From contig JAMWBK010000008.1 of assembly GCA_029953675.1 (NCBI GenBank), positions 2,053,291-2,117,290 of the forward strand: DNA of 64,000 bases. Direction: 5' to 3'. This document shows, one piece after another, positions 1 to 64,000 of this stretch. Both the position numbers and the translations under genes were made by a program. The stretch comes from Rhodosorus marinus CCMP1338. Its lineage: Eukaryota > Plantae > Rhodophyta. Numbering within the stretch: the first letter of the stretch is position 1; the number at the start of each line of letters is the position of its first letter. The notes beneath the pieces are model-generated. The model had not been told where the DNA came from and made no database searches. It was given only the letters and a program-made list of their open reading frames with translations.

Positions 1-45
1 GTTTCATATTGGTGGTGCAACGTTTCCTTTGCGCATTCCCTCAGG

Positions 46-1455
46 ATGGTAGGGATATCTCCGCGCTCGACGGAGCCTCCTCCCAAGGAGGCACTGCCAG
101 GTGGGGGACTCCGTGTTCGCCTCAGCTGCGGCACGTTTTCTTCCGAGGTTGACTTGGAAGGCGCTTCTGGCACCCAGGCGCGTGCACTTATCTCCGCTGT
201 CACCAGCCTGATCACGGCTGCGAGTGATCGTGGAGTGCTCCCTCAGCTCACCCAGAAGCTAGGTGGGCTGGAATCGGGATTGCTGGCCAGGTCAAATTCA
301 AGTTCGGACGAGAATTTGAATTGCCCCAGAGTGGCAGCGTTGGCTGAAGGCAGTCAACATCAGGTCAATCAACATGAACCTGTCCCGGGACAGGCGAGGG
401 CTGTTGCTTCTGCGCGGGACAGTACGACGTTGGGGAGCGGCAGGCCGGGCCAAAACGCGCTTCAGCGCTCGGGGACTCGAGGCAATGGTGGTGGTGACTG
501 TGCGGCAACCGGTGTGGAGGAGACTGCAGCTGTGGACTTCCCTCTCTTGGACCAGCCCTCAGGTGGTCACCAGCTCCCAGCTACTTCGGGGGCACGTGGT
601 GGCCGCAAGGGGGGCGCTTCGTACGCATCAGTCTTGCGGAAGGGCACCACTGCCACACGTACGGCGGCTATGCTCCGTTTCATACCATCTCGCGAGCCTC
701 AGGATGGACCTGTGGAGACCACTCTCCAATTTCTGTGGGTGCGAAATGTCCGGCCCCAGACTACACGAGGACAGGTTCCGTCTATGCGAGACTTCCGGGA
801 CACTTTTACGGAATCGTTAGGGTGCAGCCGGGGTGATTTCTTCTTCGCAAACTATGAGGACCGCGATGTGCTGTTTTTGGTCTCCGCAACCGCCGCCAAG
901 TACCTGGAGGCCTTGCTGGCGAAGCCTACCGAGCAGTGGCCTGAGAGCGCCCGGTGGCTGCGCTGCAACCCGCAGGTGGTTTTGCACTTCGATTTTGACC
1001 GTTTCTCGGGCAATTTCCTGTCTCCGGGAGAAACGGCAGGGCTCTCTGAGCATGAGAGCAGCGTGAAGGCGGCAGCGATCCATTGGCTACGGATTCAGCG
1101 CCTTGAGAGGATCTTGTTGGAGCGGTTCCGGTCGGGCCCTCGTCACCTGCGCATGGCGGTTTCCAGTTTCTTCGATCTGGAGAGGCGACTTGTGCTGACT
1201 TCGCGCTACAAGACAGAGCTGCAGCGGGCGGGGATTTTGGAGGGCTCTGCTTCCAGCACTACTTCCAGCGAGAGTGGTGAGGCAGGGGAGCAGACTGAGG
1301 GCATGGCGGTGGAGGACGCCCAGGTTACTTTGCTGAAGCCCGCGGGATCCGTTCCGCGAGCCTCGCGGAGTGGGCGGCTCACCACTTTGGTGCGGATAGG
1401 AGGTAAGAGAGCGAGGACCGACTCCCCCGGGTCTAAGGGGGAGAAGCACGATTAG
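46..1455 (+). CDS. Family A ORF1 (469 aa), putative RNA-binding/Gag-like protein
   Basis: Intact ORF upstream of the RT ORF, conserved in all long copies, with motifs similar to the 527-aa ORF at 61847. Confidence 0.8.
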   Translation: MVGISPRSTEPPPKEALPGGGLRVRLSCGTFSSEVDLEGASGTQARALISAVTSLITAASDRGVLPQLTQKLGGLESGLLARSNSSSDENLNCPRVAALAEGSQHQVNQHEPVPGQARAVASARDSTTLGSGRPGQNALQRSGTRGNGGGDCAATGVEETAAVDFPLLDQPSGGHQLPATSGARGGRKGGASYASVLRKGTTATRTAAMLRFIPSREPQDGPVETTLQFLWVRNVRPQTTRGQVPSMRDFRDTFTESLGCSRGDFFFANYEDRDVLFLVSATAAKYLEALLAKPTEQWPESARWLRCNPQVVLHFDFDRFSGNFLSPGETAGLSEHESSVKAAAIHWLRIQRLERILLERFRSGPRHLRMAVSSFFDLERRLVLTSRYKTELQRAGILEGSASSTTSSESGEAGEQTEGMAVEDAQVTLLKPAGSVPRASRSGRLTTLVRIGGKRARTDSPGSKGEKHD

Positions 1456-1486
1456 CGCTCCAGGCACGGCTGCGAGGTCGCAGCCT

Positions 1487-4400
1487 ATGGATCTACAGTT
1501 TTATGTCCTGAAGGAGGGCGGAGACTGGGGCATTTGGCGTACGCGTTTTCGGAGTTGGCTCCGGCGGTGGATTTCTTTGGAAGGAGGCTCGCTTCCCCTC
1601 CGTGGGGGCATTCCCCCAGTCGTCCTTCCTCGTGGAGACCTTCTAGTAGCTGGAACCATTCTCGATTTCATCTTCACGAGCCTGGCTCGCAACATTCGGG
1701 ACACAGTCATTTGGGTTTTCCTGGGGGTCATGCCGCGCCTGTTTCTGGCCCCCATTCACACATCGGAGCGCAGATGGCGAGTACGAGACCGACTGGCCCT
1801 GTTCTTGAAGGGAGACTTCGAAGTACTACAGCGCAGCTATTTGGCGTCGTCAGCACCATCCGCCCGTCGACTCGGCATGGCACAGTGTCGAGTACAGAAA
1901 TTGGTAGCAGTGGGCGATTTAAGTCGAGCGGCGCGGGTTTTGGAGGGCCAGGCGCCTGTCCTCCCCTACGATGATAGTCTCGCCCAGACGGTGTCGTCTT
2001 TGTTCCCTGAGTCCGACGTGGATTTGGCCCCTGAATTCGAGGTATTCTTGGACCGTCCGGAGTTGGCCAGGTTTCGCATCGATTTGACGCTCAGTGAGTC
2101 TGACCTGGAGGATTTGCTTCGTACCTCGCGTCAGGGACGCTGTCCCGGACCCTCCGGACTAAGAACAGAGCTATTGCAGGCCCTGAGCCAGCCTGGCAAG
2201 AGCGCGCTTCTGAGGATCCTTAACAAGTTGTTCCAGGGCGTATCGCGTGCGTCTGCGCCATGGGAACATCTCCGGCAGGCACAGCTTTGCTTGCTCACGA
2301 AACCTGACCACCAGCCGGCCCACCCGCGTCTCCGGCCAATCGGGATGGTGGAGAGCCTACGCAAGTTAGCCGGGAGGTGGCTATGCCAGCGCCTTCGCCA
2401 GCGCGTCACAGCTTTTATGCCGCCCTTGCAAGTAGGGGTGGGATTTTCTGGGGGTTGCGAACTGATCACCCATGGGATCGAGCTAGAACGCGCCAGTAGG
2501 CCGGAGTGGGGAGTCTTGGTGGTTGATTTCCAGAACGCATTCAACAGCGTGTCGCGGACGCATGCGCTAGAGGTGCTCCGACGGGTGTTTCCGGAGGCGT
2601 GGCCGTTTCTATCGGGTATTTACGGAGGGGAGAGCCTCCCCTACTTGACAACGGAGGGCACTGTTTTTCAAGCACATACTGGCGTCCAACAAGGCGACCC
2701 TTGCGGACCTCTTCTTCATGCCTGTGCCCTACAGCTCGTACTTTTACGTCTTTCGACTGAGGTCTCGGATCTTCGAATCTGCGCGTACCACGATGACGTA
2801 ACATTTCTGGGCACCCCTGACACCCTGGCTAGGGGACTGACCGCGATCGAAGCGATTGCACGTCGCGTCGGTTTGACTGTGGAAACAGAAAAATGTCGCT
2901 TTCTCCCCCCGAGGGACGTGTCGCTGACCTCTCTGCCACCCACTCTGCGACTAATCAGCGAACGTGAAGGGTTCGAACACCACGGCGTCGGATTGGGGAC
3001 TGACAACTTTGTCCAAGCATCCTGCGAGCGAGTTTTGGCACGGCACAAGCAACTCACCGACCCAATTGAGCACCTACCCGACAGCATGCTGCAATCGGCC
3101 TGCTTGCTTTCCCGCTTTTGTGCCGGTCCCAGACTCAACTACTGGTTGCGCAGCCTGCCTCCAGCTTGGGGCTCGGGGATCGCGGCTAAAGCCGACGAAA
3201 TGACGCTGCAACACTGGGGAACGCTCTTGGATGAGCCCCTCGATCTTGAAGCTGCTCCCGACAGGGACTTTGTTCGTGCACAGATCGCTCTACCGTTGCG
3301 ATTAAGGGGATTCGGCGTCGCAGACCGTGGGCTGGTATGCTCGCCAGCGGCGGTTGCTTCCTGGGCTACCGCGCTGCGAACGTTGGTGACCTTCCAGATG
3401 CGAAGTGCCTGCCTCTTGGCTCGAGCTTTGACCAACGAGGATCCAGTGACCCTGCCGCCCCCGCTTTTGACAATTTATGATGGTCTTCAACACGCGTTCA
3501 GGAGGTGCAACGCCGTGCCGGACGCAAATCGGTCCCGCTTTCGTTCCTGGAGGGAGCTGTTATGGGGACGAGCTGAAGCGATTGAGGATTGTCCCCTCGA
3601 CCGAGTTCTTACCGATGACGGAGAGGCTAGCCCCGGGTCACCTGTTGCAGACTACCCGGGTTTGAGCCGATTGTGGAGCTCCCGCACTGATGTGATTCAA
3701 CATAGCCTCACCTGGGGCCAACACAGTGCCGCTCACACAGTCATGCTCAATTCTCCTCTCACGCCGCCTACCACTGCCGCTCGTCTCCGCGGCATGGGAG
3801 GCCACCTCTCGCACTTGTGGTTAACCACTCTACCGTCGTCATTGAGTCATCGTCTCGATGCTTTCCAGTTCCGTTCTGCCGCACGGATCTATCTCGGTTT
3901 GCCACAGGCTCCGTGGCACTCTAATCGGCCGTCTTTCTGTCAGGGATGTGAGAGCCGGATTGACGCTTTTGGCTACCACTTCCTGGGTTCCTGCGGACTG
4001 TTGCGAGGTCTCCGTACGAGGCGTCACACTCGCCTCAAGTACATCCTCAGCGAATATTTGACTCGGATAGGGCATACGGTTGAGGTTGAGTCGGAACTGC
4101 CCAGATCAATCTCGGACTCTGCACCGCCCCGTTGTATAGCCGATCTCCTCGTCTCCGACGCTGCTGCCAGACGCTCAACATATGTGGACCTTGCGATTAC
4201 CTGCCCCGTGGCCAGCGCCCACCTCACCGCAGCCGCCCGCCGCCGGGGGGCCGCGGCTTCAGCCCTTCGAAGAGTTAAGGAACGACGGTATGCTGAGAGC
4301 ATGGCCAGTCTGCCTTGCGCTGAGGGTCGCTCTCACCGGTTCCAGCCATTCATTGTGGAAAGCTTTGGTCACGTGGATAAGTCGGGTTTAGAGTGGTTGC

Positions 4401-4543
4401 GGAAACGTTTTGCTGAGCATCCTACTGAATATTTGGCGCTCTTGAGGCGTTTAAGTGTCTCCCTTTGGCGATATTCCAGCGACATGCTTTCCGAGGCGCG
4501 CCATCGGCGCCTGGGGTTGCATGCTTCCCTCCCTAGTTATTAA
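1487..4543 (+). CDS. Family A ORF2 (1018 aa): reverse transcriptase, CCHC zinc knuckle and restriction-like endonuclease (CRE-like)
   Basis: RT motifs RLRPIG, VDFQNAFNS, GVQQGDPCGP and AYHDDVTF. Zinc knuckle CQGC...HFLGSC...RTRRH. RLE motifs IADL...YVDLAI...KERRY...PFIVESFG. No APE domain. Confidence 0.92.
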   Translation: MDLQFYVLKEGGDWGIWRTRFRSWLRRWISLEGGSLPLRGGIPPVVLPRGDLLVAGTILDFIFTSLARNIRDTVIWVFLGVMPRLFLAPIHTSERRWRVRDRLALFLKGDFEVLQRSYLASSAPSARRLGMAQCRVQKLVAVGDLSRAARVLEGQAPVLPYDDSLAQTVSSLFPESDVDLAPEFEVFLDRPELARFRIDLTLSESDLEDLLRTSRQGRCPGPSGLRTELLQALSQPGKSALLRILNKLFQGVSRASAPWEHLRQAQLCLLTKPDHQPAHPRLRPIGMVESLRKLAGRWLCQRLRQRVTAFMPPLQVGVGFSGGCELITHGIELERASRPEWGVLVVDFQNAFNSVSRTHALEVLRRVFPEAWPFLSGIYGGESLPYLTTEGTVFQAHTGVQQGDPCGPLLHACALQLVLLRLSTEVSDLRICAYHDDVTFLGTPDTLARGLTAIEAIARRVGLTVETEKCRFLPPRDVSLTSLPPTLRLISEREGFEHHGVGLGTDNFVQASCERVLARHKQLTDPIEHLPDSMLQSACLLSRFCAGPRLNYWLRSLPPAWGSGIAAKADEMTLQHWGTLLDEPLDLEAAPDRDFVRAQIALPLRLRGFGVADRGLVCSPAAVASWATALRTLVTFQMRSACLLARALTNEDPVTLPPPLLTIYDGLQHAFRRCNAVPDANRSRFRSWRELLWGRAEAIEDCPLDRVLTDDGEASPGSPVADYPGLSRLWSSRTDVIQHSLTWGQHSAAHTVMLNSPLTPPTTAARLRGMGGHLSHLWLTTLPSSLSHRLDAFQFRSAARIYLGLPQAPWHSNRPSFCQGCESRIDAFGYHFLGSCGLLRGLRTRRHTRLKYILSEYLTRIGHTVEVESELPRSISDSAPPRCIADLLVSDAAARRSTYVDLAITCPVASAHLTAAARRRGAAASALRRVKERRYAESMASLPCAEGRSHRFQPFIVESFGHVDKSGLEWLRKRFAEHPTEYLALLRRLSVSLWRYSSDMLSEARHRRLGLHASLPSY

Positions 4544-4581
4544 TTCATCTTCACGCCTTGCGTAGCGCTTCAGGCTATGCT

Positions 4582-4900
4582 AGTAAAGTCCAGTAAAGTC
4601 CAGTCCAGTAAAGTCCAGTAAAGTCAAGTAAAGTCCAGTCCAATAAAGGCATTAAAGCCCAGAAAAGCCCATAAAAGCCCAGTAATGCCAGTAATGCCCA
4701 GAAAAGGCCAGAAAAGCCCAGTACAGCCCAGTAAAGCCAGTAATGCCCAGAAAAATCCAGAAAAGTCCAGGAAGCCGAGGAATGCCAGTAAAGCCCAGTA
4801 AAGCCAGTAAAGCCAGTAAAAGCCAGTAAAGCCTAGTAAAGCCGATAACGCCCAGTAAAGCCAGTAACGCCCAGTAAAGTCTGGGTTTAGTAAAGCTAAG
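4582..4900 (+). repeat. Degenerate 9-10 bp tandem repeat tail (AGTAAAGTCC grading into CCAGTAAAGC variants)
   Basis: Visible directly after the family A 3'UTR. Confidence 0.9.
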
Positions 4901-5145
4901 AAGACCCCATAGCCGGGTAGAAGACTACTTTCTATAGGGGACAGCGCTTTAAGCAAATGCCTGAAATATGAGATGAATGACTTCCCCTCGCCCGTATGCT
5001 GGGCATCGACTTCACACGCGATCTTCACCGTCGCATATACACACTACCTGTCCTTTGACGACGTCTAGGACGGCAAGCATCTGGGCAAGCAATACGTACA
5101 TTTTCCAAGAGTGTCAATTAGAGGGAGAAGCGTTTGATGTAAGAG

Positions 5146-6507
5146 CTATCGAACTTGTCGCCTTACCAGTCCCTCTCCAGCTGGGCCACACTCCGATCCG
5201 ATCATCTCTATTTCAGCTTCAAAGATACAACGGTTGGGGAGGCGTGCCAAACTAAAGTCGAACTGCCCCTCGTTTAGGCCTTGCGTTTGATTGGGTTCCA
5301 GGGTTACCCATTCTCCTAGCGTGTTCCCCAGATATGCAGGAATGCAATACCCGCAAATAACGCTGCCGATCCGTCCAACAACTCCCTCGGACGGAAGTTC
5401 TCCATAAAGGGAACTCACTGCCGACTTTCCAACATTCAGTGGGCCTGTAGCCGCGAACATCAGGGCGGGACTGCTCCTAAAGCTAACAAATTGTATTAGA
5501 TTTCGCTGGATCTCGAGGGAGGCCCTCACCGAGTACCTGATGTCAACCACTTCAGGATTTACGAACTCGACAGCAAAAGCGACTGAAGACGGCAACCCAG
5601 AGAGTTCTGGAACCGAAAACGTTGCAAACAAGCTTGAGCTCGAGTCCTCAATTAGCAAAGACGATGCTGGCCGACGGATAACCGTTTTTGCTTCCGCAGG
5701 CATGGGTGCCTCCGTAGATGTAGGTATCCCTTCGTAAACCGTCAGTTCGAGCTGGGACGGCAGGATCTCCTGTGCGCCCCGTAGAGGCGAAGCCACAAGT
5801 TGAACGGTTCCTCCATCAATGTCGATGCGGTTGATGCCGACATACAGCGGTTCCTCGCCGAGTTCTTTGCACGACAACTCGAGTCCGCATGTCAAGAACT
5901 CAGCATCCTCCCCGGCGCTGGGGTCGCATGCACTGATGGGTGAGGTGTCGGGGCAGCTTATTGTCGATGATGCTGGTGGGGAATCCGAGGCCTGTAATCT
6001 CACTGGTGTTGGGCTACGGTTCCCAACCAGGCTAGCAGTACGCACTTTGCCGTCCTCCATTCGAACCTTCGCTTCCCCCACGAGCAACAGGTTTCCACCT
6101 CCTCCGCTGCAGCAGTCACGCTCTGTCTGAATATCATCCAGGCATGCGTCTACTCTCACAGTGGTCGGCTCACTATCCAGAAACTTCCTCTTACGAGTGA
6201 ACCGAGCGTTATCGCTAGGAATATCTCGAAGCCATAGTCCAACTTTAGCTCGTCTAATCCCAAGTCCATCTCGGACGACAAAAGTGAACCTGAAACACTT
6301 CTCTCCTTTGTTAGGTCCCTGCGTCTTCACGACATCGCTACTGTTTACGAATCCCACCGCTGTACCGTCAACTTCAAGCCCATAGCACCCATGAGAAGCC
6401 GTGAATGAAGAAACAAGGGGATTAAAATAGTCGGCGCATGTGCTAGCCTCCCCGACGGTCAAGCCGACAATCCCGGCGACCAGGATTACTACCAACCCGT
6501 ACTTCAT
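5146..6507 (-). CDS. Secreted protein (453 aa): Cys-containing N-terminal domain plus C-terminal lamin-tail-like domain
   Basis: Hydrophobic signal peptide MKYGLVVILVAGIVGLTVGEA. N-domain resembles the one at 12040-12783. C-terminus has IQFVSF...ATGP...W...T.G.N.GQF. Confidence 0.8.
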   Translation of the reverse strand: MKYGLVVILVAGIVGLTVGEASTCADYFNPLVSSFTASHGCYGLEVDGTAVGFVNSSDVVKTQGPNKGEKCFRFTFVVRDGLGIRRAKVGLWLRDIPSDNARFTRKRKFLDSEPTTVRVDACLDDIQTERDCCSGGGGNLLLVGEAKVRMEDGKVRTASLVGNRSPTPVRLQASDSPPASSTISCPDTSPISACDPSAGEDAEFLTCGLELSCKELGEEPLYVGINRIDIDGGTVQLVASPLRGAQEILPSQLELTVYEGIPTSTEAPMPAEAKTVIRRPASSLLIEDSSSSLFATFSVPELSGLPSSVAFAVEFVNPEVVDIRYSVRASLEIQRNLIQFVSFRSSPALMFAATGPLNVGKSAVSSLYGELPSEGVVGRIGSVICGYCIPAYLGNTLGEWVTLEPNQTQGLNEGQFDFSLARLPNRCIFEAEIEMIGSECGPAGEGLVRRQVR

Positions 6508-7351
6508 GAATATTCGTTCAACTAGGTCACCGAGTAATGAAGCTGCTCGCGTCTACACGCTACCTCGTACGTCCCCCACTGGCCACTGGCCTGACTCGGA
6601 TTGTTACTTAACAGTCATGTTTATATGCTCTTCAGCCTGGGCGTACTGAGGCCGTTGGCGAGTGTCAGATCAGCTCTGACAATCGGGTTTGTGCGTTAAC
6701 CGACGACGATCCATGTAGTGTTGAAGGCTTGATTGGGAACCGCTGATAAGAGAACGCAGTAGCAAGAAACAATTCATGGTTGCGCGACACTCTCCCATCT
6801 CCCAACGGCTTTTTTCTTTTTGATTGGATCGATAAGGAGTCAGGGGAGCAGACTTCCAAAGCTTCCAGAACGGTTTTTTTTCAGGCACAGTTTCACCTGG
6901 CTGATGTTGGAATTCTGGCTCTGGCATTGAATGTAGGTTACTTTTGAGTTTGACAGCCTGTCATTCTTAATTATTCCTTATGGCCGACAGATGCGATGAA
7001 CCGTCGATTGGCGGCAAGTGGATACGATATTATGTCGAAAACCCAAGTGAATGAATGAATGGTTTAATAGTGACAGGGGAGTGAAGCAGAGAAGGGAGTA
7101 TGAAGGACTTGCAGTAAAGGTAAAGGATGAAATTCTTGAGACGGATGAGTTCTTAAGTGGATTGTATCTATTGCTTATTGGTGTGAGCTTCACCGTCGAA
7201 TCGTATAGAACGATTAGCGGGAAGGAGTTTCACGAAAGCGGAATTGTTTATGTCGAACGCTCTCTCTCCAGCGATTTTGGAACGTCAAGTTGCATCAGAT
7301 ATTGCGTGTAGGATTCCATGAGCTCTTATATATTTTTCATTCCCGGGTGGG

Positions 7352-8135
7352 CCCTGCTCTCAGTGGCTCATGACCGTACCAGCCTTTCCGCCACTCACAC
7401 TGTCGGATTTCGAAGTGCGTACTTCACTGCGCTTATACCTCGGCTTACATCAGCCCCCTTGGCCGTACGAGATGGGTTCGTCGTGCCCTCTCTGCTCTCA
7501 GACTGAAGACAACGCAGATTTTGGCGCCCACCTGCTCGCTAGTTGCCCGGCGGTGAAAGGTGCTCGAACCCGCCGCCACACACGGATCTTGAACCTGTTA
7601 TACCGGGAACTTCGGCCTATAGTCCGGCAAGCCGGTCTGGAAATCGAACGTGAGAAACCTTTACCCGTCGCGGACTTTCAAAATGATGAACGCCGTGTAG
7701 CCGACCTGGTGATCACCTGTGACGACAGCCGCCGTACCACATACGTTGATCTTGCTGTTCCTAACCCTCAAGCTAGTCGTTATCTCCCGGCTGCGGGGGA
7801 GCGCCGTGGATCTGCCGCCACCAGCATGAGACGCCGCAAAGAGATCAAATACGCGGGGGCTTTGTCTTCCCCTGGTGTTCGTGCTTCGGCATTAGCACAT
7901 CGCTTGGTACCCCTGATCATTGAGTGCTTTGGGTTCATGGACTCTGTTGGTTCTCGCTGGCTTCGGGAGTTGCTCCGCGAACGCCCTGACCGTCTTCAAT
8001 CGTTGTTTACCCGCTTAAGTTTCCTGCTGTGGCGCATGAATGCCGCTTTGATGTTGGAGGCGCGAGTACTTCGCCGCGCTTAGTCTTTTTTTCCCCTCGG
8101 GGTTTTTTTTTCAGCCTCCGATTAAACCATTCATT
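7352..8135 (+). mobile_element. Family C RLE retrotransposon, 5'-truncated (zinc knuckle and RLE; ORF 7370-8083)
   Basis: CPLC...HLLASC...RTRRH and VADL...YVDL...PLIIECFG motifs, T-rich 3'UTR, attaaaccattcattc tail. Confidence 0.88.
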
Positions 8136-8149
8136 CGTTCGATAAGAGC

Positions 8150-8830
8150 ATGGTCGGTCTTCCCTGGGTAGAGGGGCCATTCTCATCGGTTCCAGCCTTC
8201 ATTGTGGACAGTCTCCGGCGTATGGATCAATTCAAGATTGGAGTGGCTGCGAAAATGTTTGCTGACCATCCGGTTGAATATCTGGGATTCCTACGCCGTT
8301 TTTTAGTGTCGCTCTCTGGCGATTTTGTAACGGCATGCTCGCCGAGGCGAGCCATCGCCGCCTGGGTTTGCCCGCTTTTCTCACTAATTTCTATTCCCCT
8401 TTCACACTGCGCAGTGCTTCAATAAAAACCAACCGAGAAACTATTGTTAATTCATCAGAATCCTATACCTGGTCTACTTAGGATACGGTCGTCAGTTCAG
8501 TCAGCGACGTACAGCAGCTGCAGCCCACAGGCGAAGAGCGGCAGAGGGGAGATAGGTACTTGACACCGCGCATGTGACAGCGAGATCCAGATATGCTGAG
8601 CGCACTGGCGAACGGGTCCGATGCCAGGAGATCTGTGATACATCTGGGCGGCGTGGTGGCCGAGGCTATTCTAGTAGAACGACCACCCCTTTTGAACATT
8701 TTCAGGAAAGAGGTTTCTTGATGTGGCGTATGAACACTGTTTTGATGTTGGCGGCCCGCCATCTTCGCCGTGCTTAGTCTTTCTTTCCCTTACAGGGTTT
8801 TTTTCTTTCAACACCGAACTAAACAAAATT
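8150..8830 (+). mobile_element. Degenerate 3' fragments of A'-like and C-like retrotransposons
   Basis: Translations resemble the ORF2 C-termini (PAFIVDS...HPVEYL; FLMWRMNTVLMLAARHLRRA*), followed by a C-type 3'UTR. Confidence 0.65.
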
Positions 8831-9037
8831 CATTCAGGAAAGAAACTATTGTCGGTTTCTTCAAGGGTTTTGTCTCGAGCTCCCACGCTGCAAAATATTT
8901 TTCTGTGGCTGCTTACGAACATAGCGTTGGCGCTATGCACAGGGCAGAAAGTGAACTAGGTACTGGGGACAAAAAAAGTGGTCAAGCTTGGCTAAGGCTG
9001 TTCTAAGAAGGTACATGCGCCCACTTTCACAGCCACA

Positions 9038-12000
9038 CTACCTCCGAGATTCTTCACTGCAGAAGCAGACACCTTCCGACCCTTCCACCAAAGCGTACTC
9101 CTGACCGAGTGGAAGGAAATGGGGACGAAGGACAGCATGTTAGTAGAAAACAAATTGCTGACGAGAATCTTCTCATTTCTCTTCTCAGACTGAATTTTGA
9201 CCAGTTTGAGCGAAGCTTAGCTCCAAGATGGAAGCACTTACGCCTATGCCTGTAACCGTCCGACATTTCCCACCCACGTTGACCGTTTCCGCAAAATCGC
9301 ACTTGCCAATGTCAGACCTCGTGTTGGTTTGACAATTATCGAGCAGCACGCAAGCCCTATCTCCAACATAGCAAATGCACTTTGATGTGTCCTCAGGATC
9401 CTCCATGACAACCTGAAGGTGACAGGGAATTGGTGCTGATTAGCAGGTGACCTCCAACCCACTGGAGGAAAGAACGATAACTTTCGCGGTCTGTGATTTT
9501 CTGCGGAAATTGTGAAGTTTTGAATGCAGTTTCCCGTACACCTTGTTGTCCAGCGTTGTGGCAAGTATCGCCAATGTTGCCGTTGGTAGTTGTCCAGGCC
9601 CGGTTCCATCCGGAAAGGGACTCTATGTACGAGTAGCTGCACGTCCTCGCGGAACATTGGCACTGACCATCAAAATCATCGGAAATTGAGACTGGTTGGA
9701 GAACCTGAACGGGTTCAGAGACGAGTAGGTACGGTATGAACTGTTCAGCAACAAAAAAAAAGAAGAAGTGATGAATCTTCCGAAGCAGCAGAAATGATGA
9801 TCGTCATACTCCACTTCTGTCGTCGCGGGTACATCGATCTCCGATTCTAGCGACTGTACCGAACGTTGGCGTACAATCACCTGATGAGCAGTCCCAATTT
9901 TGACATTCCTGGAAGCACCTGCAGTCGCCCCTTGCGTCAACGCCAATGATCTAGTGCGAAGATATCCGGCCACAAACGTCACTAAAGTAAAATAGAACAA
10001 CTTGGCTTTTCTGCAACCTAAAACGCGCCCGTCGCTCAAACTTACCCCACTGTTATCATCGCATGGGTCATCTGATACGCCCGTAAATTCTTCACATCTA
10101 CTTCCTTCACAACTCGAGCGAGTACACGTGTCGAGCAAACACTCCCCGTAGTAAAACAAGGCATTGGTGACCCTCACCGACTATTTCAGAGAAAATTACA
10201 ATCCACAAGACACCGCAAAGAATAGCTCAGGAAGATTGTTTCTTGGGACGGCCACAGGAATGCAGTACTGCTTATGATTCGCGATCTTTGTTTTCTGCTA
10301 AGCGCTTGGTTCTTACCCCATAGGCCAGCCCTTGAAAGCATTGGCCTGGCTCGCTCAATGATTGTGAGTAGTACCTTCCTAGAAGTTTAGTGATGACTAT
10401 GCAATTTGTACAAATACAAGAATTCTGCCACTCCGCGTTCACTAGGTGCTAGATCGGTGAAGACGGAAAGGGGTTAGGACAGGACACCTACAGGATTGCA
10501 ATACCACGGTTTTTTCTGGCGCGAAAGTAACAGCCTTACATAATAACTTTCCCAGCAGCTCGAGCCGATGTCGACACAACCTGCATCAGGGTGATAACAC
10601 TGTGTTTCGGATAAACATTTTCCAGTACCCGTGTCAGTCGAAGAACAGTAGCATCCCCAATTCTCGTCTAGGCTTTGAAGCAGCACCTGCACGTTAAGTC
10701 ATAGCATAACATAAGTCTATCACTGATAATATCCTTGCGGAAGAGGAGAAACCCCAACTTCTTCGAGCAAGCAAGCGATCATCATTTTGCTCACCCCCGA
10801 ACCGTTATCACAGGAATCGCCCGGCATAGCACCCGCATAACTGCAGTTCTCACCCTCTGGGCAGTAACAGGGGATTAAGGCGGTTATCGCGCACGTATTC
10901 CCTTTTTCATCCGTCGGAACAAGCACCTGAAGAGATCCAAAAAAAAGAGGTGTGCCTGAAGAAAAATTAACTCCGAGCGTACTGCAGAGCTGCGTAGTTT
11001 AGTTGGCAACGTACGCCCCGGCCTCCATAGCTAGAGGTGTGCATTGAGTAAGGCCTTCCCATATTATCAGAAATCGTCAGATCTGGCTTGATGATGCTGT
11101 AACTGCATACTCGATTGATGTCTACCAGCGGCTTGCACAGGCAGATGCCTGCACTTTTCTCCCTCAGCACCTGTGGAGCAATCGAACGAGCGAAGGAAAT
11201 AAATGGCAAACTTAGAGAAACTGAAATCTGCTGGAGAATGATTGCTGCACGCCGATGCTAGCAATCAGTTAGTCCAAATAAATTGAAGCTTCACCACTAG
11301 AGGCCCCTTGGGGTGATAGGTGGATGTAACACGTACCCCAGGCACAGGGTTGGAAACACCCACGACGGTTACATCACATGCCATTCCACCGTAGCCCTTC
11401 TGCACGTTCAAGGGCTGGTTCACGGGATCAGGAAAGTACTCACAAGGAGCCGTACAAGAACATTCCACCTGTGGTAAGAAAAGAAATCCGAGAGGTTGGC
11501 TTTTTGTTACCAGAACGTGATCTAGTTCTGGTGGTTGCTTCACTTACGCCATCGGCGTAGTATCCTCCATCCGGTAGTTCAATAGCAGACTGTTATATTC
11601 CGAAAGACATGAAGGGCGGTCAAGGAGTGGTCAGGTTGGTGCTAATGGTATTTTGATAGTGAATGTTGCATATGTCATGATTTCTGGCACATACCCCAGG
11701 AGATCCCGCTGCGCTCATGCAGGTATTTCCAGCTCGTGTGTTGAAGTTTCCAGTGGCATCAGAGCTCTCGCATTTCACTCCGCTACCAACCTGGCAGATA
11801 CACATAGTAGCTTCGTGCGCGACTCGTTCAACAGTTCCATTGTCCCCACATTCGTTTCCTGGATAAATCTCCTCATCGCAGCCTGGTTGTCCTTCTGAAC
11901 CACATTCGTTGAAAACGCATGTCGTAGGTTTTTCCAACGGTTCGCATACACAATCAGCAGTAAACACAGGGCCCTTTTGGTAAGTCTGGACATTGTTTTG

Positions 12001-12783
12001 AAAGAATTGAAGACAGTAAGAACGATAAACCCATTCGTTCTAAACGTGCAAGTGCTTTTTTGTGTATAGAAGCCTCACTCCTTCATCCCCAAAGTGATTG
12101 CATGGTCTGTTGACCCTCTGCTGCACAAGACTGCAGTCGATAGGTCCGACCAAGCCCTGGGTGTCTGGACATTCTGTCCTAATGCAAGTATCCTTGGCGT
12201 CACAGTCAACGTCCAGTTCACAAATTCGTACGGAACTGGAGCTTCGCTTTGCACAGGAACCGCCCGAGAAGTCTTCAGTAGCGGGGTAGGTGAACAGGTA
12301 ACGTGGGAACGTATTCGAATCGCGCCTTGGTCTAATCCAAGCTCTCCAAATGACCACGATGCCGTTCTCACAACAATCGTTCGTTGCGTTTTTTAGATTC
12401 ATTTGCACAGTCCATTTTTGCTTCAGTTCTTTGAATGTTTTTGAATTGTACGCGTCTCGTGGGGAGGATGGAACCGCAGATTCCGAGCTATAGATCCCAT
12501 AGCCGGCCCCTTTCATGAGGTAATCCTTTTGATCCATTTTAAACTTCATCAGCAGTTTGTTGTTGGTAAGGCCCAGACACACGGTTCCGAACTCCAGCGG
12601 GAACTCGCTAAGATCATAACCGTGAGAAAAGTTCGGCCTAGTCAACGGTCTGCACACTTCGCCTTCCACTCCCAACCACGGGTCATCCACCTTCAGCAAG
12701 ACATCGCGACACGATTGGGCGGCGAAACAGGATGCGATTAAAATCATCACCTGAGCCACCCAAGAAATTGTCACCCTCACCAT
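9038..12783 (-). CDS. Multi-exon gene for a secreted Cys-rich modular protein (about a dozen short introns)
   Basis: Signal peptide at 12783. GT-AG introns with GTAAGT/GTATGT/GTGAG donors, e.g. intron 11986-12078. Spliced exons translate to repeated C-x-C...G-x-x-C...G modules. The last exon ends EYALVEGSEGVCFCSEESRR*. Some junctions are uncertain. Confidence 0.72.
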
Positions 12784-13689
12784 GTTCGTGGAACCTCACA
12801 AACGGCTCCTCTGCGAGAAACAACCCCGTTTTCAATCAAAAAACGTCGTTCAAGACCAGTCTAACACATTTAAAACTAAAAACAGACGTAATCCTCAAAA
12901 ATTCGTTGAAGATTTCTGTAGAGAAGTTGCGTCAACGTCAGATACGAAAAGATAAGACTCATATTTATCCTGTCACCACACACCATGCTCTCAAGCCTCG
13001 AGGCACAGTCCTTGGTAATCTACTTTGTCCCCAGCGCAAAAATCAGACCGTACAACATCACCAACACGAGATGGGCTTATTGAACTTCTTTGGCCAGTAC
13101 GGTCGTTGGCTGACACTATTCTGAACTCCATATCTCGTTAAGAGTCTTTCAGGATTCTTAAACAAGGCCGGGACAAACGTGGTTTTGATGGTTCAGGGGC
13201 CCGGTTTTCCTCCACAGTGGTCCTTTTTGAGCCGCCCCGACCGGTTCTCCTTGTTGTTAACCCGTTTGAAGTTCTCCTGTGCGGTATGGACGCTTTGATG
13301 TTGGATGTGCGTGATTTTCGGTCTCCAGTAGTTTTTTAGCCCCTCGTGGGGTTTTCGGGTCTCCAAATAAACAACCTTAACAACGTATTTGTCTTACTCT
13401 TTCACGATTCTCGACCAAATCAAACAAACGTGGCTCTTGGATGATTCTGGAGACTCGTGCTTTTTCACCTGTCCTATTTTATTCCCCTCCGCCTTCTTTT
13501 TTTTGTCTCTGAATGAAGATGTTCCATTCTCAGCGTTGTGCGGCGCGGATGGGCAACGTGTAAACGTAGCGCCCGCCTGCTTCCCCCCTCGCCCGTCGCC
13601 TATAGTAGCGGTGTGACCGGGTTGACTCTTTCATTGGATTGGGGCCCAGGATCAGCTTACAGAACTCCGAAAGCAGCGCATTGCTTATA

Positions 13690-15700
13690 ATCGAATGAAT
13701 TCGTTTAATCGGAGGCTGAAAGAAAAAAACCCCGAGGGGAAAAAAAAGACTAAGCGCGGTGAAGATCACGCGCCTCCAGCATCAAAGCAGCTTTCATACG
13801 CCACAGCGAGAAACTTTAACAAGTAAACAACGACGACAGACGGTCAGGGCGTTCGTGGAACAATTCCCGAAGCCAACGAGAACCAGCGGAATCCATAAAC
13901 CCAAACACTCAATGACCAGAGGTACCAGACTTTGAGCTAGAGCCGAAGCACCAATGCCTTGCGAAGGCGAGGCCCCCGCGTATTTCAAATCTTTGCGACG
14001 TCTCATATTGGTAGCGGCAAATCCACGGCGCTCGCCCGCGGTTTATTACTAAACAGCGGAGGGAAGAAACCCAATTTCGGATTGCACAAGAGAAGGACTG
14101 TCTGGTCAGAAACTGTCGTGAACTACTGAACATGTAAATCCATCACTCTACACTCCCGCGCCTTCTATGGTGGTTTTATTAGCATAGCCTGCTGCAGGGT
14201 GTAAAATGGAACTAGGAACTAGGGAGAAAAGCGTACAATCCCAGCCTCGGTGGCGCGCGCCTTAGCGAGCACGCTGCTAGAATATCGCCTTCCGTAGTCT
14301 TGTTTTCCCCTCAGTTTTTCTTTTTCCAGTGTCCGAATAAGCACGTTCATTCATACAATCAAATCTGCCTTTACAAACAATTCTGTCCCCCCCCGCCCCC
14401 CGACCCGGGGTCCGTTTGTCAGCTAATCAGACAGGAGCGGTCTGAATATCTGAATCTTTCTGGAGCCTCCATAACGTACCACAAAGCACCTAGTACACAT
14501 CGCTCCTTGGCGATAAGCTAGCACCATGCTCCTGCCACGGCGAGCACGGCTACGGCGAGCTCGGCGTGCTCGCCGTGTCAGGAGCATACGCAGGCCCAGG
14601 CGGCGGCGCCTTAATAAAGCCCCCTAGTTCCGTTTCCGCCCTGGGTGTAAGCGCTTGAGTGAATTTGTTTAAGTTAGTACGCCACTAGTAAGCTGCTCAA
14701 ACAAGCCCTCTCATGGAAAACAAAATAAAATCTGAGTGTTCATCAAACAAGAGAAACTATTGAGTTCCTTGATGGAAACGCTTGCTTCTTTGCTAAATAT
14801 AGAAACCGTGATTGTACAACGAAATGACTGAATTAATTTGTTTAATCGGAGACTGAAAGACAAAACACCTAGGGCAAGGTAACCCCAGAGAAAAGACTGC
14901 ACTCGGGGAAGATCGCGTGGCTCCAAGATCTGAATGAATTTGGTTAATCAAAGCAGCGTTCACATTCATTCATATGCCACAGCAGGAAACTTGGATGGGT
15001 TCAATGCAATTCTTGCTGATTCAGCCCCTACCTCACCCCCCGGGGGTTTGTACAGACAATTCCAAACCGAATCACGGAATTGGTGATGGATCGAGAACCC
15101 CTCTTGAGGTGGCAAACCGAGGTGTTTGTTCGGGTCAGAACCTCGATTCCCTCGCAGAATATCTGTGTTATTTTTTCATTGATTGAACGCATTTGTTTAG
15201 TCGGAGGCTCAAAGAAAAATACCCGGAGGGAATAAAATGACTAATCGCGGCGAAGGTCGCCCACTTCCAACATCGAACGAATGGTTTAATCGGAGGCTGA
15301 AAAAAAAAACCCGAGGGGAAAAAAAGACTAAGCGCGGCGAAGTACTAGCGCCTCCAACATCAAAGCGGCATTCATGCGCCACAGCAGGAAACTTAAGCGG
15401 GTAAACAACGATTGAAGACGGTCAGGGCGTTCGCGGAACAACTCCCGAAGCCAGCGAGAACCAACAGAGTCCATGAACCCAAAGCACTCAATGATCAGGG
15501 GTACCAAGCGATGTGCTAGTGCCGAAGCACGAACACCAGGGGAAGACAAAGCCCCCGCGTATTTGATCTCTTTGCGGCGTCTCATGCTGGCGGCGGCAGA
15601 TCCACGGCGCTCCTTCCAACATCAAAGCAACGTTCATACTCCACGGCAAGAAACTTAAACGGGTAAACAACGAGGACAGAAGGTCAGGGCGTTAGCGCAA
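13690..15700 (-). mobile_element. Cluster of short 5'-truncated family C 3' ends plus one A' 3' remnant (about 14170-14290)
   Basis: Repeated aatcggaggctgaaa...ccgaggggaaaaaaagactaagcgcgg blocks near 13700, 14830, 15190, 15280 and 15600. Confidence 0.8.
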
Positions 15701-15769
15701 TAATTCCCTAAGCCAACGACAGTAGAGCAGAATTCAACTACTGGTTATTACTGGCATAAACACCGCTTT

Positions 15770-17487
15770 TTTTTATATGGTCTTAATTGGGCTTTATTAG
15801 CATAGCCTGAAGCGCTAAGCAAGGCGTGAGAGGGAACTAAGAACTAGGTAGGGAAGCGTGCAAACCCAGGCGCCTATGGCGCGCCTCGGCAAGCATGCTG
15901 CTCGAATATCTCCACAGAGAGGCACTTAAACGCCGCAAAAGTTCCAAAAAATCAACAGGATGCTCAGTAAAATATTTCCGCAACCATTCCACATCCGGCT
16001 TCTCCACGCGACCAAAGCTTTCCACAACGAGAGGCTGGAACCGGTGGGAGCGACCCTCAGCGCGAGGCAAACTGGCCATACTCTCAGCGTACCGTCGTTC
16101 CTTCACTCGGCGAAGGACAGAAGCGGTTGCGCGCCGGCGGCGAGCAGCAGCAATGAGATGGGACCTAACCACAGGGCATGTTATCGCGAGGTTAACATAT
16201 GCTGAGCGTCCGGCGGCAGCGTCGGAGACAAGAAGATCTGCGATACAGCGAGGCGGCGCCGTGTCCGAGACCGATCTGGGCAGTTCCGATTCCACCTCAA
16301 CCGTATGCCCTTCCCGAGTCACATATTCGCTGAGAATGTATTTGAAGCGAGTGTGACGCCTCGTACGAACACCCCTCAACAGTCCGCATGAACGTAAGAA
16401 ATGGTAACCGCAAGCATCGACCCGACTCTCACATCCCTGACAGAATGACGGCCCATTAGAGTCCCACGGAGCTTGTGGCAAACCCAGGTAGATCCGTGCA
16501 GCAGAGCGGAATTGGAAGGCATCGAGACGGTGACCCAGTGACGAAGGTAGAGTGGTTAACCGCAAGAGCGATAGATTGCCTCCCATGCCGTGGAGGCGAG
16601 CGGCGGTGGTAGGCGGTGTGAGGGGAGAGTTGAGCACGATTGCGTGAGCGGCACTGCGTTGGCCCCAGGTGAGGCTATGTTGAATCACATCAGTGCGCGA
16701 GCTCCACAATCGGCTCAAACCCGGGTAATCGGCAACCGGTGACCCGGGGCTAGCTTCACCCTCGTCGGCGAGCACTCTGTCGATGGGAGAATCCTCGATC
16801 GCATCCGTCTGTCTCCATAACAGCTCTTTCCAGGAGCGAAATCCAGATCGATTCTCGTCAAGCACGGCGTTGCACTTACTGAGTGCCTGTTGCAGACCAT
16901 CATAAAGGCTCCGGAGGGGCGGCGGAGGGGTCGCAGGGTCTTCACTAGTTAGTGCTCGAGCCAAAAAATAGGCACTCCGCATCCGAAAGCTCACCAAGGT
17001 ACGAAGCGCAGTAGCCCAGGAGGCGACCGCCGCAAGCGAGCATACGAGCCCACTGTCTGCTACGCCAAATCCACCTAATCGCAATGGTAGAGCGAGCTGA
17101 GCACGAATTAAGTCCCTGTTGGAGCAGATTAGACATCCAGCGGTTCATCCAAGAGCTTTCCCCAGTGTTTCAACATCATGTCGTCGGCCTTAGTGGCGAT
17201 CCAGGCTCCCCAATGTGGTGGCAGGCTGCGCAACCAATAGTTGGGCCGGGGACCGGCGCAGAAGAGGGAGGAAAGCAAGCATGCAGATAGCTGCATGCTG
17301 TCCGGCAGACTCTCAATGGCGTCGGTCAACTGGTTGTGTCTGGCCAAGACCCGTTCGCAAAAGTCTCGAACAAAATTGGCACTCCCCAAACTGACACCAC
17401 GGTCCTCGAGGCCTTCACGTTCGCCGTAGTGTCGAAGACGAGAAGGCAAAGAGTCCATCGAAGCTTCACTCGGGGCGAGAAAACGTC
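15770..17487 (-). mobile_element. Family A' 5'-truncated copy (ORF 15837-17084, RT thumb to RLE)
   Basis: ORF2 C-terminal half clearly homologous to but diverged from family A; shared 3'UTR core. Confidence 0.9.
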
Positions 17488-18840
17488 TTTATTAGCATAG
17501 CCTGAAGCGCTACGCAAGGCGTGAAAGGGAACTAAGAACTAGGTAGGGAAGCGTGCAAAACCAGGCGCCGATAGCGCGCCTCGCCAAGCATGCTGCTCGA
17601 ATATCGCCACAGAGGGACACTTAACCGCCGCAAAAGTTCCAAGTATTCAACAGGACGCTGAGTAAAACATTTCCGCAACAACTTCAAACCCGACTTGTCC
17701 ACGTGACGAAAGCTTTCCACAATGAAAGGCTGCAACCGGTGGGGGCGACCCTCAGCGCGAGGCAGACTGACCATACTCTCAGCGTACCGTCGCGTTCCTT
17801 CACTCGGCGAAGGGCGGAAGCGGCTGCCCCCCGGCGGTGGGCGGCAGCCGTGAGATGGGCGCTTGCCACAGGGCATGTAATCGCGAGGTCAACATATGCT
17901 GAGCGTCTGGCGGCACATCGGAGATAAGGAGATCTGCGATACAGCGGGGCGGTGGTGCCCTCTCCGAGACCGATCTGGTCAGTTCCGATTCCACCTCCAC
18001 CGTATGCCCTACCCGAGTCAAACATTCGCTGAGAATGTACTTGAAGCGAGTGTGACGCCTCGGACGAAGACCTCTCAACAGTCCATGAACCTAGGAAGTG
18101 GTAACCACAAGCATCGACCCGACTCTCACATCCCTGACAAGAAGACGGCCGATTAGAGTGCCACGGAGCTTGTGGCAAACACAGGTAGATCCATGCAGCA
18201 GAGCTCAACTGAAAGGCATCGAGACGGTGACCAAGGGACGAAGATAGAGTGGTTAACCACAAGTGGGATAGATTGCCTCCCATGCCGTGGAGGCGAGCGA
18301 CGGTGGTAGGCGATGTAAAGGGAGAGTTGAGCAAGATTGTGTGAGCGGCACTGTGTTGGCCCCAGGTGAGGCTATGTGGAATCACATCAGTGCGCGAGCA
18401 CCACAATCGGCTCACACTCGGGTAATCGGCAACCGCTGACCCGGGGCTAACTTCCCCCTCGTCGGCGAGTACTCTGTCGATGGGAGAGTCCTCGATCTCC
18501 TCCGTCCGTTCCCATAACAGCTCTTTCCAGGAGCGAAATCTAGATCGATTCTCGTCCGGCACGGCGTTGTCCCTACTGAGTGCCTGTTGCAGACCATCAT
18601 AAATGCTCCGGAGAGGCGGCGGATGGGTCGCGGGGCCTTCACTAGTTAGTGCTCTAGCCGAAAGGCAGGCACTTCGCATCCGAAAAGTCACCAAGGTGCG
18701 GAGCGCGGTAGTCCAGGAGGCGACCGCCGCAGGCGAGCATACGAGTCAACGGTCTGCCACTCCAAATCCACCTAATCGCAACTGTAGGGCAATCTGAGCA
18801 CGAATTAGGTCCCTGTCAGGAGCAGCTTCCAGCCGTTCAT
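17488..18840 (-). mobile_element. Family A' 5'-truncated, frameshifted copy, head-to-tail with the previous copy
   Basis: ORF fragments 17532-17876 and 17684-18694. Its 3'UTR abuts the truncated 5' end of the neighbouring copy. Confidence 0.88.
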
Positions 18841-19059
18841 CCAAAAGTACTCTATCTTAAGAAGACCGGTCTAGCCACCTGCCCAAGCGCTATCCCGTGT
18901 TGATCCCGTGGTGAAGGAAACGGGTAGAGTAGAGGACGATCAGCAGAATTCAAGCACCTCATAACAGTATATGACGTACCTGAGACAAGGGAAATACAGG
19001 GAAATACAAGGGGATGAGTAGGCACTCATGGACTTAAGAGTACCAGTACGGGGGTTCTG

Positions 19060-19428
19060 CTCCATTTCTGTCCTCCAGCGGTACGCATACTAGTCGCTTA
19101 ACAGCGATGAGACCGTACTATTGGAACCCATCGACGGGTGCCTGGTACTCGCGTTTGGAAGATGAAAAGAAGAACAACTGGGATTCATTACAAATGGCCG
19201 TCAGGGACAACATGCTTCCGCTAATCGTCGTTGGGTCCTAGCCTTTTGGATCATCAGCAGGGAACATCGAGAGGGACGCACGATCCGAGACTATGTGAAT
19301 GCGTTCGAACGAGCGGTCGACGAACTCCGGAAGTATGATCCGGACTGGATATCCGCTATTGTGATAGTGCCGGCTTTCGTAAAAGGGTTAGTTGCAGTCG
19401 CCAAGCTCGAAGTAGCTCTCTGGTTCTA
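19060..19428 (+). pseudogene. Degenerate retrotransposon Gag (Ty3/Gypsy-like) remnant
   Basis: Frameshifted translation AWYSRLEDEKKNNWDSLQ... and IRDYVNAFERAVDELRKYD...AFVKGL fits the retrotransposon Gag pattern. Confidence 0.55.
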
Positions 19429-19740
19429 GTTCATTTACTTCTTGCGTAACGTTAGTAAAAAAAAAAAAAAAAAAAAGTCTGGGGTTTTTAGGGTAGTTGT
19501 TGTCGAGGATTGGGGTTTTGTTTCTTTTTCGGTCGCGAGCGTGTTCGTTTACGGGAAGCGCTCCCTCTGGTACGCCTTCCACTCGATTTTCCGCGGGGCG
19601 TCGTTTGCATTTGCAACTACTTCTGTCTTCCGGGTGGGTGTGTTGCGGGGCCTTTCCTATTTGGGTTGGGTTTGGTCGATTATTCTCTCGGTGCGGTTTC
19701 ATATTGGTGGTGCAACGTTTCCTTTGCGGATTCCCTCAGG

Positions 19741-21150
19741 ATGGTAGGGATATCTCCGCGCTCGACGGAGCCTCCTCCCAAGGAGGCACTGCCAGGTGGG
19801 GGACTCCGTGTTCGCCTCAGCTGCGGCACGTTTTCTTCCGAGGTTGACTTGGAAGGCGCTTCTGGCACCCAGGCGCGTGCACTTATCTCCGCTGTCACCA
19901 GCCTGATCACGGCTGCGAGTGATCGTGGAGTGCTCCCTCAGCTCACCCAGAAGCTAGGTGGGCTGGAATCGGGATTGCTGGCCAGTTCAAATTCAAATTC
20001 GGACGAGAATTTGAATTGCCCCAGAGTGGCAGCGTTGGCTGAAGGCAGTCAACATCAGGTCAATCAACATGAACTTGTCCCGGGACAGGCGAGGGCTGTT
20101 GCTTCTGCGCGGGACAGTACGACGTTGGGGAGCGGCAGGCCGGGCCAAAACGCGCTTCAGCGCTCGGGGACTCGAGGCAATGGTGGTGGTGACTGTGCGG
20201 CAACCGGTGTGGAGGAGACTGCAGCTGTGGACTTCCCTCTCTTGGACCAGCCCTCAGGTGGTCACCAGCTCCCGGCTACTTCGGGGGCACGTGGTGGCCG
20301 CAAGGGGGGCGCTTCGTACGCATCAGTCTTGCGGAAGGGCACCACTGCCACACGTACGGCGGCTATGCTCCGTTTCATACCATCTCGCGAGCCTCAGGAT
20401 GGACCTGTGGAGACCACTCTCCAATTTCTGTGGGTGCGAAATGTCCGGCCCCAGACTACACGAGGACAGGTTCCGTCTATGCGAGACTTTCGGGACACTT
20501 TTGCGGAATCGTTAGGGTGCAGCCGGGGTGATTTCTTCTTCGCAAACTATGAGGGCCGGGATGTGCTGTTTTTGGTCTCCGCAACCGCCGCCAAGTACCT
20601 GGAGGCCTTGCTGGCGAAGCCTACCGAGCAGTGGCCTGAGAGCGCCCGGTGGCTGCGCTGCAACCCGCAGGTGGTTTTGCACTTCGATTTTGACCGTTTC
20701 TCGGGCAATTTCCTGTCTCCGGGAGAAACGGCAGGGCTCTCTGAGCATGAGAGCAGCGTGACGGCGGCAGCGATCCATTGGCTACGGATTCAGCGCCTTG
20801 AGAGGATCTTGTTGGAGCGGTTCCAATCGGGCCCTCGTCACCTGCGCATGGCGGTTTCCAGTTTCTTCGATCTGGAGAGGCGACTTGTGCTGACTTCGCG
20901 CTACAAGACAGAGCTGCAGCGGGTGGGGATTTTGGAGGGCTCTGCTTCCAGCACTACTTCCAGCGAGAGTGGTGAGGCAGGGGAGCAGACTGAGGGCATG
21001 GCGGTGGAGGACGCCCAGGTTACTTCGCTGAAGCCCGCGGGATCCGTTCCGCGAGCCTCGCGGAGTGGGAGGCTCACGACTTTGGTGCGGATAGGAGGTA
21101 AGAGAGCGAGGACCGACTCCCCCGGGTCTAAGGGGGAGAAGCACGATTAG
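19741..21150 (+). CDS. Family A ORF1, copy 2
   Basis: ATG at 19741 matches the ATG at 46 in copy 1; frame intact. Confidence 0.8.
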   Translation: MVGISPRSTEPPPKEALPGGGLRVRLSCGTFSSEVDLEGASGTQARALISAVTSLITAASDRGVLPQLTQKLGGLESGLLASSNSNSDENLNCPRVAALAEGSQHQVNQHELVPGQARAVASARDSTTLGSGRPGQNALQRSGTRGNGGGDCAATGVEETAAVDFPLLDQPSGGHQLPATSGARGGRKGGASYASVLRKGTTATRTAAMLRFIPSREPQDGPVETTLQFLWVRNVRPQTTRGQVPSMRDFRDTFAESLGCSRGDFFFANYEGRDVLFLVSATAAKYLEALLAKPTEQWPESARWLRCNPQVVLHFDFDRFSGNFLSPGETAGLSEHESSVTAAAIHWLRIQRLERILLERFQSGPRHLRMAVSSFFDLERRLVLTSRYKTELQRVGILEGSASSTTSSESGEAGEQTEGMAVEDAQVTSLKPAGSVPRASRSGRLTTLVRIGGKRARTDSPGSKGEKHD

Positions 21151-21181
21151 CGCTCCAGGCACGGCTGCGAGGTCGCAGCCT

Positions 21182-24100
21182 ATGGATCTACAGTCTTATG
21201 TCCTGAAGGAGGGCGGAGACTGGGGCATTTGGCGTACGCGTTTTCGGAGTTGGCTCCGGCGGTGGATTTCTTTGGAAGGAGGCTCGCTTCCCCTCCGTGG
21301 GGGCATTCCCCCAGTCGTCCTTCCTCGTGGAGACCTTCTAGTAGCTGGAACCATTCTCGATTTCATCTTCACGAGCCTGGCTCGCAACATTCGGGACACA
21401 GTCATTTGGGTTTTTCTGGGGGTCATGCCGCGCCTGATTCTGGCCCCCATTCACACATCGGAGCGCAGATGGCGAGTACGAGACCGACTGGCCCTGTTCT
21501 TGAAGGGAGACTTCGAAGTACTACAGCGCAGCTATTTGGCGTCGTCAGCACCATCCGCCCGTCGGACTCGGCATGGCACAGTGTCGCCCGTGCCAGCTCG
21601 AGTACAGAAATTGGTAGCAGTGGGCGATTTAAGTCGAGCGGCGCGGGTTTTGGAGGGCCAGGCGCCTGTCCTCCCCTACGATGATAGTCTCGCCCAGACG
21701 GTGTCGTCTTTGTTCCCTGAGTCCGACGTGGATTTGTCCCCTGAATTCGAGGTATTCTTGGACCGTCCGGAGTTGGCCAGGTTTCGCATCGATCTGACGC
21801 TCAGTGAGTCTGACCTGGAGGATTTGCTTAGTACCTCGCGTCGGGGACGCAGTCCCGGACCCTCCGGGCTAAGAACAGAGCTATTGCAGGCCCTGAGCCA
21901 GCCTGGCCAGAGCGCGCTTCTGAGGATCCTTAACAAGTTGTTCCAGGGCGTATCGGGTGCGTCTGCGCCATGGGAACATCTCCGGCAGGCACAGCTTTGC
22001 TTGCTCACGAAACCTGACGACCAGCCGGCCCACCCGCGTCTCCGGCCGATCGGGATGGTGGAGAGCCTACGGAAGTTAGCCGGGAGGTGGCTATGCCAGC
22101 GCCTTCGCCAGCGCGGCACAGCTTTTATGGCGCCCTTGCAAGTAGGGGTGGGATTTTCTGGGGGTTGCGAACTGATCACCCATGGGATCGAGCTAGAACG
22201 CGCCAGTAGGCCGGAGTGGGGAGTCTTGGTGGTTGATTTCCGGAACGCATTCAACAGCGTGTCGCGGACGCATGCGCTAGAGGTGCTCCGACGTGTGTTT
22301 CCGGAGGCGTGGCCGTTTCTATCGGGTATTTACGGAGGTGAGAGCCTCCCCTACTTGACAACGGAGGGCACTGTTTTTCAAGCACATACTGGCGTCCAAC
22401 AAGGCGACCCTTGCGGACCTCTTCTTCATGCCTGTGCCCTACAGCTCGTACTTTTACGTCTTTCGACTGAGGTCTCGGATCTTCGAATCTGCGCGTACCA
22501 CGATGACGTAACATTGCTGGGCACCCCTGACACCCTGGCTAGGGGACTGAACGCGATCGAAGCGATTGCACGTCGCGTCGGTTTGACTGTGGAAACAGAA
22601 AAATGTCGCTTTCTCCCCCCGAGGGACGTGTCGCTGAACTCTCTGCCACCCACTCTGCGACTAATCAGCGAACGTGAAGGGTTCGAACACCACGGCGTCG
22701 GATTGGGCACTGACAACTTTGTCCAAGCATCCTGCGAGCGAGTTTTGGCACGGCACAAGCAACTCACCGACCCAATTGAGCACCTACCCGACAGCATGCT
22801 GCAATCGGCCTGCTTGCTTTCCCGCTTTTGTGCCGGTCCCAGACTCAACTACTGGTTGCGCAGCCTGCCTCCAGCTTGGGGCGAGTGGATCGCGGCTAAA
22901 GCCGACGAAATGACCCTGCAACACTGGGGAACGCTCTTGGATGAGCCCCTCGATCTTGAAGCTGCTCCCGACAGGGACTTAATTCGTGCACAGATCGCTC
23001 TACCGTTGCGATTAGGGGGATTCGGCGTCGCAGACCGTGGGCTGGTATGCTCGCCAGCGGCGGTTGCCTCCTGGGCTTCCGCGCTGCGAACGTTGGTGAC
23101 CTTCCAGATGCGAAGTGCCTGCCTCTTGGCTCGAGCTTTGACCAACGAGGATCCAGTGACCCTGCCGCCCCCGCTTTTGACAATTTATGATGGTCTTCAA
23201 CACGCGTTCAGGAGGTGCAACGCCGTGCCGGACGCAAATCGGTCCCGCTTTCGTTCCTGGAGGGAGCTGTTATGGGGACGAGCTGAAGCGATTGAGGATT
23301 ATCCCCTCGACCGAGTTCTTGCCGATGACGGAGGGGCTAGCCCCGGGTCCCCTGTTGCAGACTACCCGGGTTTGAGCCGATTGTGGAGCTCCCGCACTGA
23401 TGTGATTCAACATAGCCTCACCTGGGGCCAACACAGTGCCGCTCACACAGTCATGCTCAATTCTCCTCTCACGCCGCCTACCACTGCCGCTCGTCTCCGC
23501 GGCATGGCAGGCAACCTCTCGCACTTGTGGTTAACCACTCTACCGTCGTCATTGAGTCATCGTCTCGATGCTTTCCAGTTCCGTTCTGCCGCACGGATCT
23601 ATCTCGGTTTGCCACAGGCTCCGTGGCACTCTAATCGGCCGTCTTTCTGTCAGGGATGTGAGAGTCGGATTGACGCTTGTGGCTACCACTTCCTGGGTTC
23701 CTGCGGACTGTTGCGAGGTCTCCGTACGAGGCGTCACACTCGCCTCAAGTACATCCTCAGCGAATTTTTGACTCGGATAGGGCATACGGTTGAGGTTGAG
23801 TCGGAACTGCCCAGATCCATCTCGGACTCTGCACCGCCCCGTTGTATAGCCGATCTCCTCGTCTCCGACGCTGCTGCAAGACGCTCAACATATGTGGACC
23901 TTGCGATTACCTGCCCCGTGGCCAGCGCCCACCTCACCGCAGCCGCCCGCCGCCGGGGGGCCGCGGCTTCAGCCCTTCGAAGAGTTAAGGAACGACGGTA
24001 TGCTGAGAGCATGGCCAGTCTGCCTTGCGCTGAGGGTCGCTCTCACCGGTTCCAGCCATTCATTGTGGAAAGCTTTGGTCACGTGGATAAGTCGGGTTTA

Positions 24101-24253
24101 TAGTGGTTGCGGAAATGTTTTGCTGAGCATCCTACTGAATATTTGGCGCTCTTGAGGCGTTTAAGTGTCTCCCTTTGGCGATATTCCAGCGACATGCTTT
24201 CCGAGGCGCGCCATCGGCGCCTGGGGTTGCATGCTTCCCTCCCTAGTTATTAG
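21182..24253 (+). pseudogene. Family A ORF2, copy 2, with premature TAG at 24101-24103
   Basis: GAG in the other copies is TAG here, removing the last 50 aa. The normal stop is at 24251-24253. Confidence 0.85.
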
Positions 24254-24296
24254 TTCATCTTCACGCCTTGCGTAGCGCTTCAGGCTATGCTAGTAA

Positions 24297-24508
24297 GGTT
24301 GCGGAAATGTTTTGCTGAGCATCCTACTAATATTTGGCGCTCTTGAGGCGTTTAAGTGTCTCCCTTTGGCGATATTCCAGCGACATGCTTTCCGAGGCGC
24401 GCCATCGGCGCCTGGGGTTGCATGCTTCCCTCCCTAGTTATTAGTTCATCTTCACGCCTTGCGTAGCGCTTCAGGCTATGCTAGTAAAGTCCAGTAAAGT
24501 CCAGTAAA
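24297..24508 (+). mobile_element. Tiny 5'-truncated family A copy inserted in the tail of copy 2
   Basis: Repeats the last ~190 bp of copy 2; agtaa is duplicated at the junction. Confidence 0.85.
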
Positions 24509-24755
24509 CAATCAGCAACGACGTCCCCTCCTGGCCGGTTGCCCTAATTTGCTCAGCCCGACCGTGTACAATCCGGTTTAAAATGAAGATTACTCCACTA
24601 GCAAATTCCTTTCGTACAAAAAAGTTGTAAATGAAGAGTGGCTTTGTCCACCATCAGATTTATTCAGGCCTTGTCACGTGTTTACTCAGCCCGACCGTGT
24701 CTATCCACGGGCAAATAGGGATGGGAACCCCGAAGAAAGCCCATGGTATGCTAAA

Positions 24756-25453
24756 TGAGAAGAGGAAGGCTCGGACGTGCTACCTGAAGCAGTATGCCTA
24801 GGATGTACTCAGATGTGAGCACGGATGGTTGGGATTTGCTGAGCGCGAAGAGCTTCAGGGTGCTCTGGCCGTAGCTGAAGAGCGGACTTGTCCCATGTTT
24901 GCTCAGCCCGACAATAGATAACTCTCTTAAAACTAACAATGTTTCAATATTCGTACTTCAAATCGTTATGATTTGACGGGAAGAGTAGTGCTCCGGCCGG
25001 ATTGCTTCTTGTTGCCCTTATTTGCTCAGCCCGAGCACGAAACAGATTCCGGACTTGCGGAAAGCTCGAAACTCGAAACGTAGCAAACTGGAAACTACTT
25101 TAGTTATCGAATGCTCCAGATCCTTAATGTTTTGTATTTCCTTAAAAACGTAGTGCAAAGTGTCCTAACCTAAGCTCGAAGAATGTAAAAACTGGGGCTT
25201 CTTTCCCTCCCTTGCCTGTTTTAACACGTGCATAATTCAACGAAGAACGAGGAGACATGAATGCTTGTGTTCCCCTTTCAGGAGATACCAGTGGTTGTGC
25301 TTTCTCTTGAATACTGCTTCACAATGAATGCATCATCCTAGTGAGAAACGCCCTGACGCTCTTCGCGCTCAGGGAAACCCAACCATCGGTGCTCACATCT
25401 GGGTATATCCTTAGCATACTGCTTCCGGTATCACTTCCAAGCTTGGCATCTCA
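24756..25453. repeat. Imperfect ~110-bp inverted repeat (24756-24866 and 25343-25453)
   Basis: Core gaagcagtatgc...cagatgtgagcac.gatggttggg...ctgagcgcgaagagc is present in opposite orientations. Confidence 0.8.
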
Positions 25454-25529
25454 GCGGCGGGGTTCCCCCCTCCTTTTCACAACTAAATCAGAGAACCCTC
25501 ACCGCGCCTCCGCTCCCCACCCAAAATTC

Positions 25530-25829
25530 TGTTGAAACGGTCACGCGATGAACGGTGACGATACGCTCTCAGCATCTAGGAGGGTGATTCACACACGGTC
25601 ACACATACGGTAGGACCGATGTGCGAACAGTATACGGTAGACAAACCATGTAGAGGTTCAAACAATTGAAGTAGTTTGAACAGTACAAGGTATCGATCTT
25701 TTGCACAGTATAGTAGGATACTTAAGTGGTAGATATCGAACGCAAGGGTCAGGGAAAACAATAAAGAAACTATCGAAGTTTGGCTGACGGGACTTTGGTC
25801 AAGGTTGGGAATCCTTGAAAATTCCAACA
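25530..25829 (+). repeat. 5' LTR
   Basis: Matches 29764-30063 except for one substitution. Confidence 0.97.
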
Positions 25830-25847
25830 TGGTCTCATCGCTCGGTG
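25830..25847 (+). promoter_or_regulatory. Primer binding site (TGGTCTCATCGCTCGG)
   Basis: Begins TGG immediately after the 5' LTR. Confidence 0.75.
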
Positions 25848-25956
25848 CGATTTAAGACGTTGCTTGGTGCAACTTAAGGATATTGCTTGGTGCGATTCCG
25901 AGAGAGAAGTGTTTATTCTTTAAGGATTGGTTTTTAAAGATCGGGTTTTTCAGAGT

Positions 25957-28900
25957 ATGGCGGCGAGGACCAGGGGGAGTGTAGCAGAACATGACGCGCA
26001 CCTGAAGGACTTCGCGCTACCGTCAGTGTTCACCGGGGATCAGGATTCGTTCCGATCCTTCCGGAACTGGAGACACCAGGTAGAGTGCTACCTGACCGTC
26101 AAAGGTCTTAGGGATGTAATCGACAACCCTATAGACGCGACGGAAGCGGAGAGACAGTATGTCTCCGCGGTGTTCTCCAGAGTGCTGGATGGGCCGGCGC
26201 TGGACACAGCCTTTGCCTCTTCGAGAGAGGCAGCGCCAGAGCAAGTATGGGCGGCGCTTCGGGCTAGATATGAGCCCTCCTCCCGCGAGACGGCCGACAG
26301 CGTATGGGGTAAGGTGTATCGGCGCGAGATGCACACCAACGAGTCGCCCCGCTCTCTGGTGAACTGGCTACAAACCCAGTTTGCAGAGATCAGGGAGATA
26401 ACGGGCGTGGCACCCACGGATGAAGAAAAACGTCGGGTCCTCCGGAAGATTTTGGAGGTGAGGGGCGACGAGTACGCGGAGTTCCTATTCTACGCGGCGA
26501 AGGATAAAACTTTAGACTGGACGGGCTTCTGTAATGACTTCGAGGAGCTGGACCGACTTCGAGGATCCAAGCAATTCAAGCCTAAAACGGATTACAGCGC
26601 GCAACACGTCACAACGGTGCAGAAGAAGAAGAAGAAGAAGACCCCCAGGGGATTTCTGTGTTACGGGTGCAAGAAACCCGGACACATCCGAGCCAACTGT
26701 CCTGAAGAGCAGGACAAGGAGGAAAATAGGCCGGAACCGCGAAGATTCCACGCAGGAATGACGGCGGTCAGAGCTCCAGCGAGGTTCGTGCTGGACTCTG
26801 GGGCAACGGATCACATCTGCACTTCGGAGAGTGCATTCTCAGGTCCCACAAGGATGGTTGACAGTGACGTCACATTCGGGGACGGGACAACGAAGACACT
26901 CGGCAAGATGGGTACGGTCGATCTGAAGACGCTAAAAGGAGATATGTTGTCGCTGAAGGACACTATCTACCTTCCAGGCGGCTCATTGAATGTAGTCAGT
27001 CTTAGTAGATTAATGGAAAACGGTTTCTCCATTAGATCTTTAGATGGAAAAACATTGACCATAGAAAAGGACGGTATCCAAGTTTTTAAAGCTACCGCCA
27101 AGTCTGGTCTTCTTTATACTGATTTGGAAATGAACCGGGACAGCAGACCAAAGACAGCAGCGCTATCGTTCCGCAGCAACGAAGACACGGATGCCATGGG
27201 TTGGCACAGGCGACTAGGACATCCTAGTGCCGGAGCTGTGAGGCAATTAGAAAAGAACGGCGAGATTCGCGTCAGCGACAAAGTACCAGAAAGGTTCGAG
27301 TGCACCAGCTGTGAAAAGGCCAAGATGACCGCAACGGGTGGAAGTGGACCACTCAGGAAGGCAACGATGCATGGCGAGTGCATCCACAGTGATATAGCGG
27401 GACCGTACCCAGAAGGAAGGGGAGGCCTGAAGTATATCGGCATTTTTGTGGACGAGGCGACGGGAATGCTGGGGGCGTACCCCCTGGAGCATAGAAGTTT
27501 GATAGATGAGGCTTTTCGGGAGCACGTTATGATTATGAAAACGCAACACGGAGCGAACGTGAAGAAACTGAAAAGCGACAACGCCCTGGAATACAAAGGC
27601 ATGAAGCCGCTACTGCGTGACTTAGGCATTGGGTGGGATCCCTCTGCGCCATATACACCGTCTGGCAACGGGATGGCGGAGCGCATGGTCCGCACAGTCA
27701 AGGAGAGACTTAGAGCGAAGCTGTTTGGAAGCGGGTTGCCGGAAAACATGTGGCCGGAGGCATTACCAGTGGTGGTTGACAACATCAACCGAACGCCACG
27801 GAGTTTTCTAAGAGGAAAAAGCCCGGTGGAGTCAGTCACCATGAAGAAACCAGCAATGAGAGAGATATTCCCATTTGGCTGCGAAATCACTTACAAACGA
27901 GCTGGACCCGGAAAGCTGGGGAATTTGGAGAGCCGGTCGGCCAAGGGGATCCTCATGTGTGTTCGAGATTCCCATGTGGCACGCATCTACGACCCCGCGA
28001 ATGGTGGATTCAGGGAATCACGACACTGGCGGGTGTTTGAGAACGTTTTCCCTGCAAAGGAGATGAGTGTCAACGGACTTGAAAGGGAGCAACGGAACCA
28101 GAGAGAGGTGTCCGTGAACTTGATGCGCAAAGGAGATTCGCTATATGACGTACCAGATCCGGAATCATGGAGTGAGGCGATGAATGGAGCATACGCGGAA
28201 GATTGGAAGCGCGCCGCATCGGAGGAGCTCGGCTCACTACGAGCAAATCAAACGTGGGAACTGATACCACGGGAAGAGGTCCCTAAGTCTGCGAGAATAC
28301 TAGGGTCTAGACTGATTCTCAAGGTGAAAAGAAACGGAGATGGATCAGTCCAACGTTTCAAGGCTCGACTTGTTGCGAGAGGTTTCGCACAAAGACAAGG
28401 GATCGACTATGAGGAGGTATTCGCTCCTACAGTCGACTTCTCCAGCGTTCGAGTGCTCCTGACTATAGCAGCTGTGGAAAATCACGAAGTGGAGCAAGCT
28501 GATGTGAAAACAGCGTACCTGAACGCGAGTTTGAACGAGGACCTCTATATGATGCAACCGCGAGGCCTGGAGGAGCCGGGAAGAGCGGAGCACGTGTGCC
28601 GCCTACGAAGAAGTATATACGGTTTGAAACAAGCGGGAAGAGAACGGCACAAGAAGCTCAGCAAAGACCTCGTCGCAGAAGGATTTCATAAACTACGTAC
28701 CGAGAGTTGCGTCTACCGCAGAGAGAAGTGCCTGATCGCGGTATACGTGGATGATATGCTAATCATCGGGAGCCGTACGGAGGTGGAGACGGCGAAGCTG
28801 ATGTTGTCCAACTTATACGACATCAAACACCTAGGAGAGGCACGAGATTTCCTTGGTGTGAGAATCGAGCGAGACAGGAGGAAACAGGAAATCTACCTCT

Positions 28901-29742
28901 CGCAGGGAGATTACATCCGTAAACTTACCACGACATACGGATTGAAGGGCTGCCGCACCATATCCACGCCATGCACCGTCACACCTTCTACTAAAGAGAC
29001 ATCGATGGAAATGACCACATCACCATTTCAGGAGCTAACTGGATCCCTCCTTTTCCTAAGTACCAGAACGCGACCAGATATAAGTTTTGCAGTTGGCCAG
29101 ATCGCGCGAAAAATGTCAGATTATCGACTTGGAGATTTTGAAAGAGCGCGGCGGATCCTGAGATATTTGGCGGGAACACAAGGCAAAGTCATGAAATTGG
29201 GCGGTGTTTCGAAAGTGGCTCCAGATGGCGAAGAACCGCCGCAGGATGGCGAACAGGGGGGATTCAGATATCAAGTTACCGGATATTCAGACGCGAGCTG
29301 GGCAAGCCACGAAGACAGCAAGAGCACTACAGGGTCACTGATAATGATCAACGGATCGCCGGTGGCGTATAGGTCGTGGAAGCAGAGGGCCGTTGCTCAG
29401 TCGACGGCGGAAGCAGAATACCAGGCGTTAGGGGATATGTTGACGACCCAACGGTGGGTTCAGGAGCTCATCACTGAGACCGGGAGGAATACAAGCATGC
29501 CATTGGTGGCGTACACAGACAATGTGTCGTGTTTGCGATGGGCGACATCTGAAGATAGCAGGATGTCGCGTCACGTATCTGTTAAGCTGCAATACGCCCG
29601 TGAGAGATGCACATCGGAAGAAGTGCAGCTAAGGTATCTGAGCACCGATGAGATGACAGCAGATATGCTAACCAAGGCGCTCACGAAGGAAAGGATGATG
29701 GCCCTTACACCTGGCCTGGGTGTTGTAGATCGACCATCCTAG
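25957..29742 (+). CDS. Copia Gag-Pol polyprotein
   Basis: Domains in Copia order: CYGCKKPGHIRANC knuckle, protease LDSGAT, WHRRLGH, integrase HSDIAGP/DNALEY/NGMAER, RT KARLVARGF/YVDDML, RNase H YSDASWA/ADMLTKAL. First ATG is at 25957; the ORF is open from 25927. Confidence 0.97.
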   Translation: MAARTRGSVAEHDAHLKDFALPSVFTGDQDSFRSFRNWRHQVECYLTVKGLRDVIDNPIDATEAERQYVSAVFSRVLDGPALDTAFASSREAAPEQVWAALRARYEPSSRETADSVWGKVYRREMHTNESPRSLVNWLQTQFAEIREITGVAPTDEEKRRVLRKILEVRGDEYAEFLFYAAKDKTLDWTGFCNDFEELDRLRGSKQFKPKTDYSAQHVTTVQKKKKKKTPRGFLCYGCKKPGHIRANCPEEQDKEENRPEPRRFHAGMTAVRAPARFVLDSGATDHICTSESAFSGPTRMVDSDVTFGDGTTKTLGKMGTVDLKTLKGDMLSLKDTIYLPGGSLNVVSLSRLMENGFSIRSLDGKTLTIEKDGIQVFKATAKSGLLYTDLEMNRDSRPKTAALSFRSNEDTDAMGWHRRLGHPSAGAVRQLEKNGEIRVSDKVPERFECTSCEKAKMTATGGSGPLRKATMHGECIHSDIAGPYPEGRGGLKYIGIFVDEATGMLGAYPLEHRSLIDEAFREHVMIMKTQHGANVKKLKSDNALEYKGMKPLLRDLGIGWDPSAPYTPSGNGMAERMVRTVKERLRAKLFGSGLPENMWPEALPVVVDNINRTPRSFLRGKSPVESVTMKKPAMREIFPFGCEITYKRAGPGKLGNLESRSAKGILMCVRDSHVARIYDPANGGFRESRHWRVFENVFPAKEMSVNGLEREQRNQREVSVNLMRKGDSLYDVPDPESWSEAMNGAYAEDWKRAASEELGSLRANQTWELIPREEVPKSARILGSRLILKVKRNGDGSVQRFKARLVARGFAQRQGIDYEEVFAPTVDFSSVRVLLTIAAVENHEVEQADVKTAYLNASLNEDLYMMQPRGLEEPGRAEHVCRLRRSIYGLKQAGRERHKKLSKDLVAEGFHKLRTESCVYRREKCLIAVYVDDMLIIGSRTEVETAKLMLSNLYDIKHLGEARDFLGVRIERDRRKQEIYLSQGDYIRKLTTTYGLKGCRTISTPCTVTPSTKETSMEMTTSPFQELTGSLLFLSTRTRPDISFAVGQIARKMSDYRLGDFERARRILRYLAGTQGKVMKLGGVSKVAPDGEEPPQDGEQGGFRYQVTGYSDASWASHEDSKSTTGSLIMINGSPVAYRSWKQRAVAQSTAEAEYQALGDMLTTQRWVQELITETGRNTSMPLVAYTDNVSCLRWATSEDSRMSRHVSVKLQYARERCTSEEVQLRYLSTDEMTADMLTKALTKERMMALTPGLGVVDRPS

Positions 29743-29748
29743 TGGCAT

Positions 29749-29763
29749 GAGAGCGAGAGGGAG
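29749..29763 (+). promoter_or_regulatory. Polypurine tract
   Basis: gagagcgagagggag directly before the 3' LTR. Confidence 0.85.
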
Positions 29764-30063
29764 TGTTGAAACGGTCACGCGATGAACGGTGACGATACGC
29801 TCTCAGCATCTAGGAGGGTGATTCACACACGGTCACACATACGGTAGGACCGATGTGCGAACAGTATACGGTAGACAAACCATGTAGAGGTTCAAACAAT
29901 TGAAGTAGTTTGAACAGTACAAGGTATCGATCTTTTGCACAGTATAGTGGGATACTTAAGTGGTAGATATCGAACGCAAGGGTCAGGGAAAACAATAAAG
30001 AAACTATCGAAGTTTGGCTGACGGGACTTTGGTCAAGGTTGGGAATCCTTGAAAATTCCAACA
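29764..30063 (+). repeat. 3' LTR
   Basis: Direct repeat of 25530-25829. Confidence 0.97.
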
Positions 30064-31139
30064 AATTCAAAAAGGAAGCCAATTCACAAGGACTGCTTAC
30101 ACTGACAGCGCTAGGAGCTACCTACAAGAACTAGCGTAAGTAAACTCCGTTTGTTTCCATAAATTCTCACGCAACCGATTATTCCAAAACTAAGCAACCG
30201 AGACTGACTCTATATCAAAGGAAACTTCTAAATGTAGTACAGATATCTTTATGTTGAAACGAAAAAAACCACCCCCCAACCAAATTTGTGATCTAAAAAC
30301 TGTGGGAAAAATAAGCTGCATATGTGTGTTTTAATCGGGGCACGCGCTCTGCAACCCCCCCCTCCCCCCCTTACAAGGAGATAAAAAGACTCGTCAAGTA
30401 AATGCGAAAAATTTTGGTCGTACGCGTGGCCTTTTCCTATCATTGGGGCGCTGAGGGCCGCTGCAAGAAGTTTATTCAATCAAACTCAGGTTGATTGACT
30501 CTGATCATAGTGATCGATTTTTCAATGAGATGATTGGTTTTTTGGGACAGCTTTTTCTGTGCAGCCAGGTTCAAATGGCGACCCTTGGGTGGAAGAAGGG
30601 GATGCTCTATGCTTTGGCCCTCGCCTTGCACCCATTGGTTGTTGAGTGCGGAGATTCATAGACTCTCTAGACTCTCTTTGCCAGAAGGGCGCCCTGATCA
30701 CCGGCTCTCTTCTCTTACTCCGTTGAATTGTCATTGTTGGTGCATGAATGCCGTCTTTCTATTGGAGCACGTGTGACCCGCTTTCTCCTGAACCTGTGGG
30801 AGCTAACAGTGATGTTTTAGCTCACCCCGAAAGTTGAACGAACAAGCAGAGGGCTAAAGCGTTTTGTGGAAAACCGACCTCGCTGGCCGAAGGCTGAAAA
30901 TTATCCCTCCGAGGAAAAAAGGTGTCGTTTGTTTAAAGAAAATTGTAGAGTAAGTTATTTTGCAACTCAGCACTGTTAACAAAAACTGAACACCGGATGA
31001 GGAAACCAAGGAGGCTACGGAGGTGTCTGCTGCAGCGGACTGACTCTACACGAAAGCTATCAAACCCTCGAGGGTGCCAGAATAGGACTACTGAAGGCGA
31101 TCATGCGCCTCCAAAGGTGGTGGGCAGAGGTTGAATCGA

Positions 31140-31293
31140 ATGAATGAATGGTTTAATCGGAGGCTGAAAAAAAAACCCCGAGGGGAAAAAAAGACTAAGC
31201 GCGGCGAAGTACTCGCGCCTCCAACATCAAAGCGGCATTCATGCGCCACAGCAGGAAACTTAAGCGGGTAAACAACGATTGAAGACGGTCAGG
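31140..31293 (-). mobile_element. Tiny family C 3' end
   Basis: Matches the 3' end of the 7352-8135 copy; gaatc occurs on both flanks. Confidence 0.85.
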
Positions 31294-31740
31294 GGAATCA
31301 GAGCCAAATGACCCTGTGGAGATGGTGCAACTAGCAGTATGAGACAAGGGGTGAGGGACTAGTGGATCCGCATGGGTAGCCAGGGCTAGATTTAATAGGC
31401 GGGGCTAAACTATGTCTAGTTTAGTTGAGGTTAGCGGTGATTTACGCGGGTAAAAGTGAAAGATGCAGGAATGGTAAGGGCTAGGGTGGGGAATCTGAAT
31501 GAGTACGTGATCAGGCCGACAAGCAACTCCCTGTGAGTTTTGTGAGGAATAGATTTTGGGAACCGTTCCGGGAGACCTCTTGTAAGGCTATATAAGGCCA
31601 CGCTAGAGCTGAACTGGTGTGGTTATTTGTTCGCAAGGTCATTGTAACCAGAGTGAGAAAGAGTAAGGAGTCTGAGATCGAGTTCTTAAAAACGTTGTAG
31701 CGGATCTGCGTTTTGACGGGTTTTGAGTTTGAAGAAGAAA

Positions 31741-33801
31741 ATGATGTGGCGAGGAGCACTTGTGGCAGTATGGATGTTGGGACTCATGGGTATGTGCTCA
31801 GGCATACCTGTCGTGGACCCAACGTTGAAATTTGCTGAGAGACAGACTTGCCCACTACAAGGAATTTTTCCGGCCACCGTAGAGACAACTCTAGGGTGTA
31901 CCACGTTGGATGAGCTTCAGAACAAGCTGGTCGAAACTGTGAACAGGGTCGAATTTAATACCGGGACTCAGGTAGTTGACGATCTGGTGGACGCTGTGAT
32001 GAAGGAAGCTGTTGTCAACTTGATTGATCCGGCGAACACCAGTGCTGGCATATCAGAAGACCTCTTGGGAAGTCCCATGTGCCTCGGAGATTTTGATGGA
32101 ATCGAGATTTCAGATGAGGTGCATCTTGTTGACAGCGGCTGCGACGTGCTCCCACTTGGGGAAGAGGAGAACTGGACGATGATGGCGTTCAACCTACCCG
32201 CGATCTCTTCTATCTGCCCCAATCTACCCAAGACAGAAAGGATGTCGATGTGCTTCGCTTTTAGCTTGGATTGCAACGACTTACCCAGCGTCTCGATTGC
32301 ACTCAACAATAACTTGATTTCGTGTCTTTTGGGGAGCAAAGCTGCTCTAGCAGCCACTGGTGGTGTCAGTGGCGTACTTGCTGTAGGCGCACAGGCCTTT
32401 TTGGATAGCGTGTCGGCGGGAGTCTCATTGAGCAACACCTTTACTGCTGATAGAGAGGTTTACACTGGAAGGAACGGAGTTGAGACGTTGGCCCTCAAGG
32501 GCATATATCACGATCGACTTGAGATGGCGATTTCTCCTGATATCTTCAAACTTCCTGAGATCATCTCAATCGGCGGTCTCCTAGAAAGAGTTGTGTCAGC
32601 AGAGGGCTCCGAACAGTCGTTCACCAACAGAATCGCTGTTTTCCAACCTGGAAATGACGACATTGGACAGGATATCCTCAACAGCGCCAAAGGCCTCAAC
32701 CTCTCGGTTTTCATGCGTGGACAAATCGAGTATGCGATAGAGTTAGAGGAGATCACCAAGAACGTGCTTCCTGACATTCCTACACAAGAACTGAGCGAGT
32801 TCTCGGCGTTTGCGACGAGCTTCGAGCAGACTACTGAGTTGGGGACACGGATGCTACCAGGATTCTATCTGGGTGCAAACGCGAGTAATCCGGCACTCCA
32901 GGTCATCAAAGAACTTGGGCCGGCCATCCTCGACGCTTTAGAGGCCCCGCTGTCCTTCATGAGCATTGTTCCTGGTCTAAACCTTGACAGTGAGGTAACA
33001 GAGCTGCTTGATAATATCGATGAGTTAGACACCGACGCCCTTGAGTTCGGCCTGGCGCTGAGCACTGAGGAGGTGCAGATCATGTTTGCAGCTGCGCTGA
33101 CGTCCGCCGTAAATTTGAAGATTGAGTGTGTCTACGACTATAGCCGGGACAAGTTCAGCTGCAAGGTCCATGCGGGATCTGTCATAACGTTCCTTTCGGC
33201 AGCAGTGGAGATCATTGCAGGGAGAGCAGCTTGGATTATGCGGGAGACGTCCGACTTCTTCGAGTCAGCGGGCGAGGTGGTAGCAGCTTCCGTGGTCGAT
33301 GGCGCGGGGAGTGCCATCGCATTCAGCAACAAGACTGTACAGAGCACTGCTGCATTTTTGGAAACAGTATTTGATGAACTCTCCTCGGAGCTCCAGTCGT
33401 GGGTTACCTCGGGTGTGGTTCTTTGTGGAACAGAGATTGTTGAGGATGCGTTACAGTGCGGATCAGAGATCGTTACTGACGGCCTCGAGTGTGGATTTGA
33501 ATTGGTCACATCTGCTGCTGAATGCGGAACTGAATTTGTGACGAGCGCAGTACAATGTGGTACGGAGGTCGTCACCAGCGGAGCTCAATGTGGTTTTGAC
33601 ACGATTACAAGCGCATCCATATGCGGAGTTGAGACCATTGTCGGCTGCGTCATTAGCCTCTTCAGGGATTGTAAGAAAGCCAAGACCTGCGATGTCCCCA
33701 GAACTTGCAGCGTTCCTAAGTCCTGCAACGTACCCAAGACTTGTAACATCGAAAAAACCTGTGAAATCCCCAATTCTTGTGAGGTTCCCGTTGCTTGCTA
33801 A
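31741..33801 (+). CDS. Secreted protein (~686 aa) with C-terminal 11-aa and 6-aa cysteine repeats
   Basis: Long intact ORF with signal peptide MMWRGALVAVWMLGLMGMCSG; about seven CG[TSF]ExVTxAxx units then about seven [VI]PK[TS]Cx units. Confidence 0.85.
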   Translation: MMWRGALVAVWMLGLMGMCSGIPVVDPTLKFAERQTCPLQGIFPATVETTLGCTTLDELQNKLVETVNRVEFNTGTQVVDDLVDAVMKEAVVNLIDPANTSAGISEDLLGSPMCLGDFDGIEISDEVHLVDSGCDVLPLGEEENWTMMAFNLPAISSICPNLPKTERMSMCFAFSLDCNDLPSVSIALNNNLISCLLGSKAALAATGGVSGVLAVGAQAFLDSVSAGVSLSNTFTADREVYTGRNGVETLALKGIYHDRLEMAISPDIFKLPEIISIGGLLERVVSAEGSEQSFTNRIAVFQPGNDDIGQDILNSAKGLNLSVFMRGQIEYAIELEEITKNVLPDIPTQELSEFSAFATSFEQTTELGTRMLPGFYLGANASNPALQVIKELGPAILDALEAPLSFMSIVPGLNLDSEVTELLDNIDELDTDALEFGLALSTEEVQIMFAAALTSAVNLKIECVYDYSRDKFSCKVHAGSVITFLSAAVEIIAGRAAWIMRETSDFFESAGEVVAASVVDGAGSAIAFSNKTVQSTAAFLETVFDELSSELQSWVTSGVVLCGTEIVEDALQCGSEIVTDGLECGFELVTSAAECGTEFVTSAVQCGTEVVTSGAQCGFDTITSASICGVETIVGCVISLFRDCKKAKTCDVPRTCSVPKSCNVPKTCNIEKTCEIPNSCEVPVAC

Positions 33802-34012
33802 GCATAGCCTTGAATCCGCCTCCCCTTGGGGCAAAACATATCATGTCCTGTAGCTGATTCCATCGGAAATAAACAGTCGATCTTGATTCTAAGAGCAAGT
33901 GCCAATCCAACCTCCTTCCCCTCATGTGGTTGATGGTTTTTACTAGCATAGCCTGATTCCCTGGTGCGCCGGATGCGATGTAGTGCGACTAGACACCATT
34001 CGTTGGGGGACA

Positions 34013-34412
34013 TGCCCTGTGGCAAGCGCCCATATCACGGCTGCCGCCCCCCGCCGGGGAGCAGCTGCTTCTGCCCTTCGCCGAGTGAAGGAACGACGGT
34101 ACGCTGAGAGTATGTCCAGTCTGCCTCGCGCTGAGGGTCGCTCCCATCGGTTCCAGCCTTTCATTGTGGAAAGCTTTGGTCAAGTGGAGAAGTCGGGTCT
34201 GAAGTGGTTGCGGAAATCCTTTACTGAGCACCCTGTTGAATACTTGGAACTTTTGCGGCGTTTAAGTGCCTCTCTGTGGAGATATTCGAGCAGCATACTT
34301 GCCGAGGCGCGCCATAGGCGCCAGGGTTTGCACGCTTCCTTACCTTGTTCTTAGTTCCCTTTCACGCCTTGCGTAGCGCTTCAGGCTATGCTAATAAACC
34401 CAATAAAGACCA
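34013..34412 (+). mobile_element. Family A' short 5'-truncated copy
   Basis: TCPVASAH...RRQGLHASLPCS*, then the 3'UTR core and a taataaacccaataaagacc tail. Confidence 0.88.
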
Positions 34413-34659
34413 GTGAGGGATACTCCAAGACAATTAAAAGAGGGAGTCACATACACGAAAGATTGTTTGCTCACGCCTTCTGTTCCAAGAGCTAAAATAA
34501 GAGGAAGAGATACACGTGGTAGTGGTGGTTTACGTACATACACTTAGGCGCTACGCAGGATGAATTGCGAATCAGCAGCCTACTAGGGAACAAAAAGTAT
34601 GCACGCCTTGGCAGAGGGTAGGACGCTTCCGTAGAAGACTGCCTCAAACTTTACAATAT

Positions 34660-34945
34660 GCGGGGGCTTTGTCTTCCTCGGGCATTCGTGCTTCTGCTCT
34701 AGCTCATTGCCTGGCACCTCTGGTCATTGAATGTTTGGGTTTCTGGGTTCTGTTGGTTCTCGTTGGCTTCTGGAGGTGTTCCGCGAACGCCCTGACCGTA
34801 TCTCCTCGTTGTTTACCCGTTTAGATTTCTTGCTGTGGTGTATGGACGCTGTTTTGATATTTGCAGGGGCGCGAATCCTCGACGCGCTTATTTTTTTTTT
34901 TTTCTCTAGGGGTCTTTTCTTCAGCCTCCAATTGAACGAATTCCT
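34660..34945 (+). mobile_element. Degenerate family C 3' fragment
   Basis: GFLGSVGSRWLLEVFRERPDR translation and a T-rich 3'UTR. Confidence 0.75.
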
Positions 34946-36556
34946 TCACACCTCAATACAGGTAATTCCATCGTCATGCGCATTTCAATAAAAATGCGAT
35001 TGCCATCCGCCGTTGTCCGTACACAACGTTCTCCAAAAAAAAAAAAAAAGGTTGCGGAAAAAGGTGGCCGTTCAACCAAACCCAAAACCGTTGGGGAAAA
35101 AAGGCCGTTCCAAAAAGAATTAGAATGTGTAGGTGCGTGAGAAACCTAAATGGGTTATAAAATATATGAATTCATATATATATGTATTGCTTTTCGAGAT
35201 AATAAATGATATCGTCCGAATTTTATTTTCAGACGGTCCGCAGTCGCAATAAATTGCAATATATTAATTCATTAGTGCAAGAAAAGCCTCTCGCTCTTAA
35301 AGGGATAGCCAACGACGCCTCCGGAGTGCGTGGTTAGGTGCCTTTGGGGGGGAGGACGAGGAAGCAGATCAGCGTCGAACTACGAGGAAAAGAGGTGGGA
35401 CAAACGTTCTCGCTCAAGTAAAGTTTTCTATAAAATTTTGAGGAGGATCTTACTACACAGAAGTCTCGGTTATGTTTTTTGGGACGCCATGAGCACTTGC
35501 AAGCAGCCACTAGGCAAGCCCCTCCTCCACTCTCCCCTCCCAATCCGCTCCAAATCCGAAGGGGGGGGGGGAGACACCGATTTAGTGTTGTACTCGCTCG
35601 AGAATTTTACAGTTTTTTTCATTTCTATCACTCTTTGCGTTTTTAAACACTTTTTAACACTTTTTATCGCTGTGCATCTAATGTCGACTGACTCTGGAAT
35701 CATCCATTTACGTAGACCGCATCCAAAAACACACTCCAAGAGCCTGTTCAGAATAGATAAAAAGACATGCAGAGGTTCCCAAGAGCGCGGGAAGTTCACA
35801 TAGATTGTGTTATTGGTAATCATTGTCCTCAGACTCCCACGAGCTCCCAACCCAATATAGACAGTGGTTTCTGAGCTTTCTTAAAGCATTTTGCTCGGTC
35901 CATAGTGTTTTACGCTTTTTACACTTCTTACACTTTTTTACAATTGTTTTGCCCTTTTTTGCTTTTTTTGCGCTGGTTTTTTTTTTTGTGGTACCCCTGC
36001 ATGTGGGTGTACCGGCCAATTAATCCAAATGGTATTCCTAGTAAGAGCGCTTTATGGGAAAGCCGGCGAAGGATTTAATGCAACATTGTAGAATATTATT
36101 CTGACAGAGCCATATAGAATTAGCAACTTGTCAAAATGCCTTTAGTTCTGGTCGTTACCCAGGAGTGGTTGTCTCGAGCTCCATGGAGGCTCGCTCTACT
36201 TTCCGTAGAAGGCTGTTGAAGCTTGCCGATTCCATATCTTCCAGATCCTATGGATTGGGGTGTGCCCCGCCCGTGATTTCAGAAGTGATCATGAATGCAG
36301 GACACAGGACGAGAGGAGCTGCTTGGCTTGCGCCAAGAAGTAATCATGATTCAATGGCTTGTCCGGAGATGATTGATTTTTGACTAATGTTGATTGATTA
36401 TTGGACGATTTATCGGAGACCGTCATCGGAACCAACGGACCTCTGTTCTTGAAAACTTATCAGACGGTCCATGGCGAGCCCTAAAAAACTTCATCCAGTA
36501 TAAGGGGGGTTTGCAGAGGTGAGAGGCGGTTGTTGTTTAGTTTTCTTCACTATCAC

Positions 36557-36669
36557 TAGGGTTGTGCCAAGTGGGTCGGGTTTTTCGCTGCTAACGACCG
36601 AGATGTGGTTAAACAGGAGGGTTTAGAGGGGTAAACAGCGAAAAACCCATCCCCCTGGGCACAACCCTA
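36557..36669. mobile_element. 113-bp MITE-like element with 34-bp terminal inverted repeats
   Basis: tagggttgtgcc...gggtttttcgctg and its reverse complement (30/34 match); flanks ctatcac and ctgtcac. Confidence 0.65.
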
Positions 36670-36791
36670 CTGTCACCACTCACACCCCTCGTCAGACCCT
36701 AGCTCAGTCTCATCACCACTCTTCAAAAACGTCAACAGCAGGGGGGTGGGAAACAAAATCCTTGAGATAGCAATACTGTAGTCAGGACCCA

Positions 36792-38625
36792 GTTGAGTAA
36801 ATGAATGAATTTATTTAATTTAGATTGACGATCGTATTTTACAGTGTATTGGTGAGGTGTACAAATTGATTGTTTTGCCAAATGAAAATTAAAGAAAGAA
36901 AGAACTTGTTTAGAGAATGATTTTGTGGAGAGGATGTCCGGGCTTTCTCCAGTGCTCGTTGTTGCTGTTTCGGTATTGTTGCAGTCAGCGGTTAACCTAT
37001 TGGCTTCGCTCACTTCCAACTCATTGGGGCCGGTGGTTGGCCACTCGTGCGGATGCTGAAAGTTTCCGTGACCTGGGGTATTTTCTCGATGAAGAGCTGA
37101 GCGCTCTGCCGCGACCCACCTGTGATGTTGTGCGCGCCCAGGTAGGCCTCCCATTGCGATTGGGGGGACTGGGCCTCTGAAATCGTGTTGTGGTCCAACC
37201 TGCAGCCGCAGTAGGGGCCTGGGGAACCGCACTTCCCACTTTGAGCAGCTTGGGTATCTCGAAGTTCCGCAATTTGATGGCGAGCCTCTCGCGGGGTGTC
37301 TTGCTTCCCAGCGTACCGGAAAGCGCCCAAGACTTGTTTCTGGAGCTCCAAACCGCCCTGAATTCCTGTACTAGTCTCCCCGAAACCGTTCAACCCCGTC
37401 TTCCTGACTGGCGAGCTGTATTTGACCGCTCTCGAGGCTCCGCCCCGGGGATTCGTCCTGCGCCTGAACCTGTTCTAGGGAGATTGACCCAGTGGTTGCC
37501 GCAGAAGAAGAAGTTCCAGTTGATCCTCCTGATGATTCCCAGCGCGCTGGGAGCCGAGCTCAAGCACGCACGGATGCGCTGCAAAATATCCTTTCTTGGG
37601 ACTTGCACCGTGCTGCATATGGCCGACTCCTCGCACAGATGGTCTCATCTTCTCGCGCTCGCGCCCGCCTACGTAGTCTTGGAGGGGTTATTAGCTCTCA
37701 GTGGCTCATGACCGTACCAGCCTTTCCGCCACTCACACTGTCGGATTTCGAAGTGCGTACTTCACTGCGCTTATACCTCGGCTTACATCAGCCCCCTTGG
37801 CCGTACGAGATGGGTTCGTCGTGCCCTCTCTGCTCTCAGACTGAAGACAACGCAGATTTTAGCGCCCACCTGCTCGCTAGTTGCCCGGCGGTGAAAGGTG
37901 CTCGAACCCGCCGCCACACACGGATCTTGAACCTGTTATACCGGGAACTTCGGCCTATAGTCCGGCAAGCCGGTCTGGAAATCGAACGTGAGAAACCTTT
38001 ACCCGTTGCGGACTTTCAAAATGATGAACGCCGTGTAGCCGACCTGGTGATCACCTGTGACGACAGCCGCCCTACCACATACGTTGATCTTGCTGTTCCT
38101 AACCCTCAAGCTAGTCGTCATCTCCCGGCTGCGGGGGAGCGCCGTGGATCTGCCGCCGCCAGCATGAGACGCCGCAAAGAGATCAAATACGCGGGGGCTT
38201 TGTCTTCCCCTGGTGTTCGTGCTTCGGCACTAGCACATCGCTTGGTACCCCTGATCATTGAGTGCTTTGGGTTCATGGACTCTGTTGGTTCTCGCTGGCT
38301 TCGGGAGTTGTTCCGCGAACGCCCTGACCGTCGTCAATCGTTGTTTACCCGCTTAAGTTTCCTGCTGTGGCGCATGAATGCCGCTTTGATGTTGGAGGCG
38401 CGAGTACTTCGCCGCGCTTAGTCTTTTTTTCCCCTCGGGGTTTTTTTTTTCAGCCTCCGATTAAAACCATTCGTTCGTTCGTTGAGTAAATGAATGAATT
38501 TGTTTAATTTAGATTGACGATCGTATTTTACAGTGTATTGGTGAGGTGTACAAATTGATTGTTTTGCCAAATGAAAATTAAAGAAAGAAAGAACTTGTTT
38601 AGAGAATGATTTTGTGGAGAGGATG
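36792..38625 (+). repeat. 145-bp direct repeat (36792-36936 and 38481-38625)
   Basis: Identical except for one substitution; the copies exactly flank the family C insertion. Confidence 0.92.
36937..38480 (+). mobile_element. Family C 5'-truncated copy (RT thumb to RLE; ORF 37492-38421)
   Basis: LLLFRYCCSQRLTYWLRSLP...LPLRLGGLGL, zinc knuckle, RLE and tail. Flanked by a 145-bp direct repeat. Confidence 0.9.
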
Positions 38626-38983
38626 AAAGAGCATGGCAAGAAGGGGTGAATGTACGAGTTGGAGCACTGTACATTGAAAGTTGTGTTGTGTTCTTCGCCG
38701 CACTTAGTCTTTTTTTCCCCTCGCGGTTTTTTCTTTCAGCCTCCGATTAAACCGTTCGTCGTACATTGAAAGTTGTGAAAGTGGAGATTGATTTTTGACG
38801 TTTTTCGTGCAAAAAAAAGGAGGGCAAACATATTGTCCAAAAACCGTTGGACGTGCTGCTACTCCTTCGAAGCGTACTTGCGGAGGCTCATTCTCCTGAA
38901 AAAATCCAAGCGAGGGAGCTTTATAGTGATGATGTGTAAAGGGTATTACCCTGGAGCTGGCGCTGTCGGTGGTGGTGGGGAGT

Positions 38984-40432
38984 ATGTTGGAGAGGTGGAG
39001 AGGCCATCTGTTGAACCGGGAGCGAGGGGTTTGGGTTTGTTCTCTGTTCTTGCTTGGTATCATCAGTGTTGTATCAGTCTGTAGGACGTATTTACATCCC
39101 TGAACCGGTGGAATACCGCAACCGGAGGAATACTGCCAAGGTCGTGGTCAAGAGGGGCGAGCCGGAGGGCACTTAGTCATATGTCAAGACGAGATGGTGG
39201 CGGATGAGATGGGATGTTCCGAAAATTCTTCTCTTTTTTTGGTCGGCCACGCCATTCTCAAGGGAGCACATGGCGAGGAGCTCAGGGCAGAGATCACTCC
39301 AGACGATACATGCGAGCTCAGAGTCACCGATGGACCCGACGTTCCGGTATGTGAGCTTCCGGTTATGTGCGGCTGCGATCCTATCGGATTTTGCTTGCTA
39401 GACACTGCAAGCGAGCCGATTTGCATCTCCAAGGAAGAATACTTGCCATTGGGAAATTGTCTCGGCGATATCGTGGTGAGGACGCTTGCCCACCCCCTAG
39501 CCTTAATTCGGCTACACTACTCCTCGAACCGCGTTCTGAACGCGATTGCTGCCTTAACGATTTTTCCTGACAGATGCCGGACCCAGATACACAATTTTGC
39601 ACCTGTGGTTGCGCGGCTGGCGAGGGAAACTGTCTCCACAACGGGGAATGCATTAAGCCGGACTTTACTGGACTTTACTAGCATAGCCTGAAGCGCTACG
39701 CAAGGCGTGAAGATGAACTAATAACTAGGGAGGGAAGCATACAACCCCAGGCGCCGGACTTTACTAGCATAGCCTGAAGCGCTACGCAAGGCGTGAAGAT
39801 GAACTAATAACTAGGGAGGGAAGCATGCAACCCCAGGCGCCGATGGCGCGCCTCGGAAAGCATGTCTTGCTATGCATTAAGCTTGCAGTGTACGGAAACA
39901 AAAACTGTCTGGCGGTGAGTAGCTACCTGTATTGATTACGGGGACTGGGAGTGGGTAAAATCGTGACTGATCTCTCGTGAACTCTCCCTTACCTCGCTCG
40001 AACTGCGCCAGTACTGCGCAGTGGGTCGTGCACACTGGAGGTCCTGGAGACGACATCATATTTGGTTCGGACGGGCCTGACCTAATCTACGCGTACGAGG
40101 GCAACGACACTATTTATGGTTTGGGTGGAGATGACGAGATATTCGGTGGTGCAGGTGATGACTTAATATTTGGGGGCCAAGGTAACGACTTTATCGAAGG
40201 CGAAGATGGTATTGACTCGATCTACGGCGAAGCTGGTAATGACGAGATTTTTGGCGGCGACAGGGATGACGAAAATTTTGGCGGCGCTGGGGATGACACA
40301 ATTACGGGCGGTAATGGGGTGGACTATATTCTTGGCGGCGAAGGTGATGACATTATTCATTCTAATATGCTATGTGATGACATTTATGCCAATACTCGTG
40401 ATGCCATGCTTAATGGCAGTACTGGGGATTAA
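38984..40432 (+). pseudogene. Spliced gene for a secreted Cys-rich protein with RTX/hemolysin-type Ca-binding repeats, disrupted
   Basis: Hydrophobic N-terminal segment then an in-frame TGA at 39101. Introns at about 39476-39571 and 39916-40021. About ten GGxGxD nonapeptides. Retroelement insertion in exon 2. Confidence 0.65.
39659..39871 (-). mobile_element. Two tandem tiny family A 3' ends
   Basis: Two 3'UTR-plus-tail units flanked by the 11-bp duplication atgcattaagc (39648-39658 and 39872-39882). Confidence 0.9.
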
Positions 40433-40639
40433 GCAATGCTTCGTTGAGATGCCACCGACTTTCTGGATGATGACACGTTTGTGGATAATGGTGCTTAGTA
40501 AAGCGATCTTTCTGCTAGCTGGAATATGACCACCCAATGGACTATCGTGAAATAAAACTCGAAATCTTCACGGGTGCTGATCTAATATAAAAAATTGCTG
40601 TTGTGGGAAAAAATCGGGATTCACATGCCCCACCCTCCG

Positions 40640-41400
40640 GGGTAGATGCTCGCCTTTGCCCTGTACCTTGGCCCTGTTCCGGAGCTTGAGCGGTAATCCG
40701 AGCTCCAAGTGCTTCCCCGTGATTCCGGCCTACCCGCGACTAGCGGACTTCGAGCTGCGAGTGGGAATACGTCTATATCTGGGTCTCCCCCCGCTTACCT
40801 GTCGAGCGGGAGGCACCGTATCGTGTTTTCGGTGGCATTGTGGCATCCAGCGATTTTGGTGCCCGTCTGTTGGCGTCCTGTGCGATGGGCAAGGCGGCCG
40901 TACTCGTCGCCTACGAACGCGACCAGCTTTTATTTCAATATCTAAGGTTACATGCGTTTGGTACGGAATGCGAGGTGGACGAAGAGGTTCCTTTGCCTGT
41001 TGCTCGGGCGCTTGATGATAATGATGAAACACCTGCCACCCAGCGTATGGCGGATTTGGTGGCCACTGACCTGGCTACTCGCTGGAGCGAGTGTCTTGAT
41101 TTTTCTGTTCCTTGAACTCAGACTGCCCAATTTTTCCAACGCTTGCACAACATCTTGGTGCGGCCACTGGTTCAATGCACCGACTCAACGAGTTTCAGTA
41201 CACTGACGCGCTGAATCATCCAACTTTTCAGGACTTGGCACTGTCTCATCGGTTTGCACCGCAGGTCATCAAATGCTTCGATCTCTTAGACATTGTTGCA
41301 TCTCGCTGACTCCGTCGTGTTCACCACAATGCCCTCGGCGTGTTGACAGCCTCCTCACGGAGCTTTTCCTTCGCTGTCGCGTGCGTATACAGTTCTTCCA
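40640..41400 (+). mobile_element. Decayed RLE retrotransposon fragment from a further C-related family
   Basis: LADFELRVGIRLYLGLP, DFGARLLASC and QRMADLVATD...LDFSVP. Confidence 0.65.
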
Positions 41401-41454
41401 CAGTGGGAGACACTACTGAACTATTCTTTCCTTCACGACTGTATCACAATATGG

Positions 41455-44400
41455 TGGTATTACTGGTCTTTATTTGGTCTTTATTGGGCTTTATTGGGTT
41501 TATTAGCATAGCCTGAAGCGCTACGCAAGGCGTGGAAGGGGACTAAGAACTAGGTAGGGAAGCGTGCAAACCCTGGCGCCTATGGCGCGCCTCGGCAAGC
41601 ATGCTGCTCGAATATTTCCACAGAGAGACACTTAAACGCCGCAAAAGTTCCAAGTATTCAACACGATGCTCACTAAAACATTTCCGCAACCACTCCAAAC
41701 CCGACTTCTCCACGTGACGAAAGTTTTCCACAATGAAAGGCTGGAACCGGTGGGAGCGACCCTCAGCGCGCGGCAGACTGGCCATACTCTCAGCATACCG
41801 TCGTTCCTTCACTCGGCGAGGTGCTGAAGCAGCTGCCCCCCGGCGGCGAGCGGCTGCAGTGAGATGGACGCTAGCCACAGGGCATGTTATCGCGAGGTCA
41901 ACATATGTGGAGCGTCTGGCAGCAGCGTTGGAGACAAGAAGATCTGCAATACAGCGAGGCGGCGCCGTGTCCGAGACCGATCTCGGATGTTCCGATTCCA
42001 CCTCCACCGTATGCCCTACCCGAGTCAAGCATTCGCTGAGAATGTATTTGAAGCGAGTGTGACGCCTCGTACGAAGACCTCGCAACAGTCCACATGAACC
42101 TAAGAAGTGGTACCCACAAGCATCTATCCGACTCTCACATCCCTGACAGAAAGACGGCCGATTAGAGTGCCACGGAGCTTGCGGCAAACCCAGGTAGATC
42201 CGTGCAGCGGAGCAGGCAGCGGAGTGAAAGGCATCGAGACGGTGACCCAGTGACGAGGGGAGAGTGGTTAACCACAAGTGCGATAGATTCCCTCCCATGC
42301 CGCGGAGTCGAGCGGTGGTTGGCGGGGTGAGGGGAGAGTTGAGCAAGATTGCGTGAGCAGCACTGTCTTGACCCCAGGTGAGGCTATGTTGAATCACATC
42401 AGTGCGCGAGCTCCACAATCGACTCAGACCCGGGTAATCGGCAACCGGTGACCCGGGGCTAGCTTCCCCCTCGTCGGCGAGTACTCTGTCGATGGGAGAG
42501 TTCTCGACCGCCTCAGTCCTTCCCTACAGCTCCTTCCAGGAGCGAAATTTGGAGCGGCTCTCATCCGGCACGGAGTTGCACTTGCCGAACGCCTGTTGCA
42601 GAGCATCATACAGACTCAAAAGTGGTGGCGGCAGGGTCACCGGGTCTTCGCTCGTCAGTGCTTTAGCCAGAAGGCAGGCACTACGCATCCGAAAACTCAC
42701 CAAAGTGCGAAGCGCGGTAGCCCAGGAGGCGACCGCCGCAGGTGAGCAGACGAGTCCACGGTCGGCCACGCCAAATCCACCTAAGCGCAACGGTAGGGCA
42801 ATCTGGGCACGAATTATGTCCCGGTCAGGAGCAGCATCAACATCCAGCGGTTCATCCAAGAGAGTGCCCCAGTGTTTCAAGGTCAGCTCGTCGGCCTTGG
42901 CGGCGATCGACGAGCCTCAATGTGGTGGAAGGCTTCGTAGCCAGTAATTCAGCCGGGGAACCGGCACAAAAGCGGGAAAGCAGATATACCGATTGTAGCA
43001 TGCTGTCCGGTAGGCGCTCAATGGCGTCGGTGAGCTGCTTATCTCTTGCTAACACTCGTTCGCAAGAGTCTCGGACAAAGTTGTCACTCCCCAAATCGAC
43101 GCCATGGTGCTCGAGGCCTTCACGTTCGCCAATGAGTCGAAGACGAGGGGGCAAAGAGGCCATCGAAACTCCACTCGGGGCGAGAAAACGGCATTTCGTA
43201 GGCTCAACCATCAGGCCTAATCTCTGTGCAATCGCTTCGATCTGGGTCAGCCCAAGAGCCAGGGTCTCAGGGGTGCCTAACAACGTGACGTCGTCGTGAT
43301 AAGCGCAGATACGAATGTCCGGAACCGCAACCGCGAGACGTTGGAGAACGAGCTGCAAGGCACAGGCGTACAGAACAGGCCTACAAGGATCACCTTGTTG
43401 AACGCCAGTGAGTGCGTCAAAAACAGAGCCCGTCGGTGTCAAGTAAGAGAGGCTCCCCCCTCCGTAGATACCGGATAGAAACGGCCACGCCTCCGGGAAT
43501 ACCCTTCTAATCACCTCCAAAGCATGCGTCCGCGAAACTCTGTTAAACGCGTTGCGGAAATCAACCACCAAAACACCCCAATCCGGCCGACTCGCGCGCT
43601 CCCGCTCAATCGCATGAGTTATCAGCTGGACTTTACTGGACTTTACTAGGACTTTACTAGCATAGCCTGAAGCGCTACGCAAGGCGTGAAGATGAACTAA
43701 TAACTAGGGAGGGAAGAATGCAACCCCAGGCGCCGATGGCGCGCCTCGGAAAGCATGTCGCTGGAAAATCGCCAAAGGGAGACACTTAAACGCCTCAAGA
43801 GCGCCAAATATTCAGTAGGATGCTCAGCAAAACATTTCCGCAACCACTCTAAACCCGACTTATCCACGTGACCAAAGCTTTCCACAATGAATGGCTGGAA
43901 CCGGTGAGAGCGACCCTCAGCGCAAGGCAGACTGGCCATGCTCTCAGCATACCGTCGTTCCTTAACTCTTCGAAGGGCTGAAGCCGCGGCCCCCCGGCGG
44001 CGGGCGGCTGCGGTGAGGTGGGCGCTGGCCACGGGGCAAGTAATCGCAAGGTCCACATATGTTGAGCGTCTGGCAGCAGCGTCGGAGACGAGGAGATCGG
44101 CTATACAACGGGGCGGTGCAGAGTCCGAGATTTATCTGGGCAGTTCCGACTCAACCTCAACCGTATGCCCTATCCGAGTCAAAAATTCGCTGAGGATGTA
44201 CTTGAGGCGAGTGTGACGCCTCGTACGGAGACCTCTCAACAGTCCGCAGGAACCCAGGAAGTGGTAGCCACAAGCGTCAATCCGGCTCTCACATCCCTGA
44301 CAGAACGACGGCCGATTAGAGTGCCACGGAGCCAGTGGCAAACCGAGATATATCCGTGCGGCCGAACGGAACTGGAAAGCATCGAGACGATGACTCAATG

Positions 44401-47400
44401 ACGACGGTAGAGTGGTTAACCACAAGTGCGAGAGGTGGCCTCCCATGTTGGCCCCAGGTGAGGCTATGTTGAATCACATCAGTGCGGGAGCTCCACAATC
44501 GGCTCAAACCCGGGTAGTCTGCAACAGGTGAGCCGGGGCTAGCCCCTCCGTCATCGGCAAGAACTCGGTCGAGGGGACAATCCTCAATCGCTTCAGCTCG
44601 TCCCCATAACAGCTCCCTCCAGGAACGAAAGCGGGACCGATTTGCGTCCGGCACGGCGTTGCACCTCCTGAACGCGTGTTGAAGACCATCATAAATTGTC
44701 AAAAGCGGGGGCGGCAGGGTCACTGGATCCTCGTTGGTCAAAGCTCGAGCCAAGAGGCAGGCACTTCGCATCTGGAAGGTCACCAACGTTCGCAGCGCGG
44801 TAGCCCAGGAGGCAACCGCCGCTGGCGAGCATACCAGCCCACGGTCTGCGACGCCGAATCCCCCTAATCGCAACGGTAGAGCGATCTGTGCACGAATCAA
44901 GTCCCTGTCGGGAGCAGCTTCAAGATCGAGGGCTCATCCAAGAGCGTTCCCCAGTGTTGCAGGGTCATTTCGTCGGCTTTAGCCGCGATCCACGAGCCCC
45001 AAGCTGGAGGCAGGCTGCGCAACCAGTAGTTGAGTCTGGGACCGGCACAAAAGCGGGAAAGCAAGCAGGCCGATTGCAGCATGCTGTCTGGTAGGTGCTC
45101 AATGGCGTCGGTGAGTTGCTTGTGCCGTGCCAAAACTCGCTCGCAGGATGCTTGGACAAAGTTTTCAGTCCCCAATCCGACGCCGTGGTGTTCGAACCCT
45201 TCACGTTCGCTGATTAGTCGCAGAGTGGGTGGCAGAGAGGTCAGCGACACGTCCCTCGGGGGCAGAAAGCGACATTTTTCTGTTTCCACAGTCAAACCGA
45301 CGCGACGTGCAATCGCTTCGATCGCGGTCAGCCCCCTAGCCAGGGTGTCAGGGGGTGCCCAGCAGTGTTACGTCATCGTGGTACGCGCAGATTCGAAGAT
45401 CCGAGACCTCAGTCGAAAGACGTAAAAGTACGAGCTGTAGGGCACAGGCATGAAGAAGAGGTCCGCAAGGGTCGCCTTGTTGGACGCCAGTATGTGCTTG
45501 AAAAACAGTGCCCTCCGTTGTCAAGTAGGGGAGGCTCTCCCCTCCGTAAATACCCGATAGAAACGGCCACGCCTTGGGAAACACCCGTCGGAGCACCTCT
45601 AGCGCATGCGTCCGCGACACGCTGTTGAATGCGTTCCGGAAATCAACCACCAAGACTCCCCACTCCGGCCTACTGGCGCGTTCTAGCTCGATCCCATGGG
45701 TGATCAGTTCGCAACCCCCAGAAAATCCCACCCCTACTTGCAAGGGCGCCATAAAAGCTGTGACGCGCTGGCGAAGGCGCTGGCATAGCCACCTCCCGGA
45801 TAACTTCCGTAGGCTCTCCACCATCCCGATCGGCCGGAGACGCGGGTGGGCCGGCTGGTGGTCAGGTTCCGTGAGCAAGCAAAGCTGTGCCTGCCGGAGA
45901 TGTTCCCATGGCGCAGACGCACCCAATACGCCCTGGAACAACTTGTTGAGGATCCTCAGAAGCGCGCTCTGGCCAGGCTGGCTCAGGGCCTGCAATAGCT
46001 CTGTTCTTAGTCCGGAGGGTCCGGGACCGCGTCCCCGACGCGAGGTACGAAGCAAATCCTCCAGGTCAGACTCACTGAGCGTCAGATCGATGCGAAACCT
46101 GGCCAACTCCGGACGGTCCAAGAATACCTCGAATTCAGGGGACAAGTCCACGTCGGACTCAGGGAACAAAGACGACACCGTCTGGGCGAGACTATCATCG
46201 TAGGGGAGGACAGGCGCCTGGCCCTCCAAAACCCGCGCCGCTCGACTTAAATCGCCCACTGCTATCAATTTCTGTACTCGAGCCGGCACGGGCGACACTT
46301 TGCCATGCCGAGTCCGACGGGCGGATGGTGCTGACGACGCCAAATAGCTGCGCTGTAGTACTTCGAAGTCTTCCTTCAAGAACCGGGCCAGTCGGTCTCG
46401 TACTCGCCATCTGCGCTCCGATGTGTGAATGGGGGCCAGAATCAGGCGCGGCATGACCCCCAGAAAAACCCAAATGACTGTGTCCCGAATGTTGCGAGCC
46501 AGGCTCGTGAAGATGAAATCGAGAATGATTCCAGCTACTAGAAGGTCTCCACGAGGGAGGACGACTGGGGGAATGCCCCCACGGAGGGGAAGCGAGCCTC
46601 CTTCCAAAGAAATCCACCGCCGGAGCCAACTCCGAAAACGCGTACGCCAAATGCCCCAGTCTCCGCCCTCCTTCAGGACATAAGACTGTAGATCCATAGG
46701 CTGCGACCTCGCAGCCGTGCCTGGAGCGCTAATCGTGCTTCTTCCCCTTAGACCCGGGGGAGTCGGTCCTCGCTCTCTTACCTCCTATCCGCACCAAAGT
46801 CGTGAGCCGCCCACTCCGCGAGGCTCGCGGAACGGAAACCGCGGGCTTCAGCAAAGTAACCTGGGCGTCCCCCACCGCCATGCCCTCAGTCTGCTCCCCT
46901 GCCTCACCGCTCTCGCTGGAAGTAGTGCTGGAAGCAGAGCCCTCCAAAATCCCCACCCGCTGCAGCTCTGTCTTGTAGCGCGAAGTCAGCACAAGTCGCC
47001 TCTCCAGATCGAAGAAACTGGACACCGCCATGCGCAGGTGACAAGGGCCCGACCGGAAGCGCTCCAACAAGATCCTCTCAAGGCGCTGAATCCGTAGCCA
47101 ATGGATCGCTGCCGCCTTCACGCTGCTCTCACGCTCAGAGAGCCCTGCCGTTTCTCCCGGAGACAGGAAATTGCCCGAGAAACGGTCAAAATCGAAGTGC
47201 AAAACCACCTGCGGGTTGCAGCGCAGCCACCGGGCGCTCTCAGGCCACTGCTCGGTAGGCTTCGCCAGCAAGGCCTCCAGGTACTTGGCGGCGGTTTCGG
47301 AGACCAAAAACAGCACATCGCGGCCCTCATAGTTTGCGAAGAAGAAATCACCCCTGCTGCACCCTAACGATTCCGCAAAAGTGTCCCGGAAATCTCGCAT

Positions 47401-50105
47401 AGACGGAACCTGTCCTCGTGTAGTCTGGGGCCGGACATTTCGCACCCACAGAAATTGGAGAGTGGTCTCCACAGGTCCATCCTGAGGCTCGCGAGATGGT
47501 AGGAAACGGAGCATAGCCGCCGTACGTGTGGCAGTGGTGCCCTTCCGCAAGACTGATGCGTACGAAGCGCCCCCCTTGCGCCGCAGTAGCGGGGAGCTGG
47601 TGACCACCTGAGGGCTGGCCCAAGAGAGGGAAGTCCACAGCTGCAGTCTCCTCCACACCGGTTGCCGCACAGTCACCACCACCATTGCCTCGAGTCCCCG
47701 AGCGCTGAAGCGCGTTTTGGCCCGGCCTGCCGCTCCCCAACGTCGTACTGTCCCGCGCAGAAGCAACAGCCCTCGCCTGTCCCGGGACAGGTTCATGTTG
47801 ATTGACCTGATGTTGACTGCCTTCAGCCAACGCTGCCACTCTGGGGCAATTCAAATTCTCGTCCGAATTTGAATTTGACCTGGCCAGCAATCCCGATTCC
47901 AGCCCACCTAGCTTCTGGGTGAGCTGAGGGAGCACTCCACGATCACTCGCAGCCGTGATCAGGCTGGTGACAGCGGAGATAAGTGCACGCGCCTGGGTGC
48001 CAGAAGCGCCTTCCAAGTCAACCTCGGAAGAAAACGTGCCGCAGCTGAGGCGAACACGGAGTCCCCCACCTGGCAGTGCCTCCTTGGGAGGAGGCTCCGT
48101 CGAGCGCGGAGATATCCCTACCATCCTGAGGGAATGCGCAAAGGAAACGTTGCACCACCAATATGAAACCGCACCGAGAGAATAATCGACCAAACTCAAC
48201 CCAAATAGGAAAGGCCCCGCAACACACCCACCCGGACGACAGAAGTAGTTGCAAATGCAACGACGCCCCGCGGAAAATCGAGGGGAAGGCGTACCAGAGG
48301 AAGCGCTTCCCGTAAACGAACACGCTCGCGACCGAAAAAGAAACAAAACCCCAATCCTCGACAACTACCAAAACGCCCAATACTTGTCAGCTCGCAACCC
48401 CCGGAAAATCCCACCCCGACCTGCAAGGGTGCCATAAAGGCGGTGACCCGCTGGCGAAGGCGCTGGCATAGCCACCTCCCAGCTAACTTCCGTAGACTCT
48501 CGACCGTACCGATCGGCCGGAGACGCGGGTGTGCCGGCTCGTGGTCGGGTTTCGTGAGCAAGCAAAGTTATGCCCGTCGCAGATGGTCCCAAGCGGTAGG
48601 CGCACCCCCTGCACCCTGGAATAGCATATTCAGGAGCTTCACCAGTGCGCTCTGGCCAGGCTTGCTCAAGGCCTGCAGTAGTTCCATTCGGAGCCCGGAG
48701 GGTCCAGGGCAGCGTCCACGCCGGGAGGTCCGGAGCAAATCCTCCAGATCAGAATCACGGAGCGTCAGGTCGATGCGAAACCTGGCCAACTCTGGACGAT
48801 CTAAAAAGGCGTCGAAGTCGGGTAGCATGTCCACGTCGGACGAAGGGAACACGCTGACACAGTCTGGTCGAGACTCTCGTCGTAGGGGAGGACAGGCGCC
48901 TGGCCCTCCAGGACCCGTGCCGCTCGGCTGAGGTCGCCCACTGCTTTCTGTACTCGAGCCGTGACGGGCGAGACTGGTCCAGGCCGAGCCCGACGGACAG
49001 AGGGTTCCGATGACGCCAAGTAGCTTTGCTGCAACACCTCAAATTCCCCCTTCAGGAACATGGCCAGTCGTTCCCGGACGCGCCATCTGCGCGCCGATGT
49101 GTGAGTGGGGGTCAGAATCAGGCGCGGCATGACTCCCAGAAATTGCCACGTGACGGTATCGCGAAAGTTACGTGCCAGACTCGTGAAAATGAAGTCCAGG
49201 ATGGTCCCAGCCACTAAGAGCTCTCCTCGAGGTAGGACGACAGGCGGAATCCTGCCACGGAGGGGTAGGAAACCTCCTTCCATATCAATCCACCGCCGGA
49301 GTCAACTCCGAAAATGCGTCCTCCAGATGCCCCAGTCTCCGCCCTCCTTCAAGACATAAGACTGCAGGTCCATGGGCTGCGATCGCGCAGCCAAACCTGG
49401 GGAACTAATCGTGCTTCTCCCCCTTAGACCCGGGGGAGTCGGTCCTAATCCGTTTGGTGCTTTGCCCTCCTAAGGTTGTCAGACGGCCGCTCCTCGATGC
49501 TCGCAGTATATTGCCTGCTGGGTTAGACGAATCGTTCGGGAGTCTCTCAACCGACATGCCCTCCGGCGCTCCCACTTCGCCACTATCACTGGAACTGGTA
49601 CTAGAGGCAGATCCATCTAACATCCCTAGCCGCTGAAGCGCTGACTTGTAGCCCGAGTTCAGCACGAGGCGCCGCTCCCGATCGAAAATGGTGGAGACGG
49701 CCGCGCGCATGTGGCGTGGACCCGTCCGAAAGCGCTCCAACAAGATCCTCTCGATGCGATGAATGCGCAACCAATGAATAGCTGCCGCCTTCACGCGGCT
49801 GTCCTGCTCCGAAAGCCCTTCAGTCTGCCCTGGGGACAAGAACTGACCGGAGAACCGGTCGAACGCAAAGTGCATGGTGACCTTTGGGTGGCCACTAACC
49901 ATCGTGCACTTTCGGGCCACTGCTCGGTGGGTTTCCCGAGCAACGCTTGAAGGTAAGTGGTGGCGTTCGCTGTGACGAGGAAGTGAACGTCGCGACCCTC
50001 CGTGTTGGCAAAAATAAAATCTTCACGACGACAGCCCAAGGATTCCGCAAAAACGTTCCGAAAATCGCGCAGACTCAGTACTTGGCCCCGGGTTGTCAAC
50101 CCGTC
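41455..50105 (-). mobile_element. Family A' long copy (41455-43627 and 48387-50105), split by family A copy 3
   Basis: The two parts rejoin in frame at GGCEL|ITH. ORF1 C-terminal part is at 49405-50105. Confidence 0.87.
43628..48386 (-). mobile_element. Family A copy 3, full length, with frameshifts and deletions in both ORFs
   Basis: ORF2 pieces at 45348-46697, 44897-45295 and 43697-44446. Flanked by a 6-bp TSD (tcagct at 43622-43627 and 48387-48392). Confidence 0.92.
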
Positions 50106-51650
50106 TGTGCGCAACAAGTTCCCAGAACTGACTCTTGTGGCTGTCCACGAAGACATTTCCTTGGTGGGCGACCTCGAACTGCTGAAAGGCGCTCTGAATT
50201 GGAGTCAAGAGGCTCTACCCAGGACAGGAGCGCATCTACAGGGATCCAAATGCATCCTCTACGCACGAAGGCTCGACACAAAACGACGTATCAACCTCGC
50301 TATTCCGGACATTCACGTGACGCGAGAAGGGACTACGCTATACTCTATTCCAATTGGTACGCGACAATACGCGGAGGCGACCGGCCGGGCAATATAAACA
50401 CGGCATGGCCAGCAGGTGCAAGCTCTTCAACGTCTACCGGAGTGTGACTTACAACGTTAACCTGGCCATTTTCCGTTACTGTGCGGGAACGCGACTTGCA
50501 TACCATACCAGAGGGCCAGCGTATCCACTAGGACGGACCACCGCCAGAGAAGCTGATGGAATCACTCTCTCGGAACTGGAAGGTCTATGTGTAGGTCTGA
50601 GACACCACCAGGATATAACCGAACTAGAGGCGAAAGTAGATGAACAGCAGATTCGACTACCATGCCGATAGGGAGGGCTTGGGTTTGCTATGCGAACCCT
50701 GATCCAACCAGTACGTTTCACGCGGGATGGAAGCAGAGCCTTCAGGAGAATATCACGGCATCGTGCTAACTGAGGCGACTCCTTTTGGACGGTTCTTCGC
50801 ATCCTGGAGGAGATATGCCGGAGCAGATCCACTTCCCGTGGACCACGGACGAACTGCCAGTTCAACTTGTGGCGGCAAGCCAAGCTGTGCGGCTAAGGAT
50901 CTCACCAAGAACGAGTGAACGCATCAAGAGGCTAGCGGAATGGCAGGTATTAGGCGACTCGGTGAGAGGGACAGAAACCGATCCCGGGAGTACACGAGGA
51001 CAGGACGGTCCCATCCAAAAAAACTCCCTCTAGCGAGTGCCACCGTCATGCGTTCGAGCTACTCACTGAGGATGCCAGCATTGAGGATGTAGACCGCGGA
51101 CGAACCCGGTCTGCCTCAGGTTGTGGAGTATGGCTGCGGGACTGCTCCAACGTAGGACCGCGGAAGCTAAGTCGCGACGAGATGATCTGGAGCATGCGAA
51201 TGCTGCTAGGTCTACCGCTGCCAGGTTTAACACGATCGTACCGATGTACGGTGTGTGAACAAACCACACGACTTCAAAGGGGTCCAGTGTTTGCATTATT
51301 TGTCGCACATCATCAGCTATGCGAACTAAGCGTCACGATGAGCTAAACGCGGAGTTGAGCCGGTGGTTGCCTCTGTGGAATTTCACGGACTTGCAAGTGG
51401 AACCGCAGGGGTTCTTTAGGTATTCAGGGATACGTCCTGACATCGTAGGGAACTATTGAAGATTGGAGTTCCTCCGGGTCCGTGCGCGGTTGGGTTAGCG
51501 CGGGGGGGGGATGGCAATAACAAGGCACCGTTATTACCTCGTGGACATAATAAGGAATATAAGCTCGTGTCTAAAATTATACGGAATGCTGGACATGACT
51601 TTGAGCTTTTTCAAGACAGGGAACGTAGTTCGTGGTTTTGAGCAAGACCG
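50106..51650 (+). mobile_element. Decayed family D-like RLE retrotransposon (RT C-terminal part, zinc knuckle, RLE)
   Basis: REGTTLYSIPIGT, LAIFRYCAGTRL, QIRLPCR*GGLGF and RTKRHDELN...RPDIVG; homologous to 60735-61759. Confidence 0.75.
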
Positions 51651-52829
51651 AGATTGCTAGGACGAAACAGTCTAAGCAACCGCACCATTTGAAAGTCTTA
51701 TCATGGTCTATATCAAGCATATGTGGTTGTATGTCAAACTGAGATGGAATCTTCTCAAATCTTATCCATGTCAGGGCAAGCTCTGTCTATGTAGACCTAA
51801 ATTGATCCACCCTCAGTGAGTCTAAGACGGCTGGGTGAGTTGTTTAACCTCAACTCTGTCTTGTCCTAGTAACAGCAGCTGGGGGTCGGGGGAAAGTTTT
51901 AAATTTGGAATTCTCTGGACTTCTATTAAAAGCTTCCGTTCCCAAAGTAGGTTTTTTATACATCCTTGGATAGAAACGCTTGGGACTTGCCACCCAAAAA
52001 TTGACGTTGGATGATTCTGTGCGGCCGCTCCGGTTTTGATGAGTGCACTAACAGAATTATCTGAACCCGGCCTCTATACCAGTGAGAGCGTCAGTTCTCT
52101 TCTTAGCTTGGAACTTGGAATACTGCATGATAAGGCAACAGGATTGAACGCCGCGGCACAGGTTGCGACGTCATCGCATCGATTGACCAGAGTGCTGCCC
52201 GTACAGATTCCATTCGAAAAACCGTTCTTGAAAAGAACATTTTCACGAGAAAAACTCTACCATCATGCAGCGCTTGTCCGCGCTTGTCCGCGCTGCATAT
52301 GATGATCTTTTAGTTCGAAACGTATGTCCAGGTCTGAAGGAGACACCTCGGGACGGTGTCAGCTTTCCAATCTAAACGCTTCCCAAGCACAATATTCTAC
52401 GTAATTCAACAATTTCTTTTCCAAATATGCTCCAATCAAGTTTCCTCTTGTGGAGTGGGGGCGCTGCTTTGTTGTTCACTTAACGAATGAATTTGTTTAA
52501 TCGGAACAAGAAAGAAAAAAAGCCTCTAGAGGAAAAAAAATCGAAGCGCGGCGAAGATCTAGGTTTTTGGATAGCGGCTCCAAGGGGTACCTTGACAAAG
52601 AACAAATTTTTTGTGAAGGTTTGGGTGGGTGGGGGGGGTGGTGTTGGTTTCATGGCGTGTGCATAAGGCGGCCCCCCAAAAATGGGACATCAGCAGTGAA
52701 ATCTTAAGATAGCATTTTCCTGATTTTTTGATGGACTCGTATTGAGTTGCTTTTGCGCACAAAACTTGTTGTTTGGGATTCAAATTCATTCAAAACCATG
52801 TTCCGCCTGAAATTGCAATTGAAATGGAT

Positions 52830-53520
52830 GGACTTACTGGTGTTCGTTTTACTGGTTTTTATTGGTTTTTATTGGTCTTTATTGGTTTTATTGGTCTTGG
52901 TCTTTATTGGTCTTTATTGGCTGAGGCGCTACGCAAGGCGTGAAAGGGAACTAGGAACTAGGTACGGAAGCGTGCAAACCCAGGTGCCGATGGCGCGCCT
53001 CGGCAAGCATGCTGCTCGAATATCGCCACAGAGCATAGCCTGAAGCAACTACGCAAGGCGTGAAAGGGAATTAAGAACTAGGTAGGGAAGCGTGCAAACC
53101 CAGGCGCCGATGTCGCGCCTCGGCAAGCATGCTGCTCGAATATCGCCACATAGAGGCGCTTAAACGCCGCAAAATTTCCAAGTATTCAACAGGATGATCA
53201 GTAAAGCATTTTTTCAGCAACCACTCCAAACCCGACTTCTCCACGTGACCAAAGCTTTCCACAATGAAAGGCTGGAACCGGTGGGAGCGACCCTCAGCGC
53301 GAGGCAGACTGGCCATACTCTCAGCATACCATTGATCTTTATTAGCATAGTCTGAAGCGCTGCGCACGGCGTGAAAGGGAGCTAAAAACTAGGTAGGGAA
53401 GCGTGCAAACCCAGGCGCCGATGTCGCGCCTCGGCAAGCATGCTGCTCGAATATCGCCACAGACCGATACTTAAACCTCGCAAAAGTTCCAAGTATTCAA
53501 CAGGATGCTCAGTAAAGCAT
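52830..53520 (-). mobile_element. Three head-to-tail tiny family A' 3' ends with a (CCAATAAAGA)-like tail
   Basis: 3'UTR core near 52925, 53035 and 53345. Confidence 0.85.
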
Positions 53521-53989
53521 GTCCGGGTTTTTATTAGAATAGCTTAAAAGGGCTAGTGGTTTTACTAACATAGCCTGATGCGCTACGCAACAGGTGAAGG
53601 AAACTGTGGACTGGGGGGAAGAGCATGTAAACCCTGGCGGCGGTGGCGCACCTCGGCGAGCATTTTGCTAGAATACCGCCAGAGAGCGACACTTCAACAC
53701 CGGAGAAGCACAAGATGCTCTTCAGGATGTTCTAGCTTTGGGGGAGTCCATCTTTGGGGGAAGACAACCATGCGGAAAGGTGTGCCGATCTGGCCACAAC
53801 ACAGAACTGGAACTGGACGAGATATTGGTTGGGCGGGGAAAAAGGTCTGGCTCCCTGGACAGGGGGTTCGGGTATGTTTAGAGTGCCCTGGGTAGCTGCA
53901 GAATAAAGGCTACGGAGGTAAGAGATGTGTACTAAATGTCATAGTACCTAATAAAGCCCAGAAAAGCAAGATAGGCTAGGCTAAGGAGA

Positions 53990-54291
53990 TCCCCGAGCGG
54001 GGTAGTGAGCACTTTGCGAACTCCAATCTGAGAACCGATCTCATGGCCATCCACCCTAGAGCTAGACACCTTCCCAATAGCAATGACAACAACGGCCATG
54101 CAACGAATCACGCCTGGCGCTGGAAACTTGCCTACTACAAGGAGGCCCCGGCGACAGGAGATCCAGACGACAAACTCATTCCGATGGCCATCGAATCCTT
54201 CGGAATTCGATGGGTCACCCCGGATTTTCTGCGACAAGGCTTTGGTCACATTCTAACCAATCCGGACGAGGTGAACAACGTGAGATCTTAA
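53990..54291 (+). mobile_element. RLE endonuclease fragment from another retrotransposon family
   Basis: LRTDLMAI...AWRWKLAYYKE...KLIPMAIESFG. Confidence 0.6.
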
Positions 54292-54446
54292 AATCAACGG
54301 AGTACTTTGGGCCGGGAACGTAGAGCTTGCGCGGTCTGCGTGTAGGTCAGTCGGATGAGCCACTGATTTCTTATTTTTTTTTTATCGTAGCTGAAGACCC
54401 TGGGGTGGAGGGTCAATCCCAATCATTTTGCCTTGCTAGTGATAGA

Positions 54447-55816
54447 CGCTCTTGGATGAGCCCCTCGATCTTGAAGCTGCTCCCGACAGGGACTTTATTC
54501 GTGCACAGATCGCTCTACCGTTGCGATTAGGGGGATTCGGCGTCGCAGACCGTGGGCTGGTATGCTCGCCAGCGGCGGTTGCCTCCTGGGCTACCGCGCT
54601 GCGAACGTTGGTGACCTTCCGGATGCGAAGTGCCTGCCTCTTGGCTCGAGCTTTGACCAACGAGGATCCAGTGACCCTGCCGCCCCCGCTTTTGACAATT
54701 TATGATGGTCTTCAACACGCGTTCAGGAGGTGCAACGCCGTGCCGGACGCAAATCGGTCCCGCTTTCGTTCCTGGAGGGAGCTGTTATGGGGACGAGCTG
54801 AAGCGATTGAGGATTGTCCCCTCGACCGAGTTCTTGCCGATGACGGAGAGGCTAGCCCCGGGTCCCCTGTTGCAGACTACCCGGGTTTGAGCCGATTGTG
54901 GAGCTCCCGCACTGATGTGATTCAACATAGCCTCACCTGGGGCCAACACAGTGCCGCTCACACAGTCATGCTCAATTCTCCTCTCACGCCGCCTACCACT
55001 GCCGCTCGTCTCCGCGGCATGGGAGGCAACCTCTCGCACTTGTGGTTAACCACTCTACCGTCGTCATTGAGTCATCGTCTCGATGCTTTCCAGTTCCGTT
55101 CTGCCGCACGGATCTATCTCGGTTTGCCACAGGCTCCGTGGCACTCTAATCGGCCGTCTTTCTGTCAGGGATGTGAGAGCCGGATTGACGCTTGTGGCTA
55201 CCACTTCCTGGGTTCCTGCGGACTGTTGCGAGGTCTCCGTACGAGGCGTCACACTCGCCTCAAGTACATCCTCAGCGAATCTTTGACTCGGATAGGGCAT
55301 ACGGTTGAGGTTGAGTCGGAACTGCCCAGATCCATCTCGGACTCTGCACCGCCCCGTTGTATAGCCGATCTCCTCGTCTCTGACGCTGCTGCCAGACGCT
55401 CAACATATGTGGACCTTGCGATTACCTGCCCCGTGGCCAGCGCCCACCTCACCGCAGCCGCCCGCCGCCGGGGGGCCGCGGCTTCAGCCCTTCGAAGAGT
55501 TAAGGAACGACGGTATGCTGAGAGCATGGCCAGTCTGCCTTGCGCTGAGGGTCGCTCTCACCGGTTCCAGCCATTCATTGTGGAAAGCTTTGGTCACGTG
55601 GATAAGTCGGGTTTAGAGTGGTTGCGGAAATGTTTTGCTGAGCATCCTACTGAATATTTGGCGCTCTTGAGGCGTTTAAGTGTCTCCCTTTGGCGATATT
55701 CCAGCGACATGCTTTCCGAGGCGCGCCATCGGCGCCTGGGGTTGCATGCTTCCCTCCCTAGTTATTAGTTCATCTTCACGCCTTGCGTAGCGCTTCAGGC
55801 TATGCTAGTAAAGTCC
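54447..55816 (+). mobile_element. Family A copy 4, 5'-truncated (ORF 54452-55768)
   Basis: Near-identical to the ORF2 C-terminal part; agtgataga is duplicated on both sides. Confidence 0.92.
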
Positions 55817-55827
55817 AGTGATAGAGA

Positions 55828-56681
55828 CAGTCATGCTCAATTCTCCTCTCACGCCGCCTACCACTGCCGCTCGTCTCCGCGGCATGGGAGGCCACCTCTC
55901 GCACTTGTGGTTAACCACTCTACCGTCGTCATTGAGTCATCGTCTCGATGCTTTCCAGTTCCGTTCTGCCGCACGGATCTATCTCGGTTTGCCACAGGCT
56001 CCGTGGCACTCTAATCGGCCGTCTTTCTGTCAGGGATGTGAGAGCCGGATTGACGCTTGTGGCTACCACTTCCTGGGTTCCTGCGGACTGTTGCGAGGTC
56101 TCCGTACGAGGCGTCACACTCGCCTCAAGTACATCCTCAGCGAATCTTTGACTCGGATAGGGCATACGGTTGAGGTTGAGTCGGAACTGCCCAGATCCAT
56201 CTCGGACTCTGCACCGCCCCGTTGTATAGCCGATCTCCTCGTCTCTGACGCTGCTGCCAGACGCTCAACATATGTGGACCTTGCGATTACCTGCCCCGTG
56301 GCCAGCGCCCACCTCACCGCAGCCGCCCGCCGCCGGGGGGCCGCGGCTTCAGCCCTTCGAAGAGTTAAGGAACGACGGTATGCTGAGAGCATGGCCAGTC
56401 TGCCTTGCGCTGAGGGTCGCTCTCACAGGTTCCAGCCATTCATTGTGGAAAGCTTTGGTCACGTGGATAAGTCGGGTTTAGAGTGGTTGCGGAAATGTTT
56501 TGCTGAGCATCCTACTGAATATTTGGCGCTCTTGAGGCGTTTAAGTGTCTCCCTTTGGCGATATTCCAGCGACATGCTTTCCGAGGCGCGCCATCGGCGC
56601 CTGGGGTTGCATACTTCCCCCCCTAGTTATTAATTCATCTTCACGCCTTGCGTAGCGCTTCAGGCTATGCTAGTAAAGTCC
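55828..56681 (+). mobile_element. Family A copy 5, 5'-truncated, head-to-tail with copy 4
   Basis: Flanked by agtgatagaga (55817-55827 and 56682-56692). Confidence 0.92.
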
Positions 56682-57569
56682 AGTGATAGAGATAATCTGG
56701 GGTTACGTAACCCCAGATACAAATAGACAGCTGCCAAGCAAAGTACAGTTATATATTCTTCTCATGCACAAGCACGATCCTTGTATTGAAAGTCTTGTTT
56801 TCCATCGCAGGAAATCTTACTGGGTGAGCAAAGCTGAGGAGCTCCTCGGTGACGACGATAATGGTGATGGGGACGGGCACGTAGGTCTGCAGTACCATCA
56901 CTACGAAATCGACCCAACTTATCAGGACGGTATCCCCATGAAGGTGAGTTTCACAGCAGAATTCCTGCATACTAATTCGCAACCGCAAATCATCTTGACG
57001 TATGTGTGTGTAGTTTATACGCATTGACGAAAATCTTCACGATTTGCAAGTACGTATGATACATGACCTTAGACTCCAAACAAATAATTACAACGAGATG
57101 GATAAGTATAATGAATGTACGCAATACGCTTATTGAGTGTATATATACAGAATCAACGAGTAATCGCAGTCCTTACACCCTTCGTTCCTCCGCCGCATGG
57201 AAGGAATTCGCAACGGTCCTCGCAGGCATCGATCAGGTCGTAGAATTCGTGATCAGAGTCCGGATCCTATTTCCTCCTCGGAATGCTCGTGAAGTCGCGA
57301 AGTGCGTTTCCTCTCGAGGATTGAGGTGGGTCTTCCCCTTGACTTCACGGGGCTCAGTCGTGTCCATGTCCAGTATCGTTTCCAGCGCGTTTTTGACGCG
57401 CCCGTGTTCGTGGATCTACCCTCCATAACGGAGGTGGTGTCCAGTATCCCTACAAAGCTCTCGCAGAGGTGCTTCCGGACTTCCGGCACTATGTATCAAC
57501 TACTTAAGCGCTGCGCTATCTGGAGACCTCTGGCCGTTGGAATGTAGGTTCCTCAACACCTGAGCTCCT

Positions 57570-58555
57570 GTTTACGGATTCCGTTGGTTCTCATTGGCTT
57601 CGCCCGAAGCCAACGAGAACCAATCGTTCCGTGAACGCCCTGACCTTCTGTCCTCGTTGTTTACCCGTTTAAGTTTCTTGCTGTGACGTATGAACGCTGC
57701 TTTGATTTTGGAGGCGCGCGATTGTCGCCGAGCTTAGTCATTTTTTCCCCTCGGGGTTTTTTTCTTTTCGGCCTCCGATTTAAAAGATTCATTCAACAAT
57801 AAATAATGCGCTCAGCCTTTCTTGGATTAAACCAATTCATTGTCCGATTAAACCAATTCATTCAACTAAAATGTGCGGAGGCCTTGTCTTCCCCAGGCAT
57901 TCGTGCTTCGGCTCTAGCTCATCGCCTGGTCCCTCTGGTCATTGAGTCCTTCGGGTTTATGGATTTCGTTGATTCTCGTTGGCTTCGGGAATTGTTCAAC
58001 GAACGCCCTAACCGTCTATCCTCGTTGTTTACCTGTTTAAGTTTCTTGCTGTGGCGCATGAACGCTGCTTTGATGTTCGAGGCGCGCGATCTTCGCCGCG
58101 CCTAGTATTTTTTTTCCCCTCGGGTTTTTTTTCTTTCGGCCTCCGATTAAACCAATTCATTTCAACTAAAAACGTTTAAACAAATTCATTTAACTAAAAA
58201 GCGGCTGCCAATATGAGACGTCGCAAAGGGTTGAAGTAGGCGAGGGCCTTGTCTTCCCCAGGCATTCTTGCTTCGGCTCTAACTCATCGCCTCGTACCTC
58301 TGGTCACTGAGTGCTTTGGGTTTATGGATTCCGTTGGTTCTCGTTCGCTTCGGGAATTGTTCCGCGAACGCCCTGACTGTCTGTCCTCGTGTGTAAACAG
58401 CAAGAAACTTAAATGGGTAACCATTTAAGTTTCTTGCTGTGGCGTATGAACGCTGCTCTTATGTTTGAGGCGAGCGATCTTCGCCGCGCTTAGTCTTTTT
58501 TTCCCCTTCGGTTTTTTTTTTCTTTCAGCCTCCGGTTAAACAAATTCATTCATCT
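57570..58555 (+). mobile_element. Head-to-tail array of three to four short family C 3' ends
   Basis: Repeated gaacgccct...cttcgccgcgc.tagt...cctccgattaaac.aattcatt blocks. Confidence 0.85.
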
Positions 58556-59202
58556 GGAAAGGAGGAGTCAGTCCACGAGTTGAAATGATTGAAAATTGTA
58601 TCAATTAGACACTGTTTTTCCAAATTTAATGGGGATTCGCTCTCAAAGTTAACTGCCGCACTTTGTCCCAGCTCTTTTCTTTTTTAGTTCACACGCGGGT
58701 CTACCATTCCCCCCCCCCTTCCGCCTGTCAAAAGAATGCTAACCCCCACGAGACTTCGTCACCTACCCCCTTAAGAGATAAAAATTTCGTTCTCAAAAAA
58801 TTAGTATATTACAATTTATGTACCTGTGAACTGACCCAACGTGAATGAATTGGGTTTAAAGTAATATTTGGACTATATATCTTTTTTTATTTTAGTAATT
58901 AATATACGAATCTATTGATTGGTATATTAAATAATATACTATTGAATGAATGAATTTGTTTAATGATATATTTAGGTGCTCGTTGTTTTTTCTCAATTCC
59001 CTGAAATAGCTTTCCGAAGTTTTCCGATCTACATAGTCCTGGGCTTGGTTGGCTTGAGGGGTTTGGGAAGAGCCGCACTTCGATAAGAGCACCTCGGCTA
59101 TAAGAAGCTTTGGGCTGGTGGGGTCTGAGCTGAGCTGGGGTGGTAGAAGTTCAAAGCCTGTTAAGTAGAGGATAAATAAGAACAAAGAAAAAGAAACCGA
59201 GA

Positions 59203-60297
59203 ATGGAGAAAACAATACTGTTTGGATGCGTTTTGATGGTGGCACTGCACGTGAGCGTCGCTGTGAATCCGAATGTGGTGGCCATCACTGGAAAGCGTCA
59301 GGACGTAATCCAGCTCAATGATGCGGAGACGTTGGAGACGGTCCAGGTTATTGAAGACAAGAGTGGAAATAAGCTATTTCAGCTCATTTCGCTGGGGAGA
59401 AATATCTACGTGACGACTGTGAATAACGACGAAGAGTTACATGCCGAGCTTCGGATGTATGAAATTCAGTCTAGAACGAACAAGCTTGAGTTTGTGCAAT
59501 CGAAATCGTACGGAATTCAGTGCATCCAGCCGATCGCATTGACAGCAAGCTACGATTACAGCGACCAGACGGTGCTGGCTATGACGTGCCTGGAGACAGA
59601 CACGGTCATGGTGGTGAATCCTGCGACGCTGAAACTGATCAAGGTAATTCCGAAACCCGTTATCAAGGACATCCTCATCAAGGATATCGCGGAGTCTGCG
59701 ATGACCGCCAGGTACCTCTACGTCGCCTACGTCATCGGCCCGCAGTTTGATGACGACTTCAGCCAGGGGTTGCTGGTACAGTACAGCCGGAACACGTGGG
59801 AGGTCGTCAACTTCTCCATAGTTCGTGGACAATACTTTCACCTCCTGATAGCCGGAAGCAGTGATCTCTTCCTGACGGCGACAGGCAACGGTGAATCCTA
59901 CCTCCTCCAGTTGAACCCAAACACCCTAGAGGAAGTTAATCGGAAAACCCCCAAGGGCTTCGATTTTCTCCGGATGACGATGACTCCTGACCAGAGGAGT
60001 TTCTACATGTACATCCACGGCTCAGCGAAGAAAGCGGGAAGAATGCGTAGCTTCGACCAGACCATTTACCCGGCCAATAAGTTCTGCAGCGATGTCCGAA
60101 TCGAGATGTCCCCAGGCACCCAACCCATCGTCATCAACGGCTACCTGTTTATCAGGTCCAACAAGTCGATGACAAGGTTCACCCTCAAGAGTGAATCCGG
60201 ATGTCCCCGTCAGAAGTCTCAGGCCGCGTATACCCTAGACTCAGTCCAAGATTCTGGCGTCGCCATGGCCTGCCTGAACTGCCTCTCGATCTCTTAG
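59203..60297 (+). CDS. Secreted protein (364 aa), probable beta-propeller; last host gene before the telomere
   Basis: Signal peptide MEKTILFGCVLMVALHVSVA; beta-rich units of about 40 aa (VMVVNPATLKLIKVIP, LYVAY). The fold is inferred. Confidence 0.75.
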   Translation: MEKTILFGCVLMVALHVSVAVNPNVVAITGKRQDVIQLNDAETLETVQVIEDKSGNKLFQLISLGRNIYVTTVNNDEELHAELRMYEIQSRTNKLEFVQSKSYGIQCIQPIALTASYDYSDQTVLAMTCLETDTVMVVNPATLKLIKVIPKPVIKDILIKDIAESAMTARYLYVAYVIGPQFDDDFSQGLLVQYSRNTWEVVNFSIVRGQYFHLLIAGSSDLFLTATGNGESYLLQLNPNTLEEVNRKTPKGFDFLRMTMTPDQRSFYMYIHGSAKKAGRMRSFDQTIYPANKFCSDVRIEMSPGTQPIVINGYLFIRSNKSMTRFTLKSESGCPRQKSQAAYTLDSVQDSGVAMACLNCLSIS

Positions 60298-60584
60298 GGC
60301 AGAATTGAACCCGCGAGGCGGAAACTGCTCAACGGAAAGCTCCACAGCGCAGCAGAACTTTCAGCTAAGAACGGAGCTATCTGTGGTTGCTGTTCTGGGG
60401 AGCCAGGTTGTTGTTTCTTTTGAGAGTGGCGTAAATTTTCGGTGAAGAGCTGTTTGCTTCTCTCTCTCTCTCTCTCTGTATCTGTCTCCAACTCCTGACC
60501 GTCTGTCGCTTCGCTCTTATGTTGAGATGTGATTTAGTAAAAAAATACTTTGAAATCGATCACCTGAATCGAACGCCGGCTTTA

Positions 60585-60604
60585 GGGGTTACGTTAGTCT
60601 GGGG
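60585..60604 (+). repeat. Interstitial telomeric repeat (1.25 units)
   Basis: ggggttacgttagtctgggg, an exact match to the terminal array. Confidence 0.9.
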
Positions 60605-61754
60605 ACCCTGAAGCATGGCAGGCAAAACTCCACACGTTCCTGGACACCGCAACAGACTCCGGACGCCACTGGTGGATGGTCACCAACAGCCCAGTACGCA
60701 CCTGAGAGCATGTCCCTAATGCGCAAGTCAAGCATTGGAACCTACTACTCCAGCGTGCTCTGGGGTGAAAGATGCCCTACTGTGGAGTCAAAATGTCCTC
60801 CCTACCATTGGGGCGGAACTACAGCCTCAAAAGTACACCCTATTCGGCTACCACATAGCATCCCCTCGACTGGTTACCAGATACATGCCGGACCTCAATG
60901 TTTCTCGCGAAGGAGTAACCATACACTCCATTCCCATTGGGACGAGAAAATATGTGGAAGAAGCTTTGAGAACACTACAAAACAAGCATGAAACACTGGG
61001 CAAAGAGATAGCCCATCTGCCTCCTGAAGAGCTCAACACACAACTGGCGCTGTTCCGATACTGCTCGGAAACGAGACTTGACTACACCCTAAGGACAGTG
61101 GCTTACCACTACGGCAGAAGTTTAGCACGAGAAGCGGACTACAACACACGACTACAGTTGGAAAGGCTACTAGGCAGTCTACAAACAGCCCAACGGACGA
61201 CCCTGACGGAACGCACCCGGCTTGGAAGCAGGTAGCACTCCCCTGCCGATGGGGGGGACTGGGATTCTGCACTAGAAGGCGCATCCAACCTATTTCTTTC
61301 TACACAGGTTGGATGCAAACCTTTGCAGCTAACAAGGGCTATTGGCCCCACCTACAAAAATTGTTAGAACGCACCCAGGAAGCTACACCACAGCTGCTCA
61401 ACCCCCCGAGGACACTACACCGCTCTACTGACGACCTCCCCTCCCAAATCCTAGTGGCAACTACAGCCATTAGGGGGAGACTGAGACCGGAAACCAGCCC
61501 CCGAATAAGGCAGCTCCTCAACCCCACGTACCTGACTGCTGCCCCTGCAGCAAATTCCCCCCCTGACCAGTCTGCGGTGAAGCAAGGTTCCTTACAACAG
61601 ACCCTCTCAAGAGAGGCACACCTTACTGCTTTCACCCGACTGGTCACGGATCCCTTACTCGACCCGGAACATCGTGCCCGAATCCGTTCCGCTGCAGGAG
61701 CAGGTTCAGGCGTCTGGCTAAGAGATTTGCCACAATTCGGACCCCGAAAATTGA
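60605..61754 (+). mobile_element. Family D ORF2 fragment with an internal deletion of the RT core and frameshifts
   Basis: DPEAWQAKLHTFLDTATDSGRHW (ORF2 N-terminus) is joined to VKDALLWSQ...LALFRYCSETRL...GGLGF; no RLE remains. Confidence 0.75.
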
Positions 61755-61794
61755 GTTAGTCTGGGGTGACGTTAGTCTGGGGTTTCTGGGGTTA
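61755..61794 (+). repeat. Interstitial telomeric repeats (about two units plus a partial variant)
   Basis: gttagtctggggtgacgttagtctggggtttctggggtta. Confidence 0.9.
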
Positions 61795-61846
61795 TTGGAT
61801 AAGGTTCGAAATTAAGTTTGTAGGTTTGGTTCGCCTGGGGTAAAAT

Positions 61847-63430
61847 ATGCCAAACACTGGCACTTCCCCTTCGTTTGGGGAGGGGAATTCGAAGAATACC
61901 GGTGCAATGAGCGGAATGCTGCCTGCCTCTCCAATTGCTGAACGAGAGGACGGGCATGGGTCACATGATGGACTACAAGCGACTACTTTACGCCCAGAAG
62001 AACCGTGCCAGGAGGGGAGTCGGACAGAGCCTTCTACGTCATCCTCTCCCGCTAACACGTTCCTCCACCAACTTCGAAGCTACGATCAGTGCTATCACGC
62101 CCTCGGAATTGGGGAGCAGGACATCGCGAACTTCTACAAAGCAGTCTTCAATCTCTACTCGCGAATTAACAGTACCACAGAGATACATAATGTCACCAGC
62201 CGCCTCACGGAACTTGCACAGAAGCCCCACATGTGGCAAGCTTCTGCACAGACTTCGAATCCCTCGGGAGCTTCGGCGCATCACCGGCCGACGGCGGTGG
62301 TCAATCAACTTGCGGCCGGAACGGGCTTCAATCAAGTTCCGGTCGGGACAGGTGTCCCTGCGGGTGTCCGGTTTGAGACGGCTTTCCCGGCCCTTGGGAA
62401 TGACACCCCCAGACCCACCTACGCGGCGGTTTCGGCGGTAGAAGTACCAGAGAACGGTGTAGAGACACCCATCCGCACCATGCGAAGGCCTGGGCCGCAG
62501 ACGCAACATGCCGCCCTGAAGCAGTTACACGCCACAGTGGGAGGGGCCAGCTGGGGCCCTGAGACCACGCCAGTGCTTGTTACCCTCCGAAATATCCGTC
62601 CCCCACGACAGGATGAGGTGGCTGCTTCTGACTTCACTACGGTCCTCTGCCGGGCGTTGGGCATTCCCGGCTCGTATGTGGCGCATTTGGACTTTATCTC
62701 TTCACACGTGAGCCTCGTGTGCCACCCTGATGCAATTCCTCTTCTCCAAAGCGCAATCAGCCGGGGTGTGTTCCGGACTGGGATTTTCGGATCCTTTACC
62801 ATGCGACACCCCGATCGACAGGTGAGCCTGTACACCGGGCACGGTTTAGAGGCGGATAACCTGCTGGGGTTCAACGAGCGGCAACGACTCGCCGGCGGAG
62901 ATGTCAGGGCTCAAACGCAGAGACGAGCGATCGAGCAGATCATACGCATCCGCGCGCGGCTGAGCCGTCGACATCTCTCGTTTACAACTCTCGCCCGAGT
63001 GCACGAGATGCTGGACCAACGGCTTGAAAAGTTACAAGCCCTTCAACAGCAACCTGCGGTATCCAGGGAGAGCGCGGAACCCCTAACGACTGCAGCCGCA
63101 CCAAACGCAGCCGCTGAAGCCTCGTCGTCTCCGGACGATGCACAGGCAGCCTGTGGGACTGTTGCCACTCAGGGTGACTCCGGTGGAACATCCCAAGTAC
63201 CGCAGGATGTGGAAGAAGAGGACAATCCCCATGCGGAACTCTCGTGCAACTTGCCGGAACCTCCTCAACTTAAGCGCTCGCGCCGGTCTGCCAACGGATC
63301 TAGCACGGATGCAGAAATGACACCAGCTCCCCTCGACCCCACACCGAGCGAGAATGGACTACAACCTGAAACTGCAGCCAATACAAACCCGTCGGTTCAG
63401 CAGGAAGCGCAGGACAACGAGCAATCATAA
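61847..63430 (+). CDS. Family D ORF1 (527 aa)
   Basis: Shares motifs with family A ORF1: TYAAV vs SYASV, LRNIRP...DF...LG vs VRNVRP...DF...LG, RAIEQIIRI vs AAIHWLRI. Confidence 0.75.
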   Translation: MPNTGTSPSFGEGNSKNTGAMSGMLPASPIAEREDGHGSHDGLQATTLRPEEPCQEGSRTEPSTSSSPANTFLHQLRSYDQCYHALGIGEQDIANFYKAVFNLYSRINSTTEIHNVTSRLTELAQKPHMWQASAQTSNPSGASAHHRPTAVVNQLAAGTGFNQVPVGTGVPAGVRFETAFPALGNDTPRPTYAAVSAVEVPENGVETPIRTMRRPGPQTQHAALKQLHATVGGASWGPETTPVLVTLRNIRPPRQDEVAASDFTTVLCRALGIPGSYVAHLDFISSHVSLVCHPDAIPLLQSAISRGVFRTGIFGSFTMRHPDRQVSLYTGHGLEADNLLGFNERQRLAGGDVRAQTQRRAIEQIIRIRARLSRRHLSFTTLARVHEMLDQRLEKLQALQQQPAVSRESAEPLTTAAAPNAAAEASSSPDDAQAACGTVATQGDSGGTSQVPQDVEEEDNPHAELSCNLPEPPQLKRSRRSANGSSTDAEMTPAPLDPTPSENGLQPETAANTNPSVQQEAQDNEQS

Positions 63431-63556
63431 TGCCGTCCAGACGCAGGGGACGTAAACGCCCACGAGAAGAGCCTCTGTTCTTCTCTGACCGGGAGGCCTG
63501 GATTTGCCGCTGGAACGCTTTCGTAGCTGAGATCACGGAGGAGGGGAGGCATTGGA
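63430..63556 (+). pseudogene. Family D ORF2 N-terminal stub
   Basis: The ATG overlaps the ORF1 stop (TAATG). MPSRRRGRKRPREEPLFFSDREAWICRWNAFVAEITEEGRHW then runs into the telomere. Confidence 0.7.
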
Positions 63557-64000
63557 GTTACGTTAGTCTGGGGTTACGTTAGTCTGGGGTTACGTTAGTC
63601 TGGGGTTACGTTAGTCTGGGGTTACGTTAGTCTGGGGTTACGTTAGTCTGGGGTTACGTTAGTCTGGGGTTACGCTAGTCTGGGGTTACGTTAGTCTGGG
63701 GTTACGTTAGTCTGGGGTTACGTTAGTCTGGGGTTACGTTAGTCTGGGGTTACGTTAGTCTGGGGTTACGTTAGTCTGGGGTTACGTTAGTCTGGGGTTA
63801 CGTTAGTCTGGGGTTACGTTAGTCTGGGGTTACGTTAGTCTGGGGTTACGTTAGTCTGGGGTTACGTTAGTCTGGGGTTACGTTAGTCTGGGGTTACGTT
63901 AGTCTGGGGTTACGTTAGTCTGGGGTTACGTTAGTCTGGGGTTACGTTAGTCTGGGGTTACGTTAGTCTGGGGTTACGTTAGTCTGGGGTTACGTTAGTC
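63557..64000 (+). repeat. Terminal telomeric array, 16-bp unit GGGGTTACGTTAGTCT, about 27.7 copies
   Basis: Perfect tandem array running to the window end, G-rich strand pointing outward, one variant unit at 63675. Confidence 0.88.

Follow-up and report, generated by a model that had tools for sequence, protein, structure and literature searches.

A LINE lineage lodged in the telomere repeats of a chromosome end of the red alga Rhodosorus marinus

The outermost 3.4 kb of a 64-kb stretch of Rhodosorus marinus DNA (the window, to whose numbering all positions refer unless another contig is named) alternates telomere repeats with pieces of a LINE, termed D. This raises the question whether D inserts specifically into the telomere repeat, or whether the repeats around its pieces are scars of breakage and healing. 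The product of the 364-aa gene before this region, for which Pfam gave no family, is present exactly in GCA_029953675.1 and maps to JAMWBK010000008.1, 2107493-2117290 of 2,117,290 bp, so that the window ends at the contig end. Between the stop codon of this gene (60297) and the first telomere unit (60585) lie 287 bp, in agreement with the 290 bp of the initial annotation. The segment 60300-60584 was considered as a D 3' UTR remnant and rejected, as it gave no convincing alignment with the D 3' UTR. The arrangement that the initial annotation had described was recovered in 60585-64000: the last gene is followed by 1.25 telomere units, the first D piece (decayed), a tract of ~2.5 degenerate units, the second D piece (a young 5' part) and 28 terminal units, and both D pieces (60605-61754 and ~61796-63557) start after telomere sequence, run on the + strand towards the end and stop at telomere sequence. 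The features are as follows, with a slash marking junctions here and below:

59203 to 60297, + strand: last annotated host gene, 364 aa, identified as an open reading frame and given for context.
60585 to 60604, + strand: 1.25 telomere units, GGGGTTACGTTAGTCTGGGG, with unique sequence immediately to the left and D piece 1 immediately to the right (5' junction J1).
60605 to 60764, + strand: D piece 1a, covering ORF2 codons ~20-72 of the N-terminal region and interrupted by an in-frame stop, from three-frame translation and alignment to ORF2 N-termini.
60765 to 61754, + strand: D piece 1b, from the post-RT 'thumb' through the ORF2 linker, with a frameshift at ~61215-61235.
61755 to 61795, + strand: ~2.5 degenerate telomere units, GTTAGTCTGGGG TGACGTTAGTCTGGGG TTTCTGGGGTTA, which cap piece 1 and precede piece 2.
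61796 to 61846, + strand: short D 5' UTR, its exact 5' end not defined.
61847 to 63430, + strand: intact D ORF1 of 527 aa, from the ORF listing, with a conserved core at ~aa 205-400.
63430 to 63557, + strand: first 42 D ORF2 codons, then truncated, ending ...CATTGGAG/TTACG.
63558 to 64000, + strand: terminal telomere array of ~28 units, extending to the contig end.

The telomere unit, GGGGTTACGTTAGTCT, is 16 bp long and occurs 29 times in the window at ≤3 mismatches, with 0.33 occurrences expected by chance. As a repeat call, the terminal array spans 63554-64000 with 28.0 copies and 99% matches, presents the G-rich strand 5' to 3' to the end, and contains a single variant unit (63666-63681). 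Further units are located at 60585-60600, running on with GGGG to 60604, and at 61763-61778 in the degenerate tract, within which TCTGGGGTT was found as a repeat of two copies. A literature search with the 16-mer in four phases returned no paper, and scanning JGI metagenome contigs, a collection with no Rhodosorus-type samples, for GTTACGTTAGTCTGGGG yielded ten single chance matches in unrelated samples. In a 2013 survey, the telomere repeats of mesophilic red algae could not be identified (PMC3622300); the repeat of one such alga is now documented.

D piece 1 is a composite, in which the N-terminal ORF2 segment is fused at ~60764 to the thumb region; it carries one in-frame stop and one frameshift, and ends ~30 codons ahead of the CCHC motif. 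Piece 1a terminates in GCTCTGGGG, the point at which ~410 internal codons, those of the RT among them, drop out, and the 3' cut of piece 1b reads ...AAAATTGAG/TTAGTCT. Pfam searches with both reading frames of piece 1 returned nothing, and neither RT nor RLE (restriction-like endonuclease) was found in the D pieces of the window. On both sides of the missing RT, piece 1 can be aligned to RT-bearing D-lineage relatives. Piece 1a aligns with the ORF2 N-termini of piece 2 and of a second R. marinus chromosome end (L002, contig 7), tblastx pairing 63487-63555 with 60604-60672, and the thumb of piece 1b has 52-57% amino acid identity to D copies in L002, L003, L005, L016 and L021, compared with 27-29% to family A, a related LINE family. 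As the two pieces share no similarity at the DNA level and overlap as protein over only 23 codons, with 43% identity, they appear to belong to different D sublineages.

In piece 2, the stop codon of ORF1 and the start codon of ORF2 overlap (AUAAUG). Pfam found no domain in D ORF1 or in its relative P0041. The family is tiny, with 11 matches among 1.84 billion representatives; a word-indexed homologue search found P0001 only, and the MPNxGxSPxxGEGN start is also kept in P0038. No public assembly returned an exact record of D ORF1, since most TE reading frames of this genome lack annotation. An AlphaFold2 model computed from a 2-sequence alignment had a mean pLDDT of 38.7 and was unusable. Direct profile-profile comparison of D ORF1 with the ORF1 of family A gave a probability of 11%, and P0041 links the two as an intermediate; judged by this intermediate, D ORF1 is probably shared, distantly, with family A. 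The description of D as a lineage with its own ORF1 is overstated. Both D pieces of the window are inactive remnants. That piece 2 has kept ORF1 intact suggests that it derives from a recent source copy at another genomic site.

The catalytic domains of D were characterized in relatives. RVT_1 (Pfam) was detected in D-lineage relatives P0004 (3.7e-10) and P0002 (2e-8), with only ~240 residues of D ORF2 ahead of the RT. Pfam returned RVT_1 as the sole domain in P0002, P0004 and full-length family A ORF2, with no apurinic-type N-terminal endonuclease. Conceptual translation of D copies L003 and L005 revealed a C-terminal C..C..H..C motif followed by RH(N/D), E, RPD, D and K; in an alignment of 11 sequences of the CCHC/RLE domain, C, C, C, H, E, R.D, D and K are invariant. 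The RLE domain of the D lineage alone (P0025) had no match in the PDB, so that the C-terminal profile of the 11 sequences, D copies included, was needed; this profile matches the CCHC/RLE domain of R2 (9nl3_A, E 9.4e-11; R2Bm 8gh6_A, 8.2e-8). From these sequence comparisons, D is best described as a non-LTR retrotransposon lineage of the restriction-like endonuclease (R2/CRE/NeSL) type, with relatives supplying the domains. The earlier label of a two-ORF RLE retrotransposon accordingly holds for the D-lineage relatives, in which RT and CCHC plus RLE are present, and not for the window pieces themselves.

Telomere-linked D copies were also found outside the window. In L002, where a D ORF1-like gene lies ~15 kb from the contig end, the last host gene is followed in turn by a D 3' UTR remnant, AGTTACGTTAGTCTGGGG and a D copy truncated at its 5' end. 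L004, a Rhodosorus-type contig from another sample, contains a host gene, a short D remnant, a telomere unit, a truncated D, telomere units and a 5'-truncated D; ARAGORN found no tRNA in this contig, and Rfam gave a sub-threshold partial tRNA only. D within telomere repeats was likewise present in further Rhodosorus-type contigs, L005/L020 and P0033. Contigs L003-L005 and L016-L022 are probably transcript assemblies, any single one of which may be chimeric, and the R. marinus assembly was reached via annotated proteins, with most TE reading frames unannotated, so the copies reported here do not amount to a genome-wide census. Since the 17-contig assembly is Nanopore-based (NextDenovo plus Pilon, reads of PRJNA778797), the terminal 3.4 kb of the window might be a chimeric join of reads; the matching architecture of contig 7 in the same assembly and of L004, an independent contig from another sample, makes such an artefact very improbable.

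All telomere-linked D copies (window, L002, L004, L005/L020, P0033) have their sense strand on the G-strand, run from a proximal 5' end to a distal 3' end, and stand head-to-tail with telomere tracts between them. Copying of the element straight onto the 3'-overhanging G-strand at the tip, as for HeT-A/TART or Penelope/Athena, would account for the extreme-end location and the stacked copies; it would place the 3' end of the element centromere-side and the 5' end at the tip, the reverse of all D copies, and a telomerase-type array still caps the end. No D copy has the HeT-A/TART/TAHRE layout (3' end on the chromosome, 5' end at the tip), and we regard end addition as the least probable of the alternatives, scarcely to be entertained.

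The junctions are uniform in phase. Six clean 5' junctions, at differing element positions, all follow ...TCTGGGG(TTA) (window 60604; L002 10361; L005 170 and 2220; L004 3068; P0033, known at the protein level as '..FGVTLVWG/IARS..'). Two independent intact 3' ends, both outside the window, read ...AAAG(5-6 nt)/GTTACGTTAGTCTGGGG in the same telomere phase: ...CAATAAAGCTTACC/GTTACGTTAGTCTGGGG in L005/L020 and ...CAGTAAAGGATAC/AGTTACGTTAGTCTGGGG in L002. Their 3' UTRs, of which that of L005 spans ~220 nt (1977-2198), are 82% identical, and poly(A) is absent at both 3' ends. A search of the window for the D 3'-terminal motif gave a single weak match, at 53895, with no telomere sequence after it. 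The D sublineages are 45-67% identical among themselves in the thumb, versus 21-37% to family A, and the junctions therefore represent separate insertions. One orientation and one phase of the unit at independent loci (L002, L004, L005/L020, P0033) support the proposed targeting of the 16-bp telomere. Three copies are 3'-truncated with TG-rich ends capped by repeats (..TTGAG/TTAGTCT, ..TTGGAG/TTACG and ..GGTGGA/GGGGTTACG), in keeping with the breakage and healing of the proposed cycles. The proximal telomere tracts at D copies nearly always comprise only 1-2.5 units.

Alternatively, D could be an ordinary subtelomeric LINE with no repeat specificity, the telomere units having been left behind where the end repeatedly broke and was healed by telomerase. 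The truncated copies are clearly healed, the 64-kb window is crowded with related LINE fragments, and LINE/CRE-SLACS, an automatic label that is not specific to D, makes up 9.04% of the R. marinus genome in the RepeatMasker table of the genome paper. Moreover, some D-lineage copies have non-telomeric flanks: in sublineage D-L3 (L003, L016/L017, L022) the 3' flank is AGTCTCCCCCGAGG... and on the 5' side the copies join copia or family A sequence, and an old D relic at 50100-51450 of the window has no telomere unit and non-telomeric flanks. Healing fits the repeats after truncated 3' parts, but not the same-phase repeats at the intact 3' ends of two diverged copies, and it leaves the common phase of the six 5' junctions and the single orientation unexplained. 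Family A, a ~30% identical relative with an (AGTAAAGYCC)n tail of its own and varied targets, occurs in the same subtelomere in both orientations and with varying 3' flanks, which also argues against this alternative; we consider it unlikely, though the most credible of the rivals. Families A and A' had been taken for relatives of relaxed specificity; for A, descent from a telomere-specific ancestor is without support. L023 (P0008) was set aside as a GC-rich environmental relative nearer family A, with no telomere context.

A further alternative is endonuclease-independent capture, with D cDNA primed at pre-existing telomeric C-strand 3'-OH groups (replication gaps, collapsed forks or deprotected ends) and the phase set by annealing of the RNA 3' end (..YTAC). 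D terminates on its 3' side in CTTAC(C) or GATAC(A), which is similar to the GTTAC(G) next to it, so annealing could fix the register; the proximal tracts beside the insertions are also very short, as if D had entered damaged or very short telomeres. Yet every invariant RLE residue is kept in the conceptually translated D-lineage copies, the phase of the 5' junctions is fixed as well, for which 3'-end annealing does not account, and related RLE LINEs such as R2 nick their targets. Capture is therefore judged improbable, more so than an ordinary LINE.

On the best reading, D is probably a site-specific RLE LINE that stacks at chromosome ends through insertion, breakage and healing. Its ORF1 and ORF2 are joined by the UAAUG stop-start overlap, ORF2 carrying RT and a C-terminal CCHC/RLE, and target-primed reverse transcription would occur at a single point in the unit, with ...GTCTGGGG before it and (G)TTACG after it. 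Since the sense strand always coincides with the G-rich strand, its 5' end centromere-side and its 3' end tip-side, a 3'-OH of the C-rich strand would be needed as primer; the overhang naturally present on the G-strand could not take this role, so that an internal nick would be required, presumably made by the RLE. The inserted D would then sit between old proximal repeats and the distal array, breaks or erosion within it would receive telomerase caps at TG-rich sites, and new copies would enter the new array. We infer that this order of events may have produced the present end of unique DNA, 1.25 units, a dead piece, 2.5 units, a young 5' part and the terminal array. Proximal tracts of 1-2.5 units are not predicted by random insertion into a 28-unit array; they need the added assumption either that longer interstitial tracts are lost, as in MoTeR, or that insertion occurs in very short telomeres.

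Telomere-targeting elements are known from several lineages. MoTeR1/MoTeR2 of Magnaporthe oryzae, FoTeR of Fusarium oxysporum and Cnl1 of Cryptococcus are CRE-clade RLE LINEs that target telomeres (PMC7367193, PMC12857005), and in MoTeR arrays head-to-tail copies alternate with short telomere tracts, the interstitial tracts are fragile, and truncated copies bear telomeres formed de novo (PMC7367193). D resembles this group in its combination of RT and RLE, insertion into the telomere repeat, fixed orientation, head-to-tail arrays and unequal repeat numbers at ends; MoTeR2, an RT-less derivative, may be compared to piece 1 of the window, which also is without RT. It differs in its 16-bp target, compared with TTAGGG, in its red-algal host, and in a separate 527-aa ORF1 with UAAUG overlap. 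For a place of D in the CRE clade (CRE1/2, SLACS, CZAR, MoTeR, FoTeR, Cnl1), the one indirect pointer is the automatic RepeatMasker label mentioned above, which does not single out D. The 5' ends of MoTeR face the tip (PMC7367193), whereas in D the 3' ends do, which is why D would need a C-strand primer and why, unlike in MoTeR, its 3' parts get lost.

SART and TRAS occupy fixed positions within the telomere repeat and are oriented opposite to each other (PMC10088271). D shares the fixed position with SART1/TRAS1 (Bombyx mori, R1 clade) but differs from these elements, which have an N-terminal apurinic-type endonuclease and poly(A) tails, in its C-terminal RLE and in its 3' ends. Like D, SART1 carries its sense strand on the G-strand; it has two ORFs with UAAUG stop-start translational coupling. 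GilM and GilT of Giardia are RLE elements that form tandem arrays at chromosome ends, with the terminal copy truncated and telomere-capped. Their host belongs to a different supergroup than that of D, and their target is TAGGG as opposed to the 16-bp unit. GilM/GilT are listed as inserting into telomere repeats, and an RT tree groups them with the CRE clade (PMC10088271). The best match to solved structures was R2 (Bombyx, Taeniopygia; 8gh6, 9dou, 9nl3), with E 1.6e-12 for the RT of family A ORF2 in addition to the CCHC/RLE match above. R2 is a site-specific element using target-primed reverse transcription, with a single ORF, N-terminal zinc-finger/Myb motifs and a 28S rDNA target, whereas D has an ORF1 and the telomere repeat as target; visual inspection of the conceptually translated D ORF2 N-termini, a stretch outside the Pfam scans, revealed no zinc-finger or Myb motifs. 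What had been proposed as a new telomere-targeting system is rather a red-algal counterpart of MoTeR/FoTeR, GilM/GilT and SART/TRAS. Our searches found no telomere-targeting element of this kind reported for red algae.

Telomere-repeat-specific retrotransposons are few and constitute the main natural models of chromosome-end recognition and of end rebuilding after breakage; those listed are from insects, a few fungi, Giardia, Chlorella, an anole lizard and rotifers (PMC10088271). The red-algal case extends this list to another eukaryotic group and to a new 16-bp target rich in information, and D would couple an RLE enzyme with a 'SART-like' orientation, which would force C-strand nicking. For Rhodosorus assemblies, the junction of D 3' UTR and telomere would be a handy marker of chromosome ends. 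Tentatively, and with slightly less than even confidence, we propose that D is a telomere-specialised RLE LINE lineage of red-algal origin, independent of MoTeR/FoTeR, that recognizes the 16-bp unit and cuts a single C-strand phosphodiester bond. If so, old and diverged D sublineages would have long coexisted with telomerase, routinely supplying sequence between successive healed ends, and D would pose the first defined protein-DNA recognition problem for a long telomere repeat not of the TTAGGG type.

The 364-aa ORF at 59203-60297 is an annotated gene in GCA_029953675.1 and maps to 2107493-2117290 of the 2,117,290-bp contig JAMWBK010000008.1; the final base of the window is therefore the final base of the contig. 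The Nanopore assembly of R. marinus (Stylonematophyceae) comprises 13 large contigs, twelve with a telomere on at least one end, and the genome paper does not give the telomere motif (PMC10250338). A 2013 survey of mesophilic red algae failed to identify telomere repeats in three of their classes (PMC3622300), and the literature searched contained no match to the R. marinus 16-mer in four phases. This 16-bp unit, GGGGTTACGTTAGTCT, occurs 29 times in the window against 0.33 expected (≤3 mismatches); the terminal array holds 28.0 copies at 99% identity, and a further array lies at 2815-3068 of L004, a fetched contig with relatives of the non-LTR (LINE) lineage D. The order at the chromosome end was described correctly in the initial annotation (telomere repeat, D fragment, repeats, D 5' portion, terminal telomere):

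60297, stop codon of the last gene
between the stop and 60585, unique sequence, 287 bp
60585-60604, telomere sequence GGGGTTACGTTAGTCTGGGG
60605-61754, D piece 1
61755-61795, telomere sequence GTTAGTCTGGGG-TGACGTTAGTCTGGGG-TTTCTGGGGTTA
~61796-63557, D piece 2
63554-64000, terminal telomere array, G-rich strand 5'->3' to the end

Piece 2 (D-b) has a 5' leader of ~50 nt, an intact ORF1 of 527 aa (61847-63430) and 42 codons of ORF2, followed by ...CATTGGAG/TTACGTTAGTCT (slashes mark junctions). The ORF1 start is genuine, since its MPNxGxSPxxGEGN also opens another ORF1 fragment, P0038. ORF2 begins within the end of ORF1, the shared sequence being AUAAUG (window 63427-63432; 11395-11400 of L002) or, in L003, AUGA, which suggests termination-reinitiation, as described for SART1. 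Piece 1 begins at ORF2 codon ~20 (PEAWQAKLHTFLDTATDSGRHW, vs REAWICRWNAFVAEITEEGRHW in piece 2) and, interrupted by an in-frame stop, extends to codon ~72; at ~60764, within GCTCTGGGG/TGAAAG, the sequence skips ahead to the thumb that follows the RT (LLWSQNVLPTIGAELQ...), is frameshifted near 61215-61235, and is cut at ...AAAATTGAG/TTAGTCT, ~30 codons ahead of the CCHC motif. The two pieces have no DNA similarity to each other, and neither contains the RT or the endonuclease. The internal junction of piece 1 (60758-60766) has the same TCTGGGG as is found ahead of other D 5' junctions; instead of one deleted copy, piece 1 could accordingly be the product of two distinct events, a truncation with minimal healing and then a new insertion.

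Protein searches led to the contigs of D relatives. One of them, L002, is contig 7 of R. marinus and has a D ORF1-like gene ~15 kb away from its end. Two JGI samples supplied a set of short contigs (L003-L005, L016-L020 and L022) with 50-85% protein identity to D. MMETSP records include two of the same proteins, one of them under the UniRef name Rhodosorus marinus; we infer that these contigs are Rhodosorus transcript assemblies. The 2.1-kb L021 (GCA_039819145.1, JBCBSL010000655.1) is filed under the MAG 'Cyanobacteria bacterium J06638_22'; its ORF2, of the D-L3 sublineage, shares 96% identity with L003, a Rhodosorus-type copy, and the contig is probably mis-binned red-algal DNA. In the thumb, D sublineages are 45-67% identical among themselves and 21-37% to family A, the related RLE LINE family of the window, so that D is an old, diversified lineage.

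Conceptual translations of D-lineage copies contain the RT and, after a linker, C-x2-C...H-C, RH(N/D), E, RPD, D-V-(K/T) and a conserved K. In an alignment of this CCHC/RLE domain from 11 sequences, C, C, C, H, E, R.D, D and K were invariant, and the resulting profile matched the R2 CCHC/RLE domain with E-values of 9.4e-11 (9nl3_A), 1.2e-10 (R2Tg) and 8.2e-8 (R2Bm, 8gh6_A). On these matches, the earlier designation of D as an RLE element is justified at the level of the lineage; the window's own copies do not warrant it. D ORF1 contained no Pfam domain, and its AF2 model was unusable; HMMER, run exhaustively over 1.84 billion representatives, yielded only 11 related proteins, nearly all short fragments. 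One of the related proteins, P0041 (503 aa), matched D ORF1 at 1.6e-6 in the central ...DA(I/L)PL(L/V)Q.A..(R/S)GVFRTG.F... domain and family A ORF1 at 1e-5 in an N-terminal motif, so the two ORF1s are probably distant homologues; when their profiles were compared directly, the probability was 11%. Family A itself has an ORF1 of 469 aa and an ORF2 of 1018 aa (RVT_1, 1.7e-15; best solved-structure matches R2 proteins, 1.6e-12), with only 27-29% identity to D piece 1 in the thumb.

Both intact D 3' ends observed adjoin a telomere unit in one common phase (L005/L020, ...GCTGCACAATAAAGCTTACC/GTTACGTTAGTCTGGGG; L002, ...GCTGCCCAGTAAAGGATAC/AGTTACGTTAGTCTGGGG). The 5' junctions lie at quite different element positions, always after ...TCTGGGG or ...TCTGGGGTT(A); two more, at window 61783-61795 and L004 2265-2280, are ambiguous.

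5' junctions of D (locus; end of telomere side; start of D)
window; 60604; ORF2 codon ~20
L002; 10361; ORF1 aa 183
L005; 170; RT
L005; 2220; post-RT
L004; 3068, after 12.4 units; ORF1 aa ~285
protein P0033; ...FGVTLVWG/IARSRTAGRPGPQ (VTLVWG, telomere unit in frame); ORF1 aa ~205

The 3' and 5' phases together place the insertion point, to within 0-3 nt, at the boundary of GGGG with TTAC in the unit, and in all telomere-linked pieces the D sense strand is on the G-strand. In three 3'-truncated copies a TG-rich end passes into telomere repeats, at a different phase in each copy (TTGAG/TTAGTCT, TTGGAG/TTACG, GGTGGA/GGGGTTACG). This is the pattern expected from de novo telomere addition, which was directly shown on truncated MoTeR copies (PMC7367193). 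A feature at odds with this picture is the length of the proximal telomere tract, 1-2.5 units in all but one of six cases, vs 28 in the live array. In MoTeR arrays, interstitial tracts of more than ~3 units break and those of ≤2 units are stable (PMC7367193); the short tracts could accordingly reflect survivorship or, alternatively, insertion into very short telomeres.

L004 has, at 2268-2318, a tRNA-like anticodon arm and T arm (anticodon loop CUCUUAA, Lys-CUU; Rfam 23.1 bits, E 0.008, under the gathering score), with a degenerate telomere unit on one side and a 5'-truncated D copy on the other; the D reverse transcriptase may have produced it by template switching. L004 and L005/L020, apparent transcript assemblies, start in a host gene or a D copy, cross G-strand telomere units and continue into the following D copy; to judge from these contigs, the read-through is TERRA-like, in D sense orientation.

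Also at odds with telomere targeting, the D-L3 copies (L003, L016/L017, L022) have a non-telomeric 3' flank (...CCAATAAAGCTCAC/AGTCTCCCCCGAGG...) and 5' junctions to copia pol (sense to sense) or to an inverted family A fragment. The decayed D-like copy at 50100-51450 (+ strand, RT into RLE) has no telomere unit at its ends. Such copies may be template-switch or assembly chimeras, a non-telomeric branch, or relics internalised by rearrangement, as in MoTeR. A decayed RLE-LINE fragment at 36938-38421 (+ strand), 37-51% identical to either A or D and intermediate between them, also lacks terminal telomere units.

Family A, in the same subtelomere, terminates with ...GGCTATGCT(AGTAAAGYCC)n, and the sequences beyond this tail vary; the family occurs in both orientations, and in L002 one copy sits within a D copy. 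Other features of the window were as follows:

4582-4879, 24483-24508, 43626-43660, 41460-41504 and 52847-52920, family A tails: variable tandem 10-nt units, (AGTAAAGYCC)n or (AATAAAGMCC)n, no poly(A), post-tail flanks mutually unrelated
19449-19486, relic telomere unit, G-strand outward, 44.5 kb from the end and ~30 bp upstream of the 5' end of a full-length family A element, interrupted by A20 with AGT duplication (ACGTTAGT-A20-AGTCTGGGGTT); possibly a former chromosome end, or else a telomere unit that received a poly(A)-only retro-insertion
56696-56717, perfect palindrome of two head-to-head partial telomere units (TCTGGGGTTACGTAACCCCAGA) just past a family A tail; may be the scar of an end-to-end or sister-chromatid fusion
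25927-29742, Ty1/copia-type polyprotein ORF, 1271 aa (RVT_2 1e-58, integrase, gag-pre-integrase), amid LINE fragments
15195-15361, 13686-13776, 31141-31221 and 57711-58552, ~90-nt repeat (..AATCGGAGGCTCAAAGAAAAAAACCCGGAGGGAAAAAAAAGACTAAGCGCGGCGAAGG..), about ten copies in the window and another at L004 2150-2250, beside the D remnant; may be the end of another element family

Since the D sense strand runs along the G-strand with its 3' end distal, the primer for first-strand cDNA has to be a 3'-OH of the C-rich strand. The natural overhang is the 3' end of the G-strand, and an element primed there would lie the other way round, so that D needs an internal nick in the C-strand. This nick would fall near 5'-...ACGTAAC^CCCC-3', and we infer that the conserved RLE is the prime candidate for making it. 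The likely order of events at this end would be telomere seeding at 60584, insertion of D, a break at 61754 with healing, insertion of D-b, and a break at 63557 with healing.

A list of telomere-inserting elements (SART/TRAS, GilM/GilT, Zepp1, MoTeR1, Tx1-1_ACar, Athena, Drosophila HTT) includes no red-algal case (PMC10088271), and automatic annotation labels ~9% of the R. marinus genome LINE/CRE, a label that is not specific to D (PMC10250338). D resembles MoTeR/FoTeR in having an RLE enzyme, arrays interspersed with telomere repeats, truncated copies with healed ends and an RT-less derivative; its polarity, however, is that of SART1. The candidate "new telomere-targeting system" is rated as belonging to a known type, MoTeR/FoTeR-like with SART1 polarity, and the interest of D lies not in a new system but in a new host group, a 16-bp target and the argument from orientation to mechanism.

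Follow-up and report, generated by a model that had tools for sequence, protein, structure and literature searches.

A 16-bp repeat at two chromosome ends of the red alga Rhodosorus marinus: a probable telomere with a long unit and a retroelement directed at it

The nuclear chromosomes of Rhodosorus marinus (Stylonematophyceae) very probably end in a native telomeric repeat of 16 bp, which would be made by telomerase and which is also the target of a retroelement of the R2/CRE type; this view is built on the arrangement of repeats and elements in the assembled DNA. The repeat fills the last 444 bp of the window (the whole stretch of 64,000 bp that was analysed), where a sequence-only reading had taken it for a telomere with an unusually long unit. 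That interpretation is upheld by the position of the repeat at the ends of two contigs, by its equal polarity at both, by internal copies that are short relics, and by two junctions at which it appears to have healed a break. At the sequence level, the array passes all tests for a telomerase-type repeat that were applied, and departs from such repeats in the length and composition of its unit. The further suggestion of a new telomere type stands in part: a unit of 16 bp with two cytosines, in a motif that was not found in papers, speaks for it, while in other respects the end is of the telomerase type.

Location, host and assembly

The window covers positions 2,053,291-2,117,290 of contig JAMWBK010000008.1 (2.12 Mb), the final 64 kb, and ends where the contig ends. 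For the ORF of 364 aa at 59203-60297 there is a record of identical sequence on the same contig, where 3,703 bp separate the end of the gene from the end of the contig. The distance from 60297 to 64000 in the window is the same, which places the array at the physical end of the contig. The host had been suspected to be an alga, and it is one: the ORF at 31741-33801 (685-686 aa) is 96% identical to the R. marinus protein NDN08_004867, and the 364-aa gene is matched exactly on the R. marinus GenBank assembly. The 685-aa ORF has no exact product on record. No tRNAs were detected in the window by a tRNA scan, and no Rfam families at gathering thresholds.

The paper describing the assembly (GCA_029953675.1; Lee et al. 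2023) reports telomeres on 12 contigs, six of them telomere-to-telomere, which amounts to at least 18 telomeric contig ends, and its main text and supplementary files nowhere state the telomere motif. The authors of the assembly evidently recognised these arrays as telomeres, and recognition as a telomere is therefore not new. What appears to be undescribed so far is the 16-mer motif itself, its properties, and the architecture of elements and telomere at the chromosome ends.

The repeat array at two contig ends

The terminal array, (GTTACGTTAGTCTGGG)n, occupies 63557-64000 on the + strand and consists of 27.75 units of GGGGTTACGTTAGTCT, the last of them incomplete at the window edge. TRF, run on the window, reports 63553-64000 with a period of 16, 28.0 copies, 99% matches, 0 indels and a score of 882; the three bases at 63554-63556 (GGA) belong to the flanking retroelement, and the array proper starts at 63557. 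The sole variant unit, GGGGTTACGCTAGTCT at 63666-63681, differs by one T>C change. Both TRF and unit-by-unit cutting agree with the initial description of a homogeneous array with one variant from 63557, and the sub-motifs that had been picked out (GGGGTTA, GTTAG and a palindromic ACGT) are all present in the unit. With up to two mismatches allowed, the head-to-tail 16-mer has 29 matches in the window, compared to 0.05 expected from 100 shuffles. The composition of the unit is G6 T6 A2 C2, and the + strand is the G/T-rich strand, running 5' to 3' towards the window end. Telomeric units typically have 5-8 bp and the form TxAyGz, a pattern that is usual and not strictly defining; the present unit, with 16 bp and two C, does not follow it. 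Strand folding of four G-strand and four C-strand units gave no significant Watson-Crick structure (z -1.4 and -1.0, respectively, for Watson-Crick pairing only), and a metagenome scan for two exact 16-mer units returned 0 loci. Array lengths and terminal position are here given as they stand in the long-read assembly.

The 364-aa gene is a member of a small family, and its paralogue P0043 is the last gene on contig 4 (JAMWBK010000004.1; 3,191,941 bp, 3.19 Mb). The paralogues P0039, P0040, P0042, P0038 and P0041 are internal, and P0043 alone led to another contig end. The locus at the right end of contig 4 is referred to as L007, with coordinates that are locus-internal. It closes with an array of 271 bp (19449-19719), 17 units of the 16-mer in the same orientation as in the window, which runs to the contig end; the subterminal DNA differs from that of the window. 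The proximal part of this array (L007 19455-19484) has one short variant unit of 12 bp (GGGGTTACGTCT, without TAGT), and in both the contig-4 and the window array the variant units are inner and not at the tip.

The 16-mer is thus present at two of two contig ends reached (contigs 8 and 4). Both are right ends and show GGGG on the + strand; at left ends the C-strand form, (AGACTAACGTAACCCC)n, is expected. Examination of contig ends, so far as it went, therefore gave the same repeat with the same polarity at a second contig end. At the level of the assembly, a head-to-tail array stands at the physical chromosome end of two contigs, the G-rich strand faces outward at both right ends, and one repeat is common to different chromosomes. 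Over the 212 kb surveyed on six contigs, tracts longer than 60 bp are limited to the two terminal arrays (271 and 444 bp), internal tracts being 12-56 bp long, so that long arrays are confined to the termini within this sample. The internal satellite that had been considered as the contrary outcome was not encountered: the array lies at the contig end and internal copies are short relics only.

A retroelement inserted in the repeat

A previously unannotated 4.85-kb non-LTR retroelement with two ORFs, designated T, is associated with the repeat at both ends. Its full-length copy lies at L007 14349-19200 (4,852 bp) and encodes an ORF1 of 527 aa and an ORF2 with a reverse-transcriptase domain (Pfam RVT_1). 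In this copy, a frameshift near L007 16850-16913 splits ORF2. The REL nuclease consensus of CRE, SLACS, MoTeR and FoTeR is CCHC...RHD...E...R/KPD...D/E (PMC12857005), and the C-terminus of T ORF2, read in translation, is C-x2-C...C-x9-RHD-x20-E-x10-RPD-x14-D. The protein aligns to the R2 protein PDB 9nl2_A across the nuclease (E 1e-5 overall). Within the N-terminal 310 aa of T ORF2, no APE-type nuclease was found (no Exo_endo_phos match at E<0.1 in Pfam). The ORF1 of T has no similarity to the ORF1 of the main retroelement family of the window, and neither carries a Pfam domain.

Three copies of T are present in L007, the full-length element, a 710-bp 3' piece and a 196-bp 3' piece, each with a different 5' truncation point. 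They share one 3' junction, ...CCCAATAAAGCTCAC followed by GGTTACGTTAGTCT (register CTCAC/GGTTACG), and all three are preceded by a repeat tract ending ...TCTGGGGTTA(C), i.e. GGGGTTA(C), with GGTTAC duplicated at both sides. The 3' end of T, ...AATAAAGCTCAC, is joined directly to the target, without poly(A). The ORFs read towards the terminus and the 3' end of the element is distal. By its reverse transcriptase, C-terminal nuclease motif and single target position, T belongs to the REL-endonuclease class (R2/CRE/NeSL; MoTeR/FoTeR), and these motifs and junctions mark it as an R2/CRE-like element that inserts site-specifically, at a single position of the 16-mer.

Telomere-repeat-specific non-LTR elements are represented by SART1 and TRAS1 of Bombyx mori, which have an APE-type N-terminal endonuclease and a poly(A) end. 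Like T, they occupy a fixed position in the telomeric unit and exist alongside telomerase-type repeats, and the orientation of SART1 is that of T, the sense strand being continuous with the G-strand. T lacks the APE domain and the poly(A) of TRAS/SART elements (R1 clade) and has an R2-like C-terminal nuclease instead, and so falls outside that group. MoTeR (Magnaporthe oryzae) and FoTeR (Fusarium oxysporum) are closer in design: like T, they combine a reverse transcriptase with a C-terminal restriction-enzyme-like endonuclease, insert into telomere tracts, and occur mostly as truncated copies with short telomere tracts between them (PMC12857005). In these fungal elements the 5' end points towards the terminus (PMC12857005), whereas in T it is the 3' end. 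T also differs in its two ORFs, in its target (the 16-mer as opposed to TTAGGG) and in its red-algal host. It is an algal addition to the few known telomere-repeat-specific retrotransposons.

Repeat addition at broken ends

The window copy of T (61795-63556, + strand) is truncated at its 3' end. It comprises positions 1-1762 of 4852, is 99.6% identical to L007 14349-16110, and holds the 5' UTR, the 527-aa ORF1 (61847-63430) and, from 63430 on, ~43 codons at the start of ORF2. The copy is cut at ...GGCATTGGA and capped by the terminal array. At this first junction, the window is identical to intact T through ...GGAGGAGGGGAGGCATTGGA and then continues as GTTACGTTAGTCTGGGG... to the contig end; past the same point, intact T in L007 reads CGCGCATCA... 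and extends for a further 3.1 kb. The second junction (L007 13445/6) concerns a related non-LTR element, X. Its L007 copy matches the window copy through ...GCATGTCCCTA and is followed by GTCTGGGGTTACGTTAGTCTGGGG, while window X goes on as ATGCGCAAG.... The repeat starts in a different register at each of the two junctions (GTTACG at the first, GTCTGG at the second), and the overlap between element and repeat is 0-2 nt.

Non-LTR elements lose their 5' end, not their 3' end, on insertion. The window copy of T keeps its 5' end, is without the 3' two-thirds and is capped by repeat, and is therefore best read as a terminal break that was healed de novo on a G-rich primer. At two junctions, then, the repeat seems to have been added de novo to non-telomeric ends, the element copies compared being 96-99% identical. 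Varying registers together with an overlap of 0-2 nt are the behaviour of telomerase at arbitrary ends. De novo addition of telomeres at broken ends is described in ciliates, yeast, Plasmodium and human terminal deletions, and there likewise the repeat is joined directly at a G-rich site with minimal complementarity (compare ...GGAGGAGGGGAGGCATTGGA/GTTACG...). In R. marinus the healing is read from paralogous copies of elements and was not seen as an event.

A rival idea is that the 16-mer is the 3' tail of T, and that ends are extended by retrotransposition rather than by telomerase, as in Drosophila. Short tandem repeats are common at the 3' end of non-LTR elements, and one, (AGTAAAGYCC)n, forms the 3' tail of the main retroelement family of the window. 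The 16-mer directly follows the 3' end of T in every case (L007 14277, 19201 and 19449), and the terminal kilobases are made up of elements and repeat tracts only. Such an origin is nevertheless very unlikely: the window array follows a T that is cut at 1762 of 4852, within the first ORF2 codons and not at the T 3' end, and the other tract follows an X that is cut mid-sequence. Tracts also adjoin unique host DNA without any upstream element (window 60585, L007 11486), and are found upstream of 5'-truncated elements of other families (5383 of L002, a locus on contig 12). T is flanked by repeat on both sides, with GGTTAC duplicated, as would be seen for insertion into an existing array. Its 3' end faces the terminus, whereas elements that lengthen chromosomes by priming on the chromosomal 3' end lie the other way round, and neither terminus has the HeT-A/TART arrangement of Drosophila (5' end distal, no short-repeat cap), both being pure 16-mer arrays with the T 3' end distal. 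A fixed register of insertion, as against variable registers of healing, means that the array is a pre-existing target and a cap that can be added, and not an element tail.

A terminal satellite kept by recombination, in an ALT-like manner and without telomerase, is given just as little credence. Exchange between subtelomeres is clear, given that the T copy and the degenerate tract upstream of it are 99.3-99.6% identical between contigs 8 and 4. Against this, the element sequence that adjoins the repeat at the healed junctions is not homologous to it, the overlap is 0-2 nt and the registers vary, which fits templated addition better than homology-driven copying; the assembled arrays, at 271 and 444 bp, are also short, and they are nearly perfectly homogeneous. 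Least credible of all is the view that the contigs broke at an internal satellite or at an artefact of assembly or adapters: tandem repeats do break assemblies and the window alone is silent on DNA past base 64000, but the window end is a contig end, two ends have equal polarity, long reads would easily span arrays of a few hundred bp if these were internal, relics on contigs 2, 4, 8 and 12 indicate that the motif is biological, no internal array exceeds 56 bp in 212 kb, and the assembly authors scored telomeres on 12 contigs.

Synthesis by telomerase, the preferred explanation, would require that the template in the telomerase RNA spans at least 17-20 nt, enough for one C-strand unit (AGACUAACGUAACCCC) and a few nucleotides used in realignment. 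Faithful copying of 16 nt in every round would yield a homogeneous array; this homogeneity points to a sharply bounded template, such as yeasts with long units have. At broken or eroded ends, healing would start from G-rich 3' ends that serve as primers with a complementarity of 0-2 nt. GGGTTA is the usual contact of Myb-type telomere-binding proteins, and the GGGTTA core of the unit could be a docking site for double-strand telomere-binding proteins of this type. R2/CRE-like retroelements that carry a restriction-like endonuclease in turn insert specifically into the arrays, and insertion, terminal loss and healing, repeated in cycles, would produce the stack of element pieces and short tracts that lies distal to the last host gene.

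A broader proposal has several parts: that the R. marinus telomerase, with a template of this length, makes a homogeneous, C-containing unit of 16 nt which is among the longest telomerase-type units known outside budding yeasts and is not described in print; that long complex units may be general in non-cyanidiophyte unicellular red algae; and that the ends hold a previously undescribed R2/CRE-like lineage specialised on the 16-mer. Taken as a whole, it is a proposal towards which we incline only slightly. A long-template telomerase, if true, offers a handle for finding the first rhodophyte telomerase RNA.

Comparison with known telomeres

Telomeric motifs of red algae include AATGGGGGG in Cyanidioschyzon merolae, TTTATT(T)AGGG in Galdieria, TTAGGG-like reads in Porphyra and TTTTTAGGGG in Bostrychia (PMC3622300, PMC7046594, bioRxiv 10.1101/2025.02.11.637652), and cyanidiophycean telomeres have been termed 'highly diverse'. 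Rhodosorus is like the other red algae in having a terminal tandem array with the G-rich strand outward, and a lengthened unit that departs from TTAGGG/TTTAGGG. The units of C. merolae, Galdieria and Bostrychia have 9-11 bp and contain T, A and G only, whereas that of Rhodosorus has 16 bp, two cytosines and an ACGT palindrome, and it is not derivable from the other red-algal units by simple expansion of T or G runs. In a 2013 survey, neither TRAP nor hybridisation was informative in three rhodophyte classes, whose telomeres were described as 'recalcitrant to standard analysis'. A 16-mer unrelated to the probes would explain these failures, if relatives share such units. No red-algal telomerase RNA is confirmed, an attempt in Galdieria in 2021 having failed (PMC8287931). 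A search of the literature with rotation-proof 8-mers and 10-mers, on both strands, returned primers and the GGTTAC repeats of S. pombe only; the tables of TeloBase lie outside this search and may hold an earlier entry. Within the literature searched, then, the motif is not one that had already been catalogued, no paper with the 16-mer having been found outside the TeloBase tables.

Among budding yeasts, the unit is 16 bp in Candida glabrata, 25 bp in Kluyveromyces lactis and 23 bp in Candida albicans, and GGGTTAGTCA in Yarrowia lipolytica. These yeasts likewise have a long, complex and homogeneous unit with bases other than G and T, implying a long template with precise boundaries, and TTAGTCTGGGG in the Rhodosorus unit resembles TTAGTCAGGG of Yarrowia, a likeness that may serve as a lead. 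As budding yeasts are fungi and Rhodosorus is an archaeplastid alga, the long unit would have arisen independently. The remark in the sequence-only reading that long units are best known from budding yeasts was a fair one, the general point being made in PMC3082875.

Red-algal telomeres are a recognised gap, and a defined 16-nt unit is now at hand in a species with a chromosome-level assembly. The unit allows TRF, Bal31, FISH and telomerase assays to be run with the right probe and primers, namely (GGGGTTACGTTAGTCT)3 and a primer ending ...GTCTGGGG. It opens the way to a template-based search for the telomerase RNA, and makes it possible to test whether this RNA is of the Pol III type as in plants and ciliates. 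Also testable are the evolution of a long template independently of the yeasts, and the nature of the proteins that read a unit with a GGGTTA core.

Structure of the contig-8 end and internal tracts

The last annotated host gene of the contig-8 end is the 364-aa gene at 59203-60297 (+ strand), which is secreted-looking and has no Pfam domain. A 20-bp exact telomere tract, GGGGTTACGTTAGTCTGGGG (60585-60604, + strand), lies 288 bp downstream of it and adjoins unique DNA. The paralogous last genes of contigs 8 and 4 and their downstream flanks are homologous up to such short tracts (window 60585-60604, L007 11486-11503), and distal to these both ends consist of element pieces and telomere tracts only. 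The tract at 60585-60604 is probably an ancestral chromosome end. It is followed in the window by a fragment of X (60605-61754, + strand), an internal piece of ORF2 that is truncated at both the 5' and the 3' end and has a telomere tract on each side; by blastp this fragment matches main-family ORF2 residues ~500-817, and its DNA matches L007 13333-13447 at 96.5%. Then come a degenerate telomere tract of ~2.5 units, GTTAGTCTGGGGTGACGTTAGTCTGGGGTTTCTGGGGTTA (61755-61794, + strand), between the truncated element and the T 5' end, the copy of T cut at 1762, and the terminal array. All tracts of the window end have the G-strand on the + strand. In the simplest history, the chromosome once ended just past the 364-aa gene, and elements then repeatedly entered the telomere, which lost its terminus and was healed again.

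Short relics of the 16-mer occur on contigs 2, 4, 8 and 12, in unique as well as repeated DNA. Of those in the window, the tracts at 60585-60604 and 61755-61794 and a palindrome built from the motif are absent from the sequence-only reading. A perfect 22-bp palindrome, TCTGGGGTTACGTAACCCCAGA, is found at 56696-56717, and consists of 13 nt of the G-strand and their complement, overlapping at ACGT; in 64 kb, chance alone would not be expected to produce a 13-mer of the unit. The palindrome, which directly follows the (AGTAAAGTCC) tail on a retroelement copy, could be the relic of a fold-back or a sister-chromatid fusion at a very short telomere. At 19445-19486 (+ strand), a telomere-like unit is split by a run of A20 (GTAACGTTAGT-A20-GTCTGGGGTT) and followed by TTTAGGG, directly 5' of a full-length retroelement of the main family.

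Near the middle of contig 2, the locus L005 (JAMWBK010000002.1, 1,698,366-1,719,457 of 3,480,314) has seven C-strand tracts of 12-56 bp that flank a paralogue of the 364-aa gene, six upstream and one downstream, plus one G-strand tract downstream and a T-like piece. Several of the tracts are exactly one unit (GGTTACGTTAGTCTGG) between element ends. The locus may represent a former chromosome end that became internal, the site of an old fusion, or a cluster of elements that target telomeres.

A candidate for the telomerase RNA, AACGTAACCCCAGACTAACG (minus strand, L002 5383-5402), the one C-strand 20-mer observed, has the look of a 16+4 template but was rejected as a telomere relic: it sits between inverted copies of retroelements, with a 5'-truncated RT ORF directly downstream of it, and its Rfam matches are noise. 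An origin of the 5' telomere tracts by template switching onto telomerase RNA was likewise discarded, since the tracts are G-strand in the sense of the element, the opposite of what copying of a C-rich template gives.

Other elements and genes of the window

Copies of non-LTR retroelements, arranged as a mosaic, make up most of the window together with one intact Ty1/copia element. The main non-LTR family is represented at 1-4600, 19499-24500, 44446-48365 (minus strand) and 54446-56692, and by older fragments, the copies being 97-99% identical. It has an ORF1 of 469 aa and an ORF2 of 1018 aa (RT, CCHC/RRH nuclease-like C-terminus), and its tandem 3' tails number from 2 to ~30 units of AGTAAAGYCC. 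The retroelement ORFs of the window are unannotated in the GenBank assembly. The non-LTR reverse transcriptase has distant relatives only (best 32% identity), the nearest named ones coming from the red alga Pyropia. The Ty1/copia element (25530-30063) has 300-bp LTRs that are 99.7% identical and an uninterrupted gag-pol ORF of 1271 aa (zinc knuckle, integrase, RVT_2), and was probably inserted recently.

The ORF at 39971-40429 contains RTX-like GGxGxD calcium-binding repeats (GNDTIYGLGGDDEIFGG), and its paralogue on contig 12 (L002 17966-19330) is annotated with Pfam HemolysinCabind, which is unusual in a eukaryotic alga. The gene order 685-aa, HemolysinCabind, 364-aa (window 31741-60297) is repeated on JAMWBK010000012.1 from ~196 kb to ~76 kb (L002, L004). 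The repeated order runs towards the left end of that contig, with 92-96% protein identity and over ~120 kb of gene-poor DNA, and this shared gene order suggests a subtelomeric segmental duplication.
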